From: Candidatus Bathyarchaeota archaeon | GTDB lineage: Archaea > Thermoproteota > Bathyarchaeia > Bathyarchaeales > Bathyarchaeaceae | Assembly: GCA_026967815.1 (NCBI GenBank) | Contig: JAPUUO010000001.1 | Location: 4,034 to 68,033, forward strand | DNA: 64,000 bases | Direction: 5' to 3' | Shown: one piece after another, positions 1 to 64,000 of the stretch | How positions within the stretch are numbered: the stretch's first letter is position 1 | Layout of the letters: each line of letters begins with the position of its first letter | The notes under the pieces: model-generated | Told to the model about the DNA's origin: nothing | Seen by the model: only the letters and a program-made list of their open reading frames with translations | The model's database searches: none | Translations under genes and position numbers: made by a program

Positions 1-1
1 C

Positions 2-791
2 TTTCGCTCTTTGACTGAGACGTGGAAAACGGTGGAGGGTTGGCCTGATTATGAAGTCAGTAGTTTCGGAAGAGTCCGCTCCAAAGAACGGATGAATCGA
101 GGCAGACGTTTTGGGGGGCATTTTAACACCGCAGTTGCTCTACAAAGACAAAGAATATCTTAGTGTTATGTTTTGCAAGAACGGCAAACACAAAAGATTC
201 AGCATCCATCGTCTGGTTGCCGAAGCTTTTATTCCTAACCCGGAGAACAAACCGCAGGTCAATCACATTGACGAGAATCCCAACAATAATTGCGTTTGGA
301 ATCTTGAATGGGTTACAGCGAAGGAAAACTGCAATCACGGTACAAGGATAGCACGCATCAAATCGAATATGCCGCATAATAAGGCAATTTATCAACTCTC
401 TATGAGCGGAGAGATTGTTGCCGAATATCCGACGATTCAAAGCGCAGCAAAAACAACGGATATTTGTGCTGGCCACATTTGTGATTGTTGCAAGGGCAAT
501 CGTTCATTCGCAAATGGTTACAAATGGCGATATGTTGATGAGATTCTTAATCAACATACGCAAACAAGACTGAACGAGCGTGAAAAAGGATATTGGGAGG
601 GGCGCAAGAGAACGGCTCTCAAAAATTCCAAAAGAGTATTTCAATGCGATATGCAAGGGAATGTCTTAGGTGAATATATCTCAACCGCAGAAGCATCCCG
701 ACAAACAGGAATATGCACCCCCGGCATAATAAACGTCTGTAATGGCAAAGCAAGACAAGCGGGCGGCTACATTTGGCGATATGCGGACTAA
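2..791 (+). pseudogene. NUMOD4/HNH homing endonuclease, 5'-cut by window edge and frame-disrupted at a T4G6 run
   Basis: The frame from nt 2 reads ETWKTVEGWPDYEVSSFGRVRSKERMNRGRRFGG (NUMOD4 signature) and stops at 161-163. The frame of ORF 111-791 continues ILTPQ..HRLVAEAFIPNPENKPQVNHIDENPNNNCVWNLEWVTAKEN (HNH) plus two GYKWRY/GGYIWRY C-terminal repeats. Deleting one G of G6 (113-118) joins the two frames. Confidence 0.6.
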
Positions 792-869
792 GATGTTCAT
801 CGCCGAGCCGCCCGAACCGAAATCAAGACAGCTTACATTATTCGACTGCCACATAACAATACTGTCGAC

Positions 870-1316
870 ATGATACAATGGAATGAACAAAACAGAAACA
901 GGATGAAGGCTCTGTATGCCAAATCCACGACCAAGGAAATCGCCGCAGAACTCGGCACGACCGAGAGGGCGATATACAAAGAGGCGAACAAGCTCGGATT
1001 GCACAAGAAGCAGCCTAACGCCATCGTCCTGACCGAGCAGCAGAAATCATGGCTGGTACGCAATTTCCCGCACGTCTCCAATGATGTGTGCGCCTCGATA
1101 CTCGGCATGAGCCTCCGCACGGTCGTGCGCAAGGCGCGGAGGCTGGGACTTGAAAAGACGGCACAGTTTCGTCACGAATGCTCGCTCTACGGCAGCAAAA
1201 GAGCCGTGGAAACACTCAGGCGTAGCGGCAAGCTGCCTCAGAAAGGCTACTACTCGCCCAACCTACAGAAAGGCGAGCCGTACCAGTTCAAACGCAAAAC
1301 AGCAGCTGGAGAATGA
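870..1316 (+). CDS. DNA-binding protein with two tandem HTH-like segments
   Basis: 148 aa. Contains TTKEIAAELGTTERAIYKEANKLGL and NDVCASILGMSLRTVVRKARRLGL. Its stop overlaps the next ATG (ATGA). Confidence 0.5.
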   Translation: MIQWNEQNRNRMKALYAKSTTKEIAAELGTTERAIYKEANKLGLHKKQPNAIVLTEQQKSWLVRNFPHVSNDVCASILGMSLRTVVRKARRLGLEKTAQFRHECSLYGSKRAVETLRRSGKLPQKGYYSPNLQKGEPYQFKRKTAAGE

Positions 1317-2167
1317 CCTACCTACAGCTCATCAACCGCTTCTGGGACGCAGACCGCGCGTCCCCTTTCTCGCCCTGCGAGACGAGGCTCTACATGCTTC
1401 TTCTCGATGCCGCCAACCGCAAAGGCTGGAACGCGGAGCTTCCGTACACCAAAGAGGAGCTTGCGGAACGTCTCGACGTAGCCGCCACTACGTTTCTAAG
1501 GGCGAGGAGACGGCTCTCCGAAGCAGGGCTTATTACTTATGCCGAGAACTGCGGAGGACGCAAAAAAAGGACAGTCTACACCATAGCCGACGCACCGAAA
1601 AAGGGTAGCATGGTGAAACCCTTTACAGCCGAAAAGGGTATCGAAAAGGGTATCAAAAATGATACAGTTTATGCTACCCTTTCCGAGCAAAAGGGTAGCG
1701 AAAAGGGTAGCATGGTGAAACCCTTTACACCTATAGATATAGATTTGTCATCATATAGACATAAAGACTATATAGTAGAAGAAAAAGAAAACTACTCAAA
1801 AGAAAAAATTCCGCACGGCATTTCCGCTTTCGCTCCCGAGGAAGAAATCTCGGATGTGGTCGCGCAGCTCAAAGACGAGGGCGCGTGGGGCGAATCGGTG
1901 TGCATGAAGTTCCGACTTTCCCCCGACAGTCTTACCGACCTCCTTGACGAGTACCGTCTCCACTGCATGACGATAGGGGAGGAGCGCAAGACCGTCAAAG
2001 ACGCCAAGCGGCATTTCACAAACTGGCTGCGTGCGAAAGCGCGGTCAGAAAAAACAGACCGACATGAAACAGACCGAAAAGATAACCGCAGTGCTGGACG
2101 CGATGAACGTGACGCAGCCTTCCGCAGCTATGTCATCAACAAGCTCTCAAACGGCGATGGTGGCTGA
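1313..2167 (+). CDS. Replication-initiator-like winged-helix protein (function inferred)
   Basis: 284 aa. The N-terminal segment EELAERLDVAATTFLRARRRLSEAGLI is wHTH-like. The central low-complexity linker (KKGSMVKPFTAEKGIEKGI..KGSEKGSMVKPFTP) is encoded by the iteron-like cluster, a lambda O-like arrangement. Confidence 0.4.
   Translation: MTYLQLINRFWDADRASPFSPCETRLYMLLLDAANRKGWNAELPYTKEELAERLDVAATTFLRARRRLSEAGLITYAENCGGRKKRTVYTIADAPKKGSMVKPFTAEKGIEKGIKNDTVYATLSEQKGSEKGSMVKPFTPIDIDLSSYRHKDYIVEEKENYSKEKIPHGISAFAPEEEISDVVAQLKDEGAWGESVCMKFRLSPDSLTDLLDEYRLHCMTIGEERKTVKDAKRHFTNWLRAKARSEKTDRHETDRKDNRSAGRDERDAAFRSYVINKLSNGDGG
1596..1729. repeat. Iteron-like cluster: six direct AAAGGGTA(G/T)C boxes, inverted copies, and a perfect 27-bp direct repeat (1601-1627 = 1703-1729)
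   Basis: Direct boxes read at 1596-1609, 1630-1642, 1642-1654, 1688-1699 and 1699-1711. An inverted box lies at 1673-1684. Each 27-mer contains the palindrome AAAGGGT..ACCCTTT. Confidence 0.8.
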
Positions 2168-2708
2168 ACGCTACGGCGACGCGATGCACTTCCTGTCGGT
2201 TTTCAATCCCGACATGCAGCTGCGCTACAGCACGGACAAGGACAGGTGCTTCCGTGGCAAAGCCCCCGAGCTTGGGCTTGTAAGCCGCACCTATGGAGCA
2301 GGCGTGGCCGAGTCGTGGCTCATGGGACAGCTCCACGAGCTTGGAGAATACACAGGAGTGCGCGACAAGCAGACCGACAGGCAGAAGGAGGACACGGCCA
2401 AGGTGATAATCGCCGAGTTCGGGCATCTCAAAGTTACCGAGATGATGTATTTCTTCGTTCTTCTCAAATCCGGGCGTTTCGGCAGGTTCTACGGCGCGGT
2501 GGATGCCATGGCCATCACTTCTGCGCTAAGGGAGTTCCTGAAAATACGTGATGCGGAACTTGACCGCATCATCCAAGCCGAGCAGCAGACGGAACATGAG
2601 CGCGAAACAGCTCTGCGGAAGCGCGAAGTTATGACCTACGAGGAGTATGAAGAACTTCGGTGGCTGTTCAACATGGGCTATGAGCCGCGCCACCTGCACC
2701 GCTATTGA
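2064..2708 (+). CDS. Hypothetical early protein
   Basis: Starts MKQTEK, the same N-terminal pattern as the next two genes (MTQTEK, MTEREK). An alternative start at 2157 would give only an 11-nt overlap with the upstream gene. Confidence 0.5.
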   Translation: MKQTEKITAVLDAMNVTQPSAAMSSTSSQTAMVAERYGDAMHFLSVFNPDMQLRYSTDKDRCFRGKAPELGLVSRTYGAGVAESWLMGQLHELGEYTGVRDKQTDRQKEDTAKVIIAEFGHLKVTEMMYFFVLLKSGRFGRFYGAVDAMAITSALREFLKIRDAELDRIIQAEQQTEHERETALRKREVMTYEEYEELRWLFNMGYEPRHLHRY

Positions 2709-2736
2709 CACACTCAACAAACACAATCCTACAGAT

Positions 2737-2961
2737 ATGACACAGACAGAAAAGACCGTATTAGACCCCGAGACGCTGCGCTGGTGGACCACCCCGAAGC
2801 GCGGTCCCCTCGGATGGGGATTCTCCCCCAGAGACGAATGGCTCGCAGCAAAAGCCATGAAAGCAGCCTCAGAGTTCATGCGAGGCTACGGCAAAGGGCG
2901 CGCTCATCGCATGATAGACAAATCACGTTACGAACAAGGCACAAACAACCAGCAGCCATGA
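2737..2961 (+). CDS. Hypothetical protein
   Basis: ATG at 2737 (MTQTEKTVLDPETLRWW..). Its stop overlaps the next ATG. Confidence 0.5.
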   Translation: MTQTEKTVLDPETLRWWTTPKRGPLGWGFSPRDEWLAAKAMKAASEFMRGYGKGRAHRMIDKSRYEQGTNNQQP

Positions 2962-3431
2962 CCGAAAGAGAGAAGATACAGCACCGCCTGTCCGTTCACC
3001 GCCTGGAACTCCGCGACCACATGCGCGGACGTGTGGCCGTCACCCCGAGAGCAAAGACACTGCTTGCAAAGATAGCCGAGGACGAAACAGCCCTGCGCGA
3101 GCTTGACCGCGAGGAAGCCGACCGTCTCGCACTCGCAGACGCGCCTGTCGACGATGTGCTGCAAGTGGTAATGATTCCGCTGCTGGCCGACGTGATGAAC
3201 GATGTCGTTGCAGGAGTCAACGGCATGCTCCGTAGGCGCGGATGCACCGAGACGGTCTTTGCGGACTACACCGCCGCATTGCAGAAAACGGCCTTGAAGA
3301 TGGTTGACACCCTCGCCGCCTCGGAGGCCGGGATGCCGAAGCTCCTCGATGTCGACGATACTCTCATAGATGCCGTCAAGAAGAAACTAATGTCATTTAT
3401 AAAACAACGTCTGAATATCACTAAATCGTAA
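2958..3431 (+). CDS. Hypothetical protein
   Basis: ATG at 2958 (MTEREKIQHRL..). Lies in the + operon. Confidence 0.55.
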   Translation: MTEREKIQHRLSVHRLELRDHMRGRVAVTPRAKTLLAKIAEDETALRELDREEADRLALADAPVDDVLQVVMIPLLADVMNDVVAGVNGMLRRRGCTETVFADYTAALQKTALKMVDTLAASEAGMPKLLDVDDTLIDAVKKKLMSFIKQRLNITKS

Positions 3432-3435
3432 GAAA

Positions 3436-3660
3436 ATGGATAAAAACGACCAAGAGAGCAATGTCTTGACATGCGATAAAGCAGAAGTGCTTAAATTCTA
3501 TGAGCATCTGCTGGGCGTGGTAGAAAAGCTGCGTATGAGTGAGCATTTCTCAGAGCTGTGCGAGCTTGAAAGTGAATATATCTCGCTATTTGGCGGAGAG
3601 GAAGCTTTCGGCTTGATGTTTTACTCCGAGTTTCACCCCGAAGAAACGAATGAACAATGA
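3436..3660 (+). CDS. Hypothetical acidic protein
   Basis: 74-aa ORF tightly packed in the operon. Confidence 0.5.
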   Translation: MDKNDQESNVLTCDKAEVLKFYEHLLGVVEKLRMSEHFSELCELESEYISLFGGEEAFGLMFYSEFHPEETNEQ

Positions 3661-3947
3661 CACCCGGACAAATCACAGACATAGCCCGCGAGTATGCGGA
3701 GTTTACCGACCTTTCCCCGGCGGACCAAAAGATTATCAGTGTGGTAAGTGAGAACTTCCTCCAATATATCATGTATCGCTACTGCCTCGTTGAGAAAGCC
3801 AAACTGATTGAGGAATACAAGTCTGCAAAACAGGACAACAAAATGGCACATAGAGAAAAGTTGTACTCCATGCTCGCAGTAGCAGAGGCGAGAAAGGCGT
3901 TGCTCGAATCTCTCTTTCCCGAAATAGCAAAGGAGGTGGAAGAATGA
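3657..3947 (+). CDS. Hypothetical protein
   Basis: 96-aa ORF with ATGA overlaps on both sides. Confidence 0.5.
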   Translation: MTPGQITDIAREYAEFTDLSPADQKIISVVSENFLQYIMYRYCLVEKAKLIEEYKSAKQDNKMAHREKLYSMLAVAEARKALLESLFPEIAKEVEE

Positions 3948-4105
3948 TAACGGAAACAATCTACGACCTTTCAGAGCTTCACCACGGCGTATGCGAGTGG
4001 TGCGGTGAAGAATCCGATGAGATAGTCAGCACCGAAGACGGAGAAAAGTGCATAGACTGCATCGAAGAAGAAAAGTTTTACCAAGAAACAATGAGAGGTC
4101 TATGA
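3944..4105 (+). CDS. Small zinc-ribbon-like protein (53 aa)
   Basis: Hand-translated as MITETIYDLSELHHGVCEWCGEESDEIVSTEDGEKCIDCIEEEKFYQETMRGL, with CxxC..CxxC. ATGA coupling to both neighbours. Below the ORF-track size cutoff. Confidence 0.5.
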   Translation: MITETIYDLSELHHGVCEWCGEESDEIVSTEDGEKCIDCIEEEKFYQETMRGL

Positions 4106-4746
4106 AGAAGATTCTTTTCAACGATAAATTCCAACTCACCCAAGCCGTGCTTGACGGTCGAAAGACACAGACAAGGAGGATAATCAATCCGCAGCCCGAA
4201 GTTTCAGAAAGAATGGGTATGGTTTGGAAAGGTTATGCTTATGGCATCACAAGCCCATACGGCTCGCCATGTTTCCTAAAAGACGTATATCACAACTTTC
4301 TTTCTGGGACAAATTACCCTCAATGTCGAAGATACAAGGTCGGCGAAGTGGTAGCCGTGGCGCAAAGCTACAATGATTGCGGATATGACGGCAATACTTA
4401 TCTTGGTGTTGAGGGTGGATGGGTCCCGTTTAGCGAAACAGCCGGATGGACTAATAAAATGTTCACATTGGCAGACCAAATGCAGCATTTCATCCGCATA
4501 ACCGATGTGAGGGTGGAACGACTCAACGACATATCGGAATCCGACTGCCTCGCTGAAGGTGTATTACATTCAGACAAATACGCAATGCCCTATGGCATCC
4601 CCGACAGAAAAGCACCTAACGGAGTTGACTTCTATTATTCCACTCCCCGTGAAGCCTACGCCGCTCTGATAGACAAGATTTCGGGCAAAGGAACCTTCGA
4701 GAGCAATCCCTATGTATTCGTTTACGAATTTGAATTAGTGAAGTGA
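4102..4746 (+). CDS. ASCH-domain-like protein
   Basis: Start MKKILFNDKFQLTQAVLDGRKTQTRR matches the typical ASCH N-terminal pattern. The ORF-track start at 4048 is probably too far upstream. Confidence 0.45.
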   Translation: MKKILFNDKFQLTQAVLDGRKTQTRRIINPQPEVSERMGMVWKGYAYGITSPYGSPCFLKDVYHNFLSGTNYPQCRRYKVGEVVAVAQSYNDCGYDGNTYLGVEGGWVPFSETAGWTNKMFTLADQMQHFIRITDVRVERLNDISESDCLAEGVLHSDKYAMPYGIPDRKAPNGVDFYYSTPREAYAALIDKISGKGTFESNPYVFVYEFELVK

Positions 4747-4747
4747 T

Positions 4748-5101
4748 ATGGTTAAAGCAAAAAGAAAGGCTGATGGCGAAATAATAGATGTGTCATCGGT
4801 CGAATATACCAACATAAGAACCAACGTAAAAAGCCGATACTGCTCAAAGGACGGCAAGATGTACCCACTTTCCGACCTCGACTTCCTCCCCGAAAAAGAG
4901 ACGGCGGTGATGGAGGGGTGGGTAGCTCGTGACAATTTCGGTGTATTCCTATTTGAGGGTGAACCGACGAGGGATGAATGGCTGGAAGAATGGAAAGCAC
5001 CGGCTCGCTTTTTGAAATTGCCAACAGACTCTTTCCCCTCCGTGACGTGGCAGAGCGAGCCTAAGAAAGTAAGAATCGAGCTGACGCTTATTGACGAATG
5101 A
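4748..5101 (+). CDS. Hypothetical protein
   Basis: 117-aa ORF, last gene of the + block. Confidence 0.5.
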   Translation: MVKAKRKADGEIIDVSSVEYTNIRTNVKSRYCSKDGKMYPLSDLDFLPEKETAVMEGWVARDNFGVFLFEGEPTRDEWLEEWKAPARFLKLPTDSFPSVTWQSEPKKVRIELTLIDE

Positions 5102-5104
5102 ATC

Positions 5105-5150
5105 ATCCCCGGCTGTTCCAATCAAACGGAGCGGTCGGGGATTTTGCGTT
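5105..5150 (+). terminator. Intrinsic terminator at the convergence point
   Basis: ATCCCCG (5105-5111) pairs with CGGGGAT (5136-5142), followed by TTTTGCGTTT. Confidence 0.6.
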
Positions 5151-5557
5151 TAATGCCCTCTGCAATGCTCACACAGATAGTGGCTCACGACCGGGTGCAT
5201 CTTGCGCCCTATCTCTCCGGCAAGATAGCATACCTCCTCGCCTTTTAAATCCAACCCTAAGACATCCGCTATCTGAGTCGCGAGATGATGCTTCTCGTGG
5301 TCGATGGAGTCAGCAAACTCCTCCACGTTGGTTGTAACCGTCACGACCAGCACACTCTCGCCGTCCCCGGTGTAGCAGATACCGCAGTTAGGATTGCCGG
5401 AGGAAAGATTGTCATAGGCACGTTCAAGGCTCTCGTCATCCGCTCCGGCTCGCTCCATTGTCTGCAATATCTCCTCAACCTCATAGTGGGTCACGGCGTA
5501 ATAGCAGGTGATTTTCCATCCGTCGGCACGTTCAAGATATATGGTTTGGCGTATCAT
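5150..5557 (-). CDS. Small protein with HExxH motif (possible mini zinc-metallopeptidase)
   Basis: 135 aa. Contains SIDHEKHHLATQI (HExxH) and a C-terminal CEHCRGH. Last gene of the - late operon. Confidence 0.3.
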   Translation of the reverse strand: MIRQTIYLERADGWKITCYYAVTHYEVEEILQTMERAGADDESLERAYDNLSSGNPNCGICYTGDGESVLVVTVTTNVEEFADSIDHEKHHLATQIADVLGLDLKGEEVCYLAGEIGRKMHPVVSHYLCEHCRGH

Positions 5558-5561
5558 AGCT

Positions 5562-6362
5562 TTATTCTTTGAATTTCCATATATACTTTCCTCTAAATTT
5601 TTGCAAGCGAATTGAACGAGAGCGATTGGATGGAGCAGAGCCGTAGACTTCGCACACCGCTTTTAATGACGGCCATTCTTTTATGAAATTTCCCTCTTTG
5701 TCATATTGAAGAACTGCCTTAGCATTCGTATGTGTGGGCTTATTGTATTGGGCATTATCTAATTTCAAAAAACTCCAAATATACCCTCCAGCCGAATATG
5801 TGTGACCCAAACATACTCGCCCTATGGCAGTATTCTTTATACCAGTATGACGAGCTGCTTCTGCGGCACTTTCGTATTCAGCAATAAACTCTCCGTTCAT
5901 AGCATATTGGTAAACTTTTTTGGGAGCATTTGGAGTGTTTTTGATTATTTTAGTCGCATTGCTTCTATTGGCGACCTCCGAAATATATGTATTATCTCTG
6001 CAATGTTGCATTGTTAATACATTGTTGGCGTTCTCCTTAGGCGTAACCCATCGTAGATTTGACAATGAATAGTTGGTTACATCGGTGTCAATATGGTCTA
6101 TAAACGGTTTATTGTCGGGGTTGGGAATAAAGGCCAATGCAATTATACGATGTAGCGGAGTGACTCGACTCTTCCTGTTCTTACACAAAGTGACACAAGG
6201 ATAACCACCGGACCCGCTGTGGACTTCTTTTATGCGCCCTCTTACGTGGCGCATAGACTTACCTTGCGGAACATAACGCTCAACTGATTTAACTCGACCG
6301 AGATTGCTCACTTCATACAGCCCCTCATAACCTACTACTGGTTTCCAAATTTCTTGCTCCAT
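5562..6362 (-). CDS. NUMOD4/HNH homing endonuclease
   Basis: From ATG 6362: MEQEIWKPVVGYEGLYEVSNLGRVKS..HRIIALAFIPNPDNKPFIDHID..LRWVTPKENANN, with C-terminal GGYIWSF/GKYIWKF repeats. The gene is visibly AT-rich relative to its flanks. Confidence 0.85.
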   Translation of the reverse strand: MEQEIWKPVVGYEGLYEVSNLGRVKSVERYVPQGKSMRHVRGRIKEVHSGSGGYPCVTLCKNRKSRVTPLHRIIALAFIPNPDNKPFIDHIDTDVTNYSLSNLRWVTPKENANNVLTMQHCRDNTYISEVANRSNATKIIKNTPNAPKKVYQYAMNGEFIAEYESAAEAARHTGIKNTAIGRVCLGHTYSAGGYIWSFLKLDNAQYNKPTHTNAKAVLQYDKEGNFIKEWPSLKAVCEVYGSAPSNRSRSIRLQKFRGKYIWKFKE

Positions 6363-6430
6363 AATCTGTTTATTATTATATACAAAGATATAATCTTTGC
6401 GCCAAATAACCAAATTATTTGCAAGTTTTT

Positions 6431-6853
6431 TTAGAGCCAATCATCCCAATCTGCGCCTATGCCTTTTGCATCAAGGTCAACAAGAAAGTGGCGGAAAGCA
6501 TTGCCCCCTTTGAGGTCAGGGTCCCCTATCATATCGGCGACATACTGACACAATCCCTTTTCGTCAATGATGCTTGACTTGTAGAGGTCTGCCTTGGCTT
6601 GGTGGAAGTAATAGCAGAAGTCGTAGCCTACATTATCCTCAATCTTAATGCCATACTTCTGCAAAAGTTCCTCAATCTGCTCCTTCGGAACATATTCTAT
6701 ACGCTCCAGCTTGCCCGTAGCAGGATTTAGACGGCGCATCCCTTTGACTGCGGATTCAAGAGATTTTTTCGCAAAGTGATAGCCATACGAGCGCAAGTAC
6801 GCCCTCATTGACTCAGGAAGTTTCAATTCGTAGTTATCCAATGGTGTTGCCAT
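6431..6853 (-). CDS. Hypothetical protein
   Basis: 140-aa ORF with no recognisable motif. Confidence 0.5.
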   Translation of the reverse strand: MATPLDNYELKLPESMRAYLRSYGYHFAKKSLESAVKGMRRLNPATGKLERIEYVPKEQIEELLQKYGIKIEDNVGYDFCYYFHQAKADLYKSSIIDEKGLCQYVADMIGDPDLKGGNAFRHFLVDLDAKGIGADWDDWL

Positions 6854-6945
6854 ATCTTCTAAAGTTGATAGCTAATAAGTTAATGGAGCGAATATCGCAA
6901 TCTGCGATAAGTTGCGACAAACTGCGACATTCGCCCCACGGTTAT

Positions 6946-7257
6946 TTATCGGCGATAGCGTGAGTATCGACCGGTTCCTCTGACACCACGGCGTTCGCCG
7001 AAGTCGTCGTCATCGTCCCAGCCGTCATCCTCGCGGTTGCCGTAACGGTTGCCGTAGTTACCGCCACCATTGCCGCCGGAATAGCCGCCGCCACGGTTTC
7101 CATAGCGGTTTCCGTAGCCTCCGCGCTCGCCCATCTGCGACTCCTCGGCAAGGTCTTCGATGCACTCATAAAGTTCCTTGCCGTATTTGAGGAGCTTCTT
7201 CGCCTTGTCTCTCAGCTCGTCTTTTTCCTCGGAGCTGATTTCAATTATATAGCCCAT
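6946..7257 (-). CDS. Gly/Arg/Tyr/Asn low-complexity (RGG-like) protein
   Basis: 103 aa. A helical acidic N-terminus is followed by GERGGYGNRYGNRGGGYSGGNGGGNYGNRYGNREDDGWDDDDDFGERRGVRGTGRYSRYRR. Confidence 0.55.
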   Translation of the reverse strand: MGYIIEISSEEKDELRDKAKKLLKYGKELYECIEDLAEESQMGERGGYGNRYGNRGGGYSGGNGGGNYGNRYGNREDDGWDDDDDFGERRGVRGTGRYSRYRR

Positions 7258-7259
7258 AT

Positions 7260-7799
7260 TTATTTTGTTTTAGAAGATTTGTTTCCGTCAGCATCGAGTT
7301 TTGCCAACACCTGTGCCATCATGTTCTTAAGCTCGGCATTGTCCGAAGCCATTGTAGCCATCTGATTCTTCATCGTGGCGATTTCCTGCTCGCGACGCTG
7401 GTTCTCGGCGTACTCAGGATTGAGCTGCATAAGTATCTCGTCATATTTGACAATCTTCTGCCGCTCCTCGTCCACGCGGTTGATGATGCCCACAGCTTCG
7501 TTTTTCAGAGTGGCGATTTCGGCGTTCATCGCATCGCGGCTCACGGTCACGAACACGTTGCCGTTGCTTACGTAGTTCGCGCTCTCCTTGTTTGCCGGAA
7601 GCTGCTGGAACTGACGCTGTGCGCCGCCGACATTGGCGAACACGTCAACTACCTGCTCCTGCATCTGCCCGAACTGCGGTGCTGTCGGGAACTTGTAGAC
7701 AGGCTGCGTTACCTGCGTGATGCTGCCGATTTCAATACGCGGCACACTCTCTTTATAGAGGATATAGATTGGTTGGTTTACTCTTGCTGACTGAAACAT
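7260..7799 (-). CDS. Hypothetical protein with C-terminal coiled coil
   Basis: ATG at 7799 (MFQSARVNQP..). The GTG at 7841 lies inside a perfect palindrome (7825-7848) and is unlikely to be the start. Confidence 0.5.
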   Translation of the reverse strand: MFQSARVNQPIYILYKESVPRIEIGSITQVTQPVYKFPTAPQFGQMQEQVVDVFANVGGAQRQFQQLPANKESANYVSNGNVFVTVSRDAMNAEIATLKNEAVGIINRVDEERQKIVKYDEILMQLNPEYAENQRREQEIATMKNQMATMASDNAELKNMMAQVLAKLDADGNKSSKTK

Positions 7800-7855
7800 A
7801 TCTTGGTTTGTGAATTGATAGAAGTGTGAGGGGAGTTTCACCCCTCACGGATTGT

Positions 7856-8341
7856 TTACTCTGTCGGCGTTGTCGCTGCCGCCCCTGCCGTGTTGGTGAA
7901 CTCCACGAAGCGTGCCACTCCGCGCCTCTTGTCTAGGTACAGAAGCCTCTCTGTTGTTCCCTGCACGTTCGCCCCGGTCACGTTATTGCCCTGCGAGTCC
8001 ACTACGGGCACCCTTGTAGAGGTCGAGCCTGTAGTAGCTCCCGTCGTCGAGGTCGTGGTGCTTCCACCCGGTATCGCGATATGGATAGGGAAGCCCTCGC
8101 CGCCTGTAGGCACGTCCGCATGGATAGTCAGCAGGATAAGACTCTCGCACGGCAATTCGCGGTACTCGCACGGATTGAAGCCGTAGACCACCTGCGAAGC
8201 GGTGGTGTCGAGCACAACGGAGTTGGTGCTGATTTTATATATGCCTCCTACGTCTATGCGTTTGAGGCGGCTGTGTGGCTGCTGCGGAATCACCCCCATA
8301 GGAGGCATCCACCAATACGGATTCATTGCGTTAGGATACAT
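7856..8341 (-). CDS. Hypothetical protein, Pro-rich N-terminus, Thr/Ser/Gly-rich patch
   Basis: 161-aa ORF. A possible beta-rich fibre-tip-like domain is a guess only. Confidence 0.45.
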   Translation of the reverse strand: MYPNAMNPYWWMPPMGVIPQQPHSRLKRIDVGGIYKISTNSVVLDTTASQVVYGFNPCEYRELPCESLILLTIHADVPTGGEGFPIHIAIPGGSTTTSTTGATTGSTSTRVPVVDSQGNNVTGANVQGTTERLLYLDKRRGVARFVEFTNTAGAAATTPTE

Positions 8342-8366
8342 AGCTAATCTTGTTTAGGGTTAAGAA

Positions 8367-8792
8367 TCAGCATCCGCATCCGTTAGCATAGGGGGCGACA
8401 CCGAAGCTGACGGGTTGTGAGTACGACACAGGCACAAGGTTGCTCATCGCAGGGATGTAGGGGATGTTCACAGTCGGGGGTTGTTTGCAGGCTATGTCGG
8501 AAAGCTGCTTGTAAATAGGAGCGAGTTCAGCCTGACGTTCCGAGCGGGCGGTGAGAGTGGCGATGATGCGGTCTTTCTCCGCAAGTTCACGGTCTTTGCG
8601 GCTGTCTTCGATGGCGTCGAGCTTCAGAAGCTCCTCCACGCCGGTACCCAGTTCCACAAGACGGCGAAGATACTTGCGCACCGTGTTGCGCGCTACGCCC
8701 GTCAGGTTGCTGATGCTTTTTGCTCCGGTGCCGCTGCCGTGACAGCGTAGCACCTGTCTTAGTTTGTTCATGCTTAGTCTTCGATTTGCCAT
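8367..8792 (-). CDS. IS21 IstA-N-terminus-like HTH DNA-binding protein with coiled coil (regulator or small-terminase candidate)
   Basis: MNKLRQVLRCHGSGTGAKSISNLTGVARNTVRKYLRRLVELG resembles Bacteroidota IstA N-terminal HTH. There is no DDE domain and no istB. A repeat array lies immediately upstream. Confidence 0.5.
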   Translation of the reverse strand: MANRRLSMNKLRQVLRCHGSGTGAKSISNLTGVARNTVRKYLRRLVELGTGVEELLKLDAIEDSRKDRELAEKDRIIATLTARSERQAELAPIYKQLSDIACKQPPTVNIPYIPAMSNLVPVSYSQPVSFGVAPYANGCGC

Positions 8793-8871
8793 CCATTATA
8801 TGTTTTATGTATTTTTAACATATAATATAGCCTCAAGACTCCTTTCCCGCAATCTTTTTTCCTCTTTTTCA

Positions 8872-8955
8872 GGGGGCAATTTCAATGAGCAGCACGGGGT
8901 CAATTTAGTTGGGTTTTAGGGGGGCAGTTTCTTTGACCACAACGGGGTTAATTTA
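8872..8955 (+). repeat. Four tandem ~24-bp units GGGG(G/T)(C/T)A(A/G)TTT (two 48-bp super-units)
   Basis: GGGGGCAATTTC 8872-8883, GGGGTCAATTTA 8896-8907, GGGGGGCAGTTTC 8919-8931, GGGGTTAATTTA 8944-8955. Spacing is 23-25 bp. Confidence 0.8.
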
Positions 8956-9011
8956 ACTGAGTTTTTCCAGTTTAGGTTTGGAAGAGTTAGACGGCTCAGA
9001 GGTTGCAGGGG

Positions 9012-9509
9012 CTATTTTACTGCCCGCTTCGGAGGCTCGTATTTCAGTCCGGTCAGTTTGTTGTTCGGCGGCTTGCGCCCGCGCTCGTCTTTGCAGTCAG
9101 TGCGCTCACAACGCCATTGTTTCAGATATTCAACGAGTGTGTTGAGGTAGCCGTTTTCTGCGGCGAGCCTCGCTATCTCGTCCTTGTCGGCATTGCGTCC
9201 GTGCTCGGAGTCTATCAGCTGTGAGGTGAGTTTGCGTATCTGCTCGGTCTTGCCGTCGAGAGCCTTGTTCTGCTCGGCTATCCGCTCGGCGTTGTCTTTC
9301 TCCATCTTGATATAGATGTCAAGGCTCTGCTGCTGGTGCGTTATCTGCATATGCAGCCTTTCAACCTCGGCCTTGTCGGCATCATGCTCGGCAAGCTCGG
9401 TCTCGGCATAGTCCTTGCGCTTTCGGTGGGGTAGGGCGAAGTGCATGATTATGTCCCCGACAAAACCGATGCCCAGCACGCTCAACACTATTGTCTGTAA
9501 TACTTCCAT
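9012..9509 (-). CDS. N-terminal-TMD coiled-coil protein (i-spanin-like or class-III-like holin)
   Basis: A TMD (VLQTIVLSVLGIGFVGDIIMHFAL) is followed by a long coiled coil and C-terminal Cys residues. Last gene of the lysis cluster. Confidence 0.4.
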   Translation of the reverse strand: MEVLQTIVLSVLGIGFVGDIIMHFALPHRKRKDYAETELAEHDADKAEVERLHMQITHQQQSLDIYIKMEKDNAERIAEQNKALDGKTEQIRKLTSQLIDSEHGRNADKDEIARLAAENGYLNTLVEYLKQWRCERTDCKDERGRKPPNNKLTGLKYEPPKRAVK

Positions 9510-9512
9510 CGC

Positions 9513-10067
9513 TTATTTCCTGAATTTCTTTATGACTAAACCTGTTGCAGCGACCGCAGCGACAATCACCGCAGCGGCCAGGCAGATTGCTGAGGCATCG
9601 GGCGGCTTGCTGACGGCGGTTGTCTCCTTGGCCTCGTCCTCGGTAGCCTCGTGGGTGGTGCGTCTCTCGGACATGACTGCTGACGAGTCGGCGGTCTCGG
9701 CGTGGTGAAGCTCCGCGCTGCCTTTGCCGGCGGTCAGGCTGTCGGCCTCGGCCATCATACGCGGCGCGTGTATGACCGCGCCTGACGGGAGGGTGACACT
9801 GTTGGCCACAAGCTGCATCTTCAAGTGCCGCATGGCCAGCGTCAGCCAGTTAATCACGCCGCTATCTGTGCGAGTGTAACGCACCACCGACGAGTCCACC
9901 GTCTGAGCTGCGCTGTCCCTTTCCGTGCGTTGTGTGTGCTTCTGAGAGGAACATCCCCCCAGGGTTATCATCAGCACCAACAGGATGATGATGACCGCCA
10001 CGCAGCCGCCCATCACGCGGTTCTGCGTCCGCTGCTCCCTCTCGATGTCAAATCTGTCTCGTGGCAT
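9513..10067 (-). CDS. Lipobox + C-terminal TMD protein (unimolecular-spanin-like architecture)
   Basis: Signal/lipobox VLMITLGGC-SS (possible start at M19) and C-terminal TMD ICLAAAVIVAAVAATGLVI-KKFRK. Lies directly downstream of the amidase. Confidence 0.45.
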   Translation of the reverse strand: MPRDRFDIEREQRTQNRVMGGCVAVIIILLVLMITLGGCSSQKHTQRTERDSAAQTVDSSVVRYTRTDSGVINWLTLAMRHLKMQLVANSVTLPSGAVIHAPRMMAEADSLTAGKGSAELHHAETADSSAVMSERRTTHEATEDEAKETTAVSKPPDASAICLAAAVIVAAVAATGLVIKKFRK

Positions 10068-10069
10068 GG

Positions 10070-10519
10070 TCAGATGTTTTTATATTCAGGTATAGCATCA
10101 AAGCAGGGGCATTCCTTGACACGTTCCCACGGGTCGATGATACCGTTGTGGTTGCGGTCCACGCTCGCAATGTCGCGGTGCCCGAGGATGCGGGCATGGG
10201 GATAGCGCATGCGAAGCTCGCGCAGCAGACGCACGAGGGCTTCCTTCTGTTGCGCCGTGCGGTTGTCTGTGCCGCGCCCCTTGCCGTCTATGCCGCCCAC
10301 GTATGCTATGTTTATGCTGTCTCCGTTGTGGCCTCTCACCCCGTTGCTTATCCTGTCCTCCGCGAGGGTGCATACGGTGTGTCCGTCACGTTCCACTATG
10401 TAGTGGTAGCCCGGGGCTTTCCACCCGAGCTGGGTGCGGTGGTAGCGGACGATGTCGTCCGCGCTCTGTGTCTGCGCCCCTGCGGTGCAGTGGACGACGA
10501 TGTTGTTGATCTTTCTCAT
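10070..10519 (-). CDS. N-acetylmuramoyl-L-alanine amidase (Amidase_2/PGRP-type endolysin)
   Basis: From ATG 10519: MRKINNIVVHCTAG..GYHYIVERDG..NIAYVGG..ILGHRD. The Gly/Arg-rich upstream extension in the ORF track is rejected. Confidence 0.8.
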   Translation of the reverse strand: MRKINNIVVHCTAGAQTQSADDIVRYHRTQLGWKAPGYHYIVERDGHTVCTLAEDRISNGVRGHNGDSINIAYVGGIDGKGRGTDNRTAQQKEALVRLLRELRMRYPHARILGHRDIASVDRNHNGIIDPWERVKECPCFDAIPEYKNI

Positions 10520-10581
10520 AAAATATGGTATGAATGGTGTTAATGCTATGCTGTCGGTCAGCGCGTCGCCGTATGAAAGGC

Positions 10582-10833
10582 TCACTCCGCGCCCTCCCCG
10601 GTGGCCGTGCCGCCGTTCGCGGCCTGTTCCTCGGCCTCCTGTGCCAGTCTGCGCTGTTCCTGTTCCCATGCCTCCACCTCGGAATCAGTGACCTCCGAGT
10701 AGTTGTCGGGCGAGTCCCCCTGCCCCAGATAGGCCGTCGTGGTGGCCGTGGAGAGGTCGCCGAGATATACGATGCGGTATCCGTCGGCTACTGTGAGTTT
10801 GCGCATGCCGTTTGCTGTTGTTGTCTGTTGCAT
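10582..10833 (-). CDS. Hypothetical protein
   Basis: 83-aa ORF between the tape measure and the amidase. No TMD. Confidence 0.45.
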   Translation of the reverse strand: MQQTTTANGMRKLTVADGYRIVYLGDLSTATTTAYLGQGDSPDNYSEVTDSEVEAWEQEQRRLAQEAEEQAANGGTATGEGAE

Positions 10834-10924
10834 GATTCGTTATTATGTATGTTAATATTCTTTTTGATTATATAATGCAAACTGATATTTAGTGTGTTGA
10901 GTAATCATATCTCATATCCCGCCA

Positions 10925-13900
10925 TCATGTCGTGTATCGCGAGTTGACAGCCCAGCTCCCCCCCCTCGTCGTCACCACCCTCCCCAGCAGGGTGTGTATC
11001 TCCGCTATGTGGTGCTCTATCCTCGGCAGACTGCTCAGGTGAGCGTTCGCCGTCTCCATCATCGGCGTGTAGTCTATAGTTCCAGTCACCCCTGCTCCTG
11101 TAGTCCCGGCCTCCATAAGCCGCCTGATAGCCCACACATTCTCGTTCACCATCGCCATGTAGTGCGTCTGCGTCGTCAGAGCTGCCGTGTTCGCGTTAAC
11201 CTCCTCGCTCGTCGCCGACCCTACGGACTTCGCTATTCCGCGTGCCTCCTCCGCATCGCCACGGCTCTGGTAGCCCCACTGCTCAGCCCACGCCATGATG
11301 GCGGCTCCGGCAGCGTTCGCGTCGCGAGCACCCTTGTCCGCCGTCTCCATCACCCTCTCCCAGAAGCCCCGGTCGTAGAAGTCCCCCTCCTCCATCCTGT
11401 CTATCATGTCGAACGTCGGCTTCAGCGCACGCTCCATGGCCCGCGCCATCAGCCCCTCAGTCACCATGTTCTCCACCATCTCCCTGAATTTCTTCCCCAT
11501 CGCATCCGCCGTGTTCCCGAACTCCCTGTAGGCCTCCACCCACGCTTTTGCAAAGTCCCTCGCCGTTGATGACAGGTCTGACCCTATCAGCTGCTCGGCC
11601 ACCTTTCCTTGCAGCTCCGCCAGCCTGTCCATCGTCTCGCGGTACGAGTTCTCGTAATCCCTCAGCTTATCCTCGTCCGTTTTCTTCCCCTTGCTCCGCT
11701 CGGCCTCTGCCTGTTTTCGGTACGCTTCGGCCTGAGCTTGTAAATTTTTCTGTTGGGCTTTGATGTTCCCCACCATTTCTGACCCGAACACACGCTCCAT
11801 TGCCTTTTCGAGCCGACCGTAAGCATACTCCAGCTCCTCCAGTATCCGCTCCTGACGCTCAATCTCTTTGTTTGCCTTGCGGACTTTTGACCCCGTGAGC
11901 CATGAGCCTATGGCAGAGAAAGCTGCTATCGCTCCACCGATTGCCAATAGCCACCAACAAGCCGCCTCGATAGCTATTGCAATAGCGAGTATGGTTGTCA
12001 TTATTGTTGCCGCATTGTTCAGCCCCGACACAAGTCCGTTTACAATATCGCCAAGTTCGCTATCTTCCGCAACACCCATCATGTCGGCGATTGTTTGTAT
12101 TGAGCTTGCCGCAGAGCTGAAAGCGTTTGCCATTGCATTGACGTTCTTTGATAGTTTGGCGATAGCTGCTTTTTGAGCGTCAATGGCGTCTGTGGTGTTC
12201 TGTTCCGCTTTGTTGACCTGTTCAACAGCCTTGTTGCGCTTTTCGGTAGCTTGCGTTACTTTGGTTGTGGCATCGTTAAGGGCAAGTTGAGCCGCAACCC
12301 CCTCGTCAGTATTCAGCTTTCCCTGAGCCTCCAAGTCAGTAACACGCTGCTGTGCTATCGCTTGCTCAGCTTTGGCGGTTTGAATTGCCATATTCAGACC
12401 GACCTCTTGCTGTGCGAACTCGGCTTTTACCCTTGCTTCTTCGGCTTCTGCTGTTCGGTAGTCCTTACGGGCTTTTGCATACTCCTTGAAGCTGTCGATT
12501 ATTCCCTCTATCGGGTTCCTCGTTTCTCTCTCCTCGTTTATCTTGTCAAGTTGCTCGACAAGCGATTTCAAGCCCTCCACATTCTCAGTGTCTTTGACCG
12601 TAGCTATCATCTCCTGCAAACGCTTCTTCATACGGTCAAGAGTCTGAGTGGAAACGCGGTCAAGATCTTGGAACACCTTTATATAATCGTCGCTTGACTT
12701 AAATTCGTCAACAGCGAGTTTAGCCAATTCCTGCGCCTGTTTGTCATAGGACAAAGACACAAGACGGTTACGCTCCTGTGGGTCACGCGTTTCCTTAATT
12801 ATCTTTGCACGTTTCTCGCTCTCTCGCCGTATAATCTCCGTGCGCTGCTCCTCATAGCTCTGCGCTTTTGCCAGCTCTTTCTGCCAATTTGATATATTGG
12901 TGGCCACCTCTTTTTGACCCTCCTGCGCTATCTTCTGCGCCGTGTCACGGTTCTTTTCAATGATGTCGTTCTGATACTTCTCGTATATGTCAGCAAGCAT
13001 CTTGTAGTCGATGCGCTGATTCGTCATGTCAAATACGGGTTCAAGGTCAATCACGACATCCTCCTTGCCACTCTTGAACACTTCCCGAATCTGCGCCACC
13101 GTGTCCTCAAACAGCTCCTCACCCGTAGAGCCGTAGATGCTCAACGACACACGGTTAGCCAACTCCACATCCCCCGTCTGACTAAGTATCTTCTCATAAA
13201 ACTCCTTCGCAGTCTTGGTGCGCGATATGCGGTCGGCAAGGCGTTTCAGCTCGGCTTCGATTTCTCTTTGTTGCTTGTCAATTGCGCTCTTGTCGCGCTT
13301 AAACCCAAGCTCAATAAGTATCTTGTCAGCGTTTTTGATGCCGAGGCGGTTGATTTCCTTGATAATGGCATCATACCATTTCTGCACGTCCTCGATGGTC
13401 TGCGGCACTTCAAATGCAGGGAGCTTGAATTTGTATTTGTCTGCCATTTTCTGCATATCGGCAAAAGATGATGCGAACAGTTTTTGAGTGTCTGCCAACG
13501 CTTTTGTCTGCCCCTCTTTTCTCAGCAAGTCGTCATACTCCTTGTTGATTTGCGCCATTTTGTTGGCAATGTCGTTGAGGATTTGCAGACGCGGGTCGGA
13601 TTGGCGAGTGCCACCACCAGACGTGCTTTTACCAAGAATTTCAGCCATTTTTGAATAAAATTCTTCAAGGTCTTTTGCATTCTCCAATTTATCTGCAATT
13701 TCCTTGTATGCCAATGAAATCACAGGGGTGGCGGCTAAAACTTTTGTAAGGTTTTCAACCTGTTTAGCATAATCCTTAGCGGTATCATTTATTTTCTTTC
13801 GATAGGCTTCCAGCCCCTCTGTTGCACCCATCATATTGCCCCTGACTTTATCGATAAGCCCCATGCTATTGGCAAGTTCCTCAAACTTACTGCGAACACT

Positions 13901-16564
13901 TCTGACAACTGCGTCTTTTGGCACAATTTCATTATATCCCTTTGCAATGTTATCAAGTAACTTTTTTATATCGCTGTGACCGCTACCGAGGGCATTTTTT
14001 ATTGCCTGAATATTGATTGTGGCTATATCGGCAATGTTGAATGCTTTGTCGTTATCTATGTTGAACCATTCATTTTCAATCTTGATATTCTCGGCTTTAA
14101 GAGCATCAACAATAACACCGCCCCATGTCCTTATCTGCTCCGCATTTACCTCCTGTTGATATGCGAATGTATCACTTTTAAACCCTTGTGGAATAAAGTC
14201 AGCCATGTGTTTCTTGGCATCCTCCATAGCCTTTGTATATTTGCCAAGAGCCCCTTCTAATCCTTCATAATAACTTAAAGTTCCTGAAACTTCTTCGTTG
14301 TATTTTCGGGTTGCATTCGCAAGGTCATTGATATAACCATCTTCGGGAAATAAAGCCTTGTAGGTTATCGCAGTTGTGCCAAACATTAATGGCAGGTTCT
14401 TTCCAAACCATTCAAGGGCTTTATTCCAAAAGCCTTTTTCTTCGGCGATTGAGTTTGCAAGTTTTTCTCCCCCCTCAATCCCGGCTTCGTTAAACGCGGC
14501 CACAATCTGCTCTTTGAGCGACTTTGAGGTGTCTTGTGCTTGCTTTTCAAATTCAGCAAAGAATCGAGTACGTTCCTCAACCCCTAAACCTTGTTTATCA
14601 AACCAATCATACAGGTTCTTCATTGCGGTTATACGTTTTGCCCCAAATTCTTCCTCAATAGCACCCAATGCTTTCTGCTTTTGCTGTTGGGCGATATAAT
14701 TTCGTATGGATTCAGTTAGACTTTTATATCCCTCGGCTGCGCTATCTGCTCCACTTCTTAATTTCCGTAGATTCTCAATTGACATATCTTCAACAGGAAT
14801 CATATCCTTGAATGTGCGGTGCAGCTCATCGAGTTTGTCTTTCTGTTCTTTTGACCCATCTGCCGCCTTGATTGCAGCATCAGCAAGATATTCAAAATTG
14901 CGGACTGACTGCGAAGCCAATGTAATACGTTCCGCGTCTATTTCGTTCAACTTACGGTCAAGACGATGTGCGTTCTCGTAGGCTTCAAACAATTTATATA
15001 CGAGTGTTGTAACCGCTGTAATAGCCAATCCGATGCCTAACCCTGCTCCAATGGATTTTGCAACTGACACAAATCCGCTTTTGAGCAAGCCCATTCGGGT
15101 AGTGGCCTTTTGCGCCGCGACTTCATCCGCTTTTGCTTTTTGCAAGGTCGCCCATGCTGCGTTTATTTCATCAACAGTTGCTTTTTCATTCAATTTCGCC
15201 AACTGTAAGACAGCAGCTTTTCTTCGCTCGGTTGCTGCCGCTGCTGCGGATTGAGCGGCTTCGACCCTTTGACTTGCAGTTGAATATTTGTATAGCGCAA
15301 GGATGGCGGCATTGGGGAGAATGAAATATTGAGCTGTATTTGCAACGGCTTTCCAATTCCTCATCAATTCCGTCAGCAGACCAATGGCTGTTTTCATGCC
15401 TTGGTTTACGCTCTCTGTATTACCGATTTCATCGTACATTACCGAAGCAGCGTCACCAAGTTTCGCCCATAGACCGAACAATGTGTTGCCCTGCTTCTCT
15501 TGAATGTTATAGAATTGACCGCCTGCGGATGTCATATCCTTGAATACCTCCTCAACCATTTCAAAAGAAATGGCTCGTTTGGATATTAAGTCCATGACTT
15601 CTGCGGCTGTATATCCTCGTCCGTTCAGTTCTTCGAGTTTCTTCGCCAACTTGTCAACGAGGGGTATTCCCATTTCAGTTGCCTGCCTTAATTCACTCGC
15701 GCGAAGATAACCTGTTGCGAAAACCTGCCCGAAAAATAATGTCGCACGTGACATATCCGTACCTAATCCGACGGAAATATCTGTCAGCATCTTAGTCGTG
15801 TCAAACAACTTCTTTGTCTCAACCCCATACGCCGCTACTTGCTTTGTATATTTTGTCAAGTCCATAATTGACACGGGCGACTTCAAAGCAAATGTCTTGA
15901 TTTCGGAGAAAAGCTGATTGGCTTTGTTCGTATCTTGAATTATTGCACCGAGAGAAACCCTCTGCAATTCAAACTGAGCCGTGACCTCTCTGATATTGGT
16001 TAGGAAATTCTGTACTTGCTGAACGCTCCATACTGCCACCATTTTCTTTAGGAGGCGTTCAATATAAAAAGTTTGAGAGTCGTATGCTTTTGTTAGATTA
16101 TTAACCGCAGTGGTCGCTTTATTAGCCGCTGTTGCAGACTTTTCTCTTGCGGCGGCTAATTTTAGCTCGGCTTGTTCCGCTTTTGCTGCTCTCTGACGAG
16201 CCAATTCACGGGCTGCTGCTGCTTTGGCTTCAATTTCATCAACTCTTGCACCTCGTACCTCCGCAGTTCCGACACTTCTGCTTGAATATTTCTGCACTTG
16301 TTCAAGAGCTTTGGCGAGAACCGTCAATTCCCTCGCAAGTTCTTTGATTGCGGATTTCGTTTCGGGAGTAATTGGCTCAATCTTTAACTGAGCAAGGCGG
16401 GTCTTAACATCCGTCAAATTCTCAAAATCGAGTTTCACCTTGACAGCTCGTTTGGCTAAGATTGACTCCAACTTAGCCGCGTACTTCTTATCCCATTCTT
16501 GCCCTGCTTCTTCGACCGCTTTTTGGAGGTCAAACCCTATCGGAAATATCAAATTATCCGCCAT
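10925..16564 (-). CDS. Tail tape measure protein (1879 aa)
   Basis: Very long, Ala/Lys/Glu-rich coiled-coil protein with hydrophobic segments (AIAIEAACWWLLAIGGAIAAFSAIGSWL). Sits downstream of the tail chaperones. Confidence 0.85.
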   Translation of the reverse strand: MADNLIFPIGFDLQKAVEEAGQEWDKKYAAKLESILAKRAVKVKLDFENLTDVKTRLAQLKIEPITPETKSAIKELARELTVLAKALEQVQKYSSRSVGTAEVRGARVDEIEAKAAAARELARQRAAKAEQAELKLAAAREKSATAANKATTAVNNLTKAYDSQTFYIERLLKKMVAVWSVQQVQNFLTNIREVTAQFELQRVSLGAIIQDTNKANQLFSEIKTFALKSPVSIMDLTKYTKQVAAYGVETKKLFDTTKMLTDISVGLGTDMSRATLFFGQVFATGYLRASELRQATEMGIPLVDKLAKKLEELNGRGYTAAEVMDLISKRAISFEMVEEVFKDMTSAGGQFYNIQEKQGNTLFGLWAKLGDAASVMYDEIGNTESVNQGMKTAIGLLTELMRNWKAVANTAQYFILPNAAILALYKYSTASQRVEAAQSAAAAATERRKAAVLQLAKLNEKATVDEINAAWATLQKAKADEVAAQKATTRMGLLKSGFVSVAKSIGAGLGIGLAITAVTTLVYKLFEAYENAHRLDRKLNEIDAERITLASQSVRNFEYLADAAIKAADGSKEQKDKLDELHRTFKDMIPVEDMSIENLRKLRSGADSAAEGYKSLTESIRNYIAQQQKQKALGAIEEEFGAKRITAMKNLYDWFDKQGLGVEERTRFFAEFEKQAQDTSKSLKEQIVAAFNEAGIEGGEKLANSIAEEKGFWNKALEWFGKNLPLMFGTTAITYKALFPEDGYINDLANATRKYNEEVSGTLSYYEGLEGALGKYTKAMEDAKKHMADFIPQGFKSDTFAYQQEVNAEQIRTWGGVIVDALKAENIKIENEWFNIDNDKAFNIADIATINIQAIKNALGSGHSDIKKLLDNIAKGYNEIVPKDAVVRSVRSKFEELANSMGLIDKVRGNMMGATEGLEAYRKKINDTAKDYAKQVENLTKVLAATPVISLAYKEIADKLENAKDLEEFYSKMAEILGKSTSGGGTRQSDPRLQILNDIANKMAQINKEYDDLLRKEGQTKALADTQKLFASSFADMQKMADKYKFKLPAFEVPQTIEDVQKWYDAIIKEINRLGIKNADKILIELGFKRDKSAIDKQQREIEAELKRLADRISRTKTAKEFYEKILSQTGDVELANRVSLSIYGSTGEELFEDTVAQIREVFKSGKEDVVIDLEPVFDMTNQRIDYKMLADIYEKYQNDIIEKNRDTAQKIAQEGQKEVATNISNWQKELAKAQSYEEQRTEIIRRESEKRAKIIKETRDPQERNRLVSLSYDKQAQELAKLAVDEFKSSDDYIKVFQDLDRVSTQTLDRMKKRLQEMIATVKDTENVEGLKSLVEQLDKINEERETRNPIEGIIDSFKEYAKARKDYRTAEAEEARVKAEFAQQEVGLNMAIQTAKAEQAIAQQRVTDLEAQGKLNTDEGVAAQLALNDATTKVTQATEKRNKAVEQVNKAEQNTTDAIDAQKAAIAKLSKNVNAMANAFSSAASSIQTIADMMGVAEDSELGDIVNGLVSGLNNAATIMTTILAIAIAIEAACWWLLAIGGAIAAFSAIGSWLTGSKVRKANKEIERQERILEELEYAYGRLEKAMERVFGSEMVGNIKAQQKNLQAQAEAYRKQAEAERSKGKKTDEDKLRDYENSYRETMDRLAELQGKVAEQLIGSDLSSTARDFAKAWVEAYREFGNTADAMGKKFREMVENMVTEGLMARAMERALKPTFDMIDRMEEGDFYDRGFWERVMETADKGARDANAAGAAIMAWAEQWGYQSRGDAEEARGIAKSVGSATSEEVNANTAALTTQTHYMAMVNENVWAIRRLMEAGTTGAGVTGTIDYTPMMETANAHLSSLPRIEHHIAEIHTLLGRVVTTRGGSWAVNSRYTT

Positions 16565-16648
16565 TGCTTATATTGTGTTGTAAAACATAGCCAATTCAGG
16601 CGTTTGTTTGTTGTTGTTTTTGTATCTTTGTGGATTAAATCAAGTTTT

Positions 16649-16816
16649 ATGAACTACTTCGACACTTTTATGGGGCTGACCCTATTGGAAGATATATTTG
16701 GTGGACTTAAAGATTTAGCCACCTCTCCCGACACTGCCAAATGGTTTTGGGGCATAGCTGTTGGGCTAATTGTGGTGTTGTCAATCTCATTATTCATCGT
16801 CAAACTTTTCTGTTGA
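16649..16816 (+). CDS. Small membrane protein (55 aa), opposite-strand cassette gene a
   Basis: ATG 16649 follows -7 box TATCTTTG (16623-16630). C-terminal TMD WFWGIAVGLIVVLSISLFIV. Confidence 0.5.
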   Translation: MNYFDTFMGLTLLEDIFGGLKDLATSPDTAKWFWGIAVGLIVVLSISLFIVKLFC

Positions 16817-16817
16817 A

Positions 16818-17201
16818 ATGGCGCAACTTGTAATCCTCGCCGTCCTTTTGATTTTCGTCGGCTTTATCGGCTTCAGTATTTTTCGTAATCGCAAATCTGA
16901 TGGGACGGCAAACCTTGAAAAAACTTTGTCTTTTGACCCCACGTCTGATATTGAACCGATACAATCTGCATCTACGCCAAGTCCCGATTTTACACATAAG
17001 CCTTGTGCGTTAGCCGTGACCCTACGGATTGTCGGCGTGGTAAACATATTTGCCGCCATTATTTTAGGGCTTGTGTTGGCCGATGATTTTGGTTGGGTTA
17101 TATCCATAGCCGTAATTCTTTCAGGTTGTCTTGGTTGCTTGTTTTGTTATGCGTTTGCCAAGTGCGTAGAGGCAGCTGACAAGTATCTGAATAGCCATTA
17201 A
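16818..17201 (+). CDS. Three-TMD membrane protein (127 aa), cassette gene b
   Basis: ATG 16818 lies 1 nt after the gene a stop. TMDs: LVILAVLLIFVGFIGFSIF, LRIVGVVNIFAAIILGLVLA, VISIAVILSGCLGCLFCYAFA. Confidence 0.55.
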   Translation: MAQLVILAVLLIFVGFIGFSIFRNRKSDGTANLEKTLSFDPTSDIEPIQSASTPSPDFTHKPCALAVTLRIVGVVNIFAAIILGLVLADDFGWVISIAVILSGCLGCLFCYAFAKCVEAADKYLNSH

Positions 17202-17207
17202 AGCACA

Positions 17208-17247
17208 AGAGCCACCCGCGATTCCTCGCGAATGGCTCTTTGGCTCT
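17208..17247. terminator. Hairpin AGAGCCA..TGGCTCT plus extra GGCTCT (AGAGCC-doublet element, copy 1)
   Basis: AGAGCCA 17208-17214 pairs with TGGCTCT 17233-17239 (inner stem CGCGA/TCGCG), then TT and GGCTCT 17242-17247. Confidence 0.6.
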
Positions 17248-17266
17248 AACGGTCATATTTATTGTG

Positions 17267-17298
17267 CAAAGATAGTAAAAAATATAATCGATAGCAAA
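17267..17298 (-). promoter_or_regulatory. Canonical Bacteroidota promoter pointing toward the tape-measure gene
   Basis: Minus strand reads TTTG (17298-17295) - N20 - TATCTTTG (17274-17267). Confidence 0.5.
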
Positions 17299-17385
17299 TT
17301 GCTCGGTTTGTTGTTCTAATGTTCATGTCTATATTGAATTAGATATTTGAATAATACACAAACACCTATGGAATAGACGATTATA

Positions 17386-17417
17386 TTTGCTATTGTCAAC
17401 TTTTTACACTAACTTTG
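17386..17417 (+). promoter_or_regulatory. Canonical promoter of cassette gene c
   Basis: TTTG 17386-17389 - N20 - TAACTTTG 17410-17417, with the ATG at 17453. Confidence 0.55.
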
Positions 17418-17452
17418 CGTTGAAATAGTAAACCCAAAGCCCTTGAGCTTTT

Positions 17453-18130
17453 ATGGAACCTGTCACTCGCTTCATAGAGCAAAACTTCGGACTGTCATTT
17501 CTTGTAGGAGTGATAGTCGTTGGAACTGTTATCAGCGGAATTGTATGGATTACAATTTGGGCTGTCAAGCTAACCAATAAGCATAAAGACGTGTCAAAGC
17601 GCATTGATGATGTACCGTGCCCTCACCACACATCCAAAATAGAGAGGCATGATGAGCAATTTGCAGATACTCGTGCTTTAATGAGCCGAATGGAGGGACA
17701 ACTTGAATTATGGGTGCAAAATTCGATAGAAAAGAGCAATAGTAAAATAAAGAAAAAATCGGGGCTTGCGTTTAGTGCAAAACACAGTCCACGACAGTTG
17801 AATGGGAATGGCATAGAGCTATTAAACGATTGCGGTGGCAAGGATTTTCTTGAAGCCAATATGAGTTTCTTCATAGACAAAATGGAGAAGTTAAAACCCA
17901 AAACAGCTCTTGATGTTGAGGATATGGCTTTGGCTATTCTGCAAACCCATACTAATGAGGATATGTTTATTCCACTCAAAAGTTGGGTTTACAATGCTCC
18001 GTCAAGAGAACTTAAGAACCCCAATGGTTCTACAAAAACGCAGGATGTTGATTTAGACGATGTGATATTTGTTTTGTCACTTCCATTGAGAGACAAATAC
18101 CTTGAACTCCATCCTGAAATTATTAAATAA
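17453..18130 (+). CDS. Membrane-anchored protein (225 aa), cassette gene c; candidate superinfection-exclusion/abortive-infection factor
   Basis: N-terminal TMD FLVGVIVVGTVISGIVWITIWAV followed by a soluble C-terminal domain. It has its own promoter and terminator, is AT-rich, and is on the opposite strand to the surrounding tail genes. Confidence 0.35.
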   Translation: MEPVTRFIEQNFGLSFLVGVIVVGTVISGIVWITIWAVKLTNKHKDVSKRIDDVPCPHHTSKIERHDEQFADTRALMSRMEGQLELWVQNSIEKSNSKIKKKSGLAFSAKHSPRQLNGNGIELLNDCGGKDFLEANMSFFIDKMEKLKPKTALDVEDMALAILQTHTNEDMFIPLKSWVYNAPSRELKNPNGSTKTQDVDLDDVIFVLSLPLRDKYLELHPEIIK

Positions 18131-18140
18131 TGAAATATAG

Positions 18141-18175
18141 GGGCGACGCATCACCGCATCGCCCTTTTCTTTTCC
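18141..18175 (+). terminator. Intrinsic terminator of gene c
   Basis: GGGCGA 18141-18146 pairs with TCGCCC 18159-18164, followed by TTTTCTTTTCC. Confidence 0.6.
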
Positions 18176-18618
18176 TCCGCCATCACCTCGGCTTGCAGTT
18201 CCTCCGGCGTGAGGGGTTTCTTCTTGGGTCTTACGTTCAGTCCCATGCCGCGAAGTTTAGCCTCCAGTTCATCATCGCTCGTTGCCGCTGTCAGTGCCGC
18301 CTCTGTCCGCTCGCTCGGCTTCTCGTAGTCATAGTCGTAATAGCCCTTGTCAAGCAACATAAACGTTACCCAATTTTCGGTATCTAAAAACCAATACCGA
18401 AGCCAGCTCCATAGATTGTAGTTGCCGTAGATCGCCTTTATCTTCTCGTTGTCGGTTGCCTCGGCGAACAGACTGCCTACTTGCTGTCCTCCGCCTTTTT
18501 CTTCGTAGCGTCCTCCGCCGCTTGCGCCTCCGCCGCCCTCCATCTTTTCAGCGCCTCTCTTACGCCGTCGCCAATTGGTTTCATAGAGAGCGCGAGTTGA
18601 TGCTTTGTATTTTCCCAA
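18151..18618 (-). CDS. -1-frame extension of the tail chaperone (gpT-like part of a G-T fusion)
   Basis: The ORF is in the -1 frame relative to 18477-19043 (codon phase checked). There is no convincing independent start. Confidence 0.55.
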   Translation of the reverse strand: MGKYKASTRALYETNWRRRKRGAEKMEGGGGASGGGRYEEKGGGQQVGSLFAEATDNEKIKAIYGNYNLWSWLRYWFLDTENWVTFMLLDKGYYDYDYEKPSERTEAALTAATSDDELEAKLRGMGLNVRPKKKPLTPEELQAEVMAEEKKRAMR

Positions 18619-19043
18619 TTGGCTAAAGAAAAACCCACCTCTTCATCGTTTAAGGCGGCGTTGTTGATTGTGGCGGTATGCTCCTCGTATCGCAGCATGA
18701 GCCGCCGCCATGTCAGGGCGAAAAGAAACGGCACGAACAGAGCCTTGTTGCCTAACAGATAGTAGGCGGCTGTCTTGGCGTGGAGCGTGTCGAGCTTGCG
18801 CTGTATCTTCTTAGCCTTGCGCAGCGGCATTGCCTCTTTCTGCTTGCCCGACAGCGCGTAGGCTTCAAGTTCAAGCGTGTGGATGCGCTCTCTCACTTTC
18901 TTGCTCACCTGTCTTACGGTGTAAGTCTTGCCTCCGACGGCTATCACTCGCGGAAATCCGTGCTTGATATGCTCCTTTGCCGCTACCATGCGGTCAAGCT
19001 CCTCGGTTGTAAGCTCCTGCGGTTTTTCTTTGTCTTCGGTCAT
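18477..19043 (-). CDS. Tail assembly chaperone (gpG-like)
   Basis: 188-aa ORF upstream of the tape measure. Its 3' end overlaps a -1-frame ORF by 142 nt. Confidence 0.6.
   Translation of the reverse strand: MTEDKEKPQELTTEELDRMVAAKEHIKHGFPRVIAVGGKTYTVRQVSKKVRERIHTLELEAYALSGKQKEAMPLRKAKKIQRKLDTLHAKTAAYYLLGNKALFVPFLFALTWRRLMLRYEEHTATINNAALNDEEVGFSLANWENTKHQLALSMKPIGDGVREALKRWRAAEAQAAEDATKKKAEDSK
18495..18501 (-). promoter_or_regulatory. Candidate -1 slippery site G_AAA_AAG
   Basis: The minus-strand zero frame reads acg aag aaa aag gcg. Slipping -1 gives gaa aaa ggc gga (..KKGGGQQ..). Confidence 0.45.
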
Positions 19044-19044
19044 A

Positions 19045-19380
19045 TCACTCTTTATTTATCGGCTCTTTGCTCCATGTGGCGTGTTGCCGTATGAAATCAA
19101 GCACCATGCTCGGATAGCCGTCGGAATCGTTAAATTCAACCATGCGGGGTTCTTCTTTTCCCTGTGCAAGATTTACTACAACACTTAACAAGTCCTTGCA
19201 GTCAGCTTGCAGTTCGTCATATTTGCGCTGCAACTCCATCATAAGCTCCATGTCGGACTTCTGATGCGGAGGGCATAATATCCTCTCGGCAAACTCACGG
19301 CGTTCCGAATGGGGCATAAATCCAAGGCTGTCCCAAATGGATTCCAAAACTCGGTCTTTTGCTTTTTCGCTTTCAGTCAT
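19045..19380 (-). CDS. Hypothetical tail-module protein
   Basis: 111-aa ORF between the major tail and chaperone genes. Confidence 0.45.
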   Translation of the reverse strand: MTESEKAKDRVLESIWDSLGFMPHSERREFAERILCPPHQKSDMELMMELQRKYDELQADCKDLLSVVVNLAQGKEEPRMVEFNDSDGYPSMVLDFIRQHATWSKEPINKE

Positions 19381-19399
19381 TGGCGTGGTGGTGTGTTAA

Positions 19400-19431
19400 G
19401 AGGGGCGGCGGCATTGAAGCTACCGCCCCTC
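19400..19431 (-). terminator. GC-rich 9-bp hairpin after the major tail gene (partial terminator/stabiliser)
   Basis: GAGGGGCGG 19400-19408 pairs with CCGCCCCTC 19423-19431. There is no U-run. Confidence 0.4.
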
Positions 19432-19451
19432 GTTAAAAAGATTGTTATGAG

Positions 19452-20042
19452 TTACGCACCGGTGGCATAGGTGAGATTGATTTTGTCAATCAGCATCATC
19501 GTACCCAGCTTTTCGGTGTTGCAGTCCTGAGCCTTGCAGATCGCTTTCAGCGTAAACAGACCGTCCTCGGGAGTGGGGCCGGTGAGAATGCGCGCTTTCG
19601 GGAAAAAGATTGCCTTTTTCGCGGTGTCGTTGACAAGCGCGATAGGACGCTCGATGACGGGCATTTCCTCGGTAGTTGCCACTGCGGTCGCGCCTGTGCC
19701 GAAAGCACTGCCTGTGCCGAAGTTGGCGGTGGTGATGTCCTTGCCTTTCATAAAGGTTTTGAACTTGTCTGCCGAGAAGTCGGCCATCTCGAAGTCGTAG
19801 CCGTAAGAGCCTTTGGTCGGGTTGGAAACGATGATGTCGCCCTGTTCGTCGAGCTTGTCCTCAAACGAGGGGTCTTCGCCGTTCCATGTGGTCGAACCCT
19901 GGAACACCTGACCTACGTCGAAGCCGTCGGCTGTGATGTCGCCCACGGTTGCTGTGGAGTAGTCCTCCACCTCGTCAAAGACGATAATCATGCTCTGACC
20001 GTTAAAGACCGAGGTCGGGGTTGCTTTTTTAATTCCTGCCAT
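19452..20042 (-). CDS. Major tail protein
   Basis: 196 aa. Called from its position between the connector genes and the chaperones, and the hairpin after it. Confidence 0.55.
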   Translation of the reverse strand: MAGIKKATPTSVFNGQSMIIVFDEVEDYSTATVGDITADGFDVGQVFQGSTTWNGEDPSFEDKLDEQGDIIVSNPTKGSYGYDFEMADFSADKFKTFMKGKDITTANFGTGSAFGTGATAVATTEEMPVIERPIALVNDTAKKAIFFPKARILTGPTPEDGLFTLKAICKAQDCNTEKLGTMMLIDKINLTYATGA

Positions 20043-20072
20043 GATTTTATGGTTTTAATTGTTAATAATTCG

Positions 20073-20516
20073 TTATCTGTTTCGCCACCACACGTTCAGT
20101 ATCGTCGTGTAGTAGCCGTTGTTAAGGTTGGGTGTCGGGGGCGTTATCGGATTGTTCGCGTCAAGTCTGAAAAAGAACCGCTCCGATGCCGCTCCCCTGT
20201 TCAGCCGCTCCTCCACCTGCGCAATCAGCGAATTGTTGCGGTTGCGCTTGATGGTGTTGTCGCTGTTGCTCTTGCAGAGGATTTCAAGGGCAATATTGCC
20301 GTCCCACAGCCCGAAGCCGTCCGAGCCTCTTGTGCGCGGTCGCGGATTGCCGTTGGAGCGTAGCCTTATGAACTCGTCGCCAAGTCCGGTGCCGGGCATG
20401 GCGTTCTCGGCATACACCTTGACTGTCCGGCTCGCTGTCGCCGAGGTCTGCACCGCCACCTTGCCGTCAAGCAATGCCGCAAGTGCCGTGTCGGGAGTAA
20501 GGTCGGAGAGGTTCAT
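20073..20516 (-). CDS. Tail terminator-like protein
   Basis: 147 aa. Positional inference. Confidence 0.35.
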   Translation of the reverse strand: MNLSDLTPDTALAALLDGKVAVQTSATASRTVKVYAENAMPGTGLGDEFIRLRSNGNPRPRTRGSDGFGLWDGNIALEILCKSNSDNTIKRNRNNSLIAQVEERLNRGAASERFFFRLDANNPITPPTPNLNNGYYTTILNVWWRNR

Positions 20517-21031
20517 ATTGCGGATGGATTAATAGGCTGCAAACCTGTTATCACGTTCTGGAAAAGCACCTCACCAAGTCCATCAAAGAACCCAACGCCT
20601 CGCCCACGCTTTGAGCCTTGCGTGTTTATCTTGTAAGCGTATGACACAGTAGAAAAAAGCACTATCCAAATCCCTTTTGAGAATTGCGTGGCAGCTGCTT
20701 GCACGGCATTTCGCAAAGCGATAGAGCCATCAATGCCTATCTCGCCCTGATTCGTTTGCTGCTCTACGGCAATAGCTGTAGGCAAATAGGAACTTAGCCG
20801 ACCGTCGATATACACGCCCACGCCGGTGGCATCATGGAGATTGCCTGTATCAACCGGGAACTGCATATTGCCATACGGTGGGATGAAACCACCGTCGATA
20901 TAGGCAACCAATTTCTCCGCCACACCACGCAACATTGTTTCAAGTTTGACCTTGATAACACGCTCTGCGTAGTTATTCAGACCAACCTTGAATACTTTGC
21001 TGTTATGTGCTGTGTAGCCGCTCATTGTCAA
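20513..21031 (-). CDS. Neck/tail-completion protein (HK97 gp10-like)
   Basis: 172 aa. Called from the ..FPVDTGNLHDATG.. motif region and position. Confidence 0.4.
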   Translation of the reverse strand: MTMSGYTAHNSKVFKVGLNNYAERVIKVKLETMLRGVAEKLVAYIDGGFIPPYGNMQFPVDTGNLHDATGVGVYIDGRLSSYLPTAIAVEQQTNQGEIGIDGSIALRNAVQAAATQFSKGIWIVLFSTVSYAYKINTQGSKRGRGVGFFDGLGEVLFQNVITGLQPINPSAI

Positions 21032-21378
21032 TCTCCTGCTCCTTGCTTTATCTCAATCTCTGTCACCCAGCTGCCGTCAAGCTCAATCTTCACGTCGTTG
21101 GCTTCGTCAATCACTCCGTGGAATCTGCGACCCGATTCAGTTACCCAGTCTATCACATCGCCGTTGGAAATCATTTCGCCGTCAGCGGTTCTGATTATTC
21201 CGGGTAAATAAATCTTGTCGTTTGTCCGCACCGCTATCATGCCGCGCGTCTGCTCTCCGGGCTGGAAGTCGCACACATCGTCATAAATCACTTTGGGAGC
21301 AAGCGGCTCGTCGTATTCGTCGTAGCCGTTCTGCTCGCGTGTGATTTTGCAGTGGTCGGGGTAGCTCAGCATTGCCAT
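21028..21378 (-). CDS. Head-closure / head-tail adaptor protein
   Basis: 116 aa. Called from position and size. Confidence 0.4.
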   Translation of the reverse strand: MAMLSYPDHCKITREQNGYDEYDEPLAPKVIYDDVCDFQPGEQTRGMIAVRTNDKIYLPGIIRTADGEMISNGDVIDWVTESGRRFHGVIDEANDVKIELDGSWVTEIEIKQGAGD

Positions 21379-21803
21379 CTTCGTGGAGGTCTGTTTATCC
21401 TGTTGGTTGCGTCAAACATCCCGCCCTCGTCCGCATCGGGTTCTTCGATGTCAAGTCCGAACTTGGTGCGGATTCGGTCGGCACGGTTGCGGAAAGCCTC
21501 GCGGTCACGGGTGGTGAACGAATGTCCGCCGCGGGTCACTTGACGGTTGCCACGCTTCTCGCTCCTTGACCCCGTGCTTGTCGCCGAGGACATGGCGTAG
21601 AGTAAAGTGGAGAGGGCATACTGCAAGCTGTTGGCAAACACCTCGTCGCCGACATAATCATTTTTATCCTCGCTAAGGCTCAATGCCCGAAAACGAGGGT
21701 CGTTTACATCGCCCGGCGAATCCGCCGCCACGGCAAGCACATCCGCTTCAAGCTGCTCGCCTATGCCTTGGAACTGCCCTCTAAGCCACTTCTCTACCGT
21801 CAT
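21366..21803 (-). CDS. Head-tail connector protein
   Basis: 145 aa, directly downstream of the capsid gene. Confidence 0.4.
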   Translation of the reverse strand: MTVEKWLRGQFQGIGEQLEADVLAVAADSPGDVNDPRFRALSLSEDKNDYVGDEVFANSLQYALSTLLYAMSSATSTGSRSEKRGNRQVTRGGHSFTTRDREAFRNRADRIRTKFGLDIEEPDADEGGMFDATNRINRPPRRWQC

Positions 21804-21815
21804 AGCTCAGTCGGA

Positions 21816-23120
21816 TTATGCGCTCTTGGCGCGAGTGGTTGTAGATCCCGATGCAATCTCCTCGACCTCGACGTAATAGAGGTCGCTGGGGCAGGTCGGC
21901 ACTGCGAGGAAAGACACCTCTGAAATCCACTCCTGCGTCTTTTGACGACCGTCATAGAAGTATTCAATGATACCCCATCCGTTCATGAAGTTTGCATACA
22001 CATACTCCTTGTCGGGGCGGATAACCTGCACAGGCTGAATAATGCCGATGTTGCCGGTCGGGCGAAGGAGAACCACGCCTTCCTCAAACACGTTGAGCTT
22101 CTTGGTCTTGTACCTCTTTGTCGTACCGTCGAGCTTATCAACGCCTACAACTGCCGTGTGGAGTTTTACTTCGTCAGCACCCACAGCAGATTTGAACCAT
22201 GCTACTGCTGCGGCATCACTCCATTCAAGAAGTTGATTGCGGCCTACATCCTGCGCTTTGGCTGAGGCGGCGGTATTCTTGCTGAGTCCGGCAACGAGGA
22301 TTGCAAGCTCTTTATTGGGGTTGCCAATCATTTCAAGCACCTCGGGGTGTTCGAGCATACGGAAGAAGGTACGGTAGTTCATTTCGACACGTACATTGGT
22401 ATATCCGTTATACTGGTCCATGCGAAGCTCACGAATCTTCTTCTTGAGCGTCATTACAGGGTTGACCGTGGTGACGTATTCAAGAGAGCCGTCCGCCTTG
22501 ACAGTGTACCACTTTTCTTTTGTCACATTGCCTTCCGGCACTCGCGACTCAAACTTCACACCCACAATGCCATCAGGGTTGTTCTCTCGTGTGATATAAA
22601 GACCACGCTTGGAAAGCATCTGGCCGCACTGATAGTTCAGCGACGCAACCGTGGATTCGGGGAATGCACGGAGGTCTTCAGTGGTTGAGCGAATAAGGTA
22701 ATCACGGAGCGACTGACGCGCAACGTTGCCATTTCTGCCGTTGCTTTCAAGCACTGCTGAGAAAACAGAGTCCTGTGCGGCAAGCAGACGATCCTTGTAA
22801 TCATCCTTGCCAAGTTTTACGGCATAGCGTATTGTCGGAATGCTCTCCGACCACTTGGTCAGTTCTGCCTCACGTCCACGGGCGATGGGTTCAGAGTCCT
22901 CGCTGGTGTAGGTCGCCATACCGCGCAGATATTTCTTCGCTTCGGCAAATTTCACCTCGGAATTAAGTTTGATAGGCGCATTAGTGAAACCGTCGGTTTC
23001 AAGGTCAGTGGTTTCATAGCCTTTCAGAGCGGTGTCATAGAATGTCTGAAGGCGTGAGGACGAATTTAAGTCCAGTGTCGAGGCAATATCAAGGCCTGCT
23101 ACAAATTCTTCGATATTCAT
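21816..23120 (-). CDS. Major capsid protein
   Basis: 434 aa. Called from its position after the scaffold and auxiliary head genes. Confidence 0.6.
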   Translation of the reverse strand: MNIEEFVAGLDIASTLDLNSSSRLQTFYDTALKGYETTDLETDGFTNAPIKLNSEVKFAEAKKYLRGMATYTSEDSEPIARGREAELTKWSESIPTIRYAVKLGKDDYKDRLLAAQDSVFSAVLESNGRNGNVARQSLRDYLIRSTTEDLRAFPESTVASLNYQCGQMLSKRGLYITRENNPDGIVGVKFESRVPEGNVTKEKWYTVKADGSLEYVTTVNPVMTLKKKIRELRMDQYNGYTNVRVEMNYRTFFRMLEHPEVLEMIGNPNKELAILVAGLSKNTAASAKAQDVGRNQLLEWSDAAAVAWFKSAVGADEVKLHTAVVGVDKLDGTTKRYKTKKLNVFEEGVVLLRPTGNIGIIQPVQVIRPDKEYVYANFMNGWGIIEYFYDGRQKTQEWISEVSFLAVPTCPSDLYYVEVEEIASGSTTTRAKSA

Positions 23121-23125
23121 ACGAC

Positions 23126-23521
23126 TTAATCTTTAATTTGGGGATAAAACTTGATGCGGAATTTTACCGCTTCTTTCTGCTCGTCAGAGATTTCAGCGTC
23201 AATGCGGTCAATCAGAAGCTCACCGCCGTCAATCACGTCAAGCGTGCAGCAGTCTGGCCCCATCGGGGTGTCATGTTCAAGTAGTCCGCTGTAAGGAAGT
23301 GTGAGGTCGGCTGCCGCGCCTACGGTAGCTGCGCCGCCGATTTCAGTCATCGACACGGGAGTACCGAGTGGAATCACTTTACCCTCCGGCCATTCATCAC
23401 TCTTGGCGAGGACTCCGCCCACGGGGATTCGGGAGGTGATTCGGTGCCATGCGTTGAGCGTCCTTACGCCAACGCTGGGATATTCCTTGATACCATGCGA
23501 ATTACCATAATTCTTTGCCAT
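23126..23521 (-). CDS. Head auxiliary/decoration-like protein
   Basis: 131 aa, between the scaffold and capsid genes. Confidence 0.35.
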   Translation of the reverse strand: MAKNYGNSHGIKEYPSVGVRTLNAWHRITSRIPVGGVLAKSDEWPEGKVIPLGTPVSMTEIGGAATVGAAADLTLPYSGLLEHDTPMGPDCCTLDVIDGGELLIDRIDAEISDEQKEAVKFRIKFYPQIKD

Positions 23522-23569
23522 TGATGTTCGGAATTTTAGATGTTAATAATCTGGTTGATTGCATGGCAA

Positions 23570-24247
23570 CTATTCCTCCTTGCCGAGTGCCCTGCGGATT
23601 TCAGCTGCAAAAGCAGCGTCCGCTTCTTTGGGGTCTGTTCCTGCCCCTCCGTCGCTCTGAAATGGCTTGGTCGTGTCTACGCCTTTCTTGCTTACCGCCT
23701 TGTTGAATTTCTCCTTGAACTTGGTGGTAAGCTCATCAGCAGTCCATTTCTTCCCGCTGACTTCGTAAAGCTCCATCACGCGCTCGTAAGCGTCCTCGCA
23801 CTCCGTAGGGTAGCCTTTGGCATAGTCCCACGATGCTTTGAGGTCGTTAAGTGCGGCTACTGCCGATTTCTGCGACTGTGCGGTTTCAAACTGCGTCAGC
23901 CTCTCAGTTATCGGATTCAGCTTCTTGTCAAGAGCCGCCTCGATAAGCGCAGCGATGTCCGGCGTTTCGGGCTTCGGTTCGGGTGGATTGTTGCCGTTGT
24001 CAGGCTCATCAACTTTTGGTGTGTTATTAGGCTTCGGTACAAACCGCTCCAAATCCCGCACTTTGTCATTGATGCTCTGATATGACCTGAGCAGACTAAG
24101 TGTGCTTTCGCTGTTGACGAATCCCTCAATCGCGCTCTCGTCAGTGATGAAAGTTTCTACGGAAGCGGCTACCCTTTCAAATACCTCGTCACTCAGACCC
24201 AGTTTCTTATGACCCTGTTTCAGTGCTTCCTTGATTTTTTGCTTCAT
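23570..24247 (-). CDS. Scaffolding protein
   Basis: 225 aa, helical and charged. First structural gene upstream of the capsid. Confidence 0.5.
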   Translation of the reverse strand: MKQKIKEALKQGHKKLGLSDEVFERVAASVETFITDESAIEGFVNSESTLSLLRSYQSINDKVRDLERFVPKPNNTPKVDEPDNGNNPPEPKPETPDIAALIEAALDKKLNPITERLTQFETAQSQKSAVAALNDLKASWDYAKGYPTECEDAYERVMELYEVSGKKWTADELTTKFKEKFNKAVSKKGVDTTKPFQSDGGAGTDPKEADAAFAAEIRRALGKEE

Positions 24248-24270
24248 TGTGAAGTAGTTAGTTGGTTAAT

Positions 24271-24320
24271 AAAAAAAGAGCCGACAAACGCTGTTACACG
24301 TCTATCGGCTCTGTGGCTCT
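24271..24320 (-). terminator. Strong intrinsic terminator downstream of the tRNA (AGAGCC-doublet element, copy 2)
   Basis: Minus strand reads AGAGCC(24320-24315) AC AGAGCCGA(24312-24305) loop UCGGCUCU(24284-24277) U7. Confidence 0.7.
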
Positions 24321-24331
24321 AATTGTATTTG

Positions 24332-24403
24332 TGGCGCGGGGCGGACTCGAACCGCCGACCTTAGCCTTATGAGGGCTACGAGCTACCGCTGCTCTACCGC
24401 GCT
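24332..24403 (-). tRNA. tRNA with CAT anticodon (Met; Ile2 or initiator-like not excluded)
   Basis: Hand-folded 72-nt cloverleaf: AGCGCGG-TA-GAGC-AGCGGTA-GCTC-G-TAGCC-CTCATAA-GGCTA-AGGTC-GGCGG-TTCGAGT-CCGCC-CCGCGCC-A. Position 1:72 is an A.C mismatch. No CCA is encoded. Confidence 0.8.
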
Positions 24404-24417
24404 ATGTCTAAACCAAC

Positions 24418-24461
24418 AGAGCCGACAAATGCACTCTTGCATCCATCGGCTCTGTGGCTCT
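24418..24461 (-). promoter_or_regulatory. Hairpin paralogous to the tRNA terminator (AGAGCC-doublet element, copy 3)
   Basis: Minus strand reads AGAGCC(24461-24456) AC AGAGCCGA(24453-24446) loop UCGGCUCU(24425-24418) GUUGGUUU. Confidence 0.6.
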
Positions 24462-24478
24462 GTGGTTAAACAATCTTT

Positions 24479-24643
24479 TTACCTGTCAAGGCTGTACTTC
24501 CGCATGTCTATCGGTATCTCTTTACCGCATTTTTTACAAAACAGAAACACAATGCCCCGGCCTACAATATCTTCATATCTGCCGAGTAGTTTCGGCTTGC
24601 GTCCTAATTCCGCACATCTCGGACAATAAATATCACCCCTCAT
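24479..24643 (-). CDS. Zinc-ribbon micro-protein (54 aa)
   Basis: Hand-translated as MRGDIYCPRCAELGRKPKLLGRYEDIVGRGIVFLFCKKCGKEIPIDMRKYSLDR. ATGA overlap with the HNH stop. Confidence 0.55.
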   Translation of the reverse strand: MRGDIYCPRCAELGRKPKLLGRYEDIVGRGIVFLFCKKCGKEIPIDMRKYSLDR

Positions 24644-25281
24644 ATCTGCAATGAACTCACATCTTTAACATACATCCATTTATAACCTTTTGACTGCCTA
24701 AGGATGCCACGAGCAGCTGCGCTAATATTATTAACGCCGGTGACACGTGTTGCTTCTTTAACCGATGGGAACGACGCCAATATGTTGCCGTTCATGTCCA
24801 TTTGGTATACGGCTTTATCGTTATTAGGGAGTTTATGCGTTTTATGCACAGAATGCTTTTTGACATTTTTGCAAACCTTATGCGCATAACGTGCTGCATG
24901 AGCTGCCTTTCGTCTTGCATTTGCGCTACCATAGTTTACATTATATAAATGAGTACACCACTCTAAATTCTCAACAATGTTATTAGACTTGTTTTCATCC
25001 TTGTGGTTAATACATCTCAAACCATCAGGATTGGGAAGAAAAGCGAGCGCGATAAGACGATGAGTTCTGATTGATTTACCTTTGCCACCCCTGCTCAACC
25101 AGCAAAGTTTATATCCGTGTCCGTCGCTCCCTTGCGACAAAACCCGTTCAGGATAGCTTCTTGTATATCGGGTGCCTTTATGAAATTCGACCATATTTCG
25201 GGCAAGACTTTTCACCCTGCCAAGATTGCTTGCTTGGTAAAGTCCTTCATATCCGGGTATGTCACGCCATTCTTCGGTCAT
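24640..25281 (-). CDS. NUMOD4/HNH homing endonuclease adjacent to terL
   Basis: From ATG 25281: MTEEWRDIPGYEGLYQASNLGRVKS..HRLIALAFLPNPDGLRCINHKDENKSNNIVENLEW, with a C-terminal KGYKWMY repeat. Confidence 0.85.
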   Translation of the reverse strand: MTEEWRDIPGYEGLYQASNLGRVKSLARNMVEFHKGTRYTRSYPERVLSQGSDGHGYKLCWLSRGGKGKSIRTHRLIALAFLPNPDGLRCINHKDENKSNNIVENLEWCTHLYNVNYGSANARRKAAHAARYAHKVCKNVKKHSVHKTHKLPNNDKAVYQMDMNGNILASFPSVKEATRVTGVNNISAAARGILRQSKGYKWMYVKDVSSLQI

Positions 25282-25302
25282 ATTTGTAATTCTTTCTGCG
25301 TG

Positions 25303-25371
25303 CAAATATAATGTGTTTTTGTAGATTGCGCAAGAAAAACTATAAAATAACTTTAGATTTTATTATCTTTG
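25303..25371. promoter_or_regulatory. Divergent late-promoter region
   Basis: Minus-strand -7 box TATATTTG (25310-25303) faces the HNH gene. Plus-strand -7 box TATCTTTG (25364-25371) faces terL. The -33 elements are weak. Confidence 0.5.
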
Positions 25372-25381
25372 CACCAAAATC

Positions 25382-25433
25382 AGAGCCGCAGAGCCACTTG
25401 ACCCCATCGCGTCAGGTGGCTTTCGCGGTTTTT
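25382..25433 (+). promoter_or_regulatory. AGAGCC-doublet + hairpin + U-run in the terL leader (copy 4)
   Basis: AGAGCC 25382-25387, GC, AGAGCC 25390-25395. A 10-bp stem GCCACTTGAC 25393-25402 / GTCAGGTGGC 25411-25420 follows, then TTTCGCGGTTTTT. Confidence 0.6.
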
Positions 25434-25440
25434 AGCATCT

Positions 25441-27207
25441 ATGGCGTTCAGATTACTCGACAAATCAATAGCGTTTCCGGCACTCTATCCAAGGGTAGAG
25501 CGCAAACTTGCTACGGTCAAAAGCAAGAGTAAAACGGTTGTGGGAGGATTTGAACTGCGCCATAAGATAGACTACATTCCGCAAGTTGGGCTTCAGGAGA
25601 ATGTATGCGCCTCGGAGTGCAATCTTGTGTTTATGTGCGGACAAGGCACATCGGGTAAGACATTTTCGATGTACCTTAAAGCTCTTTCGGGCGTAGATAA
25701 GCAGGATTTCAAGGCACGTCTTATCTCAGTCCGTGCATTGGACTCCAAAAAAGGCTCGTCGATTTTCACGGACGGCGTTAAGGTATGCGGAGGCTTTGCC
25801 GGATGTCAGGCAAGTTCATCTGATATTCCCTCGTTTGTATGGCCGCAATGGAACTCAAATCTCCAGCTCATACACTCGAACTTCAACTATGCCAACCCCG
25901 ACGAAAAGAAACTGTTTGAGGACTATGCCAAGAAAAATCAGGCTTCGCTCATAATGATTGACGAGGCAACCGAAATGAATCACTTCGGTATGTTCTCGTT
26001 CTGGTTCATGCGTAACCGCGATGATTCGGGCATGATTCCGCAGATGATACTCTCGTTCAACCCTCTGCATGAGCATTGGACTACGGAAATGTTGCGCGAC
26101 GCTGGCTATCTCGGAGCGGACTGGTATCTGCGCAGGGATATGATCGGAAAGATACGCTATTTCTATGTCAAGGGCGACACTCCGGCTGAAATCATTTGGG
26201 GCGACACACGCGAGGAAGTAGTGGAGAAAGCAAGTCCCCGAATATCGCAAGAGGACAGAGAGGCGGGACTGACCGAAGCTGATATGGTAAAATCGTTTAC
26301 CGTGTTCACGGGTACTGCCGCAGACAACCGCGAGCTTGTGAACGCCACGGGCGGTCAGTCAGTCGCAAACCTCCACGCTGTCGGTGGCACACAACGCGCC
26401 ATTGTCGGAGAGGCTTATTTCGGGCCGGTGGAGAACGAGGAAATTAACGTAAGCCGCTCTATGATTCATTCGTTGTGGGAAAATCCGATTGACAATAAGG
26501 ATGCCAACGTATATGCAACTATGGATATTTCCAAAGGCGGGGTAGATTCAGACGGCTGTCCCTGCATCATTTGGAAAGGCTTGCAGATTGTAGCCATTGA
26601 GTTTTTCTGTAAAAACTCCGATTCCGAGGAAACGCATCAGCTGGAGAATTTCATAAACGGCATACTCTTTCGCTACAACATACCGATTGCAAACTTCGCA
26701 TACGATGCAAACGGCATAGGTGGTCTGATTGAGGACTTCCTGAAAAAAGGCGCAAGAGGCATTAGCGGTCAGGGGAGAGTAGAGCAGGAATATGACGAAA
26801 ACGGTAATCAGGTAACGGTCGCCCGATACTTCAACCTCCGCTCACAGCTTCTCGGCAAGACCGAGATAATGCTGAAAAAGGGAGAAATATCAGTTGGCGT
26901 AAGCAAGGATCTTGTAATCCCTTACGGCAAGAAAGGACAACGACGCCGATTCATCGACGTGCTTTTCGATGAAATCAACGTCTTCATCACCACCGACCGC
27001 AACGGCAAAATCTACTACCGCAAGAAAGAGGAATACAAGGACAAATTCAAGTCCTCGCCTGACCTTATGGACGCTATTTCCTACCGGGCAATCTTTGAAC
27101 TCGACACCCGCGAGCGCAAGCAGCCCGCAAAAAGAGTACCCGACAACGCTTATTACAACTTGGTAAACCGTCCGCGCATAGTCAATCCGTGGCGAGGATT
27201 CCGATAA
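25441..27207 (+). CDS. terL: Terminase large subunit
   Basis: 588 aa. Walker A is MCGQGTSGKTF and Walker B is SLIMIDEATE. Followed by the portal gene. Confidence 0.85.
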   Translation: MAFRLLDKSIAFPALYPRVERKLATVKSKSKTVVGGFELRHKIDYIPQVGLQENVCASECNLVFMCGQGTSGKTFSMYLKALSGVDKQDFKARLISVRALDSKKGSSIFTDGVKVCGGFAGCQASSSDIPSFVWPQWNSNLQLIHSNFNYANPDEKKLFEDYAKKNQASLIMIDEATEMNHFGMFSFWFMRNRDDSGMIPQMILSFNPLHEHWTTEMLRDAGYLGADWYLRRDMIGKIRYFYVKGDTPAEIIWGDTREEVVEKASPRISQEDREAGLTEADMVKSFTVFTGTAADNRELVNATGGQSVANLHAVGGTQRAIVGEAYFGPVENEEINVSRSMIHSLWENPIDNKDANVYATMDISKGGVDSDGCPCIIWKGLQIVAIEFFCKNSDSEETHQLENFINGILFRYNIPIANFAYDANGIGGLIEDFLKKGARGISGQGRVEQEYDENGNQVTVARYFNLRSQLLGKTEIMLKKGEISVGVSKDLVIPYGKKGQRRRFIDVLFDEINVFITTDRNGKIYYRKKEEYKDKFKSSPDLMDAISYRAIFELDTRERKQPAKRVPDNAYYNLVNRPRIVNPWRGFR

Positions 27208-27222
27208 CAACAGATACGAGAT

Positions 27223-28896
27223 ATGAGAATTTCAGAGAGATTACAAAAACAGTTTTGGCGACGCAGGATAAATCCCGATGCCGTCGATAAGCATACGCCC
27301 GTTGGTGCGCAGTATTATCGAGAACCCGCCATGTCGTATGACGATGGCTGTTATATGCTGCTTACGCAAGAGGATTTCTGCCGCGAAAATGACCCATTGG
27401 CGCACGACATAAATAGCCGGTATATGAGTATGCGCCCTATTTATGAGGTGCGCAAAAAGCTGGATGCGGAGGGCAATGCCGTTCTTGACGAGGAGGGAAA
27501 GCCGATAAACGAATGGCATATTGTCGATTTTGAACCCGTGGAAACGGTGCGCTTCGGCTTGCAGAAGCGCATCAATACCTCAAAAGCGGCGTTTATGGCA
27601 GGTAACGGCTTTTGGGTGTGCCATGAGGACAAAGACCACGACCTCGGCGAAAAACTCAACTCATGGAAAGACAGCGCGGGGCTTGATACGGCTTGGCAGG
27701 AGTTGGTGAAGTCCTGCTACCTTACGGGCGATGGCGCGATTTATCAGTACGTCCATAACGGACAGTTACAATATGAGGTTTTCAGCTATCTCAAAGGAGA
27801 CATTCTGTTTCCAGACTATGACGAGAACCGCAACCCCGTACTTGCCCGTCTTTACACATTGCGCGGCAGACGCGCCGTGGATATTTTCACCACGGAACGT
27901 GTACAGACATGGATTGAGGGCGATAAGGTAAGCGAAAAGGATGCGTCGTGGTTCATGCGCTTTTCGGGGTGGTTTGCAAAAGGTCTTAAATGGGATTCAG
28001 CAAAAACGAGCGAAGACGGCTGGCGTTGTCTCTCCGACAACCCCACACAAACACCCGTAGGTATCAATCCATGTACCTATTTCAAAGTGCCGGACATTCC
28101 CTCAGGCATAGCCAATCAGGAAATCGGCACTCTTGAAAAAGCGTGTTCGTTTGTAGCAGACGGAGTACGTGCCAACTCACAGGCTCCGCTATTTGTCAAG
28201 GCAACCGACATCGACAATCTGCCGCGCACCGATTCGACGGGTAAGATTATCGGTGTGAAAGGCGCGGTAGAAGAGCTTAAAGCCGCAGATGCAAAGTTCT
28301 TGACACCTCCAAACCTCTCTGACATCGCAACCATAGACATAGCCAACAAACAGAGGTCTATCCGCGAGTCCACGATGAGCGTAGATATTACACCCGAAAT
28401 ATTCCGTGCGGCAGACCCTTCAAGCGCGGCAATCAAGTTATTGTTCACCGATACAATTATTTGGTGCAAGAACGAGTTTGTGCATCTTTATCCCTCGCTC
28501 GTCAGCCTCATAGATGTATTTAAGGCTCTTGTGGCAAAGATTGAGGGTAACGGTAAGATTGCGACCATGCGGACTTCGTGCGGTTGTGATTTTTGGATTC
28601 CGCAGAACGATAGCGAGGTGTTGAAGCGCGAACTTGACATGGTGGCATATCGTATCAAGTCGCGCAAATCCGCAATGTCTGACGCAGGGAACAGCCATGT
28701 AGAGGACTACGAGCAGATTATAAAAGAATGGAAAGAGGAACTTGACATCAAGGCCCGAATCCCGGCTGTCGCGAAAGCGGAGGTGCAAGAGAAATACGGC
28801 GAACCGCAGGAAACAATCGAAGTCGAAGAGGAAGATAATGACAACAAACCCAAAATTGACAACTCCGCAAAGGGCAAGTCAATAACGGAAGGCTAA
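27223..28896 (+). CDS. Portal protein
   Basis: 557 aa, immediately after terL. The acidic C-terminus is typical of portals. Confidence 0.7.
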   Translation: MRISERLQKQFWRRRINPDAVDKHTPVGAQYYREPAMSYDDGCYMLLTQEDFCRENDPLAHDINSRYMSMRPIYEVRKKLDAEGNAVLDEEGKPINEWHIVDFEPVETVRFGLQKRINTSKAAFMAGNGFWVCHEDKDHDLGEKLNSWKDSAGLDTAWQELVKSCYLTGDGAIYQYVHNGQLQYEVFSYLKGDILFPDYDENRNPVLARLYTLRGRRAVDIFTTERVQTWIEGDKVSEKDASWFMRFSGWFAKGLKWDSAKTSEDGWRCLSDNPTQTPVGINPCTYFKVPDIPSGIANQEIGTLEKACSFVADGVRANSQAPLFVKATDIDNLPRTDSTGKIIGVKGAVEELKAADAKFLTPPNLSDIATIDIANKQRSIRESTMSVDITPEIFRAADPSSAAIKLLFTDTIIWCKNEFVHLYPSLVSLIDVFKALVAKIEGNGKIATMRTSCGCDFWIPQNDSEVLKRELDMVAYRIKSRKSAMSDAGNSHVEDYEQIIKEWKEELDIKARIPAVAKAEVQEKYGEPQETIEVEEEDNDNKPKIDNSAKGKSITEG

Positions 28897-29684
28897 TCGG
28901 TTATCTCAACTTTATATCTTTGTAAGGCAAGATACACCTCTTTGGTTATCTTGCCTTGCTTGTAGTAGCCTTCGGCAATTTCTTTTAGGTACGCCTCCTT
29001 GGCGGCTTTATATACAGCAAAGGCTTTTTCGGGAGTGTTAAAATAGCCTAAGTGAACTTTATGAGTGGGTGTGTTGATTTGCGCAATATAAGAATTTTCG
29101 ACCCTTGAAACTCCTATTGGATAGTTGCCTCTACTTCTTTTGCGTAGCAATATTAGGGTATTAAGTCTATTGGGCACGAAACAACATGTTTTGGGCGAAT
29201 AAATCTTATTTCCCTTTACGAGTATGTCTTTGTCTAACTGATACCCCTCTTGATAACCGTTTTCGGGATTGTCAAACCACTTTTTGAAGTTTGAAAATGT
29301 GTGCCATTCCTCGCACACCGAACATTCTTTATAGGTAGGGTATTTATCTTGGTATTTCTTTTCGTAGCATCGTCTTAACATTGTAAACCAATATCGGTAT
29401 GCGGTGGTTTGTCTGACATTAGGCATGTCATTTATCCCTACTCCGAGTACCAACTTGGATTTGCGCAAAGAACGCATCCTTTCTCTTCCACACATCGGGC
29501 ATCCTCTTTTGTGCCCAATGTGGTCTGTAGGGCGCATGGAAAATTCGCCATGAGAAGGGCATATTATTGCTACATGCGTGAGTTTGTCTGTATAATTTAC
29601 TTTGGAATAATCATAACGGCATCCGTGTATCTTTTGCGCCCGTAGTATAAATTCTGATGTGGTAAGATTGTTTCCGTTTGGCAT
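28893..29684 (-). CDS. Homing-endonuclease-like protein with AP2-type DNA-binding domain
   Basis: The N-terminus FILRAQKIHGCRYDYSKVNY..CPSHGEFSMRPTDHIGHKRGCPMCG is a phage endonuclease-associated Zn motif. The C-terminus IGVSRVENSYIAQINTPTHKVHLGYFNTPEKAFAVYKAAKEAY is AP2-like. Opposite strand and AT-rich. Confidence 0.6.
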   Translation of the reverse strand: MPNGNNLTTSEFILRAQKIHGCRYDYSKVNYTDKLTHVAIICPSHGEFSMRPTDHIGHKRGCPMCGRERMRSLRKSKLVLGVGINDMPNVRQTTAYRYWFTMLRRCYEKKYQDKYPTYKECSVCEEWHTFSNFKKWFDNPENGYQEGYQLDKDILVKGNKIYSPKTCCFVPNRLNTLILLRKRSRGNYPIGVSRVENSYIAQINTPTHKVHLGYFNTPEKAFAVYKAAKEAYLKEIAEGYYKQGKITKEVYLALQRYKVEITD

Positions 29685-29797
29685 ATACTAAATTTGAGTT
29701 TATAACGCTCGGCGGAATGGTTTACCATTATCTTATCAGCACTACAAGATTACTAAAATTTCGCGAGATAGCCAAAGATTATTTCGGATATTTTTGT

Positions 29798-29860
29798 TAA
29801 ATTTGCAATCATAAAAGAGCCATGAGCCTGCAACGCCCAAAGCGTTGTGGGCTTTATTGT
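29798..29860 (+). promoter_or_regulatory. -7 box + imperfect AGAGCC doublet + hairpin/U-run (copy 5)
   Basis: TAAATTTG 29798-29805; AGAGCC 29816-29821, AT, GAGCC 29824-29828; stem CAACGC 29831-29836 / GCGTTG 29842-29847, then TGGGCTTTATTGTT. Confidence 0.45.
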
Positions 29861-29993
29861 TATAACTCAGAACAAAGAACTTATATGGAAGAACATAAGG
29901 ACAACCCCGACAAAGCCGAGAAGTCTCCAAAAATAGACAACAACGCCGACCGGAAGGACATAGCAGACAACGACAACAAATAACGCATCAAAC

Positions 29994-30560
29994 ATGGTAT
30001 CCAACTGGAATAAGACAAAAGTGATGGAGATGGCCGAATCCAGGATAATCACCTATTCGGGCCGGTCTCTATGCGACAACTACCGTAATCCGCTCCAAAG
30101 GTGCGATACGGCGGCGCAAGCGATACGCCTCTACAAAAACTGCATCAGCTGGGCGTTGCAGGAGCGTTACCCGACCAAGGATGACCTTCTCGCTTTCGCG
30201 CCCAAAGAGACGCTTGCCGAAAACGGTGTCTTCATTGATACTGTGTTTGACGGCGAGCGCATCGACTCTCATATCTGCTGCGTGTTCCTCAATTGCTGTG
30301 GATGGATAAACACCGGCCTTAACCTTGACAAGGCGATTATCCCTATGCTGTATCTGAGCGAAGGGAGCGAACTGGAAGTCAAGGTTGACGAGGGCCTTTT
30401 AAACCACGTGCCCGTAGAACTGTATTATAGCAGCAAGGTCGGCGGCAATGTGAAAGCCATGTCTGTAAAGGACCGCAATCACCTCACAGCAAAGGATAAT
30501 GTCGGTTTTACCGACGAGCAACTGAGTGTTGACCCCGATTTAGATAATGCCGACCTATGA
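29994..30560 (+). CDS. Hypothetical structural-module protein
   Basis: 188-aa ORF upstream of the fibre genes. Confidence 0.45.
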   Translation: MVSNWNKTKVMEMAESRIITYSGRSLCDNYRNPLQRCDTAAQAIRLYKNCISWALQERYPTKDDLLAFAPKETLAENGVFIDTVFDGERIDSHICCVFLNCCGWINTGLNLDKAIIPMLYLSEGSELEVKVDEGLLNHVPVELYYSSKVGGNVKAMSVKDRNHLTAKDNVGFTDEQLSVDPDLDNADL

Positions 30561-31033
30561 TAAGTGTAAGGATAAAGATAGGTGACGGAGCGGTGGAGGA
30601 CACCTTCGCGGCGCACAAGCTGATTTACCTTTCGGCTGACAACCGCACGGAGGCTCCGATAAAGAAGCGCGACGCCTCGAGCTACGCCGAGCAAGCCGGA
30701 GACAATGTCGACCGCCGCACGGTGCAGGACTCCTTTGACTATAAGGTGACGTTCATCATCGACGGGCAGAACACCGACCTCGACAACGTGAACGCAATCA
30801 TAGCTGCGTTTAACCGCAAGCTCTACACGCAGCCGGCTGACAGCGATATACGCACCTACAAGGAGGTGGCTTTCTTCAATGACTTCAAGCGCGTCAAGAT
30901 TGTCGGCATACCCGAGCCGATTGCCGAGCCTAAAGAGATGAAGCGGAGCCGCAATGGATTTGACTTCGCCGAGGTGGAGTTTGTAATCCACGCGAACGAC
31001 CCCACTAAGTGTGATTTCAATTTGAGTATGTAA
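30557..31033 (+). CDS. Putative tail-tip/baseplate component (Dit-like by position)
   Basis: 158 aa. ATGA overlap with the upstream gene. Directly precedes the Tal-like giant fibre. Confidence 0.3.
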   Translation: MISVRIKIGDGAVEDTFAAHKLIYLSADNRTEAPIKKRDASSYAEQAGDNVDRRTVQDSFDYKVTFIIDGQNTDLDNVNAIIAAFNRKLYTQPADSDIRTYKEVAFFNDFKRVKIVGIPEPIAEPKEMKRSRNGFDFAEVEFVIHANDPTKCDFNLSM

Positions 31034-31069
31034 CCTTTTGAGCCGAGAGCCTACGCCTTATGATACGAT

Positions 31070-34000
31070 TTGATTCCTGACATAATCAAAGTCGGATTCC
31101 CCGACTATGCTACTTTGACCCATGCCACGGTCAGCCTCGCCGATATGGGCGAGAAGTCCATAGCTACCCAAATCAAGATTGATGCCGCTGTCGCGCCCGA
31201 CTTTTCACACGACTGGGAGTTGCGCTTCCAGGGCGAACGTTACATCATGCCGTTGCGCAAACCCCAGGGGTCAAAGGATAATACTACCCTTAATGCGACA
31301 ATAGACCTGACGTTTCAGCATTGGGCCATATATCAGCTTAAACGTTGGATGTTCTTCTCGCTGCCCGATGTGGAGACGGGTTCGCCATCGCCCGACAAGT
31401 GGGTAGTGCCTTTGCAGCTCAATCTCCGCGACTTCTGCGCTGTGTTTGCCCGTGTACTGGAGTATTGGTATGGCGATACTATAACTTTGGATCTTAACCC
31501 TGCGTGGAAGTTCAAGGCGGAGCCGTCTACAGTCGACATCAGCTATTCATTCATATGGGATGTGCTGATTAAGCTCTATGAAATCTATGCCGTCCGTTGG
31601 TTTATCGAGCCTACAGGTGACGCGGACCACTACGTAATCCGCATCGGCTATCCGGCTGTAGAAGTGGAGCATATCTTTGAATACGGTTTTGAGGGCGGTC
31701 TGCTTAAGGTGGAGCGGCAGGTGCAGAGCGAGGAAATTCGCAACATGCTTCTTGGCCGCGGTGGTGACAAAAACCTCCCTTTGCGATATTTTAAGGACAA
31801 GGACCCCGGCAACCCAAAATTCAGTCCCGACCCTGACTGGGTGCAGGAACTCGCCAATATCTATTTTGACCGCCTCCGCGGAGCTACTTTCCGCTCCTAC
31901 GTGCAGGGGTGGAAGGCAGCGCATATATCGGAATATCCGGGCTACACGGCAGTAGGGGAGGACAATGCCTATGCGCCGTGGGCTTACCGCAAAGGCTACA
32001 CGGACGCGAAGTTTGACCCTGTGGAATATGTCAAGGACGATGAGAGCATACTCCTATATGGTCCCCTTCTCGGTGCCCTTGACGATAACGACGATTTTTA
32101 CCCTACGATACAGGGTACTGGCCTTGACATCGCGGTTGATGTGGAGCAGATTCTCAGCGACGATGTGCAGCAGTCGTCTGATGCCACTTCTGTAATATCC
32201 GATGTCAAGGGCGGCTCGCTGACACAGGTAATCTGGCATGGTACCACTGCCTCTTTCGTAATCCCCTGCGGCGACTTCATTGTACCCCCGGATTCGGTGG
32301 GCGTTCTTGTCACTGCGTCTACGGGCGCGTCGGCCTATTGGTGGGACTGGGTCAAACATGATAAAAAGGTGTTCCGTGAGCAGTTTGCCCCCAATGATTT
32401 TGAAATCCTGTCTACCGACATTGATGTCTTTGACTCTGCCGGCAATAAGCTCTCATCTTCTGTCGGGATTCCTCCGGGGGCATATACGTGCCGGGTGCGT
32501 TATGAGGTGATTAACAAGATGGGGCAGCACGTGGACCTCGTGACTACAATCTCATGTAACGGACTCAAACTGACTACTTCGGCTTCGTCCAAACAGTGGT
32601 CCAATACTTTCGACATCTGGGTAAAGAATATCTGGGATTCGGCTCCGTTGCCCTCGGAATCGGATGCGGCTTATGCCAGGCGCGTGTGGGAGCCTGTGCT
32701 CGGTGACAGAGAGGGCAGCGAGGCCAAGGTGCTGTTTACCACAGGCAATCTGGCTGTCAGCGATGACTACGAATTTACCATTGTGGAATATCCCGTTCCT
32801 GACAGTTCTAAATCATATACTTCACCTGATGGCGTGACCCATCAATCCCATTGGCGCATTCGCCTCGCGAAATCCGATGCCGACCTTGAATCTACAGGCG
32901 TGTATGTTCCCTCTACCAAAAGACAGGGTGCCCCGGGTGACCGTTTTGTGTTTATCGGCACGGAGATGACCCACATTCCTTATGTGGTAGATGCAGAGAG
33001 GAGGCTTGACGATTGGAAAACTGACAATCTCGCGGATTTTAAGGACATCCGTCCTACTTGGGTCGTGACGACTGACCGTGTGCGGCTTAACAACGAGGGG
33101 CGGCCTGACGCGCTTATCGGACAGCTTCGTATCGGTAATTCCATCCGTCTTGCCGACAGCCGTTTCATCCAGCCTGTAGGTGATAAGGCTTATGAGACTC
33201 TATATCTCCAGTCGTTGACTATAACTTACCGCGAGCCGAGCAGCGATGATGCGGCTCTCAACCCCGATGTAGAGATAGTTCTCGGCAACGATTATGCGGT
33301 CTCGGCCAATCCTGTATCTACCATGCAGGGCGATATTTCCGCGATACAGCAGCAGCTCGGCTCCATAAGTAATGTGGAGCAGATAGTCCGCGCCGTGGGC
33401 GATAGCCTGTATCTGCGCAAGGATGGCATATCCGACCGTTCGCTCTCGCCCACTCAATTCTTCTCGCTGCTGACTTCGGGCGATTTCCGCAACGGTGTTG
33501 TCGGCGGAGCGGGGTGGGGATTCTTCAAGGACGAGGACGGCAACTGGGTATTGGAGACGGACCGCATAAATGTCCGCAGTGATTTGCAGGTCAATAATCT
33601 TGTCATCAACCAGGTGTCGGCTCGCGGCGGCATGCAGATCGACACGGCGGCTTCGATAACCATTACCAAGGTGATTGAGACGCAGCTTGAATATGTCTGC
33701 TACTTCGACCAGAAAAACGGCTCTGTGGCTAATCTTTTCAAGGTCGGCGATGTGGCCATGTCTATGGTCTATGATGAAAATTGGGACACGGATGCAAACC
33801 TTGTAAAGGCTTACCGCCGCAGGGTGACGGCTGTTGCTCCCGACAGCATCTCTCTGACCAAGGAACGCGATGGAGACCTCCGTCCGTCGTGGTGGATTGA
33901 CAACGGGGTCAACGGCTCGGGAGTGCCATCGGTGGGTGATGTGGTGGTCCACTTCGGCAATTATAACGAGAAGGCTCGTCAGTATGTCAAGGTGCGTGAC

Positions 34001-37000
34001 GTGGTTGGTGGCGGTTATGAACGTTTTATTGACGGCCTTGACTCGGTAAATGCGTCCGGGGTGGAATACTTCTTTGTCGGACGACAGGCTGGTATGTACG
34101 GCGACCGTCCGCGCTGGTTTGTCGGCGATACTAACGGGTACATCGAGTGGGTCAACGGCCATCTTGACATCAAGGGTCGCATCAGCGTACTCTCCACTAT
34201 CGGCGGCAAGCCTGTGGGCGATTATGTCTCGGATGCTGCAAAGGCGGAGGCGGACAAGGCCAAGGCTGAGCTGGAGGCGAGCATCAAGGCTCTACAGGAG
34301 CAGGTTGACGGCGTGATAGAGAGTTTCAGCGGTTTCGGCGCACCCTCGCTGACCAACTTCCCGGCGGTGGAGTGGACCACGGATGCCGAACGCAAGGCTC
34401 ACGACCGCGACATATACACCGACCGCACTCCCTATGTCGATGATGCCACTACGCCTACTTCGGGACACTCCTGGAAGTGGTACTACAACACGCCTACCGA
34501 CTACGGATGGACCAAAATAGCCGATTCGGACGCTGTCAAGGCTTTGCAGATGGCGCAGATGTCTGTCCGCGATTCCGATGTCTACTTTATCTCGCACACT
34601 TCTGCCACATCCGCGCCTCCATTGCCTGTAATAGGTATCAACGGCGAGATTACCGATGCCAAAGGGTGGTCTACGTCGGCTCCTGCATGGCAGCAGGACA
34701 AGTATATCTGGCAGACTACCTACACGGTCAAGGGCGACGGCTCTGTGTCGTTCACCGACCCGACCTGCATATCGGGTCGCAACGGCAAAGGCATTGCGTC
34801 AATCACGGAGCAATACTACCTGTCGACATCGCGCGACAATCCCGTCGGAAGCTCTGTCGGTTGGACCGACCGTGACCACCGCGAGCAGTGGACTGTGGGC
34901 AAATACTGGTGGACGCGCTCGAAGATAACCTACACCGACGGCACGAGCGAATACATCGGGGAGGTCTGCGTCACAGGCGCGGACGGCGTGGACGGCACGT
35001 CCGTGCTGGCAAGGTATTCGTCTGACCTTGCGAACTGGCATCCCACGATGCTCGCCACGGACATATACATGCAGACATCCTCAGACGGAGGCAAAACATG
35101 GTCGCCAGCTGTGAGGATGACAGGTAGCGACTACACCGAAAACCTCATGCTAAAGACGGAGGAGCGCATAGAACTGACATACTCCACCGACGGCGACCAC
35201 TGGAGCGGATGGCCCGACCGAACCATCCACATGGAGCAGGGGCAGACCTACACCATATCGGGGCGCACCAACGCCGAGGCATTCACAAATGTGCATACAG
35301 CCTCCATCGGGCTTTCAAGATGCGTCCTGTGGATATGCTCAAACCCGCAGTCGCCGCAGGGCGAGGTAAACCAGGTTGTGTCGGGTACTGACATGGCAAC
35401 CGACGGCTCCACCGGCCACACGTTCGTATGGACCCGACCCACGGGAGACTACTACCTGCGCACGAACTTCTACTCGGCTGGTACATGGTGGGTTGAAAAG
35501 GTCAAGGTGGAGAAAGGGCGCAACCCCTCGCCCGTGTGGACTCCCAACAGCTCGGAGATGGTGGGCGTGGACGGTCGCTGGCAGAAAATGCAGTGGGCTA
35601 AGAACAACTCGGAGACCGCAGCACCCACAAGCGGATGGCAGGACACGCCTTTGTCCGCCCTCCCCGGCGAATACATATGGACGCGCAGCGGATGGGTCAT
35701 ACCTCCGGCTACGGAGCCGTCATCCTACGGTGACGCGGTGCGCATCACGGGCGATGCAGGAAGCAACGGAAGCGATGTCTACCGCCTTGACCTTGACAAC
35801 GAGATGGCGGCGGTGGCGGTACGCCCCGATGGAGGTCTTGACAGCAATTCCGTGCTCCCTACAGCTAATGCCAGCGTCTATAAGGGAGCGACAAAGCTGA
35901 CAAGCGGCGTTGTTTTCTCCATTCCTCAGTATGACGGTGTCGCAGGGGTTTCAATCTCTCCCGAGGGCAAGGTGCAGGTACTCGGAACTGTCATGTCCAA
36001 TGTGGCAAGGATAACCGTACAGGCCGTTGTTGACGGGCTGACGCTCACAACCATAATGACCGTCTACAAGGTCAAGCCGGGACATGACGGCGCATCTGCC
36101 AAGGTTGTGGTGGTCAATGCCGACTCGCAGGTGTTCTCCTATGCCGACGATTTCTCGGGCAGCCCCTCGCCGTCTGCCATACGCATCACGGCCTCGGTGC
36201 AGGGCATCGCGTCTCCGGCTTACAGCTGGAGCTACAAGTTCCCCGGCGATGCGGATTTCACCGCTTATGGCGCAGAGACAGGCGCGGTGCTCACCCTGTC
36301 GCCCACATGGCAGCAGTGGGGCAACCGCCGCTCTGTGACATGGCGGTGCACTGTCGACGGGGTGCATGACGAGGTGACGGTGGCAAAGGTCAGCAGTGGA
36401 AAGAACGGCACGGACGGCACGGATGCCTACACCGTGCTGCTGACGAACGAATCGCACACTTTCGCAGGCGACGAGTCCGCAGCACTCGCTTCTTCCGCCG
36501 AATGCTCGGTGGTAGCATACAAGGGCGCGGTGCAGACCGCCGTGACAATAGGCACCGTCACGGGCGCACCCCAGGGCATGTCGGTACAGACCGCCAACAA
36601 CGGCACGACCTCCGCCAAAATCACCGTCAGCGTCACGCCGTCGCTCAAACAACGGCAGGGTGTGCTGAAAATCCCCGTGAGCGTTGACGGCAAATCGTTC
36701 ACTAAAGACTTCTCTTGGTCGCTCGCACTCAAAGGCGAGGCTGTCACGGTAGACAAGGGCAAATCGTCCGTCACATATCAGACATCCACCAACTACACCA
36801 CGCCCCCCACAGGCCAATGGCTGACGGCTGTGCCGTCTGTGCCCAACGGACATTATCTGTGGACGCGCACAATCGTTGCATACACCGACGGCAATTCCAC
36901 TACGGCCTACAGTGTGGCACGGCAGGGTGTTAATGGCACAGACGGCACTAATGGCACAAACGGAGACAGCTACACCAACAATATACTCCGCAACACCGAC

Positions 37001-39724
37001 TTCCGCGAGGGCGGCCGTCATTGGTGGTTCATGTCAAACGGCGTGACGGCGGTTGATACTTCAAGGGTGTTCCAGGGACGTGTGTCGCTGAGGTCATCGC
37101 AGAGCGGAGCGACGACTTCGAAGCCGTGCGGATGGATAGCCGGCAGCGACAACGAGTTCATCCCTGCCAAAAAGGGCGATGTCATAACCCTGAGCTGCTG
37201 GGTGTGCTGCGATAATCCCTCTGCCATTGACGGAGACGTAGTAGCGGAGATATATTGGCGCGACGCAGCCAAGCAGCGAATAGCCACGTCGGTCTATAAC
37301 CACGCTTCTTTCATGCCGTCCGGGCCGGGGACTTGGACGCTCCGCTCTCTGACGAGCGATGTTGCTCCCGAGGGTACTGCGTATGCGGAACTGCGCTGCC
37401 AGCTGACGCAAAACGGCACGGTGTGGTTCAACGGCATCAAGGCGGAGTACGGCGCGAACACCGCTCCTGTATGGACTCCTTTTGCCGAGGGTACGGCTCT
37501 GGACGGCCAGTCTGTGACATACGCCAAATCGTCAACGGCATCCCAGCCGTCCGACTCGGCTTTCACGGCCACGAGCATCGGCCAGCTCGGACTCGCCCCG
37601 GGTGAATACATGTGGAGCAAGACGGAGGTAAGATACTCCGACGGCACGGTGACAAAGAGCTACATGGTGGCGCGTGTCGGCACGGACGGCACGGGCGGAT
37701 TGCCGGGTGCTCCGGGCAAGGATGGCAAGACCACATACGTCCATTTCGCCTACGCAAATTCGGCTGACGGCGTAAAGGACTTTTCCACAACGCCTTTCGC
37801 AGGGGCGAAATACCTCGGCACATGCTCGGATTTCAACCAGCCCGACCCGACCACTCCGTCAAGCTACCAGTGGAGCGAATACAAGGGCTCGGACGCCGTG
37901 ATATACGAAATCATACCGAGCGTAGACAAAATCACGCGCTCTTTCACGGGCGAGCTGTCAGCTTCATCGGTAAGATGCTCGGTCTACAAGACCGTAGGCG
38001 GCACACGGACACTGACCGTAGAGAAATATCTTAGATACACGCGCTACCCCGACGGCGCGACAGGTGCGATGCCGCATCTGGGCATATCCGTAAACACCGT
38101 TGACATTCTTGACGACACTACCGAAGTAGTGTTCGAGCTTTACAACAGCTCCACGGAGCTTAACGAAGCAAACCTGCTTGACCGCGAGAGGGTGCTTGTG
38201 CTGACGGATGCCGCGGGGCTTGAAATCGGAGGCACGAACCTGCTGCGCAACTCGGCTGCTACAATAGAGCGGACGTACACCGATTACGGCGACCATTTCT
38301 TCCCATTGCCAGACCGCACGATACACATGGAGCAAGGGAAAGTCTACACAATATCCGCGCAGACCAACGCGGAGTTCATAGACCCATCCAAGCACAGCAA
38401 CGTCAACGGCGGTGTCCTCGGCTACTGGGTGTCGCTGTGGATAGTCTCGCCCTCTCCGCAGCCAACGGACGGCAGCGCGGTCAATATACTTGTGACAGGC
38501 GAGGACATGGCTTCGGACGGCAGCAAGGGACATGTGTTCAAGTGGCTCAAACCTACAGGCGACTATGTGCTTCGAGTCAACTTCTACGCTCCCGGCACAT
38601 GGTGGGTCAAGAAGATAATGATTGAGCGCGGCAATGTGGCCTCTGCATGGTCTCCGAGTCCCGAGGACATGGACTATCTGACCCGCGCCCTGCGCGAGAG
38701 CATCACCATGGACGGCGGTCTGCTGCTGGCCACTCTCATCAAGCTGGGCTACACAGACCCCGGCGGTCTGTACAAGGTGATGGCAGGTGTCAACGGCTCG
38801 TACACCTCTCCATCCGACATAGCTTTCTGGTCGGGAGGCGAGATGGTCGACAAACTGCCTCCGCAGTCCGTTGCCTCGGTGCAGGCCGCTTCGGAACTTG
38901 CGGCACAGGCAGAGGGAGCTACCTATGTGATGCGTATGAACGGCACCGGCTACATGGCCGACGGTGTGCTGCGCTTTGAAAAAAATCATATAGGGGTGGG
39001 CGACTCAGTGATACTCGACAACTCAGGGCTGCATCTGATGGACGGCGACAGCGAAAGACTTCGCATCGCCAACACCCCGATTGACGAAAAGTTCCTCAAT
39101 GCGCAGTTAGGCAAAACTGAAATTTCCGCAGGACCCTTCTCTGGTAGGCTGGCTTTCGTGCGAAGGTATTCGCCCCACGACAACGGCACGTTTTATCCAC
39201 GTTCAGGCATGACCGTTGAACTATGGAGCGGCACTCTTACGAAGGACTCGTTCGTGTCATTGTCCGTATCGTATTTTGACAACCTTGTCCGCGTAGGGAG
39301 CGATGTTGTCAATCCGTCTTGGTCCGCCCGTCCATACATTGAGGTGACAAGGGGGAACAAGTACACACACTTTAAAAGCAGCAGCAGCACAGCAGCCAGC
39401 TTCACAGTCCCCGAGGATGATACATATTACATATTTCTGCGCATAGACCAGGACACATATACAGGCGGCTCGCCATCGGATCATAATTCAATAGATGTGG
39501 AGTACAGCTCAATCAAACTTGCAGGCTATTCCTCGCCTCCTACCTCGGTGGGACTCACCCTCGGAAATAACGGATTCGCAGGGATATTTGACAAAATCGC
39601 CTTGATAGCCAACCCCGACGGCATAACCATGATGGCGGGGAACTACGGATTGAGACTGACACCAGCCAGAGGCATACAATACAACAAGACCGGTCTCGAC
39701 ACCGGGTGGACAAACCTCGTATAG
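31070..39724 (+). CDS. Giant tail fibre / host-specificity protein (2884 aa, Tal-like N-terminus)
   Basis: TTG start (the frame opens at 31064 and there is no upstream ATG). Contains repeated YxW(T/S)(R/K)..Y(T/S)DG motifs, short collagen-like GxxGxxG runs, and three internal N(L/I)LRN..VW(T/S)P modules. Confidence 0.8.
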   Translation: MIPDIIKVGFPDYATLTHATVSLADMGEKSIATQIKIDAAVAPDFSHDWELRFQGERYIMPLRKPQGSKDNTTLNATIDLTFQHWAIYQLKRWMFFSLPDVETGSPSPDKWVVPLQLNLRDFCAVFARVLEYWYGDTITLDLNPAWKFKAEPSTVDISYSFIWDVLIKLYEIYAVRWFIEPTGDADHYVIRIGYPAVEVEHIFEYGFEGGLLKVERQVQSEEIRNMLLGRGGDKNLPLRYFKDKDPGNPKFSPDPDWVQELANIYFDRLRGATFRSYVQGWKAAHISEYPGYTAVGEDNAYAPWAYRKGYTDAKFDPVEYVKDDESILLYGPLLGALDDNDDFYPTIQGTGLDIAVDVEQILSDDVQQSSDATSVISDVKGGSLTQVIWHGTTASFVIPCGDFIVPPDSVGVLVTASTGASAYWWDWVKHDKKVFREQFAPNDFEILSTDIDVFDSAGNKLSSSVGIPPGAYTCRVRYEVINKMGQHVDLVTTISCNGLKLTTSASSKQWSNTFDIWVKNIWDSAPLPSESDAAYARRVWEPVLGDREGSEAKVLFTTGNLAVSDDYEFTIVEYPVPDSSKSYTSPDGVTHQSHWRIRLAKSDADLESTGVYVPSTKRQGAPGDRFVFIGTEMTHIPYVVDAERRLDDWKTDNLADFKDIRPTWVVTTDRVRLNNEGRPDALIGQLRIGNSIRLADSRFIQPVGDKAYETLYLQSLTITYREPSSDDAALNPDVEIVLGNDYAVSANPVSTMQGDISAIQQQLGSISNVEQIVRAVGDSLYLRKDGISDRSLSPTQFFSLLTSGDFRNGVVGGAGWGFFKDEDGNWVLETDRINVRSDLQVNNLVINQVSARGGMQIDTAASITITKVIETQLEYVCYFDQKNGSVANLFKVGDVAMSMVYDENWDTDANLVKAYRRRVTAVAPDSISLTKERDGDLRPSWWIDNGVNGSGVPSVGDVVVHFGNYNEKARQYVKVRDVVGGGYERFIDGLDSVNASGVEYFFVGRQAGMYGDRPRWFVGDTNGYIEWVNGHLDIKGRISVLSTIGGKPVGDYVSDAAKAEADKAKAELEASIKALQEQVDGVIESFSGFGAPSLTNFPAVEWTTDAERKAHDRDIYTDRTPYVDDATTPTSGHSWKWYYNTPTDYGWTKIADSDAVKALQMAQMSVRDSDVYFISHTSATSAPPLPVIGINGEITDAKGWSTSAPAWQQDKYIWQTTYTVKGDGSVSFTDPTCISGRNGKGIASITEQYYLSTSRDNPVGSSVGWTDRDHREQWTVGKYWWTRSKITYTDGTSEYIGEVCVTGADGVDGTSVLARYSSDLANWHPTMLATDIYMQTSSDGGKTWSPAVRMTGSDYTENLMLKTEERIELTYSTDGDHWSGWPDRTIHMEQGQTYTISGRTNAEAFTNVHTASIGLSRCVLWICSNPQSPQGEVNQVVSGTDMATDGSTGHTFVWTRPTGDYYLRTNFYSAGTWWVEKVKVEKGRNPSPVWTPNSSEMVGVDGRWQKMQWAKNNSETAAPTSGWQDTPLSALPGEYIWTRSGWVIPPATEPSSYGDAVRITGDAGSNGSDVYRLDLDNEMAAVAVRPDGGLDSNSVLPTANASVYKGATKLTSGVVFSIPQYDGVAGVSISPEGKVQVLGTVMSNVARITVQAVVDGLTLTTIMTVYKVKPGHDGASAKVVVVNADSQVFSYADDFSGSPSPSAIRITASVQGIASPAYSWSYKFPGDADFTAYGAETGAVLTLSPTWQQWGNRRSVTWRCTVDGVHDEVTVAKVSSGKNGTDGTDAYTVLLTNESHTFAGDESAALASSAECSVVAYKGAVQTAVTIGTVTGAPQGMSVQTANNGTTSAKITVSVTPSLKQRQGVLKIPVSVDGKSFTKDFSWSLALKGEAVTVDKGKSSVTYQTSTNYTTPPTGQWLTAVPSVPNGHYLWTRTIVAYTDGNSTTAYSVARQGVNGTDGTNGTNGDSYTNNILRNTDFREGGRHWWFMSNGVTAVDTSRVFQGRVSLRSSQSGATTSKPCGWIAGSDNEFIPAKKGDVITLSCWVCCDNPSAIDGDVVAEIYWRDAAKQRIATSVYNHASFMPSGPGTWTLRSLTSDVAPEGTAYAELRCQLTQNGTVWFNGIKAEYGANTAPVWTPFAEGTALDGQSVTYAKSSTASQPSDSAFTATSIGQLGLAPGEYMWSKTEVRYSDGTVTKSYMVARVGTDGTGGLPGAPGKDGKTTYVHFAYANSADGVKDFSTTPFAGAKYLGTCSDFNQPDPTTPSSYQWSEYKGSDAVIYEIIPSVDKITRSFTGELSASSVRCSVYKTVGGTRTLTVEKYLRYTRYPDGATGAMPHLGISVNTVDILDDTTEVVFELYNSSTELNEANLLDRERVLVLTDAAGLEIGGTNLLRNSAATIERTYTDYGDHFFPLPDRTIHMEQGKVYTISAQTNAEFIDPSKHSNVNGGVLGYWVSLWIVSPSPQPTDGSAVNILVTGEDMASDGSKGHVFKWLKPTGDYVLRVNFYAPGTWWVKKIMIERGNVASAWSPSPEDMDYLTRALRESITMDGGLLLATLIKLGYTDPGGLYKVMAGVNGSYTSPSDIAFWSGGEMVDKLPPQSVASVQAASELAAQAEGATYVMRMNGTGYMADGVLRFEKNHIGVGDSVILDNSGLHLMDGDSERLRIANTPIDEKFLNAQLGKTEISAGPFSGRLAFVRRYSPHDNGTFYPRSGMTVELWSGTLTKDSFVSLSVSYFDNLVRVGSDVVNPSWSARPYIEVTRGNKYTHFKSSSSTAASFTVPEDDTYYIFLRIDQDTYTGGSPSDHNSIDVEYSSIKLAGYSSPPTSVGLTLGNNGFAGIFDKIALIANPDGITMMAGNYGLRLTPARGIQYNKTGLDTGWTNLV

Positions 39725-39742
39725 TTACATCTCTTGACAACA

Positions 39743-39772
39743 AGAGGCGCAGGGATTTCTCCTTGCGCCTCT
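39743..39772. terminator. Bidirectional terminator between convergent operons
   Basis: 13-bp stem AGAGGCGCAGGGA / TCCTTGCGCCTCT with loop TTTC, followed by GTAATTTGTAATT. Confidence 0.65.
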
Positions 39773-39828
39773 GTAATTTGTAATTAAACTTGGAATTTGT
39801 CAATTCATGGATTGGTTGATTCCAAATT

Positions 39829-40182
39829 TCAGAACGGTAAGTCGTCGCCCCCCTGTGTCGGCTGTGTGGGTTGTGCCGGAGCAGACTGCGGTTGCGGAGT
39901 GGGTTGCTGTGTCGGGGTCGCTTTCCACGCCGACGCGCTCATACATGTGCGCCCATTGTATTCTCTTGTGGAGAAATCAATCTCCACTTCATACTCCACG
40001 CCCTGCTTGATGTCCAGTTGTTCGATTTTATCGCCCATTACGTCAAACAGCACGGACTTGGGATATTGTTCGTTTGAGTTGTCGTACTGCAAGATGTAGG
40101 ACGCTCTGCGCCACTCCTTGCCATTCTTGCTTGTGCCGCTTGCCACTGGCATTGCGGCGGTAATGATGCCCTTAAAAGTCAT
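39829..40182 (-). CDS. DUF3127-like OB-fold protein with SSB-type acidic tail
   Basis: MTFKGIITAAMPVASGTSKNGKEWRRASYILQYD..REYNGRTCMSASAWK matches the DUF3127 pattern as recalled. A Pro/Gln-rich linker ends in GGDDLPF. Confidence 0.6.
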   Translation of the reverse strand: MTFKGIITAAMPVASGTSKNGKEWRRASYILQYDNSNEQYPKSVLFDVMGDKIEQLDIKQGVEYEVEIDFSTREYNGRTCMSASAWKATPTQQPTPQPQSAPAQPTQPTQGGDDLPF

Positions 40183-40420
40183 TGTTGGTTGTTGGTTTTG
40201 GTTGATTATTAAATTTGTTTACATACTCTTTCTTCGGCGCGAAGCCAAGTATCTGCTTCGGTTTGATTTCGTCCACCTCGCGTATCTTATCCGCCGTGCA
40301 GACGATGTAACGTGTCTTGAACAGCGTCTTGCGATACGCCTTGACGTAGCCGACACGATGGAATTTAGACCCATCGCGGTAGACGTAATACTCAATTCTG
40401 TCATTCAAATTGTAGTCCAT
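40172..40420 (-). CDS. Hypothetical protein
   Basis: 82-aa ORF. Confidence 0.45.
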   Translation of the reverse strand: MDYNLNDRIEYYVYRDGSKFHRVGYVKAYRKTLFKTRYIVCTADKIREVDEIKPKQILGFAPKKEYVNKFNNQPKPTTNNDF

Positions 40421-41369
40421 TGTTAGTTATTGGATTGGTTTGTTTTCTTTCCAATAAAGCAATCACCTCGTCCGATACAATGCGGTTGTGGTTGTAATGT
40501 CCCTCCCGGCGTTGGGGCTTGCCCTTTCGGTATCTGTGGCTATTCATTACAATATAGTTAATATCAAGCCCCATGCACAGAAACTTTGATGTGCTTTGGT
40601 TGCTAATCCCCGTTATTCGACTAAACTCTGAAACACTTAATCGCTTGCCCTTATAAATAACATACGAATTTCTCCGCGTGTTATTCATCTGTTCAATCAT
40701 TGTCGCCCAACGACAATTTTCGGGGCAGTAGTCGCCGTTTACATCTATGCGGTCGATTGAATATTCTTTGCCGGGACGCTCGCCCATGTCACTCACGAAA
40801 TTTTCAAATCCATTATCCCCATTCCAACGGTCGCAAACTTTGATGCCACGTCCACCGTAATATTTATAGGCGTGTTTATTCGGGTTGTTGCACCTTCTTC
40901 TCATATCCATCCAAATTTGATAAAGAGGATGTTCAGCAATCCGCTCTGCAAAGTCAGATGAGGCACTGCGTCTATTCTTTCTACCATTCTCAGCTACCAT
41001 TGCAATTCGTTCTTTGGTACGGAACAAACATCCACATGATTTAGTATGTCCGGTTTTTAGGCAACGCGCGCTTGTCGTTATGTGCCCTCCACAGTCGCAT
41101 TTGCATTTCCAATACGACCCTGTCCCTTTCTTTATGTTGTCTTTCTCAATAACGGTAAGCAATCCGAAACGCATACCTATAAGGTTGGGAGTGTTACAAT
41201 CCTTGCAGTGGCGCGTCTTGCCTATGTACTCTCTCCGAATAATAAACTCTTTGTTGCATATAGGACATAGACACAAATATCGCCTCATGTGTCCTTTATC
41301 GCAGCCCAAGTCTGCCAGTAATTTCACTCCGTTGTACGTTTCGCCAACTTTAATATCTCGCCATGTCAT
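40401..41369 (-). CDS. Zn-finger/HNH-type homing endonuclease with C-terminal HTH
   Basis: CxxC-rich N-terminus (LCLCPICNKEF..HCKDCN; WKCKCDCGG..KSCGCL). YSIDRIDVNGDYCPENCRWATMIEQMNNTRRN is an HNH-like core. LSVSEFSRITGISNQSTSKFL is an HTH. Confidence 0.65.
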   Translation of the reverse strand: MTWRDIKVGETYNGVKLLADLGCDKGHMRRYLCLCPICNKEFIIRREYIGKTRHCKDCNTPNLIGMRFGLLTVIEKDNIKKGTGSYWKCKCDCGGHITTSARCLKTGHTKSCGCLFRTKERIAMVAENGRKNRRSASSDFAERIAEHPLYQIWMDMRRRCNNPNKHAYKYYGGRGIKVCDRWNGDNGFENFVSDMGERPGKEYSIDRIDVNGDYCPENCRWATMIEQMNNTRRNSYVIYKGKRLSVSEFSRITGISNQSTSKFLCMGLDINYIVMNSHRYRKGKPQRREGHYNHNRIVSDEVIALLERKQTNPITNNGLQFE

Positions 41370-41400
41370 ATTGTCTATTTATTAGTTGTAGACACAAAAA

Positions 41401-41599
41401 GCGGTGTCATTTGCGCTGTTCCAAGATGATAGCACCCCGAAAGGCGTTAATCTTACGCAATGACACCGCCGTATGCGGATATAGTAAGGGCATAAAAATA
41501 GCCCAAACAATATGTTGAGCGATAACCGTCGCCCATCGGAGTAGGTTACTACCATCTTGGAACACTGCAAATTTACGAATTATTTTCGACATAGCCAAA
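41401..41599 (-). promoter_or_regulatory. Canonical promoter plus interleaved inverted repeats (structured RNA / attenuator candidate)
   Basis: Minus strand has TTTG (41599-41596) - N20 - TAAATTTG (41575-41568). A 12-bp IR is TGTTCCAAGATG 41417-41428 / 41553-41564. A 14-15-bp IR is 41401-41415 / 41456-41469, followed on the minus strand by TTTTTG. Confidence 0.45.
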
Positions 41600-41600
41600 T

Positions 41601-42308
41601 TTAATTGGGGCATTTCCCGCTCAGAATATCCTCCATACGGACATCGTTCTTGCTATCAAGTTCATCTATTACGTCTTGCGGAACGTCAAGCAACTTGCAG
41701 GGGTCGTATTTGAATCCGTGTTCCTCCGCATAGGCTCTTGCCCGACAATATGAGCAATCATCGAATATGCGCCCCTCCAACACTTGCGTTTCCACAAAGG
41801 CACGATACCGACATTCTGACTTACAACGAGCCATAAGCACCCTTACGGGTTTTATCTGCTGTTCCTCGTCCTCCTTAATCAGTTTCAGCTTGACGGCAAT
41901 ATCGGCAATCAGTTTAATCGTTTCGGGGTCTAAGTCCTCGCCCTTTTCCATAAGCGACAGCGCACGGTTCACAAGCACTTTGAGGGCGTTGTCCTTGCGA
42001 GAGTCGTTGATTACATCGCTCGTCGCAATCTTTACCGTCCCCTTTGTCAATGCCTCCAAATGCGCCCTCATAGCGTCCATGTATGCAATATTATTCGGAT
42101 GCGAGAAAAACATCCGGCACTCTCGCTGACCGGCTTTATTCAGTTTGCCGTTTCTGTCGCATAGTTCAGGATGGAACAGCGCGTATGCTGTCGCATTAGA
42201 GCAAGCGTAGAGAAGCGGAAAGACCAAGATGTCTTTCTCCAATTTGCTCTGCTTGAAATCGTCGTTGTTCGCCGGACGGTGGAACTGAATCTTTTCTGTT
42301 TCTGCCAT
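41601..42308 (-). CDS. Hypothetical protein; weak small-terminase-like HTH pattern
   Basis: From ATG 42308: MAETEKIQF... The segment LLYACSNATAYALFHPE..AGQRECRMFFSHPNNIAYMDAM loosely resembles Terminase_2-type N-termini. The C-terminus is Cys-rich. Confidence 0.25.
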   Translation of the reverse strand: MAETEKIQFHRPANNDDFKQSKLEKDILVFPLLYACSNATAYALFHPELCDRNGKLNKAGQRECRMFFSHPNNIAYMDAMRAHLEALTKGTVKIATSDVINDSRKDNALKVLVNRALSLMEKGEDLDPETIKLIADIAVKLKLIKEDEEQQIKPVRVLMARCKSECRYRAFVETQVLEGRIFDDCSYCRARAYAEEHGFKYDPCKLLDVPQDVIDELDSKNDVRMEDILSGKCPN

Positions 42309-42309
42309 A

Positions 42310-42591
42310 TCACACACAATAAATTCTAAGTTTTCGTATAGCCGCATCTATCAGTTTTCCCACAACATATGGAGGCGGCATTTTTAGTTTGTCAGAGTTG
42401 CTTCTGCGCCACTTCTGCAAATAGTGAAGTCCATAAATTACCGCATCGTGTCCGATTCTGTTGTGGTCTAACTCGCATTGGTCACCACAACGCATCGAAT
42501 CGCACCGCAGTTTGCAGTAGCCGATACCGTTAATATCTTCGTCTTGCAGGAAACAGCATTCTCCGCAATAAGGGGTATTGTGGTTGGTCAT
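42310..42591 (-). CDS. Cys-rich small protein
   Basis: 93 aa with multiple Cys pairs (YCGECCF, CKLRCDSMRCGDQC). Confidence 0.45.
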   Translation of the reverse strand: MTNHNTPYCGECCFLQDEDINGIGYCKLRCDSMRCGDQCELDHNRIGHDAVIYGLHYLQKWRRSNSDKLKMPPPYVVGKLIDAAIRKLRIYCV

Positions 42592-42998
42592 ATATCTTCA
42601 TTTGCTTTATACACTAATCTCACGTCAATATCGTGGAAATACTTCATCATTTTGAGGCGTAATGGCACGTCACGACTTAGAAGCAACGGTGAGGACTTGA
42701 CATCCTCCACAATCAACTCACCATCTTTTATATACGAGAAATCCGCCGTATAATGTATGGGTAACATCACCGTCCGCTCGCAGATTTTATCCTTTGTTTT
42801 AAGGTGCTTGACATACTGCTCTTTTTTCGCAGGGAGCAACTCCCAACGAGGCTGTAAGGTCAGCTCGCTTATAAGCCCATTCTCCTGCGCCTCTTTCAGC
42901 ACAAGATAGCGTTTGCCCTCCTTGGTGGAGTCAAAGGTTATGCCGTCAATCACGACTTTCTTATTCCGATACTTATTCTTTGCCGCTTCCATCTTCAA
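42588..42998 (-). CDS. DUF1064-like PD-(D/E)xK nuclease (resolvase-like)
   Basis: KYRNKKVVIDGITFDSTKEGKRY..YTADFSYIKDGELIVEDVKS matches the DUF1064 pattern. Confidence 0.6.
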   Translation of the reverse strand: MKMEAAKNKYRNKKVVIDGITFDSTKEGKRYLVLKEAQENGLISELTLQPRWELLPAKKEQYVKHLKTKDKICERTVMLPIHYTADFSYIKDGELIVEDVKSSPLLLSRDVPLRLKMMKYFHDIDVRLVYKANEDI

Positions 42999-43338
42999 TC
43001 CATTTGGGTACGAGATAGGGATAGCGTTTATCGCCTATAATCAAATGCGTTGTTTGGGAGGAGAAATCTACCTCAAATCGCGCATGGTATTTAACCAACA
43101 GCTCTTTCAGTTCCGAGAGAAAAGCGGTCTTGGGGTCTATCGGTTCTAAATTGCAAGCACATATAAAATGTTCTGTCATTTCACCGCTTTCCACGTTTTT
43201 CATCCTTATTCGGCAAAAACCTTTATTGTCCTCGTCCGCTGACACTTCGCCCACACAACCCTTTTCAAAGGTTATGTAGTCAAAGCACACGGTTCTTCTC
43301 ATACGGGCTTTATCGCCTTTCTTTAATTTCTTATCCAT
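42973..43338 (-). CDS. Hypothetical protein
   Basis: 121-aa ORF. Confidence 0.45.
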   Translation of the reverse strand: MDKKLKKGDKARMRRTVCFDYITFEKGCVGEVSADEDNKGFCRIRMKNVESGEMTEHFICACNLEPIDPKTAFLSELKELLVKYHARFEVDFSSQTTHLIIGDKRYPYLVPKWIEDGSGKE

Positions 43339-43531
43339 ATCTTTCCATTAAAGCGTTAAACAATCTGACATGAAAGGTTTTGATTGGCTTACACTCTACG
43401 CCCAAATGCTTGCTTATCCGCTCTCTCAACTCGGCATTACTTATGAATAATGCGTCATAATCGTAGCCCATCTCTCGCTGTCGTTTGACATATTGGGCGG
43501 CATCGCGGCATATCTCCTCAGTGGACTTCAT
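43331..43531 (-). CDS. Hypothetical protein
   Basis: 66-aa ORF. Confidence 0.4.
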   Translation of the reverse strand: MKSTEEICRDAAQYVKRQREMGYDYDALFISNAELRERISKHLGVECKPIKTFHVRLFNALMERYG

Positions 43532-43544
43532 TGCTTATTTGTAA

Positions 43545-43823
43545 TCATTCTAAATTAGATGTTTTGCTTCTCAGTTTAATTGTCATTGGCTCGAAACCGA
43601 CACCTCTTTGTATTTCACCGCCGAATCCATTATGCGATAATTCGTTGAGCAATGCCCAATAATGGAGTAACGGAGTGCCCTTATGCTTTTCAATTATCGC
43701 CCAAGCAGTCAGTTGTTGCTCGGGTGTAAGGCGGCTCATATCAAACCGCACCTCAACAGACCAATCAAACTTTTGATTTGGGTCGTACTCGATTATGCCC
43801 TTTCCGTTAATAATCGTTTTCAT
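43545..43823 (-). CDS. Hypothetical protein
   Basis: ATG 43823 (MKTIINGK..) with ATGA overlap to the upstream stop. Confidence 0.45.
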   Translation of the reverse strand: MKTIINGKGIIEYDPNQKFDWSVEVRFDMSRLTPEQQLTAWAIIEKHKGTPLLHYWALLNELSHNGFGGEIQRGVGFEPMTIKLRSKTSNLE

Positions 43824-44167
43824 TCTTCGCTTACCTCCACAATGATACACTGCTCCTTGTCAATACCATCTTTCCCTATCCCCTCCACGACAGCCCACGC
43901 CTCCCAACGCTCCATCAGCTTTGCGATTGTCATACTCTCGCCATAAATGCTGCGGAGCATAAAGGTAAATTCGGGCGAGTTGATGCGGAAACGGCAGATG
44001 TTGGTGATTACGCGCTTGTCCTTTCGCCATTCGCAATGGAATTGCACCACGTCGCCGATTTTCGCAGCTTGCAATGTTTGGTTACAGTAGAGTCCTATCG
44101 GTAGTACAACTTGTGCCACACTTCTCGTCTGAGGGGTAGGGTGCTGTATCTTTATAGGTCGGGGCAT
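43820..44167 (-). CDS. Hypothetical protein
   Basis: 115-aa ORF. Confidence 0.45.
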   Translation of the reverse strand: MPRPIKIQHPTPQTRSVAQVVLPIGLYCNQTLQAAKIGDVVQFHCEWRKDKRVITNICRFRINSPEFTFMLRSIYGESMTIAKLMERWEAWAVVEGIGKDGIDKEQCIIVEVSEE

Positions 44168-44169
44168 AT

Positions 44170-44751
44170 TCAGAACCAGTCTATTCTCGTTTCACATTTA
44201 TATCCTTTCTCCCACACATACCACGCATATCCCTGCGCACTCCCTCTGAAATTCCCATCACGATCGCTACACGGTATTCTTGAAGATGACACCCAAATTC
44301 GCTTCGGTGGAAATTCTCTGAAAAGCTCCTGCCTATGCTTGCTTTCAAGGAACAATATGCGCAGCCACATTGCAACCTTGCATCCGTCTGCGACAACCGA
44401 CAATGCTTTACGCACCATATCCGTAGCACAAGAATATGGAGGATTAGTCACTATTTCACCATGCCATTCTTCTCCGTTGTAAGCGAGAAAATCAAGTTGC
44501 TCAATATCTCTATTCCGCGTAATTATGTCGCTCCTGCGCACATCATAACCGTTCTTGGCAAGCGTGTCAGAAATATGTCCTAATCCATCACACGGCTCCC
44601 ATATTTGATGTGAGGACTGTTCAAGTTTCAGCAATTCCTCCACTGCTTTCGGATGTGTGCAATACAAGTCGTACTGCGCCCTTTCTCCAGCGGCGTGATT
44701 GCTTGCTCCGAGTGTGGAATATACGTTTGCCGATTTCTTTGCCATACTCAA
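44170..44751 (-). CDS. Orphan N6-adenine DNA methyltransferase
   Basis: Motif I-like WEPCDGLGHIS and catalytic IVTNPPYS. No partner nuclease is present. Confidence 0.7.
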   Translation of the reverse strand: MSMAKKSANVYSTLGASNHAAGERAQYDLYCTHPKAVEELLKLEQSSHQIWEPCDGLGHISDTLAKNGYDVRRSDIITRNRDIEQLDFLAYNGEEWHGEIVTNPPYSCATDMVRKALSVVADGCKVAMWLRILFLESKHRQELFREFPPKRIWVSSSRIPCSDRDGNFRGSAQGYAWYVWEKGYKCETRIDWF

Positions 44752-45371
44752 TCCTTATTAGATGTCAATGCCAACCCCACAGCACGGATATACCAATCAA
44801 ACTGCATCGGCTTCATCGCTCCGAGTTTGTTCGCTTCATAGTGCGTTTTGCTCTCCCACACCGCATTGTCGCGCCGTTGCAGGTCGAAACAGCATAGCTG
44901 TATTTCGTCAATGTAGCGACGGTTGTTCACGTTCTGAAAGCCCTTCGCCGTCAAAAACACTCGCGTTTTCTCTTGAAAGAGCGCATAGTCGAACTGCTGT
45001 CTATTATCCACATAATCGCGCACCCCTTTCGCATAAAAGGCTTGCGACACGGGAATAAACGCCCCGAGGTAGTTCTGATTAGGTCGGCTTCCGATAAGCG
45101 AGAAATAACGCGTCATCGCTCCGTTCCAGCTCGTCATTCGTGCCTGCGCCATAAGCCGAAGCGTCCACTCTTTCCAGCTCATCGTAATGCCCTCCTCGTT
45201 CAGAAAGCCGTACACGCCCGTCTGCGAAACCTTGTCGAGAAATTCCCTCGCCAAACCCTCGTCGCCGATGCGGTGCGCGTCCTCAACCCCCTTGCGGTAG
45301 CAAAAATCTATCAAGGAAATTGTTGAAAGGGCTACGCCTCTGTCAATGATAGGTCGGTTCTTACTCGCCAT
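44748..45371 (-). CDS. Hypothetical protein
   Basis: 207-aa ORF. Confidence 0.5.
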   Translation of the reverse strand: MASKNRPIIDRGVALSTISLIDFCYRKGVEDAHRIGDEGLAREFLDKVSQTGVYGFLNEEGITMSWKEWTLRLMAQARMTSWNGAMTRYFSLIGSRPNQNYLGAFIPVSQAFYAKGVRDYVDNRQQFDYALFQEKTRVFLTAKGFQNVNNRRYIDEIQLCCFDLQRRDNAVWESKTHYEANKLGAMKPMQFDWYIRAVGLALTSNKD

Positions 45372-45855
45372 TGTCCTCTTCGTTAAGCACCTCTTTCATC
45401 AGCTCTCTGTCCGCCTCTCTTTTCGCTTTCAGCTCTTTCTTGCTCATGCCGCTTTCGGAGGCAATATCTTCCATAAAGGCGGCACTTGCCATTTCTTCGG
45501 AATCGGTAACGGATTTCGCTTTCTCCGCGCCCTCGGCATCCTTGCGTTTCTGCCATTCCACAATAGCTTTCTGCACTCCGCTTGTCAGTTCTTGGTCTTG
45601 CGTCATAGCCATTGCAGGAATGAATAGAGATACGATGTAGCCCTGCAACTGGTCTATACGCTCTTGTTTCGCGGCGGCAAGGAGATACCCGTAAGCGTGA
45701 GTATTACCCCCGATACGGCAGTTGAAAATGCCGCTCGTACTCGTTATCGAAAGGAAAGTCCGCTCGATGCTTCCCTCCTTGTAGTGGAAAGTGAACTTCC
45801 ACTCGCCAACCTCCTTCACGAGGTAAGGCTTACGCTGTTTAATCTTTATGCTCAT
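45361..45855 (-). CDS. Hypothetical protein
   Basis: 164-aa ORF with an acidic C-terminus. Confidence 0.5.
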   Translation of the reverse strand: MSIKIKQRKPYLVKEVGEWKFTFHYKEGSIERTFLSITSTSGIFNCRIGGNTHAYGYLLAAAKQERIDQLQGYIVSLFIPAMAMTQDQELTSGVQKAIVEWQKRKDAEGAEKAKSVTDSEEMASAAFMEDIASESGMSKKELKAKREADRELMKEVLNEEDNGE

Positions 45856-46255
45856 TTGTCTTTTTGGATTGTATCGTTATGTTGTAAATCTTGCAATGAA
45901 GCGCGAAACGCTGTGCGAGTGCGTTGAAATCGCGCTCAATCTTCCTACGCTCCTTGCGCATACCGAAGCCATAGTATTTATGCCACAGAGCGTGATATTC
46001 GCGCAATCTGTCAAGCATATTCTGCGCCTCTTGTATCGGTTTAAGGTTCGCATTTTCCTCAAACCACTTGGATAGGCTCGGCATTTCACACGAAAGCGAA
46101 AAACTGCCCCTTGTTGGAACATAATCGGATTCTTCCTCCGATTCAAAGCTTGTGCTACGCTCTACCACCTTGCCGATTGACCTCATTTCGCCATTCGGGT
46201 CGCAAATAAGTAATTCGGGATTTCCGAACAACTTGTCTGTATCTTTGTCGCCCAT
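45839..46255 (-). CDS. Hypothetical protein
   Basis: 138-aa ORF. Confidence 0.5.
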   Translation of the reverse strand: MGDKDTDKLFGNPELLICDPNGEMRSIGKVVERSTSFESEEESDYVPTRGSFSLSCEMPSLSKWFEENANLKPIQEAQNMLDRLREYHALWHKYYGFGMRKERRKIERDFNALAQRFALHCKIYNITIQSKKTNEHKD

Positions 46256-46257
46256 AG

Positions 46258-46560
46258 TCAGTCGTAATAAGTTTTGATTTTCTTTCGGGTGAAAAAGAGA
46301 TAAAGATGCGCGAGGTTAGGCTGGTGCGTAGAAACCAATTCCCAACCCTCGGCAGACATCCGCTCCAGCATTTGTTTCATATCGAAAGGGTCATCGGCGT
46401 TTACGACCTTAACCACATTCTCAACCTCACTCGGAGCGGCATGCCCTTTCTCCACGGCTCGTTTGCCCTGCTTGATTTGCAGGACTATCCGCGCCAACAA
46501 CAGCACGGCAATTATTAATAGTAGGATGTCGGTCATAATTCCTCTTGGTTTAATTTCCAC
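46258..46560 (-). CDS. Small membrane protein
   Basis: N-terminal TMD ILLLIIAVLLLARIVL. Confidence 0.45.
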   Translation of the reverse strand: MEIKPRGIMTDILLLIIAVLLLARIVLQIKQGKRAVEKGHAAPSEVENVVKVVNADDPFDMKQMLERMSAEGWELVSTHQPNLAHLYLFFTRKKIKTYYD

Positions 46561-46742
46561 TTCACAAAATCCATATCGCCGTCATTGTCATAGAGTTGGA
46601 AGATATACTCTTTCATTTTCTCCGCTCCTGCAATGAACGCAAATTCAACTTCCTGCTCTACCTCGTGAGGTTCTGACGCATGAAAGGACAAATTGTCCCT
46701 TACTTCTTTGGCATATATTTCAGCCGCTTCTCTGATTGTCAT
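46533..46742 (-). CDS. Hypothetical protein
   Basis: 69-aa ORF. Confidence 0.4.
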   Translation of the reverse strand: MTIREAAEIYAKEVRDNLSFHASEPHEVEQEVEFAFIAGAEKMKEYIFQLYDNDGDMDFVKWKLNQEEL

Positions 46743-46933
46743 ATCTGTTCTTGTTTCTTCCGTTTATCAAATCGTTTCATCCTCGCGCAGTTGCAGTCGG
46801 AAGTGCAGAGAATATCCACAGCGAAATAAAAGCCGTAGATACGCTCACAATGTGATTTCCTGCCACAATGTCCGCTTGCAGGAGAATGGTATCTGCACTT
46901 CATTCTGTACGCCTCGCGCTCCTTGGTCTCCAT
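46739..46933 (-). CDS. Cys/His-rich small protein
   Basis: 64 aa containing CRYHSPASGHCGRKSHC..CTSDCNC. Confidence 0.4.
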   Translation of the reverse strand: METKEREAYRMKCRYHSPASGHCGRKSHCERIYGFYFAVDILCTSDCNCARMKRFDKRKKQEQI

Positions 46934-46934
46934 A

Positions 46935-47444
46935 TCAATATTTCGGTATTGCTCTGTAAAGCGGTTTCTCCTTTTTCAGATGGTAGTTGACATCAAAAAC
47001 GGCGAGGCGGTCAATGATATTCTTTAGGCGTTGCATGTCACCCTGCAACTCATGCACTTGGTCTTTCCATTTCACACCCTCGCGCTTTCGCGCTCTTGCG
47101 GACATCATGACAATATCGGCCACATTTAACTTTATCTCTCTGATGCGCCGTTTCAGCATACCGACAAGCTCCACGCGCTGACGTTCTGTAAAGACAACCT
47201 CTTTGTTCTCGCCTCGGAGCATATCGACAACTTCCTGCAACACCGCTATTCTGTCTTTGATGTAAGACTGCTGTTGCTTGCGTAATACGGGGTCGGTAAT
47301 GTCAGCTTTGTCCTCGTGCAGACGCTGGCACGCAGCCAACGAGAGACAGATGTATTTGCGTAGAACGCACCGCTCTGTTATTGTGAGGCGAAGTGTCGCC
47401 CTTTCGGGGGTTGTCGGGGTGTATGATTCTTTGTAATAGCTCAT
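46935..47444 (-). CDS. Hypothetical coiled-coil protein
   Basis: ATG 47444 (MSYYKESY..) with ATGA overlap. The longer ORF-track start is rejected. Confidence 0.45.
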   Translation of the reverse strand: MSYYKESYTPTTPERATLRLTITERCVLRKYICLSLAACQRLHEDKADITDPVLRKQQQSYIKDRIAVLQEVVDMLRGENKEVVFTERQRVELVGMLKRRIREIKLNVADIVMMSARARKREGVKWKDQVHELQGDMQRLKNIIDRLAVFDVNYHLKKEKPLYRAIPKY

Positions 47445-47692
47445 ATCTTGAATCGTTTTATAAGTTTCTTGACTCTTGTGCAGTCGGACAGCTCGCACCG
47501 TGTAGGCGCGGCATAGAGCCGAGGGCAGTCGTGCGGGCATCCGTCTTTCTCGATGGCGTAGAGCTTGCACTGCTCATTGATTTTCTTGGAGCAATATTTC
47601 GTATTCTCTGTTGATAAAGAGAGATAGGGGCAACTATCTATGAGGTATTCCGTCAGTGCCTCGGTGCTTACTTGAATAGTTTTCATGCTCAC
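47441..47692 (-). CDS. Cys-rich small protein
   Basis: 83 aa with 7 Cys. Confidence 0.4.
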   Translation of the reverse strand: MSMKTIQVSTEALTEYLIDSCPYLSLSTENTKYCSKKINEQCKLYAIEKDGCPHDCPRLYAAPTRCELSDCTRVKKLIKRFKI

Positions 47693-48534
47693 TTCCCTTT
47701 CAGTCCCTCCACAACCGCTTGGGCAACCGAAACGGCATACTCGGCGACTTCTTTGGGTGTGTTAAACTTGTTTGCCACTTTCAAGGCTACCTCTTTTGCG
47801 AGGTCGGCGGCGTATGCGTCCCAATAGCTGTCCGTGAGGTCAACTTCCACGGGGATTTTGATTGAGCCGATATTAGGCTTCTTCTCCGCCTCCGCCTGCT
47901 CCGTTGGCTGAACAAGCTCCACGCAATCTTCGGGAATATTGTAGATGAATGAATCATCGTGCTTCAGCGTGTAGATGCGTCCTGCACAATCTCGGCGCAT
48001 TTCAACGCTTATGACCTTCCATTCCTTTTGCGAAACAGCATGAGGAGGCATATTGGTAATTTCCAAGTGTCTTTCCACGTCTAAGCAAATAGGTTCGTGT
48101 AGATTTTCAAGAACTCTAACGAAGTCCCCAACCTTGATTGTCGGGGCGGTCGGCTCGGTGTAGGGTTCGATGCTATGTATTGTTGCAGGGTATATCGTAG
48201 AGTCGATTTCTACATATATGTGGCATCCATCTATCTTTCTGATAACGCCTATACAGCCACACAGCTCCTCCTTGTAGTAGCCGTCTTTCATGCGCACAAC
48301 ATCCCCCTCCTTAAACTTCGGCTCTTTCGCCTCCGCATCGACCTTGACGAGATACTTGAGGGGGATAGCGAGCGTGAAGCCATATAGTCCACCAACTTTG
48401 TGCTGGATTATAATTTTTGAGGGATTGATTCTCACTACCTCGTAATTCATGTCATCGCCTTTGAATCTTTCAAACTCTTTCGGCGCGTCCTTTGACACTC
48501 TCACCTTGTCGCCTTGCTTGATTTCGTTGCTCAT
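47689..48534 (-). CDS. Hypothetical protein with three GDxVRV (KOW/SH3-like) repeats
   Basis: The repeats are GDKVRVSKD, EGDVVRMKDG and VGDFVRVLEN. Confidence 0.45.
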   Translation of the reverse strand: MSNEIKQGDKVRVSKDAPKEFERFKGDDMNYEVVRINPSKIIIQHKVGGLYGFTLAIPLKYLVKVDAEAKEPKFKEGDVVRMKDGYYKEELCGCIGVIRKIDGCHIYVEIDSTIYPATIHSIEPYTEPTAPTIKVGDFVRVLENLHEPICLDVERHLEITNMPPHAVSQKEWKVISVEMRRDCAGRIYTLKHDDSFIYNIPEDCVELVQPTEQAEAEKKPNIGSIKIPVEVDLTDSYWDAYAADLAKEVALKVANKFNTPKEVAEYAVSVAQAVVEGLKGK

Positions 48535-48752
48535 GCTTCTTCCTCCATTTGTTTGGCGATTTGTGCAAGTGCGAGCAAGGATATTCCCTGCACAAATTCC
48601 TTTTCATCTGCATAAACCTCAGACGAAACTTCTACACTCTCGATTTCCAACACTCGTTCTACAAAGTTGGCGGGTGCATCATCACCCTGTGCCATTAGCA
48701 GATAGGCGTTCTTTTTGATTTCCTTTTCGGGAATGTCAAATGTTACTTTCAT
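48531..48752 (-). CDS. Hypothetical acidic protein
   Basis: 73-aa ORF. A -7 box TATATTTG (48863-48856, minus strand) lies upstream. Confidence 0.45.
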   Translation of the reverse strand: MKVTFDIPEKEIKKNAYLLMAQGDDAPANFVERVLEIESVEVSSEVYADEKEFVQGISLLALAQIAKQMEEEA

Positions 48753-48892
48753 CTTTCAAACAAAAGGCTCAAACTTTCGCCCGGCTGTGCGAGAACCGGA
48801 GTACTTGTATGAGCCGTTAAATTCCTTTTCCGAAGCCTCGCACGCTTCATAAGTGCAAATATAGTGTTATATTGTGGATTATGTAAGTAATT

Positions 48893-50398
48893 CTATAAAA
48901 TCACTTTAGGTTTTCGCAAACAAAAGCCATAGCCGACCTGCAATCTCTGCTTGAAGCACCCTTTCTGCGCGAGCATAGCCGACAATTCAGGTCGGGCGTG
49001 CTGTTTACTCCCCTCGGCTTCGGCAAACGCCTTATACTCGTCATACAGCTCAGCAAGACTGCGCCAGCAATCCTTGTCGTATTCCTTGACCGCCTCGTAG
49101 TCGTTCTCAGCCCACCATCGGCGCATATTGTTGCTCCCTGCCATGATTATCTCCTGCGACTTCTTCATGTCCTCGCCCATTACTATGTCGCCTTTGTTTT
49201 TGGCAAAGATGCGGTAGCCCTCCACAATCCAATGAAAGATATACATAAGGGCTTCGGGGCGCGTCAGTTTGTAGGTAAGACTCGTGTCCCTGTCCTCGCC
49301 CGTAAACGCCCGTGTGGTCGTATGAACAACCAATCGTCTGCGCTGACCTCCGTAGCTGTCATCGTCAGTCTCGGGCATAGTGTTGGCACAACACAAAAGC
49401 GGCGGCGCAATAACCTTTACGGGCTTTTTGTCGTATGGTACACGACCCTGGAACTCGCCTCCGCTCGCAAACCTCTTGAAGTCACCGCCCGAAAGCTCTT
49501 TGCCGTCCATATCGTCTATGAAGTTGGCTACTTTGTTGGCGAGTGCCGCGATATTCACGTTGCGGTCGCTGTCCTTGAACAGCTGACGGAACGAAAAGCA
49601 CGAAAAATACTCCTTGCCGAACACCGAGGCTATCACATTCGACACAACGGACTTACCGTTACTGCCGGGTCCCAAGAGGAATAGACAATACTCCATCTTA
49701 AACGCCTGACGGTCAGAAATTAAAGAGCCGCACCACTGCTGAAAAACGCTCCGAGCGTCCTTGTTCGGGACAATCTCGGCGATTTTCTCCTCCCACAGCT
49801 TGCAGGGATTGCCGAAAGTGCCGTATTTCTCGGCACACTCGCGATACAGCTCGTCCTTGTCCTTGTATTCAAGGTCAAGCACGATAGCAGGGCATTGCTC
49901 CACACTCGGCTTCACCGCCTTGCGCTTCTCAACGTCATACACAAGGTTTCTGAACGCCACATAACGCCTATTCGGACGATACAGATACTTGTCGCTGCTC
50001 GAAATCGTGTCAAGGCAGCTCATGGCGATAGCCTTTGCAGGGTACTCGTCATTGTACTTCTCGCCCAAATCAAGCTCGATAAAGGCTCTTTTGAGCAATT
50101 CCTTTAAGAATATCTCTCTGTCCTCCACACGCACGAAACACACGCCGTTAAACGCATATATCGCGCTCTTTGAGCCGTCCGAGAGGAAGCGTTTCATCTT
50201 GTCCTCGCAAATCAGGTTGCGGACAATCGCCCTCAGTCGGTCAACACGCCCCTGATACACGTTCTTGTCGTATTTGCCGAGACCTCTCAGCTTGCCTCCA
50301 TCCTTGCCCTTTGAGTACAGCCGCTTGTACTCCGCCTCCATCGCAGGACAGAGCCAATCCAACAAATGCTGGTACAAAAATTCACTTACAAGTGCCAT
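48893..50398 (-). CDS. P4/D5-type primase-helicase (SF3 helicase domain)
   Basis: 501 aa. Walker A is LLGPGSNGKSVV. The size and layout match phage/plasmid primase P4-family C-terminal domain proteins. Confidence 0.7.
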   Translation of the reverse strand: MALVSEFLYQHLLDWLCPAMEAEYKRLYSKGKDGGKLRGLGKYDKNVYQGRVDRLRAIVRNLICEDKMKRFLSDGSKSAIYAFNGVCFVRVEDREIFLKELLKRAFIELDLGEKYNDEYPAKAIAMSCLDTISSSDKYLYRPNRRYVAFRNLVYDVEKRKAVKPSVEQCPAIVLDLEYKDKDELYRECAEKYGTFGNPCKLWEEKIAEIVPNKDARSVFQQWCGSLISDRQAFKMEYCLFLLGPGSNGKSVVSNVIASVFGKEYFSCFSFRQLFKDSDRNVNIAALANKVANFIDDMDGKELSGGDFKRFASGGEFQGRVPYDKKPVKVIAPPLLCCANTMPETDDDSYGGQRRRLVVHTTTRAFTGEDRDTSLTYKLTRPEALMYIFHWIVEGYRIFAKNKGDIVMGEDMKKSQEIIMAGSNNMRRWWAENDYEAVKEYDKDCWRSLAELYDEYKAFAEAEGSKQHARPELSAMLAQKGCFKQRLQVGYGFCLRKPKVIL

Positions 50399-50401
50399 AT
50401 T

Positions 50402-50665
50402 TCAACCATATAATTTACTCCAATCCAATATGGATTTCGTATGTTCTACAAGTTCAGTCGTTCCCATCACACCGTCCAATTCCTCGCCGTGTCGCTCTTT
50501 ATACAGAAGTTGCCCATCACGCCACGGATTGAGCGTCAACGTCAGAACACCCCACCTATATCGGGCGTATATGTACTCGCCATCATCGGTGTAAATATCC
50601 CATTGGCTCGGGCACGCCGAACACGTCATTATGCAATGTTTGACTTCGTATTTCTTTGTTGTCAT
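50402..50665 (-). CDS. Hypothetical protein
   Basis: ATG 50665 (MTTKKYEVKHC..). Confidence 0.45.
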   Translation of the reverse strand: MTTKKYEVKHCIMTCSACPSQWDIYTDDGEYIYARYRWGVLTLTLNPWRDGQLLYKERHGEELDGVMGTTELVEHTKSILDWSKLYG

Positions 50666-50667
50666 AC

Positions 50668-51039
50668 TCACTCCTTTATCAGTTCAACTCCGTGCAACGC
50701 CAAAAACGCCTCCGCCTCGTGGAGATAGCGGACAATGCACCCACCGAAATAGTAACTCGCGTTTGCCACTCCAACGCGCCATGAAAAAGCGTCTGTGCGG
50801 TGAAAGTAAACAAGATATTCATTGATGCACTTTACGACATTCAACTCTTCTCGCTTAAACCCCAGCCATTTCAGGATTGAGTAAGTAATCTCAATCGGCT
50901 CAACCTCACTCGCCATCACATACTCCGCAGGGAACCGCACAATAAGTCCGTTGTCCTCGTCCAAACCACGCACTCGCTCACGCTTGCCGTTGACAAGGAT
51001 ATGCGAGCCGATTCTAAGCTGTTTAATATCTACTGCCAT
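50668..51039 (-). CDS. Hypothetical protein
   Basis: ATG 51039 (MAVDIKQLRIG..). Confidence 0.45.
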   Translation of the reverse strand: MAVDIKQLRIGSHILVNGKRERVRGLDEDNGLIVRFPAEYVMASEVEPIEITYSILKWLGFKREELNVVKCINEYLVYFHRTDAFSWRVGVANASYYFGGCIVRYLHEAEAFLALHGVELIKE

Positions 51040-51040
51040 A

Positions 51041-51385
51041 TCATTCCTCCTCCTTGAAAAAATCCGCGCCGAAGATGCGCTCCAAAACACCTTGGATAAG
51101 TATATTCTCCACTCCGCAATCAATGTCATTCGGATAGGTGTTGGCATATTCTTTCCCCACCTTCTCTTTCTCCTCGGCGGTCAGACGTTGTGAAAGAGGT
51201 AATCCGTAAACATGGTTTGTTCCTGCCTTGAATCCGTCCTCATACGAATCGGCAGGACACTCACAGCAATCAAAAGCTGTGTTTTCTCCTCCGCAAAAGT
51301 CGCAATTTTCTTTCCATGCGCATTTTTCGCAGAAATATTCTTTTCTCACGGCTTCTTTCGCCGCTTCTTCTATCGTCTTATTCAT
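51041..51385 (-). CDS. Cys-rich protein
   Basis: 114 aa containing CEKCAWKENCDFCGGENTAFDCCEC. Confidence 0.45.
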   Translation of the reverse strand: MNKTIEEAAKEAVRKEYFCEKCAWKENCDFCGGENTAFDCCECPADSYEDGFKAGTNHVYGLPLSQRLTAEEKEKVGKEYANTYPNDIDCGVENILIQGVLERIFGADFFKEEE

Positions 51386-51612
51386 ATCTTCTCAAATTTT
51401 AGCCCGAAGCACCATCTGAGCATGATGCGCTTGAATCGAGATATGGGTTTGTAGACTGCGAGCGAGTAGCCTGTGGGTTCGTGTTTGAGGTAGCCGATAG
51501 GCTTTACCCACTCAATCGTATGACCGCTGCGGAATACATCGTCAATGGATTTTCGTAAGTCCATCATCGCTGTCATCGTCTGTTTCATATCGTCATTTGT
51601 TTTCTTGTTCAA
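51382..51612 (-). CDS. Hypothetical protein
   Basis: 76-aa ORF. Confidence 0.4.
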   Translation of the reverse strand: MNKKTNDDMKQTMTAMMDLRKSIDDVFRSGHTIEWVKPIGYLKHEPTGYSLAVYKPISRFKRIMLRWCFGLKFEKI

Positions 51613-51994
51613 TCAGTTCAAGCACAACACTAATACCATCCGCTAATGCTTCCTCATAGGTGGCGAATGTAGCGTCGGTATCATCGAATTCTCCGCTATC
51701 AAGGTTGAGCCAATCGGCAAACCAAACCTTATGGTAGTGAATATAGCTCACACGGACGCTGATATGCTTGACTTCTCTCAGCCACTTCTGAGCCTGCCAT
51801 AAAAAAGGCGCCGAAACGAAATCATCTGGTCTGCGTTTATAGTTGTTGAAGTCCGCACATGAACCATGAATAAACCACATATCATCTTCGGGTACGCCGT
51901 TTTTGATATGATAGTAGTGGTCGCACGGCTCATCGAATCCGCACGCTTTCAATTTCTTGGCAAGCTCATAAGAGCAGTAATCTTCTTGATTCAT
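51593..51994 (-). CDS. Hypothetical protein (weak paralog of 53274-53660 and 54677-55147)
   Basis: ATG 51994 with ATGA overlap. Shares ELAKKLKACGF.. and ..ALADGISVVLELIE. Confidence 0.45.
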   Translation of the reverse strand: MNQEDYCSYELAKKLKACGFDEPCDHYYHIKNGVPEDDMWFIHGSCADFNNYKRRPDDFVSAPFLWQAQKWLREVKHISVRVSYIHYHKVWFADWLNLDSGEFDDTDATFATYEEALADGISVVLELIEQENK

Positions 51995-52245
51995 GATTCT
52001 TGTATTAAAAGTAAATCTGATTCCGTCCAATTTAGAGCGGAGATTCTATGTGTGAAGTGGCATTTCCTGCCGTATTCATCCTCGACAAACTCAAAGATGT
52101 CACCTCTTTTGCGCTTTCGGATTCTGCATTTAAGGTGGCATTCTGATGTTCCGTCCACTCCTCCCCACCATATAAAATCCAAGAGTGCGCCATAAGGTAT
52201 CTTATTGCACTCGGAATCCCTATAAGGCGACATTTCATTTTTCAT
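51991..52245 (-). CDS. Hypothetical protein
   Basis: The start is ambiguous (52245 MKNEM or 52233 MSPYR). Confidence 0.4.
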   Translation of the reverse strand: MKNEMSPYRDSECNKIPYGALLDFIWWGGVDGTSECHLKCRIRKRKRGDIFEFVEDEYGRKCHFTHRISALNWTESDLLLIQES

Positions 52246-52516
52246 CTTTCTTCTTGTTAAGTTCCGCAATCAGAGCGTCGGCGGCACTGACCGACATAGA
52301 TGCGATGTGGCTGTATTTATCGCCCCATTTAGCGTTTTGCATCATTGAAGCCATGATTTGCGCCGCAATCTTCCGCCTTTCGGCCTCGGTGTTCATCTCT
52401 ACGATGCGGTTGAAATAGTCTGATTTTCCGAGCAGACGCGCCTCTAATTTCTCTTGCTCCTTCATCGCTAAAGTGTGGAGATGAAGTTCTTCTTTTAGCT
52501 TGTCTTCTATATTCAT
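52235..52516 (-). CDS. Hypothetical coiled-coil protein
   Basis: 93-aa ORF. Confidence 0.45.
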   Translation of the reverse strand: MNIEDKLKEELHLHTLAMKEQEKLEARLLGKSDYFNRIVEMNTEAERRKIAAQIMASMMQNAKWGDKYSHIASMSVSAADALIAELNKKKDEK

Positions 52517-52597
52517 TCTTATTTTATTTTACGCGCATAACGCGCTGTGTTATTTTACTTTATCATCAAAAAGTAAAATAAGCAGGTTTAATCATGC

Positions 52598-52765
52598 TTA
52601 TTTTGACTTCTTGGTTTTAGGGGTGAAGTCGGGGCAGATACCACGGCACCATACATTAAGCGTAAATGCTCCATTAAGCAGAATAAATTCGGGCATGAGT
52701 CCACATATACCATTACACCAATACTCACACTCCTGCGGTCGCTGGTCAGTCGGGGTCGGTGTCAT
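52598..52765 (-). CDS. Cys-rich micro-protein (55 aa)
   Basis: Hand-translated as MTPTPTDQRPQECEYWCNGICGLMPEFILLNGAFTLNVWCRGICPDFTPKTKKSK. Confidence 0.4.
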   Translation of the reverse strand: MTPTPTDQRPQECEYWCNGICGLMPEFILLNGAFTLNVWCRGICPDFTPKTKKSK

Positions 52766-52898
52766 ATACTCTAAGTTTTGTTTTGAGCCAATTCGTGAAC
52801 TTCCATATCCATGTTGCAGGATAGTAGAATATGCAATAGATAGGAATTATAATCCATGTTGTCGCATCATACACGGCTCTGCGGTGTTTCTTTTTCAT
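52746..52898 (-). CDS. Small membrane protein (50 aa)
   Basis: Hand-translated as MKKKHRRAVYDATTWIIIPIYCIFYYPATWIWKFTNWLKTKLRVYDTDPD. ATGA overlap with the upstream stop. Confidence 0.4.
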   Translation of the reverse strand: MKKKHRRAVYDATTWIIIPIYCIFYYPATWIWKFTNWLKTKLRVYDTDPD

Positions 52899-53254
52899 CG
52901 CTTGTCGCTTATCGGTTTATCCTCGCGGTTCGGTCTCCAATGCGTAACACGAAAATCTCCATAGTCACACACATGGTTATCTCCGTTAGGGTCGTGTTCT
53001 TCGGTGTTTGCAGAACACCAATACTTCGATATATCGTCATACACATACACCCTGCCACCTCCCATGTACTTGTCATAGCAGTAGCAAATCTGCATGTGGT
53101 TGGGGCGCATAACTTTCGCATCATACCAATTCAAATCATCTGCCGATGCACCTCCGGCTATAAAGCCCTCCTCAAACTCTTTCGGCATAGGCATATTTGG
53201 GTGATGTTGCTCCCATGCACGGAGCATTTCTCTTTTTAGAATTTCTTGTTTCAT
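52895..53254 (-). CDS. Hypothetical protein
   Basis: 119-aa ORF. Confidence 0.45.
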   Translation of the reverse strand: MKQEILKREMLRAWEQHHPNMPMPKEFEEGFIAGGASADDLNWYDAKVMRPNHMQICYCYDKYMGGGRVYVYDDISKYWCSANTEEHDPNGDNHVCDYGDFRVTHWRPNREDKPISDKR

Positions 53255-53273
53255 ATTTTTTTGGTCGTGAAGT

Positions 53274-53660
53274 TTACTTCTTTAGAAAATTCTTTTCGAT
53301 AACCCAACAGAGGGTTGAGAATAATGCGTCAATGAGTTCTGAATCTACTCCGACACCAACAGGACGTGGAACAAGGTCATATCCGACAAACCATTTTTGG
53401 CAGTTTTTATCCCACCTCATGCTTATCGGGCAAACGTCATTCTCACACATGATTGTGTCTTGCTCAATCTCTTTCGGGAGCAACGAGCAAACATCTGCGA
53501 GGGTGAAGATTGGCGCATAGCCGTCAAATACTCTCTTTATCGAGCCGTTTTGAAGCTCAACAGTCTTGTATGTTCTTTCACCTTGTCCGCTCGCCTTGTC
53601 CGCGCTTATGCCTTTGGCTATGAGCGTGGCGGATTGTTCGGGGGTTAACAAATGCTTCAT
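53274..53660 (-). CDS. Hypothetical protein (paralog of 54677-55147)
   Basis: Shares TPEQSATLIAKGISADKAS, SLLPKEI and LIDALFSTLCWVIE with the paralog. Confidence 0.5.
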   Translation of the reverse strand: MKHLLTPEQSATLIAKGISADKASGQGERTYKTVELQNGSIKRVFDGYAPIFTLADVCSLLPKEIEQDTIMCENDVCPISMRWDKNCQKWFVGYDLVPRPVGVGVDSELIDALFSTLCWVIEKNFLKK

Positions 53661-53776
53661 ATTCCTTTCATTTTTAGGATTGCACTTCTCAGATACCGCT
53701 CGGCTTCGGCAAGAGAGCCTATAGCCTCGCCTAGTTCGAGAGGTGCGAATCCGATTTGCTCTTTCTGTTCTTTCAT
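53657..53776 (-). CDS. Micro-protein (39 aa)
   Basis: Hand-translated as MKEQKEQIGFAPLELGEAIGSLAEAERYLRSAILKMKGI. ATGA overlap downstream. Confidence 0.35.
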   Translation of the reverse strand: MKEQKEQIGFAPLELGEAIGSLAEAERYLRSAILKMKGI

Positions 53777-53777
53777 C

Positions 53778-54173
53778 TCACTTGCAGTTTAATGATTCAA
53801 TATTGTCATGGAAATTACCCACGACTTTGTATGTCATATTTCCCTCAAAAGGCTCTAAGGATGCGCCTGTACCTTTGTCAATCCCAAAGGCGGCGTCCGG
53901 CAAGGCGTAACGTACTGCACCCATAAAGGCAAGTTCTTCATCGAGGTCATACGCCTCTACTATGTCGCCCTCGTATATGGGTCGAGAATCCTTATCACGC
54001 AGTCCTGTAAACTGACCGACCGTAGCTTCTTCAACTTGATAATAGTCTGGGTCGTGCCCTCCGCGCACTACGCCAATCATCGGAATGTGGTCGCCGTCGC
54101 CTAATTGGAGGTCTCCGTATATCCATTCTCCATTGTCGAGGCGTTTGCCGCGAAAAAGTATCTGTCGGTTCAT
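53778..54173 (-). CDS. YopX-family protein
   Basis: Contains MNRQILFRGKRLDNGEWIYGDL..FTGLRDKDSRPIYEGDIVE. Confidence 0.7.
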   Translation of the reverse strand: MNRQILFRGKRLDNGEWIYGDLQLGDGDHIPMIGVVRGGHDPDYYQVEEATVGQFTGLRDKDSRPIYEGDIVEAYDLDEELAFMGAVRYALPDAAFGIDKGTGASLEPFEGNMTYKVVGNFHDNIESLNCK

Positions 54174-54175
54174 TC

Positions 54176-54505
54176 TTATTTCGTTTTAGGGTTGACTATT
54201 TCCAATATCTGCTCCAGCTGAGAGTCGGAGAGCTGTTCAAAGATTATATCACTGCATTGGCTTATCATCCTTTGCCGTCTTACCTCTTTTCTGAAATCCT
54301 CCAAATCTTCCTCCGTAGCTATTTCCGCGCTTGCGGAAGTCCAACAGTCAGAAGATACAAGAGTGCCGCTCGACTTGCGGAATTTATAGCCTTTGGCAAT
54401 GACGAAGTTCTTTTGTACCTTTTCAACCGTTAGAATCGTTCGATTCCATCGGCTTGTCATTATCAGTTTGTCGCCCACCTTGGCGTTATCCAATAATCCG
54501 CTCAT
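54176..54505 (-). CDS. Hypothetical protein
   Basis: 109-aa ORF. Confidence 0.45.
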   Translation of the reverse strand: MSGLLDNAKVGDKLIMTSRWNRTILTVEKVQKNFVIAKGYKFRKSSGTLVSSDCWTSASAEIATEEDLEDFRKEVRRQRMISQCSDIIFEQLSDSQLEQILEIVNPKTK

Positions 54506-54690
54506 TTCTCACCTCCTTTCAGTCTTTCCGTAAGCTCGGGAGAGTAGCGGAAGGTTGCATCTACTCCGAATCCAGTGCATATCGCACGGCAGTTCTCCCT
54601 GTCTAATGCGCATTCATCACAGTCTTGTCCGAATATGTGTTCGGGGACATAAATCTTGCCCTCTCTGATGATTCCGTTAATCTTCTCCAT
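54502..54690 (-). CDS. Cys-rich small protein
   Basis: From ATG 54690: MEKINGIIREGKIYVPEHIFGQDCDECALDRENCRAICTGFG.. Confidence 0.4.
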   Translation of the reverse strand: MEKINGIIREGKIYVPEHIFGQDCDECALDRENCRAICTGFGVDATFRYSPELTERLKGGEK

Positions 54691-55147
54691 GCTCCGAGCC
54701 TCCTTTCTCAATCCCGTTCAGTGCGTAGCCGTTGGCGGTTAATAACTCTATGGCGAGGACACAAGCCTCAATAGGGTTGTCAGACTGAGGCAAGCGGCCT
54801 GTAAAGCCATCCCAATCATAGTCTACAATCCAATGTCCATCGCTGAAATACAATATCACCTCGCCGTTGATAGTGCTTTCATCCTCTTTGTCGCAAATCT
54901 CCCAGCCGTCCTGAAACGGCTCGTACCACTTGGTAAAAGGGAAATCATCAAGTTCTTTCGGCAGCAGCCCCAGCAGACATCCGAGGCTCCAGGCAGGGGA
55001 ATGCCCTCTGTCTCTAAATGCACTCTTATATGGGTTGGTCGAGAGCGTGTTATGCGGAGTAATCATCATATCCGCACTCTCAGCCGGAACGCCGCATTTC
55101 AGCAGACGGTCGCTCTGCTCGCGTGTTGTAGCAATTCTGTTTGTCAT
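54677..55147 (-). CDS. Hypothetical protein (paralog of 53274-53660)
   Basis: Contains TREQSDRLLKCGVPAESAD, GLLPKEL and PIEACVLAIELL. Confidence 0.5.
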   Translation of the reverse strand: MTNRIATTREQSDRLLKCGVPAESADMMITPHNTLSTNPYKSAFRDRGHSPAWSLGCLLGLLPKELDDFPFTKWYEPFQDGWEICDKEDESTINGEVILYFSDGHWIVDYDWDGFTGRLPQSDNPIEACVLAIELLTANGYALNGIEKGGSEHGED

Positions 55148-55168
55148 ATCTCTTGTTTTTGTGGTGAG

Positions 55169-55975
55169 CTATAGTGTTAAATCCAATTTAAGTTGCGCCT
55201 GAGCGTCCTTTACACGCTTCACGGCAATGTCGTAATACTCCTGCATCAGCTCTATGCTGATGCCTCGGCGGTTGGCATTCACGCAAGCGACAAGCGTAGA
55301 GCCACTACCCATCGTACAGTCAAGCACGCAATCGCCCTCGTTGGTGTAGGCTTTAATCAGATACTCCAATAGCGTGACTGGCTTCTGTGTAGGATGATTG
55401 ACTTTCTCCTTTGAGTTTGATACCACCGATGGTATAGTAATCACATTGCCCTGCAATTTGCGGTCGGCGTCAAACGTATGCCAATCTCTTGGAGCGTACT
55501 CAGTGGCAAACGACACTTCCTGCGTAGGCTTCTTGTTTGTGCGCCACTGCTTGCTGTTGCCTTTCTGCGCTTGACGCACCCTATCGGATTTGCGCTCGGT
55601 ATATTGAGGGTTGAATGTGTATCTGCCGTTGGCAAACACTACAATATCCTCGCTGTATTTCAGATGCCGTATTCGGGCGTTGCCGATATTGCTCGGCTTA
55701 TGCTTTACCCACGTCAGTTTCTCCTTGAAAGCGTTATAATTGCTCGCTATCAATGCCGATGTGAACGGCTCACTCGCAAACAGCACGATAGCACCCTTGC
55801 ACACCCGATTAAGTTGTTCCCATAGTGGAGCAAACGGAATTACCACGTCCCATTTGCAGGAGGTTGTTCCATAGGGCAAATCGCAGATTACAGCGTCTAT
55901 GCTGTTATCAGCAAGCGTAGGCAGAATTTCAAGGCAGTCGCCGCGCAGGAGGGTGATGTTGTCTGTCTTATTCAT
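55169..55975 (-). CDS. Orphan beta-class DNA methyltransferase (N4-C or N6-A)
   Basis: From ATG 55975: MNKTDNITLLRGDCLEILPTL..SIDAVICDLPYG..HPTQKPVTLLEYLIKAYTNEGDCVLDCTMGSGST. Confidence 0.8.
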   Translation of the reverse strand: MNKTDNITLLRGDCLEILPTLADNSIDAVICDLPYGTTSCKWDVVIPFAPLWEQLNRVCKGAIVLFASEPFTSALIASNYNAFKEKLTWVKHKPSNIGNARIRHLKYSEDIVVFANGRYTFNPQYTERKSDRVRQAQKGNSKQWRTNKKPTQEVSFATEYAPRDWHTFDADRKLQGNVITIPSVVSNSKEKVNHPTQKPVTLLEYLIKAYTNEGDCVLDCTMGSGSTLVACVNANRRGISIELMQEYYDIAVKRVKDAQAQLKLDLTL

Positions 55976-55978
55976 ATC

Positions 55979-56037
55979 GGCTCTTTTGGCTCTTGGTTCA
56001 TACCGCAAAGTTAAAGCGACATTGCGGATTATCCAAA
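55979..56037 (-). promoter_or_regulatory. Canonical early-left promoter followed by AGAGCC doublet (copy 6)
   Basis: Minus strand reads TTTG (56037-56034) - N20 - TAACTTTG (56013-56006) - 12 nt - AGAGCC AAA AGAGCC (55993-55979) GAT ATG. Confidence 0.6.
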
Positions 56038-56086
56038 TAAACCTATAATGTAGGTTTAAGTTTCGAGAGAGCCGAAAAAGACGTGA

Positions 56087-56572
56087 TTTTGACCCCTATT
56101 TTGAGCAAAATCGGCTGAATCTCCTACACAACTTCATGCCCTCTTTTCTCCCTTTCTCTTTCTCCCTCAGCGAATTAGGCGGTCAAGCTATATAATGTAG
56201 TGTACCTATTTTCTATTTAACTTTTTTCTCTTTCTCTCGTACTATATATTTTTATAGAATTATTTTTTTCGTTTTTCAGTTCATTTACTACATTAAAGAG
56301 ATAAATATATAATAATCAATATTTTATCCGTGTAGTTGCTGGTTCAGTCCGCTGCATTGAGGTGCATAAGTGTTAAAAATATATAAAAGTTTGATTTTGC
56401 ACAGAAACTGAAATTTTGAGCAAAAAAAATTTTTCTGGGTCGCACCCACCCGTTTCAGTCCTGTCGACTCCACACCCCCGGCACCCCTTTGCGGGGTCAA
56501 ATACTCCACGAAATCAACGTGTTACACATGATAAACGGTCGCAACTGTGCTGTAACTCTCAATTTTGACCCC
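56087..56572. repeat. Three dispersed GGGGTCAAA(W) sites and a 13-nt direct repeat ATTTTGAGCAAAA
   Basis: TTTTGACCCC 56087-56096 and TTGACCCC 56565-56572 (both as reverse complement); GGGGTCAA 56493-56500; ATTTTGAGCAAAA at 56098-56110 and 56413-56425. Confidence 0.7.
56139..56238 (+). repeat. Pure polypyrimidine tracts flanking onset of a very AT-rich block
   Basis: A 31-nt C/T-only run lies at 56139-56169 and an 18-nt C/T-only run at 56221-56238. AT-rich sequence continues to about 56420. Confidence 0.75.
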
Positions 56573-56905
56573 TATTTTTACCCTTATTTTGAATGATTCT
56601 AAATAAACAACCGCAAATAATTGAAATTCAACACATTACATTTGGATTCCTCCGCAAATATGCATCATCTCCACCACATCACCAACAATTAAACAAACTT
56701 TAACACGCTCAATAATCGGCTTTCTGTCTTTTCGCGTGTCGCACCGGTTTGTGATCGCCTTCAATTTTTGCCATTGGAGTGTTAAACGCCGTATGCGTGT
56801 AGGCTGTGCGCTTTAGGTGCGATTCTGTGCGAAGCCTCTGTTTCAAGTGTTAAAATCAAGGCCATATTTTGAGAGTTAACCCGCTGAAAATAAACCGCTT
56901 AAAAG

Positions 56906-56936
56906 TTTGACATGTCATAAATTTTCCGTACCTTTG
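56906..56936 (+). promoter_or_regulatory. Canonical rightward promoter
   Basis: TTTG 56906-56909 - N19 - TACCTTTG 56929-56936. Confidence 0.6.
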
Positions 56937-56940
56937 TAGT

Positions 56941-57286
56941 GTAAGGAATGACCAAGCGGAACGCCTTACAATAGGACATTGAAAGAAAAAAGCCCTCAAA
57001 GGCTGCAACCGATGAGGGCGAAAAGGTGTAAAGGCCGACCGATAAAACGGCTATAACCTTTAAAACCCGTTGATATATGAGGCTTGAAATCTCATGGAAG
57101 TTAGGCAAATGGCGGTTTAAAATCATAATCAACCGCTAATGCCTTCGGGGGTTTAAAAATGCTACCAAAGGATAGCGACCCCCGAAAAGGGTTTTAAATC
57201 ACTCGCAAAGATAGCACAAACTTTGCAAAGATGCAACAGGCAAACGAAAAACCGCCCCGTTTGTCTGTCACAGATGAAGGGCGGTT
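56941..57286 (+). ncRNA. Long highly structured leader / ncRNA candidate (~350 nt)
   Basis: There is no ORF. At least seven hairpins were hand-folded, e.g. GTAAGG/CCTTAC 56941-56969, GCCCTCA/TGAGGGC 56992-57019, TTCGGGGGT/ACCCCCGAA 57144-57187 and AACCGCCC/GGGCGGTT 57250-57286. GGTTTAAAA and CAAAG(A/G)TA motifs recur. Confidence 0.4.
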
Positions 57287-57356
57287 AATTCAAATTAAGT
57301 TCCTGCAAAGGTACGACAATTCAAATTAAGTTTCACTATCAAATTCAAATTAAGTT
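57287..57356 (+). repeat. Three perfect 15-bp direct repeats AATTCAAATTAAGTT abutting a start codon
   Basis: Copies at 57287-57301, 57318-57332 and 57342-57356, with the ATG at 57357. Confidence 0.9.
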
Positions 57357-57995
57357 ATGACAAACAAAATTAACACCGGTGTTAATTCCACCATGAACGC
57401 AAACGAAATCAACGCCCGCACAAAATCCATCAACGGCATAATGAATCAGGCTAACCGCTTAATGTCGGTATGCAACATGGTTCGGAACTTCAAACGTGCC
57501 AATGCTATCCGTGAAATCGCTTTCCGCTATTACGACAACATTCGCGCTTGTGTCGGACGGTTCAACTACAACGACGATAGTGAGTATAACAAAGAGTATT
57601 CACGCGCCCAATACATGAACGCAAAAGAAACAAAAGCCCCCGAATTTTCGGAACTGTCACACACTGCAACTTCCGCAATTTGCCCGCTTGATTTCGATAC
57701 GACTTTCGACGCATACAATTACGCAATGGCGCACCGCCTTGATGAAAGCCCGTTAGCCGTTGCAATACCCACCGACGCCCACGGCACGGACTACGGTCGC
57801 AGTCTCGCACTAAACGGCGTTAAGTTGTTCGCCGTATGGTCTGACGAACTGGAGGAAACCGCAAACGGCTATGTCTATACGACCGAGGCCGGAGCGCGTG
57901 AAGCCATGGCACAAGTCGAAGATAACGATAAAGAGGCCGGAGTATATGAGCCTAACTACTGGAAAGTGTCCGATATGACAAAATATTTCGCATGA
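57357..57995 (+). CDS. Hypothetical protein
   Basis: 212-aa ORF, first gene of the rightward block. Confidence 0.55.
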   Translation: MTNKINTGVNSTMNANEINARTKSINGIMNQANRLMSVCNMVRNFKRANAIREIAFRYYDNIRACVGRFNYNDDSEYNKEYSRAQYMNAKETKAPEFSELSHTATSAICPLDFDTTFDAYNYAMAHRLDESPLAVAIPTDAHGTDYGRSLALNGVKLFAVWSDELEETANGYVYTTEAGAREAMAQVEDNDKEAGVYEPNYWKVSDMTKYFA

Positions 57996-58111
57996 AACAC
58001 ACCCTAAAAGCCACGGCGGCGATTGTCGGCATGCTTGCCGCCGGGCTTCTCTTCTGGTACATCGTAATTGAATTTATGTGGATGTGCTACTATGCCGGAA
58101 TCAGAATGTAA
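57992..58111 (+). CDS. Membrane micro-protein (39 aa)
   Basis: Hand-translated as MKHTLKATAAIVGMLAAGLLFWYIVIEFMWMCYYAGIRM. ATGA overlap upstream. Confidence 0.4.
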   Translation: MKHTLKATAAIVGMLAAGLLFWYIVIEFMWMCYYAGIRM

Positions 58112-58133
58112 AACCAATAAACACTACAAAGAT

Positions 58134-58385
58134 ATGCAGACAATCAGAATAAACACCCGCACAAATGCCAGTGGCAACGTTACAACATTCAGCATTAACG
58201 GAACATGTATAGCCCACGTTGGAACGGATTTATACAACGTAGGACGTTACGCCGGGCGTGTCAACCATGCAGGCGGCGCGGTGTGCAATAACTCAACCTT
58301 TCCCGATGCCGTGGAGTTTATAGGCGATGCCATTTGCATCCATTTCGCGCAATTTGGGTTAAACGTGGAATTTGTCAACGCTTAA
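58134..58385 (+). CDS. Hypothetical protein
   Basis: ATG 58134 (MQTIRINTR..). The ORF-track TTG start at 58068 is less likely. Confidence 0.45.
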   Translation: MQTIRINTRTNASGNVTTFSINGTCIAHVGTDLYNVGRYAGRVNHAGGAVCNNSTFPDAVEFIGDAICIHFAQFGLNVEFVNA

Positions 58386-58397
58386 ACAGTAGGAAAG

Positions 58398-58589
58398 ATG
58401 AAAACAAAACACATGACAATCGAACAGGGCAACCGCGTTAATTTGTCGCAGTTTCCGAACTTCCACAAGTCCGGCAGCATTGCAGGGATGAAGCGGCTTT
58501 ATTATGGTTCAAACGCTTTATTAGTGCGTTGTGGCTCGTATATCTACAATGTAACAGCAGCCCCGGAGATATACGCACAAGCACACTAA
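58398..58589 (+). CDS. Hypothetical protein
   Basis: 63-aa ORF. Confidence 0.45.
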   Translation: MKTKHMTIEQGNRVNLSQFPNFHKSGSIAGMKRLYYGSNALLVRCGSYIYNVTAAPEIYAQAH

Positions 58590-58672
58590 CCCCACACCCG
58601 GCGGCGCGGTGTTCCTGACCGCTGCGACCAAATCGACCGCCGGGAGCTAATAATAAATAAAAGCAAAAGAAT

Positions 58673-58843
58673 ATGACACAGAAAGAAGCAATGCGCAAAG
58701 TGGTTGAGTTTATGAACAACCAAATGCCGGAATACGGACTGCGCCCCGACATGATTACGGGTAAAACCTTTGCCGTTGTCAAGACAGACAACAAGGACAG
58801 AACAATAGCCACTATCAGCAGCTATTACAAGCCGACCTATTAA
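58673..58843 (+). CDS. Hypothetical micro-protein (56 aa)
   Basis: Hand-translated as MTQKEAMRKVVEFMNNQMPEYGLRPDMITGKTFAVVKTDNKDRTIATISSYYKPTY. Confidence 0.4.
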   Translation: MTQKEAMRKVVEFMNNQMPEYGLRPDMITGKTFAVVKTDNKDRTIATISSYYKPTY

Positions 58844-59008
58844 TATGGATTGACGGATTTTGCGGGCGCCATGCGTTTGACACAATGGCACACACGACCG
58901 CCTAAACCTCCCCAAATTCCGCGTTTCAACCCTCAGACGGTCAAACATACCGACAAGGGGAGAAACGGCGGGAGAAGTCAAGAAAACAACCAAAAACGCC
59001 ATACGGAC

Positions 59009-59257
59009 ATGAAAACAAGATACTACCTCTACGCGGGCTATTACGAATTATGGATAAGCCCCAAAAGATTAGGCGCACCGCTCACGCCTATAAGCTGGCA
59101 CAAGTCGCTTGAAGCTGCCGAGAAAGCCGCCGAGCGTTACGATGAATATGCAACGGTTATCTACGATGCCGAGTTAGCCAACGATCTAAACACGATTGAC
59201 CGTTGTGAGACACCCGCCGACCAAATAGCGGACATGGCTAAGTATATAGCAGCCTGA
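59009..59257 (+). CDS. Hypothetical protein
   Basis: ATG 59009 (MKTRYYLYAGYYELW..). Confidence 0.45.
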   Translation: MKTRYYLYAGYYELWISPKRLGAPLTPISWHKSLEAAEKAAERYDEYATVIYDAELANDLNTIDRCETPADQIADMAKYIAA

Positions 59258-59321
59258 CGGCGGGAGAAACAAAAGAAACAAGTAAAACCGCCCTATTGGC
59301 AGGGCATAAAGAATAACGACA

Positions 59322-59603
59322 ATGAAAACAAAGACACCGAAACAGATAGACGACCAATTTAGCCGCATTGGCTGGAGTTTATTCTTCCGCACCGGCCTTC
59401 CAATCCCCGTGCCAGAAGATGAACAGGCAAGCGAGAAATACAAGCATTATGAAGCAAACGAGAAGCGAGTGATGGCGATTGCAGAGCGTTATTTAGACAA
59501 CATGGCTAAATACTTTGGACTGTATGATGATTGCACAATGGAGCAATGGCAAACCGTTTATAACACCCCCGTCCCCGCCTCAGTCTACGCAAAACAAGTC
59601 TAA
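59322..59603 (+). CDS. Hypothetical protein
   Basis: 93-aa ORF. Confidence 0.45.
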   Translation: MKTKTPKQIDDQFSRIGWSLFFRTGLPIPVPEDEQASEKYKHYEANEKRVMAIAERYLDNMAKYFGLYDDCTMEQWQTVYNTPVPASVYAKQV

Positions 59604-59792
59604 CCCCTAAACAGATACAAACATGATACTAATAGCCCTAATATGCGCTATCGCATGGCTCGGCCCTGCATTACGCGACGGATCGAATGTAAAGTAAAAC
59701 AAGTAATCAACCCATACCGGCTCAGGCTAACGGCCTCTGAAAGCCCGCGACTTTCGCCGGGAACTATCAACAACAAATAAAATCATACGAAT

Positions 59793-60647
59793 ATGGCAAA
59801 CTACAGATTCAAGACCGCCGAAATAGAGGCGATGAAGAAAAACATCCTCACACACATAGAGCGCGAGGCCGAGACAAAAACCGCGTGGCGTTTACGCTGT
59901 GCAATAGAGGGGCAACTTATGTGCTGCCGACCCTCAAAACGCGAGGCGGCACGACTGGAGCGCGAATTAGCACTCTACGAAAAGTTAACCAAAAACGATT
60001 TACCTAATTGGCAGAGCGAACCGACACAGCCCGCACAACCCACAGAAACACCCCAAATTTCCACGGAAACCGCCGAGACGGTAAATATATCGGCAGAGGG
60101 AGAGAAAGCGGCAGAAACAAAAGAAATGCCGCATTACGAATGTCCGAATTATGCGGACTATGCTTTTGAGCGAGGCTGGAGCATCGAAAACACCGACTTT
60201 GACGCGCATTCGGGCGTATTGTGTATGATACACTTCGACCCGACCGATGAAAAGTATGTGTGCGGATGCTTGTGGCAGATAAACTCCGACAGTCCGAATT
60301 ATACCGAACACAGACGGTTTAAGACGCTCAAAGGTGCGCAGAATTACGGCACTAAACGGATGGGGATGAAATTGAAATATCAGACCTTGACAGTACATTG
60401 CCCGACAACTCCAATAGAGCCTCCACAATCGCCCGAAACTCCGCAGACGGTAGATTGTGCCACCGACACACCCAAACCGCGAGAAGCGGCACGAAAACCG
60501 CAAAATCGGGGCATTGGCGGCACACAACGTTCTCGACGCTCAGGATTGGGAGCGGGAGGATATGTGATGCTCGACAATGCAAGCGCAACACTTGACGCAA
60601 TGAGTGTTCCACATGAATGTTCCACGGCAGAAGCAGCTTATTGGTAG
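59793..60647 (+). CDS. Hypothetical protein with Pro/Thr/Gln-rich linkers
   Basis: 284-aa ORF. Confidence 0.5.
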   Translation: MANYRFKTAEIEAMKKNILTHIEREAETKTAWRLRCAIEGQLMCCRPSKREAARLERELALYEKLTKNDLPNWQSEPTQPAQPTETPQISTETAETVNISAEGEKAAETKEMPHYECPNYADYAFERGWSIENTDFDAHSGVLCMIHFDPTDEKYVCGCLWQINSDSPNYTEHRRFKTLKGAQNYGTKRMGMKLKYQTLTVHCPTTPIEPPQSPETPQTVDCATDTPKPREAARKPQNRGIGGTQRSRRSGLGAGGYVMLDNASATLDAMSVPHECSTAEAAYW

Positions 60648-60722
60648 CCCCGACCGAACTCTCTCCATTGGCAGACCTCAACGAATTTCAAAACTATTCA
60701 GTAATTTAGCAAATAAAAGATT

Positions 60723-61517
60723 ATGGCACGATACATATACGCGAGGTGCAGCACCATTGAGCAGGACTTTATGCAACAGCAGAACTGCGTAAACACCTAT
60801 CTTACGCAACACGGCGTCAACCCCGACAAGGACATAGCAAAAACTGTGGTCGAGAAAATATCCGGCACGGTACGGCATACCGAGCGCAAACTTGCCGGGC
60901 TTCTCGCCAAATGCAAGCAGGACGATATAATCTATATCTCCGAGCTATCCCGACTTGGCCGTAACATGTCAGATTTGTTCGCCATCGTCACCGAATCGTG
61001 CGAGAAAGGTGTTACAATCGTGCAGTGCAAAGACGGCAGCACGATAGAGAACGAAAGCATAGGCGGAAAGGCACTTTTATTTGCCCTCTCGCTCGCCGCA
61101 GAGATTGAAGTGCAGAACATACGCCAGCGTACACAAATGGGCCTGGATGCACGTAAAAAGCTATTGGAAGAGCAGGGCAGCTTCATCAGCAAGTCGGGCA
61201 ATATATGTACCAAATTTGGCCGTCCCAAGCGCGTCGAGGGCGAACCTTATGACCTGTCGGGCCTTGAGGCCGCAGCGGCAGCCAAAACCGACGCGGCAAT
61301 ACGTTGGCGCGAGAAGTCGCAGGCCGTCCGATTTGTCCGCCGCAAACGCAAAGAGGGGTGGGGCATAGTCCAGATAACCGAGGAACTTGGCAAGATGTAC
61401 GACGAGTTTGCAACAGCAGAAGGGAGCATAAACCCCTACGCCACGCCCTCCGGCTGCAAGCCTCAAAAAGGCACCGTGTCGCGTTGGTGCCGTGAGATGA
61501 ACCCGATTGCTATTTAA
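60723..61517 (+). CDS. Small serine recombinase (resolvase/invertase family)
   Basis: MARYIYARCSTIEQD contains the catalytic Ser context. Also has IYISELSRLGRN and AEIEVQNIRQRTQMGL, plus a C-terminal extension. Confidence 0.75.
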   Translation: MARYIYARCSTIEQDFMQQQNCVNTYLTQHGVNPDKDIAKTVVEKISGTVRHTERKLAGLLAKCKQDDIIYISELSRLGRNMSDLFAIVTESCEKGVTIVQCKDGSTIENESIGGKALLFALSLAAEIEVQNIRQRTQMGLDARKKLLEEQGSFISKSGNICTKFGRPKRVEGEPYDLSGLEAAAAAKTDAAIRWREKSQAVRFVRRKRKEGWGIVQITEELGKMYDEFATAEGSINPYATPSGCKPQKGTVSRWCREMNPIAI

Positions 61518-61535
61518 CGAATAAATCCCGTACAG

Positions 61536-61787
61536 ATGATGTCTTTGGACCAACTTTCATCAATAAAGGCATTCGCCGAAATCTACGGCATGACTGTGTA
61601 TAGAGGAGTTGGGTACCACGCGCATGAATACCAACTGCTAAAAGAGGTAGACGGGCGCAGCTTTCCCGTATGCCGATATATGGAACCTGCTATGCTTATA
61701 GCATGGATTGATGGTTACGAGGAGGGCAGAAAAGAGCAAACGCCCATCATCCCCAAGCGTGGGCGCAGGAAACAGTCATCGGATTAG
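61536..61787 (+). CDS. Hypothetical protein (possible recombination directionality factor by position only)
   Basis: 83-aa ORF convergent with the integrase. Confidence 0.3.
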   Translation: MMSLDQLSSIKAFAEIYGMTVYRGVGYHAHEYQLLKEVDGRSFPVCRYMEPAMLIAWIDGYEEGRKEQTPIIPKRGRRKQSSD

Positions 61788-61791
61788 TGCT

Positions 61792-63027
61792 TCATTTCGC
61801 CCACTCCGGTATCGGCATATCATCGTCGGGTGTCTCGTTAAGCGAGAAGTCTATAATCTTGCGGATTGCCAAATCAGCCTGAAAGCGCATTACTTTCATG
61901 TAGTTGAATATCGGCCGAGAGTTTGCATCCTTGATACTTTGTCCTATGGCATATTCAAGAACGTAAAGCGGTATCCCAAGCTGCTGACCGAACTGCACGA
62001 AAGTTTTTCGGGCGGAGTAAAACATCAGCTTTTTCTCAAAGCCCAAATCTTCGCCGATTTTATTCAGCCCTTTGGTCACAAAAGAGCGGAACTGCTCATA
62101 TTGGCTGTAATTGTAGCCGAATTCAAGCCTCCCATCTCTGGTGATGTATTTGTCGATGATTACTCGTGCTTCGGGCTGTATCGTCAAGGAAACGCCTTTC
62201 TCGCCCGTCTTTTTTGCCGCCGTCTTTTTGCGCACAAAGTTGATGGTATCACCGTCCAGCTTCGCATCCATAAGGTCGGTAAGGTTGATTCCGGCGAAGT
62301 AGAACGAGAGCATGAACAAATCCCTCGCGATGGTATGCCGACGCTCTGACACGCCTTTAAATTCCGCTTCACGCAACTTTCCCAACTCGTCTTTGCTTAT
62401 CCAAATCTCGCGAATGTTCTTCATCGGCATACGGTAGTTCGCGAATGGCGGTATTTTATATTCAACCGCGCCCGTCTTTACGGCGTGATTCAACAACGCC
62501 TTAAGATGTGTCATGCGGATGTTGATTGTAGTGTCAGACTGCCCTTTTTTTCGTAGGTGGTTTTCAAACAATTCAAGAGCGATATACGAGAAATCTTTCA
62601 ACCGCACGTTGTCGCCGAAACAGTCAAATATGGCCTTTACGGTATATCCCATGTTTTGAGCATAGGACTTCTGATTGTTTTCTTTAAGTCGGGCTATATA
62701 TTTTTCTGCAAGTGTCGTGAAACTTTCTTTGTCGGGCGTGGCGTCGCTTTCAAACCACTCTCTTATCTTGGATGCTGGCATGTTTTTAGGCGGGTCAAGT
62801 TCATCGAGCTTTGTTTGATAGGCACACAGCATCTGCGATAACTTGGCGTTAATCATTGCAGCTTGCGGATGCCGCACTACCTGGCCGCCGTTCCATTGCT
62901 TTTTTTCGACGGAGTATTGAGTAGCGATATAGGTTACACTTGTTCCATTGGTGATTTTAAATCGAATGGCAAATGTTCCGTCTTGCTTGGGACGGGAAGT
63001 GACGATACAAAGTGAGATTGTAGCCAT
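61792..63027 (-). CDS. int: Tyrosine integrase (Bacteroidota phage-integrase type)
   Basis: 411 aa. Has an N-terminal arm-binding-like domain (MATISLCIVTSRPKQDGTFAIRFKITNG), a SAM-like core and a C-terminal catalytic region ..YSARKTFVQFGQQLGIPLYVLEYAIGQS. Confidence 0.8.
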   Translation of the reverse strand: MATISLCIVTSRPKQDGTFAIRFKITNGTSVTYIATQYSVEKKQWNGGQVVRHPQAAMINAKLSQMLCAYQTKLDELDPPKNMPASKIREWFESDATPDKESFTTLAEKYIARLKENNQKSYAQNMGYTVKAIFDCFGDNVRLKDFSYIALELFENHLRKKGQSDTTINIRMTHLKALLNHAVKTGAVEYKIPPFANYRMPMKNIREIWISKDELGKLREAEFKGVSERRHTIARDLFMLSFYFAGINLTDLMDAKLDGDTINFVRKKTAAKKTGEKGVSLTIQPEARVIIDKYITRDGRLEFGYNYSQYEQFRSFVTKGLNKIGEDLGFEKKLMFYSARKTFVQFGQQLGIPLYVLEYAIGQSIKDANSRPIFNYMKVMRFQADLAIRKIIDFSLNETPDDDMPIPEWAK

Positions 63028-63061
63028 AATCTACCTAATGTTAAGACCTATTAAATTCATT

Positions 63062-63083
63062 AGCGTCAAAAGAGCGTCAAAAG
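63062..63083 (+). repeat. Tandem AGCGTCAAAAG x2 upstream of int (arm-type site candidate)
   Basis: Copies at 63062-63072 and 63073-63083. A degenerate third copy CTTCAAAAGTG lies at 63090-63100. Confidence 0.6.
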
Positions 63084-63209
63084 ATTTCTCTTCAAAAGTG
63101 AGGACATTTTTTGACATGGCCGCTATTTTACCGCAATTTTAACCAGTTTTAACAAAACAAAGAAACTCAGCCAATTTGCTAACTGACTGAATTTCTTTAT
63201 TTTAGCTTT

Positions 63210-63240
63210 TGAGCCGCAAGTCAGGCTCGAACTGACGACC
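63210..63240 (-). other. tRNA 3' fragment (T-arm + acceptor 3' strand): att core candidate
   Basis: Minus strand reads GGTCGTCAG-TTCGAGC-CTGAC-TTGCGGC-TCA. No matching 5' acceptor strand (GCCGCAA), D-arm or anticodon arm lies upstream. Confidence 0.6.
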
Positions 63241-63363
63241 TTTTCGTTACGAATGAAAAATTTAATACGTGTAAATTTCTAATTAACTGTAAATTATATC
63301 GTGCTAAAATGTGTTAAGTCAAAATTCAGTCAAAAAAAAGTGGCGTTTTGCCGGTTTTGCTGT

Positions 63364-63503
63364 TTTGCCAATTGAAATTAACAACTTATCTTTGTCTCCG
63401 TATCAAGGTCAACAATACGATAAAATACATACGGAAAGATTTACCCCCTTTCTGAATTGACGAATCGCACAGTTGACCCTTTGGTGCGATTCGTCTCTTT
63501 TTA
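63364..63503 (+). ncRNA. ~100-nt sRNA candidate with canonical promoter and strong terminator
   Basis: TTTG 63364-63367 - N19 - TATCTTTG 63387-63394. Hairpin CCGTAT/ATACGG 63398-63434. Terminator GACGAATCGCAC 63459-63470 / GTGCGATTCGTC 63484-63495 plus TCTTTTTA. There is no ATG in the transcript. Confidence 0.5.
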
Positions 63504-63660
63504 TCGCCCCAAGCGACCGAACTGCGGACGGGGATAGAGGGAGAAGAATCAAAGAGGCGGAAGCCGCCGGTGCTCCCAGCTGCCTTATAGCGTTTGATGG
63601 GCGAAATGCAGGCATGTTGGAGAGGAGCGGAATCAAAGGCCGCATTTTGAGTCCGTCTGA

Positions 63661-64000
63661 TTAGCTCTGGCTGTCCTCATCTTTGTTGTCTGCATCAAGC
63701 AGCCATTCCAGGACGCTCTCGACACGTACCTTCGTGCTCGGGTCGTCGATGCGCCTGACGGCTTCGGAAAGAAGCCTTATTGCTCCTTTCGCCGACTTGC
63801 ATTTGTCCGGGGCGTGGAGCTGCGGTTTCACGGTGTGCCCTTTCATCGCCTCTTTTGCCGCCTCTGTGCGCAGTTTGCGGACATACAGCAGCTCCATGAT
63901 GCGCTTGACGGTTTCAATGTCAGCAAGAGTATATCGGCGTTGGTTGCCGACGCGGGCGGGTTCAAGCTCGTCGAACTCCTTCTCCCAGTAGCGCAGGGTA
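63661..64000 (-). CDS. MerR-family transcriptional regulator (5' end beyond window)
   Basis: The reverse translation at the window edge reads YWEKEFDELEPARVGNQRRYTLADIETVKRIMELLYVRKL.., a MerR HTH signature. Confidence 0.7.
   Translation of the reverse strand, partial: TLRYWEKEFDELEPARVGNQRRYTLADIETVKRIMELLYVRKLRTEAAKEAMKGHTVKPQLHAPDKCKSAKGAIRLLSEAVRRIDDPSTKVRVESVLEWLLDADNKDEDSQS

Follow-up and report, generated by a model that had tools for sequence, protein, structure and literature searches.

A conserved non-coding control region with a folded leader RNA in a Bacteroidales temperate phage

A gene-free junction flanked by divergent promoters

The window (the whole stretch of DNA analyzed here, 64 kb in length) contains a junction at positions 55976-57356 that lacks a conserved reading frame. 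It extends from the start codon of a methylase gene (ATG at 55975, minus strand) to the ATG at 57357. The junction measures 1348-1381 nt once two open reading frames (ORFs) of at least 60 aa are discounted, and it is 3.5 times longer than the second-largest gap in the window (381 nt). The ORFs and the promoters of the junction are as follows.

56006-56037, minus strand: leftward promoter P_L, TTTG-N20-TAACTTTG, found by regex scan and kept in relatives
56324-56509, minus strand: ORF of 61 aa, one of only two ORFs of at least 60 aa in the gap
56899-57132, minus strand: ORF of 77 aa, the other of the two
56906-56936, plus strand: rightward promoter P_R, TTTG-N19-TACCTTTG, found by regex scan

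The region had been predicted to be gene free, and this was confirmed. Frame conservation of the 61-aa and 77-aa ORFs was checked in eight relatives, and neither frame is kept. The similarity of the gap to its relatives is spread over all six frames, switching frame from relative to relative, and copies differ by single nucleotides in A/T homopolymer runs. At least 14 related phage loci share such a junction, 1.0-1.4 kb long, free of ORFs, and with an unchanged order of parts. The 1.35-kb gap of this Bacteroidales temperate phage is genuine, a non-coding control region that evolution has conserved. ARAGORN detected no tRNA or tmRNA in it, and blastn and tblastn searches against GenBank phages returned no annotated relative of the gap region or of the 212-aa gene. 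The only GenBank phage match was Dulem virus 40, with which the window shares synteny but not the junction. A search for related loci with the resolvase as query yielded none, a promoter-based DNA pattern search gave no new relatives, and PHROGs contained no match for any protein of the rightward operon.

Promoters of the Bacteroidetes primary sigma factor were defined by a -33 TTTG and a -7 TAnnTTTG element spaced 19-21 nt apart. Only seven full matches occur in the 64 kb, and two of these, P_L and P_R, flank the gap. Canonical promoters had been predicted at 56037-56006 and 56906-56936; these positions are exact, and the promoter type is that of Bacteroidetes (TTTG-N19-20-TAnnTTTG) rather than Escherichia coli sigma-70, a scan for which missed both. 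P_L drives the methylase-to-primase operon, with a leader of approximately 25 nt to the ATG at 55975. P_R lies at +570 to +578 from a conserved anchor sequence (56351-56367, described below) in six of seven relatives, and the seventh carries a TTTA variant. A Bacteroides invertible promoter (inverton), flipped by the neighboring serine recombinase, was considered and rejected, as no relative has the segment inverted; an inverted repeat of 10-13 nt around the -7 box occurs in only two of the seven relatives.

The original prediction also stated that no CI/Cro-type repressor is recognizable in the window, which agrees with the Pfam results. Among the matches listed for 100 ORFs of at least 45 aa, there was no HTH_3, XRE, or Peptidase_S24 family, and 12 of the 13 families (of 38) outside that list were recovered by per-protein scans, none of them CI/Cro-like. 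Many small proteins of the window have no Pfam match. Since related contigs measure 71-77 kb, several kilobases of the phage lie beyond the 64-kb window. HTH-like matches were confined to 870-1313 (all below the curated cut-offs) and 1313-2164 (HTH_Crp_2 and DUF7833). The "IstA-like HTH protein" encoded there (870-2164), proposed as an immunity factor, lies approximately 55 kb away, and nothing was found that links it to the gap. A lysis-lysogeny switch of the CI/Cro kind is likewise not borne out, as the window shows neither a repressor and a cro gene flanking operators nor a recognizable operator triplet. An attP or integration site in the gap was rejected: an att-like partial tRNA 3' end is located at 63215-63260, 6 kb from the gap, and related provirus contigs end at approximately 63255.

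The conserved core and its probable primase-helicase partner

The left half of the gap contains an AT-rich block and a conserved sequence core, together with a set of short motifs and a probable partner gene further to the left.

48896-50398, minus strand: primase-helicase, DUF5906/D5-like SF3, the probable trans-acting partner of the core
56086-56112, plus strand: ATTTTGACCCCT/ATTTTGAGCAAAA motifs upstream of P_L, with the first TT[TG]ACCC and ATTTTGA copies
56139-56168 (30 nt) and 56221-56238 (18 nt), plus strand: two polypyrimidine tracts
56189-56388: AT-rich block, candidate DNA-unwinding element, with its minimum at 56229-56328
56296-56500: conserved core, 75-86% nucleotide identity to relatives with different flanking genes
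56699 (minus), 56780 (plus), and 56848 (plus), within 56699-56854: other TGTTAAA sites in an otherwise variable spacer

Most elements that had been listed for this half were recovered. The 13-nt direct repeat ATTTTGAGCAAAA is present at both 56098-56110 and 56413-56425, and the three short sites (GGGGTCAA/TTGACCCC) occur at 56089, 56493, and 56565; the gap thus holds three copies, versus eight in the other 62.6 kb. Further TT[TG]ACCC or ATTTTGA copies lie at 56413, 56562, 56574, 56586, and 56866; TT[TG]ACCC shows a top-strand bias in several relatives and is missing from three. The 18-nt pyrimidine tract is as predicted, and the one given as 31 nt is actually 30 nt long, since base 56169 is an A. 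The latter is the longest pyrimidine tract in the window and the former is tied for second. Both are kept in the window and five relatives, and three other relatives carry a different sub-module. The predicted very AT-rich block (56190-56420) has a GC content of 25.5%, and the predicted GC-rich island (56438-56500) one of 66.7%. No 100-bp segment anywhere in the window is less stable than 56229-56328 (18% GC; +4.2 sd), which lies within the former. The block is flanked and punctuated by inverted TGTAG/CTACA motifs at 56196-56200 (plus), 56288-56292 (minus), and 56331-56335 (plus), and the inverted repeat TATATATTTTTA/TAAAAATATATA lies at 56243-56254 and 56374-56385.

The core consists, in order, of AGAGATAAATATATAATAATCA; GTGTAGTTGC..GTTCAGTCCGCTGCATTGAGGTGCAT, which includes the anchor at 56351-56367 and TGCAT twice, 10 nt apart; TGTTAAA at 56371; 13 variable nucleotides; an A8T5 run (56422-56434); and the C-rich island GGGTCGCACC...ACCCCCGGCACCCCTTTG (56437-56492). 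It is still recognizable in relatives whose helicase is only 50-57% identical. Relatives have two to four TGTTAAA sites each, mostly near offsets +20, ~+305, ~+480, and ~+530 from the anchor, and the flanking genes contain hardly any. The rightmost site of the window (56848) lies approximately 58 nt upstream of the P_R -33 element. RNA folding of the GC island (56400-56505) is no better than that of shuffled sequences on either strand (z-scores, -0.58 and +0.08), and RNAalifold found little covariation in the core, with two compensatory pairs of approximately 30 on each strand. The left half is conserved as DNA and not as RNA structure; on these results, the core is unlikely to form a structured RNA, and this reading was rejected.

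The AlphaFold2 (AF2) model of the primase-helicase (pLDDT, 90) has as its top Foldseek match in the PDB the SaPI5 primase-helicase 7OLA (E value, 3.7e-16; TM, 0.65/0.74; 483 aligned columns), at a sequence identity to PriRep5 of only 14%. Homologues in Parabacteroides phages are annotated as "P4-specific DNA primase." The C terminus of the model comprises helices 448-462 and 469-478 and a beta-hairpin (482-495), which, judged by secondary structure alone, may form a winged-helix domain. The predicted structure fits a cognate initiator helicase with a C-terminal winged helix, as in SaPI and P4-type systems. Core and helicase (82-98% identical) occur together in all 11 relatives with a covered junction, and almost all genes between the two differ among these relatives. 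The distance between them is 5.6 kb in the window and 1.5-7 kb among relatives. In two distant relatives, L034 and L036 (helicase 57% and 50% identical, respectively), an equivalent non-coding gap of 1.2 kb directly borders the helicase gene on its upstream side, and there is no gap downstream of this gene. Dulem virus 40 is syntenic, but its helicase is only 29% identical and the core is absent. Common descent of the contigs sampled may account for part of the linkage.

In SaPIs, the iterons bound by self-loading initiators are located on both sides of an AT-rich origin (PMC9371898). A SaPI/P4-type origin was defined by an AT-rich region with two or more short iterons on either side, pointing in opposite directions. 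In most relatives, TGTAG is found left of the AT-rich block, and CTACA within it or on its right; L036 has two ATGTAG to the left and five CTACAT to the right. The enrichment of TGTAG/CTACA in the window is only 2.8-fold, with one more right-hand TGTAG in the "wrong" direction. The left half is probably a replication origin. This is its best reading because the core always travels with the SaPI5-like helicase, which abuts the junction in distant relatives. The predicted origin is supported indirectly, by the helicase linkage (11/11), the adjacency in L034 and L036, and the SaPI5-like fold, but not by confidently identified iterons. Counting against it, the TGTTAAA sites do not cluster at the AT-rich block but extend over 500 bp, and SaPI origins lie immediately downstream of rep, whereas the element here lies upstream and 5.6 kb away. 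The cumulative GC skew over the window has no turn at the gap region, and the AT-skew minimum at 56851 merely mirrors the strand switch of the genes; as a marker of the origin, GC skew gives no information here.

The rightward leader

P_R is followed by a leader of 415 nt, which extends up to the start codon at 57357 and contains the following elements.

56960-57235, minus strand: structured leader cassette of approximately 290 nt, present only in the window and in relatives L006 and L029
57236-57286, plus strand: leader RNA element of pseudoknot topology with two helices, directly before the repeats and the first gene
57238-57313, minus strand: candidate antisense RNA unit (-7 box, S':S hairpin, U-run)
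57287-57301, 57318-57332, and 57342-57356, plus strand: three perfect direct repeats AATTCAAATTAAGTT, the last abutting the start codon at 57357

In the pseudoknot element, helix X (57236-57246) pairs with X' (57258-57268) and helix S (57250-57257) with S' (57279-57286). Loop L1 (57247-57249) is A-rich, and L3 (57269-57278) carries a conserved TCACAGAT-like motif that spans the X'/L3 boundary in the window (57267-57274). The element order X, S, X', S' is that of an H-type pseudoknot, with 8-12 bp in X:X' and 5-9 bp in S:S' across loci, and with loops of 2-10 nt (L1), 0-2 nt (L2), and 9-14 nt (L3). MAFFT was unable to register the helices, so custom scripts were used to count pairs in a manual alignment, which is itself fitted to the structure, and an unbiased helix search with shuffles served as a second measure of pairing. 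This search recovered the element in 12 of 14 loci. X:X' occurs in eight sequence families, in which 100% of positions pair, versus 50-60% when partners are swapped. G·U pairs (13 of 230) are legal on the plus strand only. Helix order, loop lengths, and covariation are those of an H-type RNA pseudoknot, in which both helices would form simultaneously. The covariance search suggested with the original prediction gave no relevant family: Rfam 15 cmscan of 55500-58000 (E value up to 10) returned only two chance snoRNA matches (E values, 3-6), and a scan of 41 kb of relatives, including four leaders (E value up to 1), returned tRNAs only. The element is a previously undescribed folded RNA leader that matches no Rfam family. 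It stands upstream of unrelated first genes, encoding a 212-aa protein, a 62-aa membrane protein, or a 78-aa protein, and the N-terminal part of the first rightward gene varies between relatives.

The upstream cassette is bounded on one side by a leftward terminator-like hairpin, H1 (56992-57019; z-score, -4.33), followed by a minus-strand U6 run, and on the other by a leftward -7 box, TATCTTTG (57213-57206). The H1 stems differ among the window, L006, and L029, yet their pairing is kept. The cassette is a candidate for a second leftward non-coding RNA of approximately 215 nt.

The direct repeats evolve in concert. Relatives have equivalent repeats of other sequence, the same within one phage and different between phages; even the window and the closely related L029 differ in their unit (AATTCAAATTAAGTT versus ATAGTTAAATTA). 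Repeat unit 1 is identical or nearly identical to the start-codon unit in 12 of 14 loci, among which the copies of L017 and L036 differ at one position; L010 and L013 have one unit only. The candidate antisense unit is composed of a leftward -7 box, TACCTTTG (57313-57306), with a putative start near 57299 and a U-run at 57249-57238. The 5' tail of the predicted RNA is antisense to repeat unit 1, and its fold has a free energy of -19 kcal/mol (z-score, -2.56). All 14 loci have a TAnnTTTG box in leftward orientation, located between S' and the ATG, as well as a hairpin with a T-rich minus-strand tail; none of the leftward boxes of the leader is paired with a -33 TTTG at the usual distance of 19-21 nt. 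Box and terminator suggest an antisense RNA of approximately 60 nt, which at the sequence level is complementary to the translation start of its target and co-varies with it between phages. The folded leader may be controlled by a small antisense RNA. Because the minus-strand U-run is also the A-rich L1 of the plus-strand pseudoknot, the apparent terminator may have arisen only as a side effect of this loop. The original suggestion of RNA-based control gains partial support here, in 57236-57356 of the rightward leader (pseudoknot, repeats, leftward box, and terminator), and not in the features that had been listed.

A proposed control hub and its relation to known systems

Taken together, the gap can be read as a central non-coding control hub with divergent promoters, a probable origin, a pseudoknot leader, and an antisense RNA over the repeats, an interpretation on whose correctness we are evenly divided. 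In this model, P_L would fire the leftward early operon with its replication genes, and P_R the rightward operon, which runs in the direction of the resolvase gene and of the integrase gene, the latter in convergent orientation. Between the promoters, the AT-rich unwinding block, the inverted TGTAG motifs, TGCAT, TGTTAAA, the A8T5 run, and the C-rich island would most likely constitute the origin, bound and melted by the SaPI-Rep-like self-loading primase-helicase. Some of these sites, approximately 45-60 nt upstream of the P_R start point, may couple replication or regulator binding to P_R. The P_R transcript would open with the long leader, whose final 120 nt would form the pseudoknot (X:X', S:S') followed by unstructured A/U-rich direct repeats up to the start codon. 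The leftward box in the repeats, with the S hairpin as opposite-strand terminator, would then give rise to the antisense RNA of approximately 60 nt. The 5' tail of this RNA matches all repeat copies in antisense, also the one at the ribosome landing site, and translation of the first rightward gene(s) would thereby be repressed.

The core could instead be an operator or enhancer array (TGTTAAA, TGCAT, C-rich boxes) for an unrecognized phage regulator of both P_L and P_R, possibly with DNA looping, and the region would then be the lysis-lysogeny switch proper. We consider this unlikely, although it deserves real weight. The TGTTAAA sites near conserved offsets, two to four per relative and one just upstream of the P_R -33 element, fit such an array, as does the location between divergent promoters, and the many small proteins of unknown function might include the regulator. 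Only the helicase always accompanies the core, though, and no DNA-binding protein co-varies with the sites. The promoter-proximal site differs in orientation and distance between relatives, and an array leaves the extreme AT-rich block and the adjacency of the helicase in distant relatives unexplained. Quite improbable, in our estimation, is a small non-coding RNA from 56400-56500 of the core, transcribed from a non-consensus promoter and ending at the ACCCC-UUUGC-GGGGU hairpin or at the GGGUGCGACCC hairpin with U8. No suitably placed TAnnTTTG box exists on either strand, the sequence blocks are conserved and the pairing is not, and neither the compensatory pairs, the folding energy, nor Rfam points to an RNA. 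This has to be set against G-to-A changes in the 3' arm of the ACCCC...GGGGT hairpin that are wobble-compatible on the minus strand, a CCUC/GAGG variant in one relative, and a T-rich stretch after this hairpin on the plus strand in most relatives.

For the right half, S:S' might be a mere leftward intrinsic terminator that shields P_R from antisense read-through, with X:X' and the repeats lacking an RNA-level function and the latter serving, e.g., as protein-binding DNA sites. The T-rich minus-strand tail after the hairpin in all 14 loci would be expected of a terminator, the repeats could be direct-repeat binding sites, and the first gene varies in its N-terminal part. Such a reading is doubtful to a high degree: X lies beyond the U-run, outside a terminated leftward RNA, yet X:X' covaries through eight families; the G·U pairs are legal in the plus-strand RNA alone; and because the module precedes unrelated first genes, no single protein tracks the repeat sequence. 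Finally, that the gap hides small protein-coding genes, such as a micro-repressor, or decayed coding sequence is barely credible. The 61-aa and 77-aa ORFs do exist, and the leader of some relatives contains a real 62-aa two-helix membrane ORF, but the latter has no counterpart in the window. No frame is preserved in the eight relatives, which differ by 1-nt indels in homopolymer runs, and the ORF-free state is kept over at least 14 loci. The frame test across these relatives led us to reject hidden small genes.

The preferred hub reading has a more far-reaching version, which we put forward as speculative and probably too bold. Here, the rightward (integration-proximal) operon of this phage family, and possibly immunity, would run without a protein repressor, by means of a new leader-pseudoknot class and an antisense RNA of approximately 60 nt, the seed of which matches the direct repeats at the start codon. 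The repeat sequence would be a phage-specific "immunity address" that evolves in concert, beside a SaPI-like origin in the same non-coding hub. Temperate Bacteroidales prophages are abundant in the human gut, and to our knowledge, no temperate Bacteroidales phage has had its lysis-lysogeny or replication control region dissected. The concrete testable parts of the gap are three. Repeats and antisense RNA, as a possible RNA-based specificity system, could explain heteroimmunity among mosaic gut phages. The structured leader RNA has strong covariation and is absent from Rfam, and the candidate origin with its SaPI-Rep-like helicase would also be useful for the construction of Bacteroides vectors.

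Compared with the lambda CI/Cro system, the junction similarly has divergent early promoters in a non-coding control region near the integration module. It differs in that it has no repressor or cro gene and no tripartite operators, and no HTH_3/S24 protein was found in the window. The switch of coliphage 186 and P2 has face-to-face promoters. P_R and the leftward box are likewise face to face, 76-369 bp apart, and transcriptional interference is possible, but the leftward unit encodes no repressor and has its terminator directly after it. In the T4 gene 32 translational operator, a 5' pseudoknot is followed by unstructured A/U-rich repeats and the start codon, and the regulator is the gene's own product. 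The order is the same in the window; in contrast to gene 32, the module precedes unrelated first genes, which makes autoregulation by one protein unlikely.

The c4 antisense RNA of P1/P7 is co-transcribed with its target, processed by RNase P, and acts through the icd/ant target logic. Like c4, the proposed RNA would be short and would recognize, through its seed, sites that recur where ribosomes bind the target, and specificity would differ between related phages by matched changes in RNA and target. Co-transcription, RNase P processing, and the icd/ant target logic set c4 apart from the RNA proposed here. The ori iterons of satellite phage P4 are TGTTCACC. P4 combines the alpha primase-helicase and its ori/crr with RNA immunity, in which CI RNA pairs with seqA/seqC (PMC4825925). 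Both P4 and the window phage have an SF3-type primase-helicase and an untranslated leader with repeats complementary to a small RNA (proposed in the window phage), and in neither is a protein repressor recognizable beside the leader. However, P4 CI RNA is processed from the leader's own strand and causes premature termination, whereas the proposed RNA would come from the opposite strand and block translation; the two share no sequence similarity.

The replication module of the Staphylococcus pathogenicity islands (SaPIs), with a self-loading Pri-Rep helicase and an iteron origin (PMC9371898), differs in that its origin lies immediately downstream of the helicase gene, whereas the phage element lies upstream, in the divergent promoter region; in addition, no iterons were identified with confidence in the candidate phage origin, and identity to PriRep5 is only 14%. 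It resembles the phage element in other respects: in fold, the helicase is closest to SaPI5 PriRep, short inverted motifs lie on either side of the AT-rich block of the candidate origin, and initiator and cis element are inherited together, with the element abutting the helicase gene in distant phage relatives.

The gene-free gap and the phage that carries it

The gene-free gap of the original prediction is real and holds more structure than was first seen. No credible gene lies between the methylase start (ATG 55975, -; Pfam N6_N4_Mtase) and the ATG at 57357, and the gap of 1348-1381 nt is 3.5 times the next-largest in the window. The parts discussed below are as follows.

56037-56006, minus strand: leftward promoter (P_L), on the methylase side
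~56040-56900: left half, including the core, a conserved DNA block with an A8T5 run and a C-rich island (56296-56500)
56906-56936, plus strand: rightward promoter (P_R)
56937-57356: right half

In a translated comparison with eight relatives, neither of the two ORFs above 60 aa showed frame conservation; the similarity is spread over all six frames, with jumps from frame to frame, and A and T runs differ in length by single bases. Both promoters of the original prediction are exact full TTTG-N19-21-TAnnTTTG matches, of which there are only seven in 64 kb; a sigma-70 scan detected neither. The predicted compositional features were likewise recovered. No pyrimidine tract of the window is longer than the 30-nt one, and the 18-nt tract shares second place. 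In the AT-rich block, GC content falls to the window's minimum of 18% at 56229-56328, where duplex stability is also at its lowest, 4.2 sd from the mean. The 13-nt repeat, the three GGGGTCAA sites and the GC-rich island also match.

In agreement with the absence of a CI/Cro-type repressor noted earlier, Pfam recognized none in the 100 window ORFs; most small proteins were unmatched, and part of the phage extends beyond the window, since relatives measure 71-77 kb. HTH-like matches in the window are confined to two proteins ~55 kb away from the studied region:

870-1313: 148-aa protein, several sub-threshold HTH hits
1313-2164: 284-aa protein, HTH_Crp_2 plus DUF7833

A lambda-type CI/Cro region and an inverton were both rejected for the studied region.

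The window covers most of a temperate phage whose host is an uncultured member of the Bacteroidales. Its promoters are of the Bacteroidetes type, and one relative is contained in the MAG 'uncultured Bacteroidales bacterium UMGS440'. The region was not found in any annotated GenBank phage; Dulem virus 40 shares the gene order of the window and differs at the junction. The integration end comprises:

60723-61514, plus strand: serine resolvase
61792-63024, minus strand: tyrosine integrase with Bacteroidetes-type arm-binding domains
~63215-63260, minus strand: partial tRNA 3' end adjoining the integrase (T-arm GTCAG-TTCGAGC-CTGAC plus acceptor strand)

ARAGORN makes no tRNA call for the fragment 63215-63260, which is probably the att core. 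Together with the termini of two related IMG/VR provirus contigs at ~window 63255, it places the attachment site there, beside the integrase, so that the studied region is ruled out as attP. Because the tRNA is present as a fragment only, the source of the window may be an excised or circular phage assembly. Complete tRNA genes in two related loci (L034 12448-12520 and L017 8343-8415; Rfam tRNA, 68-71 bits) may be integration targets or phage-borne tRNAs.

Elsewhere in the window, a second divergent pair of full-consensus Bacteroidetes promoters (17298-17267, -, and 17386-17417, +; 17267-17417) lies within an AT-rich 250-nt gap that ranks as the second least stable DNA. Three ORFs are HNH/NUMOD homing-endonuclease-like (11-163, 111-791 and 24640-25305), one of them adjoining a tRNA-Met gene (24331-24403, -) and lying just upstream of a 588-aa ORF (25441-27207) that may be the large terminase. 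The structural part holds two huge ORFs, 10925-16564 (-, 1879 aa) and 31070-39724 (+, 2884 aa).

Conserved order and the leader RNA element

Searches by core pattern, right-hand gene and primase-helicase recovered relatives from IMG/VR, metagenomes, one MAG and Logan assemblies. Every relative with a covered junction has 1.0-1.4 kb (up to 1.8 kb in locus L010) free of ORFs between divergent operons. The parts always follow one another in this order: P_L; T-run/ACCC motifs; a block rich in AT and in T; the core, ending in an A7-8T4-5 run and then a C-rich island (GGGT..CAC ... ACCCCC..CACCCCTTTG); a spacer that varies; P_R, at a constant distance; the leader RNA element; direct repeats; and the first gene. 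The related locus L005 is without the core. Between its methylase and P_R lies a divergent 189-aa gene (4540-5109, -) with its own leftward -7 box and no match in Pfam or PHROG, which could be the regulator of that lineage.

The right half, a leader, contains a previously undescribed RNA element that covaries. In all relatives, its last part carries two helices with strands ordered X, S, X', S', which in the window are:

57236-57246, plus strand: X
57250-57257, plus strand: S
57258-57268, plus strand: X'
57279-57286, plus strand: S'

In an unbiased test, the 32 nt preceding S were searched for their best helix with the loop, and the result was compared with shuffles; X:X' emerged at the loop's 5' edge in 12 of 14 loci (per-locus p mostly 0.0003-0.07). 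The helix occurs in eight sequence families that differ from each other.

Table. Sequence families of the helix X:X' (X/X')
Family 1: CAGGCAAACG/CGTTTGTCTG
Family 2: GGACAAAC/GTTTGTCC
Family 3: AGGAATGACC/GGTCATTCCT
Family 4: GATGAACG/CGTTCATC
Family 5: GAGAGATAG/CTATCTCTC
Family 6: GGGATAGGAC/GTCCTATCTT
Family 7: CGGAATTATACG/CGTATAATTTCG
Family 8 (weak): AGGGAG/CTCCCT

In a hand alignment, fitted to the structure, all positions pair in all sequences; after swapping of partners, only 50-60% do. The helices contain 13 G.U pairs, which are A.C mismatches on the opposite strand, indicating that the plus-strand RNA is the folded species. The loop lengths (L1 2-10, L2 0-2, L3 9-14 nt) would allow an H-type pseudoknot, and L3 includes a conserved TCACAGAT-like motif. 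The element has no match in Rfam 15, belongs to no described family, and has no second copy of comparable strength in the window. Judged from sequence covariation, the pseudoknot structure is very probably correct.

Upstream of the pseudoknot, the window and the related loci L006 and L029 carry an additional segment:

56960-57235: extra non-coding cassette, ~290 nt

It is bordered by a strong hairpin resembling a leftward terminator (z -4.33) and by a further leftward box, and its stems differ in sequence among the three loci while their pairing is kept. Other relatives have instead a 62-aa membrane ORF after the pseudoknot module. This conserved ORF of ~60 aa, with two predicted transmembrane helices, lies 3' of the pseudoknot in L001 (5858-6046) and also in the L010 and L017 leaders, has a strong GC hairpin after it (ATAGGGGGCGG...CCGCCCCCTAT), and is lacking in the window, L006 and L029. 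At 56943-56975, the P_R transcript start of the window retains GTAAGGAATGACC, the pseudoknot X strand of L007 and L010. Here it is without its X' partner and pairs locally (GUAAGG/CCUUAC), and looks like a relic of an arrangement predating the cassette insertion.

The left half and the primase-helicase

The core is 75-86% identical at the nucleotide level, against mosaic flanking genes. RNAalifold found almost no covariation in it on either strand, folding of its GC-rich part was no stronger than in shuffled controls (z -0.58 and +0.08), and no consensus promoter is directed into it. The core is conserved as sequence blocks rather than as base pairing, and for these reasons we read it as a putative protein-binding DNA element.

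A candidate partner is encoded elsewhere in the window:

48896-50398: primase-helicase, 501 aa, DUF5906/D5-like domains

Among 45 window proteins compared with relatives, it alone is both universal and highly conserved (82-98%). Wherever the junction is covered (11 of 11 relatives), it co-occurs with the core, at a distance of 1.5 to 7 kb that changes with gain or loss of accessory genes. In L034 and L036, where the helicase is 57% and 50% identical, it is the first gene beside an equivalent 1.2-kb gap, its downstream side being without one. In Dulem virus 40 the core is missing and the helicase is another one (29% identity). The best match of the AF2 model (pLDDT 90) is the SaPI5 primase-helicase 7OLA (E 3.7e-16), with the D5-type enzymes of ASFV and mpox next. 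SaPI Reps are self-loading initiators; through a C-terminal winged helix they bind 5-6-nt iterons that flank an AT-rich origin on both sides in opposing orientations (PMC9371898).

The left half is best read as a replication origin, an interpretation with a nearly even chance of being right. Candidate iteron-like motifs are TGTAG and CTACA around the AT-rich block, only 2.8-fold enriched in the window; TGCAT, present twice at a spacing of 10 nt; and TGTTAAA, which occurs at 2-4 sites per relative, mostly close to conserved offsets, and is nearly missing from the flanks. L036 has a striking ATGTAG/CTACAT layout (two left, five right). The main rival, an array of operators, is rather unlikely. 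Since P_R is in each case closely preceded by one TGTTAAA site, such a regulatory function competes with the origin as an explanation.

Leader repeats, a candidate antisense RNA and known systems

Between S' and the start codon lie one to three direct repeats (a single unit in two relatives), the last ending at the start codon.

Table. Repeat units in three of the loci
Window: AATTCAAATTAAGTT, three copies
L029: ATAGTTAAATTA, three copies
L022: AAAGTTATAAAATCA, two copies

Within a phage the units are the same or nearly so; between phages, close ones included, they differ, a case of concerted evolution. In 14 of 14 loci a minus-strand TAnnTTTG box lies among or beside the repeats (background in the window, ~1 per 2.7 kb per strand), and in all loci the S':S hairpin on the minus strand is followed by a T-rich tail. 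The predicted window product, ~57299 to ~57240, has a free 5' tail and a terminator hairpin (dG -19 kcal/mol, z -2.56). The tail would be complementary to repeat unit 1 and hence also antisense to the copies at the start codon. Such a small RNA could prevent ribosomes from loading at the start of the first rightward gene, with the repeat as a phage-specific address. The leftward boxes have no canonical -33 element, and the putative 'U-tail' coincides with the A-rich loop 1 of the pseudoknot; we consider this antisense RNA a tentative proposal, somewhat more doubtful than even. Of the suggestion that immunity might be RNA-based, strong covariation speaks for a leader pseudoknot, and the support for the antisense RNA is weaker. 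In L007 and L017, repeat unit 1 contains an ATG and a 4-codon mini-ORF (ATG CTA CAA AGG TAG) overlapping the GCTACAAAGGTAGC hairpin and the leftward -7 box.

By analogy, the helicase-plus-core pair may be a functional counterpart of the SaPI (or P4) Rep/ori module, the modelled helicase having the fold of such an initiator. The leader recalls P4 CI RNA, P1/P7 c4 and T4 gene 32, while its strand, processing and context set it apart from all three. The likeness to the T4 gene 32 operator is one of layout, a pseudoknot and then an A/U-rich repeat run. P1/P7 c4 immunity has a logic similar to the one proposed for the leader, setting a small RNA against repeated leader sites with sequence-borne specificity. 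The P4 CI RNA likewise resembles the proposed leader control in that a small RNA matches repeats of the leader by complementarity and its sequence determines the specificity (PMC4825925).

Follow-up and report, generated by a model that had tools for sequence, protein, structure and literature searches.

Analysis of a 64,000-nucleotide stretch of DNA (the window) indicated that positions 56941-57356, which are carried by a gut Bacteroidales (Muribaculaceae-type) temperate phage or prophage, look like two stacked sense/antisense RNA control modules in place of a single 415-nt leader. The phage was taken to be temperate because it encodes an integrase (gene annotation). We give roughly even chances to the reading of this segment as a composite regulatory region that heads the rightward accessory operon and consists of two sense/antisense units, a core unit next to the start codon (unit C) and an upstream unit (unit L). 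Three direct repeats at its downstream end most probably comprise one template and two additional target sites for a predicted ~60-nt antisense RNA that would cover the start codon. An earlier sequence-only reading had described one long structured leader with a predicted TSS, three terminal 15-mers and no ORF; the repeats and the folding stood up, as did the TSS as a reasonable prediction, while the missing ORF and the single unit did not. Its interpretation was supported in part, with the minus strand, which holds half of the signal, overlooked. The 420 nt folded at -122.9 kcal/mol on the plus strand (z -5.45 vs shuffles), bearing out the claim of strong folding, and the two hairpins singled out at 57144-57187 and 57250-57286 both lie within the MFE structure. 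The reverse strand folded equally well (z -5.59 vs shuffles).

The core module (57236-57356) recurred in 16 related Bacteroidales/Muribaculaceae phage lineages, collected through different search routes, and always preceded a variable first gene, which differed in most of the 16. In this comparison the core module was conserved as a unit whatever cargo gene followed it. The upstream cassette (about 56941-57235) was present in 6/16 lineages and the leader was only ~100 nt long in most relatives. The view of the leader as one unit thus had to be given up, with only 57236-57356 common to all relatives and 56955-57235 found in 6/16 lineages. The first genes of the lineages included no SSB and gave no other Pfam/PHROG match. 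The window, L324 and L325 are three independent assemblies with 0-1 differences over 1.4 kb. INPHARED blastn found no cultured relative, an exact 15-mer scan of IMG/VR returned single chance matches only, and word scans with GAAAATAAACCGCTTAAA and with the micro-ORF described below gave nothing new. Promoter-word scans returned mainly unrelated Bacteroidota phage promoters, with only L154/L197 new, and a 17-mer of the conserved upstream block searched in metagenomes and genomes gave mostly chance matches plus L271. Rfam, proposed earlier as a check on the leader, gave no family at the gathering score in the window or 14 relatives, and at E≤10 only chance-level matches (E 2-10) in 55900-57500.

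The core module contains the following features, where TIR is the translation initiation region:

57236-57286, plus strand: predicted H-type pseudoknot of the sense leader, two interleaved covarying stems S1 and S2
57236-57246, 57247-57249, 57250-57257, 57258-57268, 57269-57278 and 57279-57286, plus strand: pseudoknot segments S1a, L1, S2a, S1b, L3 and S2b, respectively
57242-57301, minus strand: predicted ~60-nt cis-antisense RNA (fold z -3.3; covariance model match)
57287-57301, plus strand: repeat copy 1, proposed template of the antisense 5′ tail
57306-57313, minus strand: antisense -7 box TACCTTTG, 4 nt away from each of repeats 1 and 2
57318-57332, plus strand: repeat copy 2, proposed extra mRNA pairing site, upstream of the antisense -7 box
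57342-57356, plus strand: repeat copy 3, proposed pairing site on the TIR, adjoining the ATG at 57357

The core stems were segmented by hand and realigned with a covariance model, replacing MAFFT with RNAalifold, which was set aside for the core module because the variable-length stems were misaligned. Covariation of stems in relatives had been named earlier as a check, and the core stems showed it clearly: across the 16 lineages S1 and S2 comprised 247 Watson-Crick and 10 G·U pairs with no mismatch, while their sequences changed completely. All 10 G·U pairs were on the plus strand, and in L154 reading S2 on the minus strand gave a C·A. Stems from different lineages were not cross-complementary, and S1 exceeded shuffles in 6/7 lineages tested (P 0.0004-0.024). 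Over the lineages S1 measured 6-11 bp and S2 5-9 bp, and loops L1, L2 and L3 measured 2-10, 0-5 and 9-16 nt, respectively, so that the interleaved, covarying helices and groove-spanning loop lengths of an H-type pseudoknot were all found. Both helices are predicted to form on the plus strand as a pseudoknot, and S1 must belong to the sense RNA because S1a lies past the antisense U-run. The function of S1 in the sense pseudoknot is unexplained by the antisense model.

On the minus strand, a covariance model had a single match in the window (57243-57298, 56 bits) and exactly one match in each relative, including L336 and L338, which were not used in training; its pair statistics exceeded all 500 shuffles. 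The predicted transcript starts with an unpaired, AU-rich 5′ tail, AACUUAAUUUGAAUU, that is the complement of repeat 1, and continues into a hairpin with outer stem S2′, inner stem UCUG/CAGA and loop UGA, followed by the U-run UUUUUCGUUUG. In every lineage the predicted transcript consisted of an 11-16-nt free tail, a hairpin and a U-run. The sole conserved loop of the core, TCACAGA, reads UCUGUGA on the minus strand, where the variants GUGA, GAGA and GCGA are all GNRA, and the motif makes better sense as a predicted cap, GNRA or triloop, on the opposite strand. The inner stem showed a compensatory change between UCUG/CAGA and UCCG/CGGA, with G·U pairs on the minus strand only. The S2′ hairpin with UUUUUCGUUUG has the hairpin and U-run of an intrinsic terminator, with a large apical region (19-24 nt), and some lineages have just three U's directly after the stem; because of the large apical region and short U-run the efficiency of termination is uncertain.

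A candidate promoter for this RNA was also present. The σABfr -7 box TAnnTTTG was found in the forward direction at 56929-56936 (promoter P1, below) and in reverse at 57313→57306 and 57213→57206. The sequence-only reading had noted a recurring CAAAG(A/G)TA motif; it does recur, with full 8-mers at 57206-57213 and 57306-57313, and its meaning as reverse-strand -7 boxes had been missed. A reverse TAnnTTTG was found 16-22 nt from the S2/hairpin in 15/16 lineages, with a chance expectation of 0.011-0.025 per interval, and there were no forward boxes in the same S2-downstream intervals of the lineages. The distal reverse box of L302 was imperfect (TAACTTTA). A -33 TTTG ~19-21 nt upstream of the -7 box was present at P1 and absent at both reverse promoters; this element is dispensable or undetected in some Bacteroidota (PMC7366714).

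The repeats themselves were as first described: AATTCAAATTAAGTT occurs in exactly three perfect copies spaced 31 and 24 bp apart, the last touching the ATG at 57357, and in an independent contig the gene start was called at this same ATG. Other matches in the 64 kb had 2-3 mismatches and were at chance level (5 found vs 2.75 expected), with no exact copy in the other early promoter or elsewhere. Comparison of the window, L001, L002, L306, L336 and L344 showed that the repeat unit begins at the base of the hairpin and reaches approximately the predicted antisense TSS, stopping 4 nt before the -7 box. Repeat number tracked the distance from S2 to the ATG, with no repeats at 28-29 nt, two at 33-46 nt and three at 66-70 nt; in the lineages without repeats (n=3) the reverse box adjoins the ATG. 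Where repeats occurred, the last copy never lay more than about 10 nt from the ATG. Copies were identical inside one phage and different between close relatives, with all copies changing together. The window and L306 had an identical S2 and a different repeat unit, L344 differed from L306/L336 by one G→C that was present in all three copies, and in L327 the copies had diverged from one another. Perfect identity could reflect recent duplication or gene conversion.

These observations point to the following mechanism. The σABfr-type -7 box at 57313→57306 would drive an antisense RNA of ~60 nt ending at the U-run. The mRNA leader would fold as the pseudoknot of S1 and S2, followed by an unstructured AU-rich stretch up to the AUG; the repeat/TIR region alone was predicted to be unstructured (-4.5 kcal/mol, z +0.5). 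Repeat 1 would encode the tail, and repeats 2 and 3 would be further copies of its target, so that the tail could pair on the TIR in addition to pairing in cis. The predicted duplex of repeat 2 with the tail was -14.2 kcal/mol, and predicted tail-target duplexes ranged from -12 to -18 kcal/mol. To our knowledge Bacteroidota initiate translation without a Shine-Dalgarno sequence and the TIR must be single-stranded. Pairing of the tail there would block initiation or trigger cleavage, and the repeat sequence would act as a phage-specific address. A bolder version, possible but on balance doubtful, is a self-addressing antisense system in which the seed is templated by the repeat and the downstream copies are reprogrammable translation operators, so that a repeat changed in all copies would open a private channel (heteroimmunity at the RNA level) for the hypervariable early or accessory cassette of Bacteroidales prophages; the pseudoknot would gate access, and in some phages a micro-ORF/antisense cassette would gate transcription.

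Known phage and host systems share parts of this arrangement. In P22 sar/ant (immI), as predicted here, the promoter of a small antisense RNA lies inside the leader, or between cistrons, of an accessory operon in a temperate phage (PMC2629481). The complementarity of sar to the downstream gene's initiation region and its 3′ end at an intrinsic terminator (PMC2629481) also have predicted counterparts here; at the level of sequence, unit C has its own promoter and terminator opposite the target leader. Unlike with sar, the putative antisense promoter here is mostly situated upstream of the TIR, with duplicated seed copies supplying the complementarity to the TIR. The target leader also differs in its covarying pseudoknot, the promoters are σABfr-type and there is no sequence similarity. 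In the immunity systems of P1/P7 (c4) and P4 (CI), short recognition sequences are repeated as phage-specific targets in the leader of the controlled operon. As proposed here, c4 (for its role see PMC8201110) and CI are RNA repressors whose target sequence sets specificity between related phages; both, however, are processed out of the very sense transcript on which they act in trans, whereas the RNA predicted here would be a separately promoted cis-antisense RNA with copy 1 as template. Bacteroides GibS pairs with TIRs through a single-stranded 5′ seed (PMC7366714). GibS and the DonS family of cis-antisense RNAs share with unit C the host phylum, the promoter type and, as proposed for unit C, regulation without Hfq or Shine-Dalgarno pairing (PMC7366714), but are chromosomal, 78-128 nt or longer, lack a repeated target array or pseudoknot and show no sequence or Rfam kinship.

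The repeats had also been read as an operator array that occludes initiation, which is probably right in effect, as the last copy sits on the TIR. The evidence favours antisense RNA-mRNA pairing, as predicted, over a DNA operator array. Should the repeats instead be DNA sites bound by a phage protein with sequence specificity, either an immunity repressor or a Cro/Cox-like factor, their sequence would set heteroimmunity. We consider this unlikely, though several features fit it: the reverse -7 box sits midway between copies 1 and 2, with 4 nt separating it from either, the forward and reverse promoters point towards one another, the repeat sequence is particular to each phage and changes in all copies together, and the phage is temperate with an integrase. 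The P2 C repressor binds direct repeats at Pe in such a face-to-face promoter switch. Convergent promoters, direct repeats that flank one promoter core and differences between heteroimmune relatives are common to the P2-type switch and this locus; here, however, no repressor was found, the reverse transcript meets a terminator after ~60 nt and the repeats reach the start codon. No HTH or DNA-binding protein was recognised nearby with Pfam and PHROGs, most small neighbours being unannotated. Neither the other early promoter nor any other part of the window contains the 15-mer, the spacing of copies (18-32 bp in relatives) has no regular helical phasing, and perfect identity among operators is rare. 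L002 and L333 share repeats, yet their first gene differs beyond the N-terminus. Operators would also fail to account for the exact coincidence of the unit's ends with the hairpin base and the predicted antisense TSS, and for the absence of repeats in some lineages.

A quite improbable alternative keeps the element on the sense strand, with the pseudoknot and AU-rich repeats acting as a translational operator for an RNA- or single-strand-binding protein, or as ribosome/S1 loading enhancers, and the reverse -7 boxes incidental. The layout resembles the T4 gene 32 operator, in which an H-type pseudoknot at the 5′ end precedes over 40 unstructured, AU-rich nt whose short UUAAA/UAAA repeats extend over the start codon (PMC535899). 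The repeats hold UUAAA/UAAA-like words, the TIR is unstructured, and S1 and S2 covary with their G·U pairs on the plus strand. Gene 32 is, however, autogenously regulated by bound gp32, whereas the gene here is variable and not an SSB, and so is not its own single-strand-binding repressor; the locus also differs in its long perfect repeats and predicted overlapping antisense unit. Non-specific cooperative binding needs no perfect, phage-specific repeats. A sense-only element does not account for the fixed offset of the reverse -7 box (P about 0.02 per lineage), the GNRA-preserving variants, the inner-stem G·U pairs on the minus strand only or the U-run.

Upstream of the core module, in the region present in the long leaders, the following features were identified:

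56906-56936, plus strand: promoter P1 (-33 TTTG at 56906-56909; -7 TACCTTTG at 56929-56936; Bacteroidota-type TTTG-N19-TAccTTTG; predicted TSS ~56941)
56941-56969, plus strand: 5′-terminal hairpin GTAAGG…CCTTAC of the P1 transcript (MFE structure)
57019→56992, minus strand: hairpin of an intrinsic terminator, followed by UUUUUUCUUUC at 56991→56981 (terminator scan; -17.4 kcal/mol, z -4.1)
57077-57139, plus strand: micro-ORF MRLEISWKLGKWRFKIIINR, 20 aa, conserved in position, length and peptide pattern
57141-57195, plus strand: terminator-like branched hairpin, including TTCGGGGGT/ACCCCCGAA and UUUU at 57192-57195 (-24.3 kcal/mol, z -3.8)
57205-57226, both strands: palindrome GCAAAG…CTTTGC with back-to-back -7 boxes

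P1 was assigned with the published Bacteroidota promoter consensus (PMC7366714). The pattern TTTG-N18-22-TAnnTTTG occurred 7 times in the window vs 1.1 expected and 0/100 shuffles reached 7; given this enrichment and the P1 match, the TSS placed near 56941 by the sequence-only reading is reasonable. Identity over 56885-56955 was 82-93% in L001, L005 and L154, and comparison with L001 and L302 showed that the first 15 nt of the P1 transcript serve as pseudoknot strand S1a in L001. Within the palindrome, the minus-strand TATCTTTG (57213→57206) is the predicted promoter of a ~220-nt antisense RNA, which this convergent box and the minus-strand terminator would together delimit. The plus-strand AAACTTTG (57218-57225) is a degenerate, possible P2 located 10 nt upstream of S1a, a spacing that resembles the one in short-leader relatives. 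The sequence CAAAGATA…CTTTGC was invariant in all six long leaders. The minus-strand terminator was kept, with altered stem sequence and a UUUUNUUUU run, in L002, L333, L336 and L344.

The leader had been said to contain no ORF, which was wrong, as a conserved ATG ORF of 20 codons lies at 57077-57139. It was conserved in the complete long-leader relatives, with homologous ATG ORFs of 20-23 codons in L333, L336, L002 and L344, so that five sequences support it. Changes were synonymous or conservative (AGG→CGT, ATC→ATA, L→I/V, W→F) and the stop was at the same place (TAA→TGA). The peptides (20-23 aa) are cationic and amphipathic; the copy in the window carries a net charge of about +5. Gene callers miss this conserved 20-aa micro-ORF. 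On the minus strand of the leader, ORFs of 77 and 50 aa were rejected for lack of conservation. The plus-strand terminator-like hairpin begins 2 nt past the micro-ORF stop, its U-run being UUUU only, and an equivalent hairpin with U4-7 was present in L002, L333, L306, L336 and L344.

P1 would thus transcribe a structured RNA of ~255 nt that carries the 20-aa micro-ORF and ends at the plus-strand terminator. A separate ~250-nt RNA terminating near 57198 had been suggested before, and it holds as a transcription unit, with the hairpin and U-run at 57141-57195 kept in all long-leader relatives, but not as a pure sRNA: because it carries a conserved micro-ORF, the P1 unit is probably a small mRNA or leader-peptide unit. 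Unit L may be an attenuator that uses the leader peptide to control read-through into unit C, or it may form a pair resembling type I toxin-antitoxin systems. It shares with such systems a short ORF on a structured, predicted small mRNA and an ORF stop directly before the terminator, and a convergent antisense RNA is predicted to overlap it. Type-I-toxin-antitoxin-like architectures have been reported in B. thetaiotaomicron (PMC7366714). The unit L peptide is, however, too short (20-23 aa) and too charged for a typical membrane-spanning toxin, and unit L yielded neither a run of regulatory codons nor an alternative antiterminator.

The comparative data largely refute the reading of the whole 415 nt as a ligand-sensing riboswitch or other single large cis-regulatory RNA, to which we give hardly any credence. 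Strong folding (z -5.45) and an internal plus-strand terminator usable as an expression platform would fit such an RNA. Nevertheless there was no Rfam match at any threshold, relatives' leaders are mostly ~100 nt with no invariant core resembling a ligand pocket, 10/16 lineages lack the upstream 300 nt, and a conserved micro-ORF lies inside. The upstream part was ~58% identical among long leaders with few conserved pairs. RNAalifold of the long upstream RNA on both strands gave -20.5 vs -23.3 kcal/mol, which favoured neither strand.

It is also very improbable that a downstream serine recombinase inverts the segment lying between the two oppositely oriented -7 boxes (56927-56939 and 57303-57315), placing the S2 terminator behind P1 as a phase-variable ON/OFF switch. 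The inverted repeat (13 nt, 12/13 complementary; a perfect 11 nt in L001) and a resolvase/invertase gene at 60723-61517 are consistent with inversion, but the inverted repeats are short, coincide with the promoter consensus itself and are not extended in L154, L271 and L005; the assemblies of the window, L324 and L325 are all in one orientation, and no inverted variant was found among relatives. Replication-origin iterons, or a packaging or recombination site, are an exceedingly unlikely explanation for AT-rich direct repeats beside a GC-rich hairpin in a large intergenic region near replication genes, as there are just 2-3 copies and none in three lineages, their placement is tied in every case to the start codon and a promoter box, no neighbouring gene encodes an initiator and there is no site-specific compositional shift.

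The sequence features of units C and L, their conservation and their covariation were observed directly in the window and its relatives. From them we infer all of the transcripts, their pairing and the regulatory outcome, and unit C is classed as a putative variant of antisense control that is absent from Rfam.

Temperate Muribaculaceae/Bacteroidales phages are abundant in mammalian guts, and we know of no described regulatory switch from these phages. Their hosts lack Shine-Dalgarno-based initiation and Hfq, which raises the question of how RNAs control translation in them. The locus offers a compact and comparatively well-supported candidate, combining a predicted pseudoknot, a putative antisense RNA of 60 nt and a proposed array of repeated seed targets that reaches the start codon. 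Further additions are a conserved 20-aa micro-ORF and an unannotated candidate RNA family from 16 lineages with a covariance model that recovers every member, and the locus may explain the phage-specific control of a hypervariable accessory-gene cassette.

The window is a temperate Bacteroidales phage or prophage, and its relatives are assigned to uncultured Bacteroidales, Muribaculaceae and Paramuribaculum intestinale. The regulatory region sits within a 1.35-kb divergent gap that separates a leftward from a rightward gene block and was the same in independent assemblies (0 and 1 differences over 1.4 kb). The surrounding genes are:

Leftward block: DNA methylase, ProQ-C-like protein, YopX and DUF5906/VapE-like primase-helicase
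Rightward block: small unannotated genes, the last one a resolvase-type serine recombinase
61792-63027, convergent: tyrosine integrase

The window also carries giant ORFs of 2884 aa (31070-39724, +) and 1879 aa (10925-16564, -), the former where G+C is elevated (0.58-0.60 vs ~0.48 elsewhere), and a phage-borne tRNA-Met (CAT; 24331-24403, -) that was its sole Rfam/ARAGORN match.

Related phage loci (L numbers) were gathered through IMG/VR homologues of a 212-aa protein, through promoter and intergenic words, and through protein homologues followed by contig look-ups. Directly 5' of the first rightward gene, 16 distinct lineages carried a common module (57236-57356 in the window). The first gene itself varies across most lineages (small membrane proteins and unrelated 48-312-aa proteins), suggesting that the module travels with the promoter and not with a particular gene. 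Leaders are short (~100 nt) in 10 of the 16 lineages, where the module begins 5-40 nt past the -7 box, and ~300 extra nt separate promoter and module in the other six (window, L306, L336, L344, L002 and L333). Several first-gene products that are otherwise unrelated carry one peptide, (P)STMNANE, at the N-terminus or at a domain junction; its DNA word, accatgaacgcaaacgaaatcaacgcc (window 57386-57417 and L005 4138-4169, 100% identical; also L271, L302 and L306), resembles a junction of mosaic recombination or a common N-terminal tag (NTGVN…TMNANE).

The sequence-only reading had described a highly structured leader, and 56941-57360 was indeed far more stable than shuffles on both strands (z -5.45 and -5.59), with the hairpins it had named present in the MFE structure. 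Every lineage showed the order S1a, A-rich loop L1, S2a, S1b, loop L3, S2b, which is an H-type pseudoknot topology with stems S1 and S2. The window elements are:

57236-57246, + strand: S1a
57247-57249, + strand: L1
57250-57257, + strand: S2a
57258-57268, + strand: S1b
57269-57278, + strand: L3
57279-57286, + strand: S2b

Both helices are rewritten across lineages (S1 versions ACAGGCAAACG, GGACAAAC, AGGAATGACC, ATGAACGG, AGATGAAA and AGGGAG), and the 257 stem positions of the 16 lineages comprised 247 Watson-Crick pairs, 10 G·U pairs and 0 mismatches, with no cross-complementarity between stems of different lineages. S1 exceeded composition-matched shuffles in 6 of 7 tested lineages (P 0.0004-0.024), L271 being the weak one. 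Loop lengths (L1 2-10, L2 0-5, L3 9-16) were compatible with a real pseudoknot. Every G·U pair in S1 and S2 is a G·U on the + strand, and S1a lies past the U-run predicted to end an antisense RNA, indicating that S1 belongs to the sense RNA.

The interspersed CAAAG(A/G)TA motif reported for the leader was present but reads as a reverse -7 box, being the reverse complement of TAnnTTTG. In 15 of the 16 lineages this box lay downstream of S2, at a distance of 16-22 nt, and L302 had TAACTTTA in its place; its chance occurrence was 0.011-0.025 per interval and these intervals held no forward-strand boxes. Read from the minus strand, the A-rich L1 is a U-run that immediately follows the S2 hairpin, and the transcripts predicted from the reverse boxes (55-61 nt) share one fold: 11-16 nt of unpaired AU-rich sequence as a 5′ tail, then a long hairpin made up of outer stem S2′, an inner stem and an apical loop, and finally the U-run. 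The sole conserved loop sequence, TCACAGA on the + strand, is UCUGUGA on the minus strand and gives an inner stem with a GUGA cap in 10 of the 16 segmented lineages, plus L331; cap variants are GAGA (L331) and GCGA (L302, L338), GNRA being kept in all. The six long-leader lineages have UCUG-(U/C)GA-CAGA or, by compensatory change, UCCG-UGA-CGGA, and inner-stem G·U pairs occur on the minus strand only (L001, L005-type, L271). A covariance model built on this minus-strand hairpin gave exactly one match per relative, including L336 and L338, which had been left out of model building, and one in the window (57243-57298, minus strand); more distant loci gave no match. Pairing and covariation exceeded all 500 shuffles in a model-fitted alignment, which leans towards the model. 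Together, the + strand stem evidence and the minus-strand signals and hairpin statistics suggest selection on both the sense pseudoknot and the antisense hairpin RNA.

Two loci with more remote relatives of the 212-aa protein (L003 3600-3970, L004 3640-3970) have a different ~370-nt leader with dense GC-rich hairpins, including a + strand hairpin plus TTTATTTTG, that ends at the start codon with CAAAGTTATG or CGAAGATATG; the pseudoknot/antisense model found no match in either. A 109-aa protein of the window (54176-54505, -) matched Pfam Phage_ProQ_C_like (31.2 bits vs cutoff 27). Proteins of the ProQ/FinO type act on terminator hairpins and on antisense RNA, which makes this one a candidate partner of the predicted antisense RNAs.

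Three perfect copies of a 15-mer (AATTCAAATTAAGTT, 0 mismatches) were located exactly where the sequence-only reading had placed them (57287-57301, 57318-57332 and 57342-57356; spacing 31 and 24), the third adjoining the ATG at 57357. No further copies with <2 mismatches occurred in the 64 kb, weaker matches being at chance level. The repeat unit starts at the S2 base and stops 4 nt short of the reverse -7 box, at about the predicted antisense start (window, L001, L002/L333, L306, L336, L344). With the σABfr -7 element centred at position -7 (PMC7366714), copy 1 would template the antisense 5′ tail, and the remaining copies are by construction perfect targets of that predicted tail. Copy number tracked the S2 to ATG distance to be bridged:

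28-29 nt, reverse box abutting the ATG (L154, L271, L326): no repeat copies
33-46 nt, intermediate (9 lineages, e.g. L001, L002, L005): two copies
66-70 nt, long (window, L306, L336, L344): three copies

The final copy was at most ~10 nt from the ATG in every case. Within one phage the copies are the same, but close relatives have different ones: S1 and S2 are common to the window and L306, whose triple repeats differ, and L344 differs from L306/L336 by a single G→C carried by all three copies. The repeat/TIR region alone was unstructured (z +0.5), and tail-target duplexes were predicted at -12 to -18 kcal/mol. In L001 the ATG falls inside the repeat unit (3826-3843), so that copy 1 makes a 4-codon mini-ORF (ATG CTA CAA AGG TAG), which overlaps the reverse -7 box.

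The ~300 nt upstream of the module (56941-57235) form a separate cassette. The predicted promoter ahead of them proved sound: P1 (TTTG-N19-TAccTTTG, 56906-56936) matches the Bacteroidota σABfr consensus (PMC7366714), a pattern seen 7 times in the window against 1.1 expected. The claim that the interval holds no ORF was contradicted by a conserved micro-ORF, with these peptides:

Window 57077-57139: MRLEISWKLGKWRFKIIINR, 20 aa
L333: MRIEIAFKVGKWTVKIILRR, 20 aa
L336: MLIEVISVRFGWFKFVLLSIKR, 22 aa
L002: MIVLEIAIKVGRFKVVKFTITLL, 23 aa
L344: MIVFEIAIKVGRFKVVKFTITLL, 23 aa

The cut L306 locus shows only the 3′ end of the micro-ORF. Differences are synonymous or conservative and the stop site is kept. 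A branched hairpin with a U-run comes 1-5 nt after the stop (window 57141-57195, z -3.8), an arrangement kept in all long leaders. The cassette also contains:

57213→57206, minus strand, facing leftward: invariant perfect -7 box TATCTTTG
57019→56992, minus strand: terminator hairpin plus UUUUUUCUUUC, z -4.1
57218-57225, + strand: degenerate forward box AAACTTTG (P2), back-to-back with the reverse box and 10 nt 5' of S1a

The textbook terminator on the minus strand sits a short way inside the start of the P1 transcript and is kept with an altered stem; an antisense RNA of ~220 nt that spans the micro-ORF is predicted from it and the reverse -7 box. The degenerate forward box occupies the promoter position of short-leader phages, and the gene at 57357 may thus be served by P1 read-through, weak P2, or both.

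The forward and reverse -7 boxes (56927-56939, 57303-57315) have extended similarity as a 13-nt inverted repeat (12/13; perfect over 11 nt in L001). The possibility that the downstream resolvase (60723-61517) inverts DNA here was considered, but all assemblies show a single orientation. A noncoding mid-gap block (56325-56500; L001 3140-3317, L002 2960-3140, L271 6000-6188, L201 ~14100-14193) had 76-86% identity among relatives with diverged flanks. It contains GCTGCATTGAGGTGCAT, TTAAAAATATATAAAAGTTTGATTTTG and an A8T5 run, a 1-nt alignment indel speaks against coding, it had no Rfam match, and it could be an origin, operator region or other RNA. Words of 11-17 nt (e.g. ATTTTGACCCCTATTTT, TAAAAGTTTGA) recur in the gap at a ~476-516 bp period (56086-56105, 56562-56593, 56368-56394, 56845-56910), suggesting that a segment with a promoter was duplicated in tandem long ago.

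The best-supported reading, to which we give about an even chance, is that the module is a sense/antisense switch and the upstream cassette a leader-peptide attenuator or type-I-TA-like pair. The ~60-nt antisense RNA would pair with the repeat copies via its 5′ tail, and pairing at the last copy would cover the initiation region; full complementarity across copy 1 and the hairpin could yield an RNase target. The pseudoknot would hide the leader part complementary to the antisense apical region; its role could be to gate pairing, to shield the 5′ end, or to do both. In an attenuator, a ribosome on the micro-ORF stop codon would open up the terminator's 5′ arm. The proposed mechanism has a precedent in the host phylum, as in Bacteroides, where Shine-Dalgarno pairing is lacking, the sRNA GibS represses targets by a single-stranded 5′ seed on their TIRs (PMC7366714). 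That the repeats are instead protein operators flanking the reverse promoter, in the style of P2 C repressor, is unlikely, and a sense-only element (a gp32-like operator or loading enhancer) is less likely still. A riboswitch, an invertible switch and iterons are each very improbable.

A sense/antisense switch would be a known kind of control, in which a small phage antisense RNA acts on an accessory-gene leader as in P22 sar (PMC2629481) or P1 c4 (PMC8201110), and a pseudoknot with an AU-rich operator behind it is likewise known, from T4 gene 32 (PMC535899). No Rfam family matched the regulatory region, and the reading draws on comparative sequence evidence. Unlike these systems, the region would combine one template copy with planted target copies, sense and antisense structures covarying independently over the same nucleotides, and a Bacteroidota promoter and translation context.
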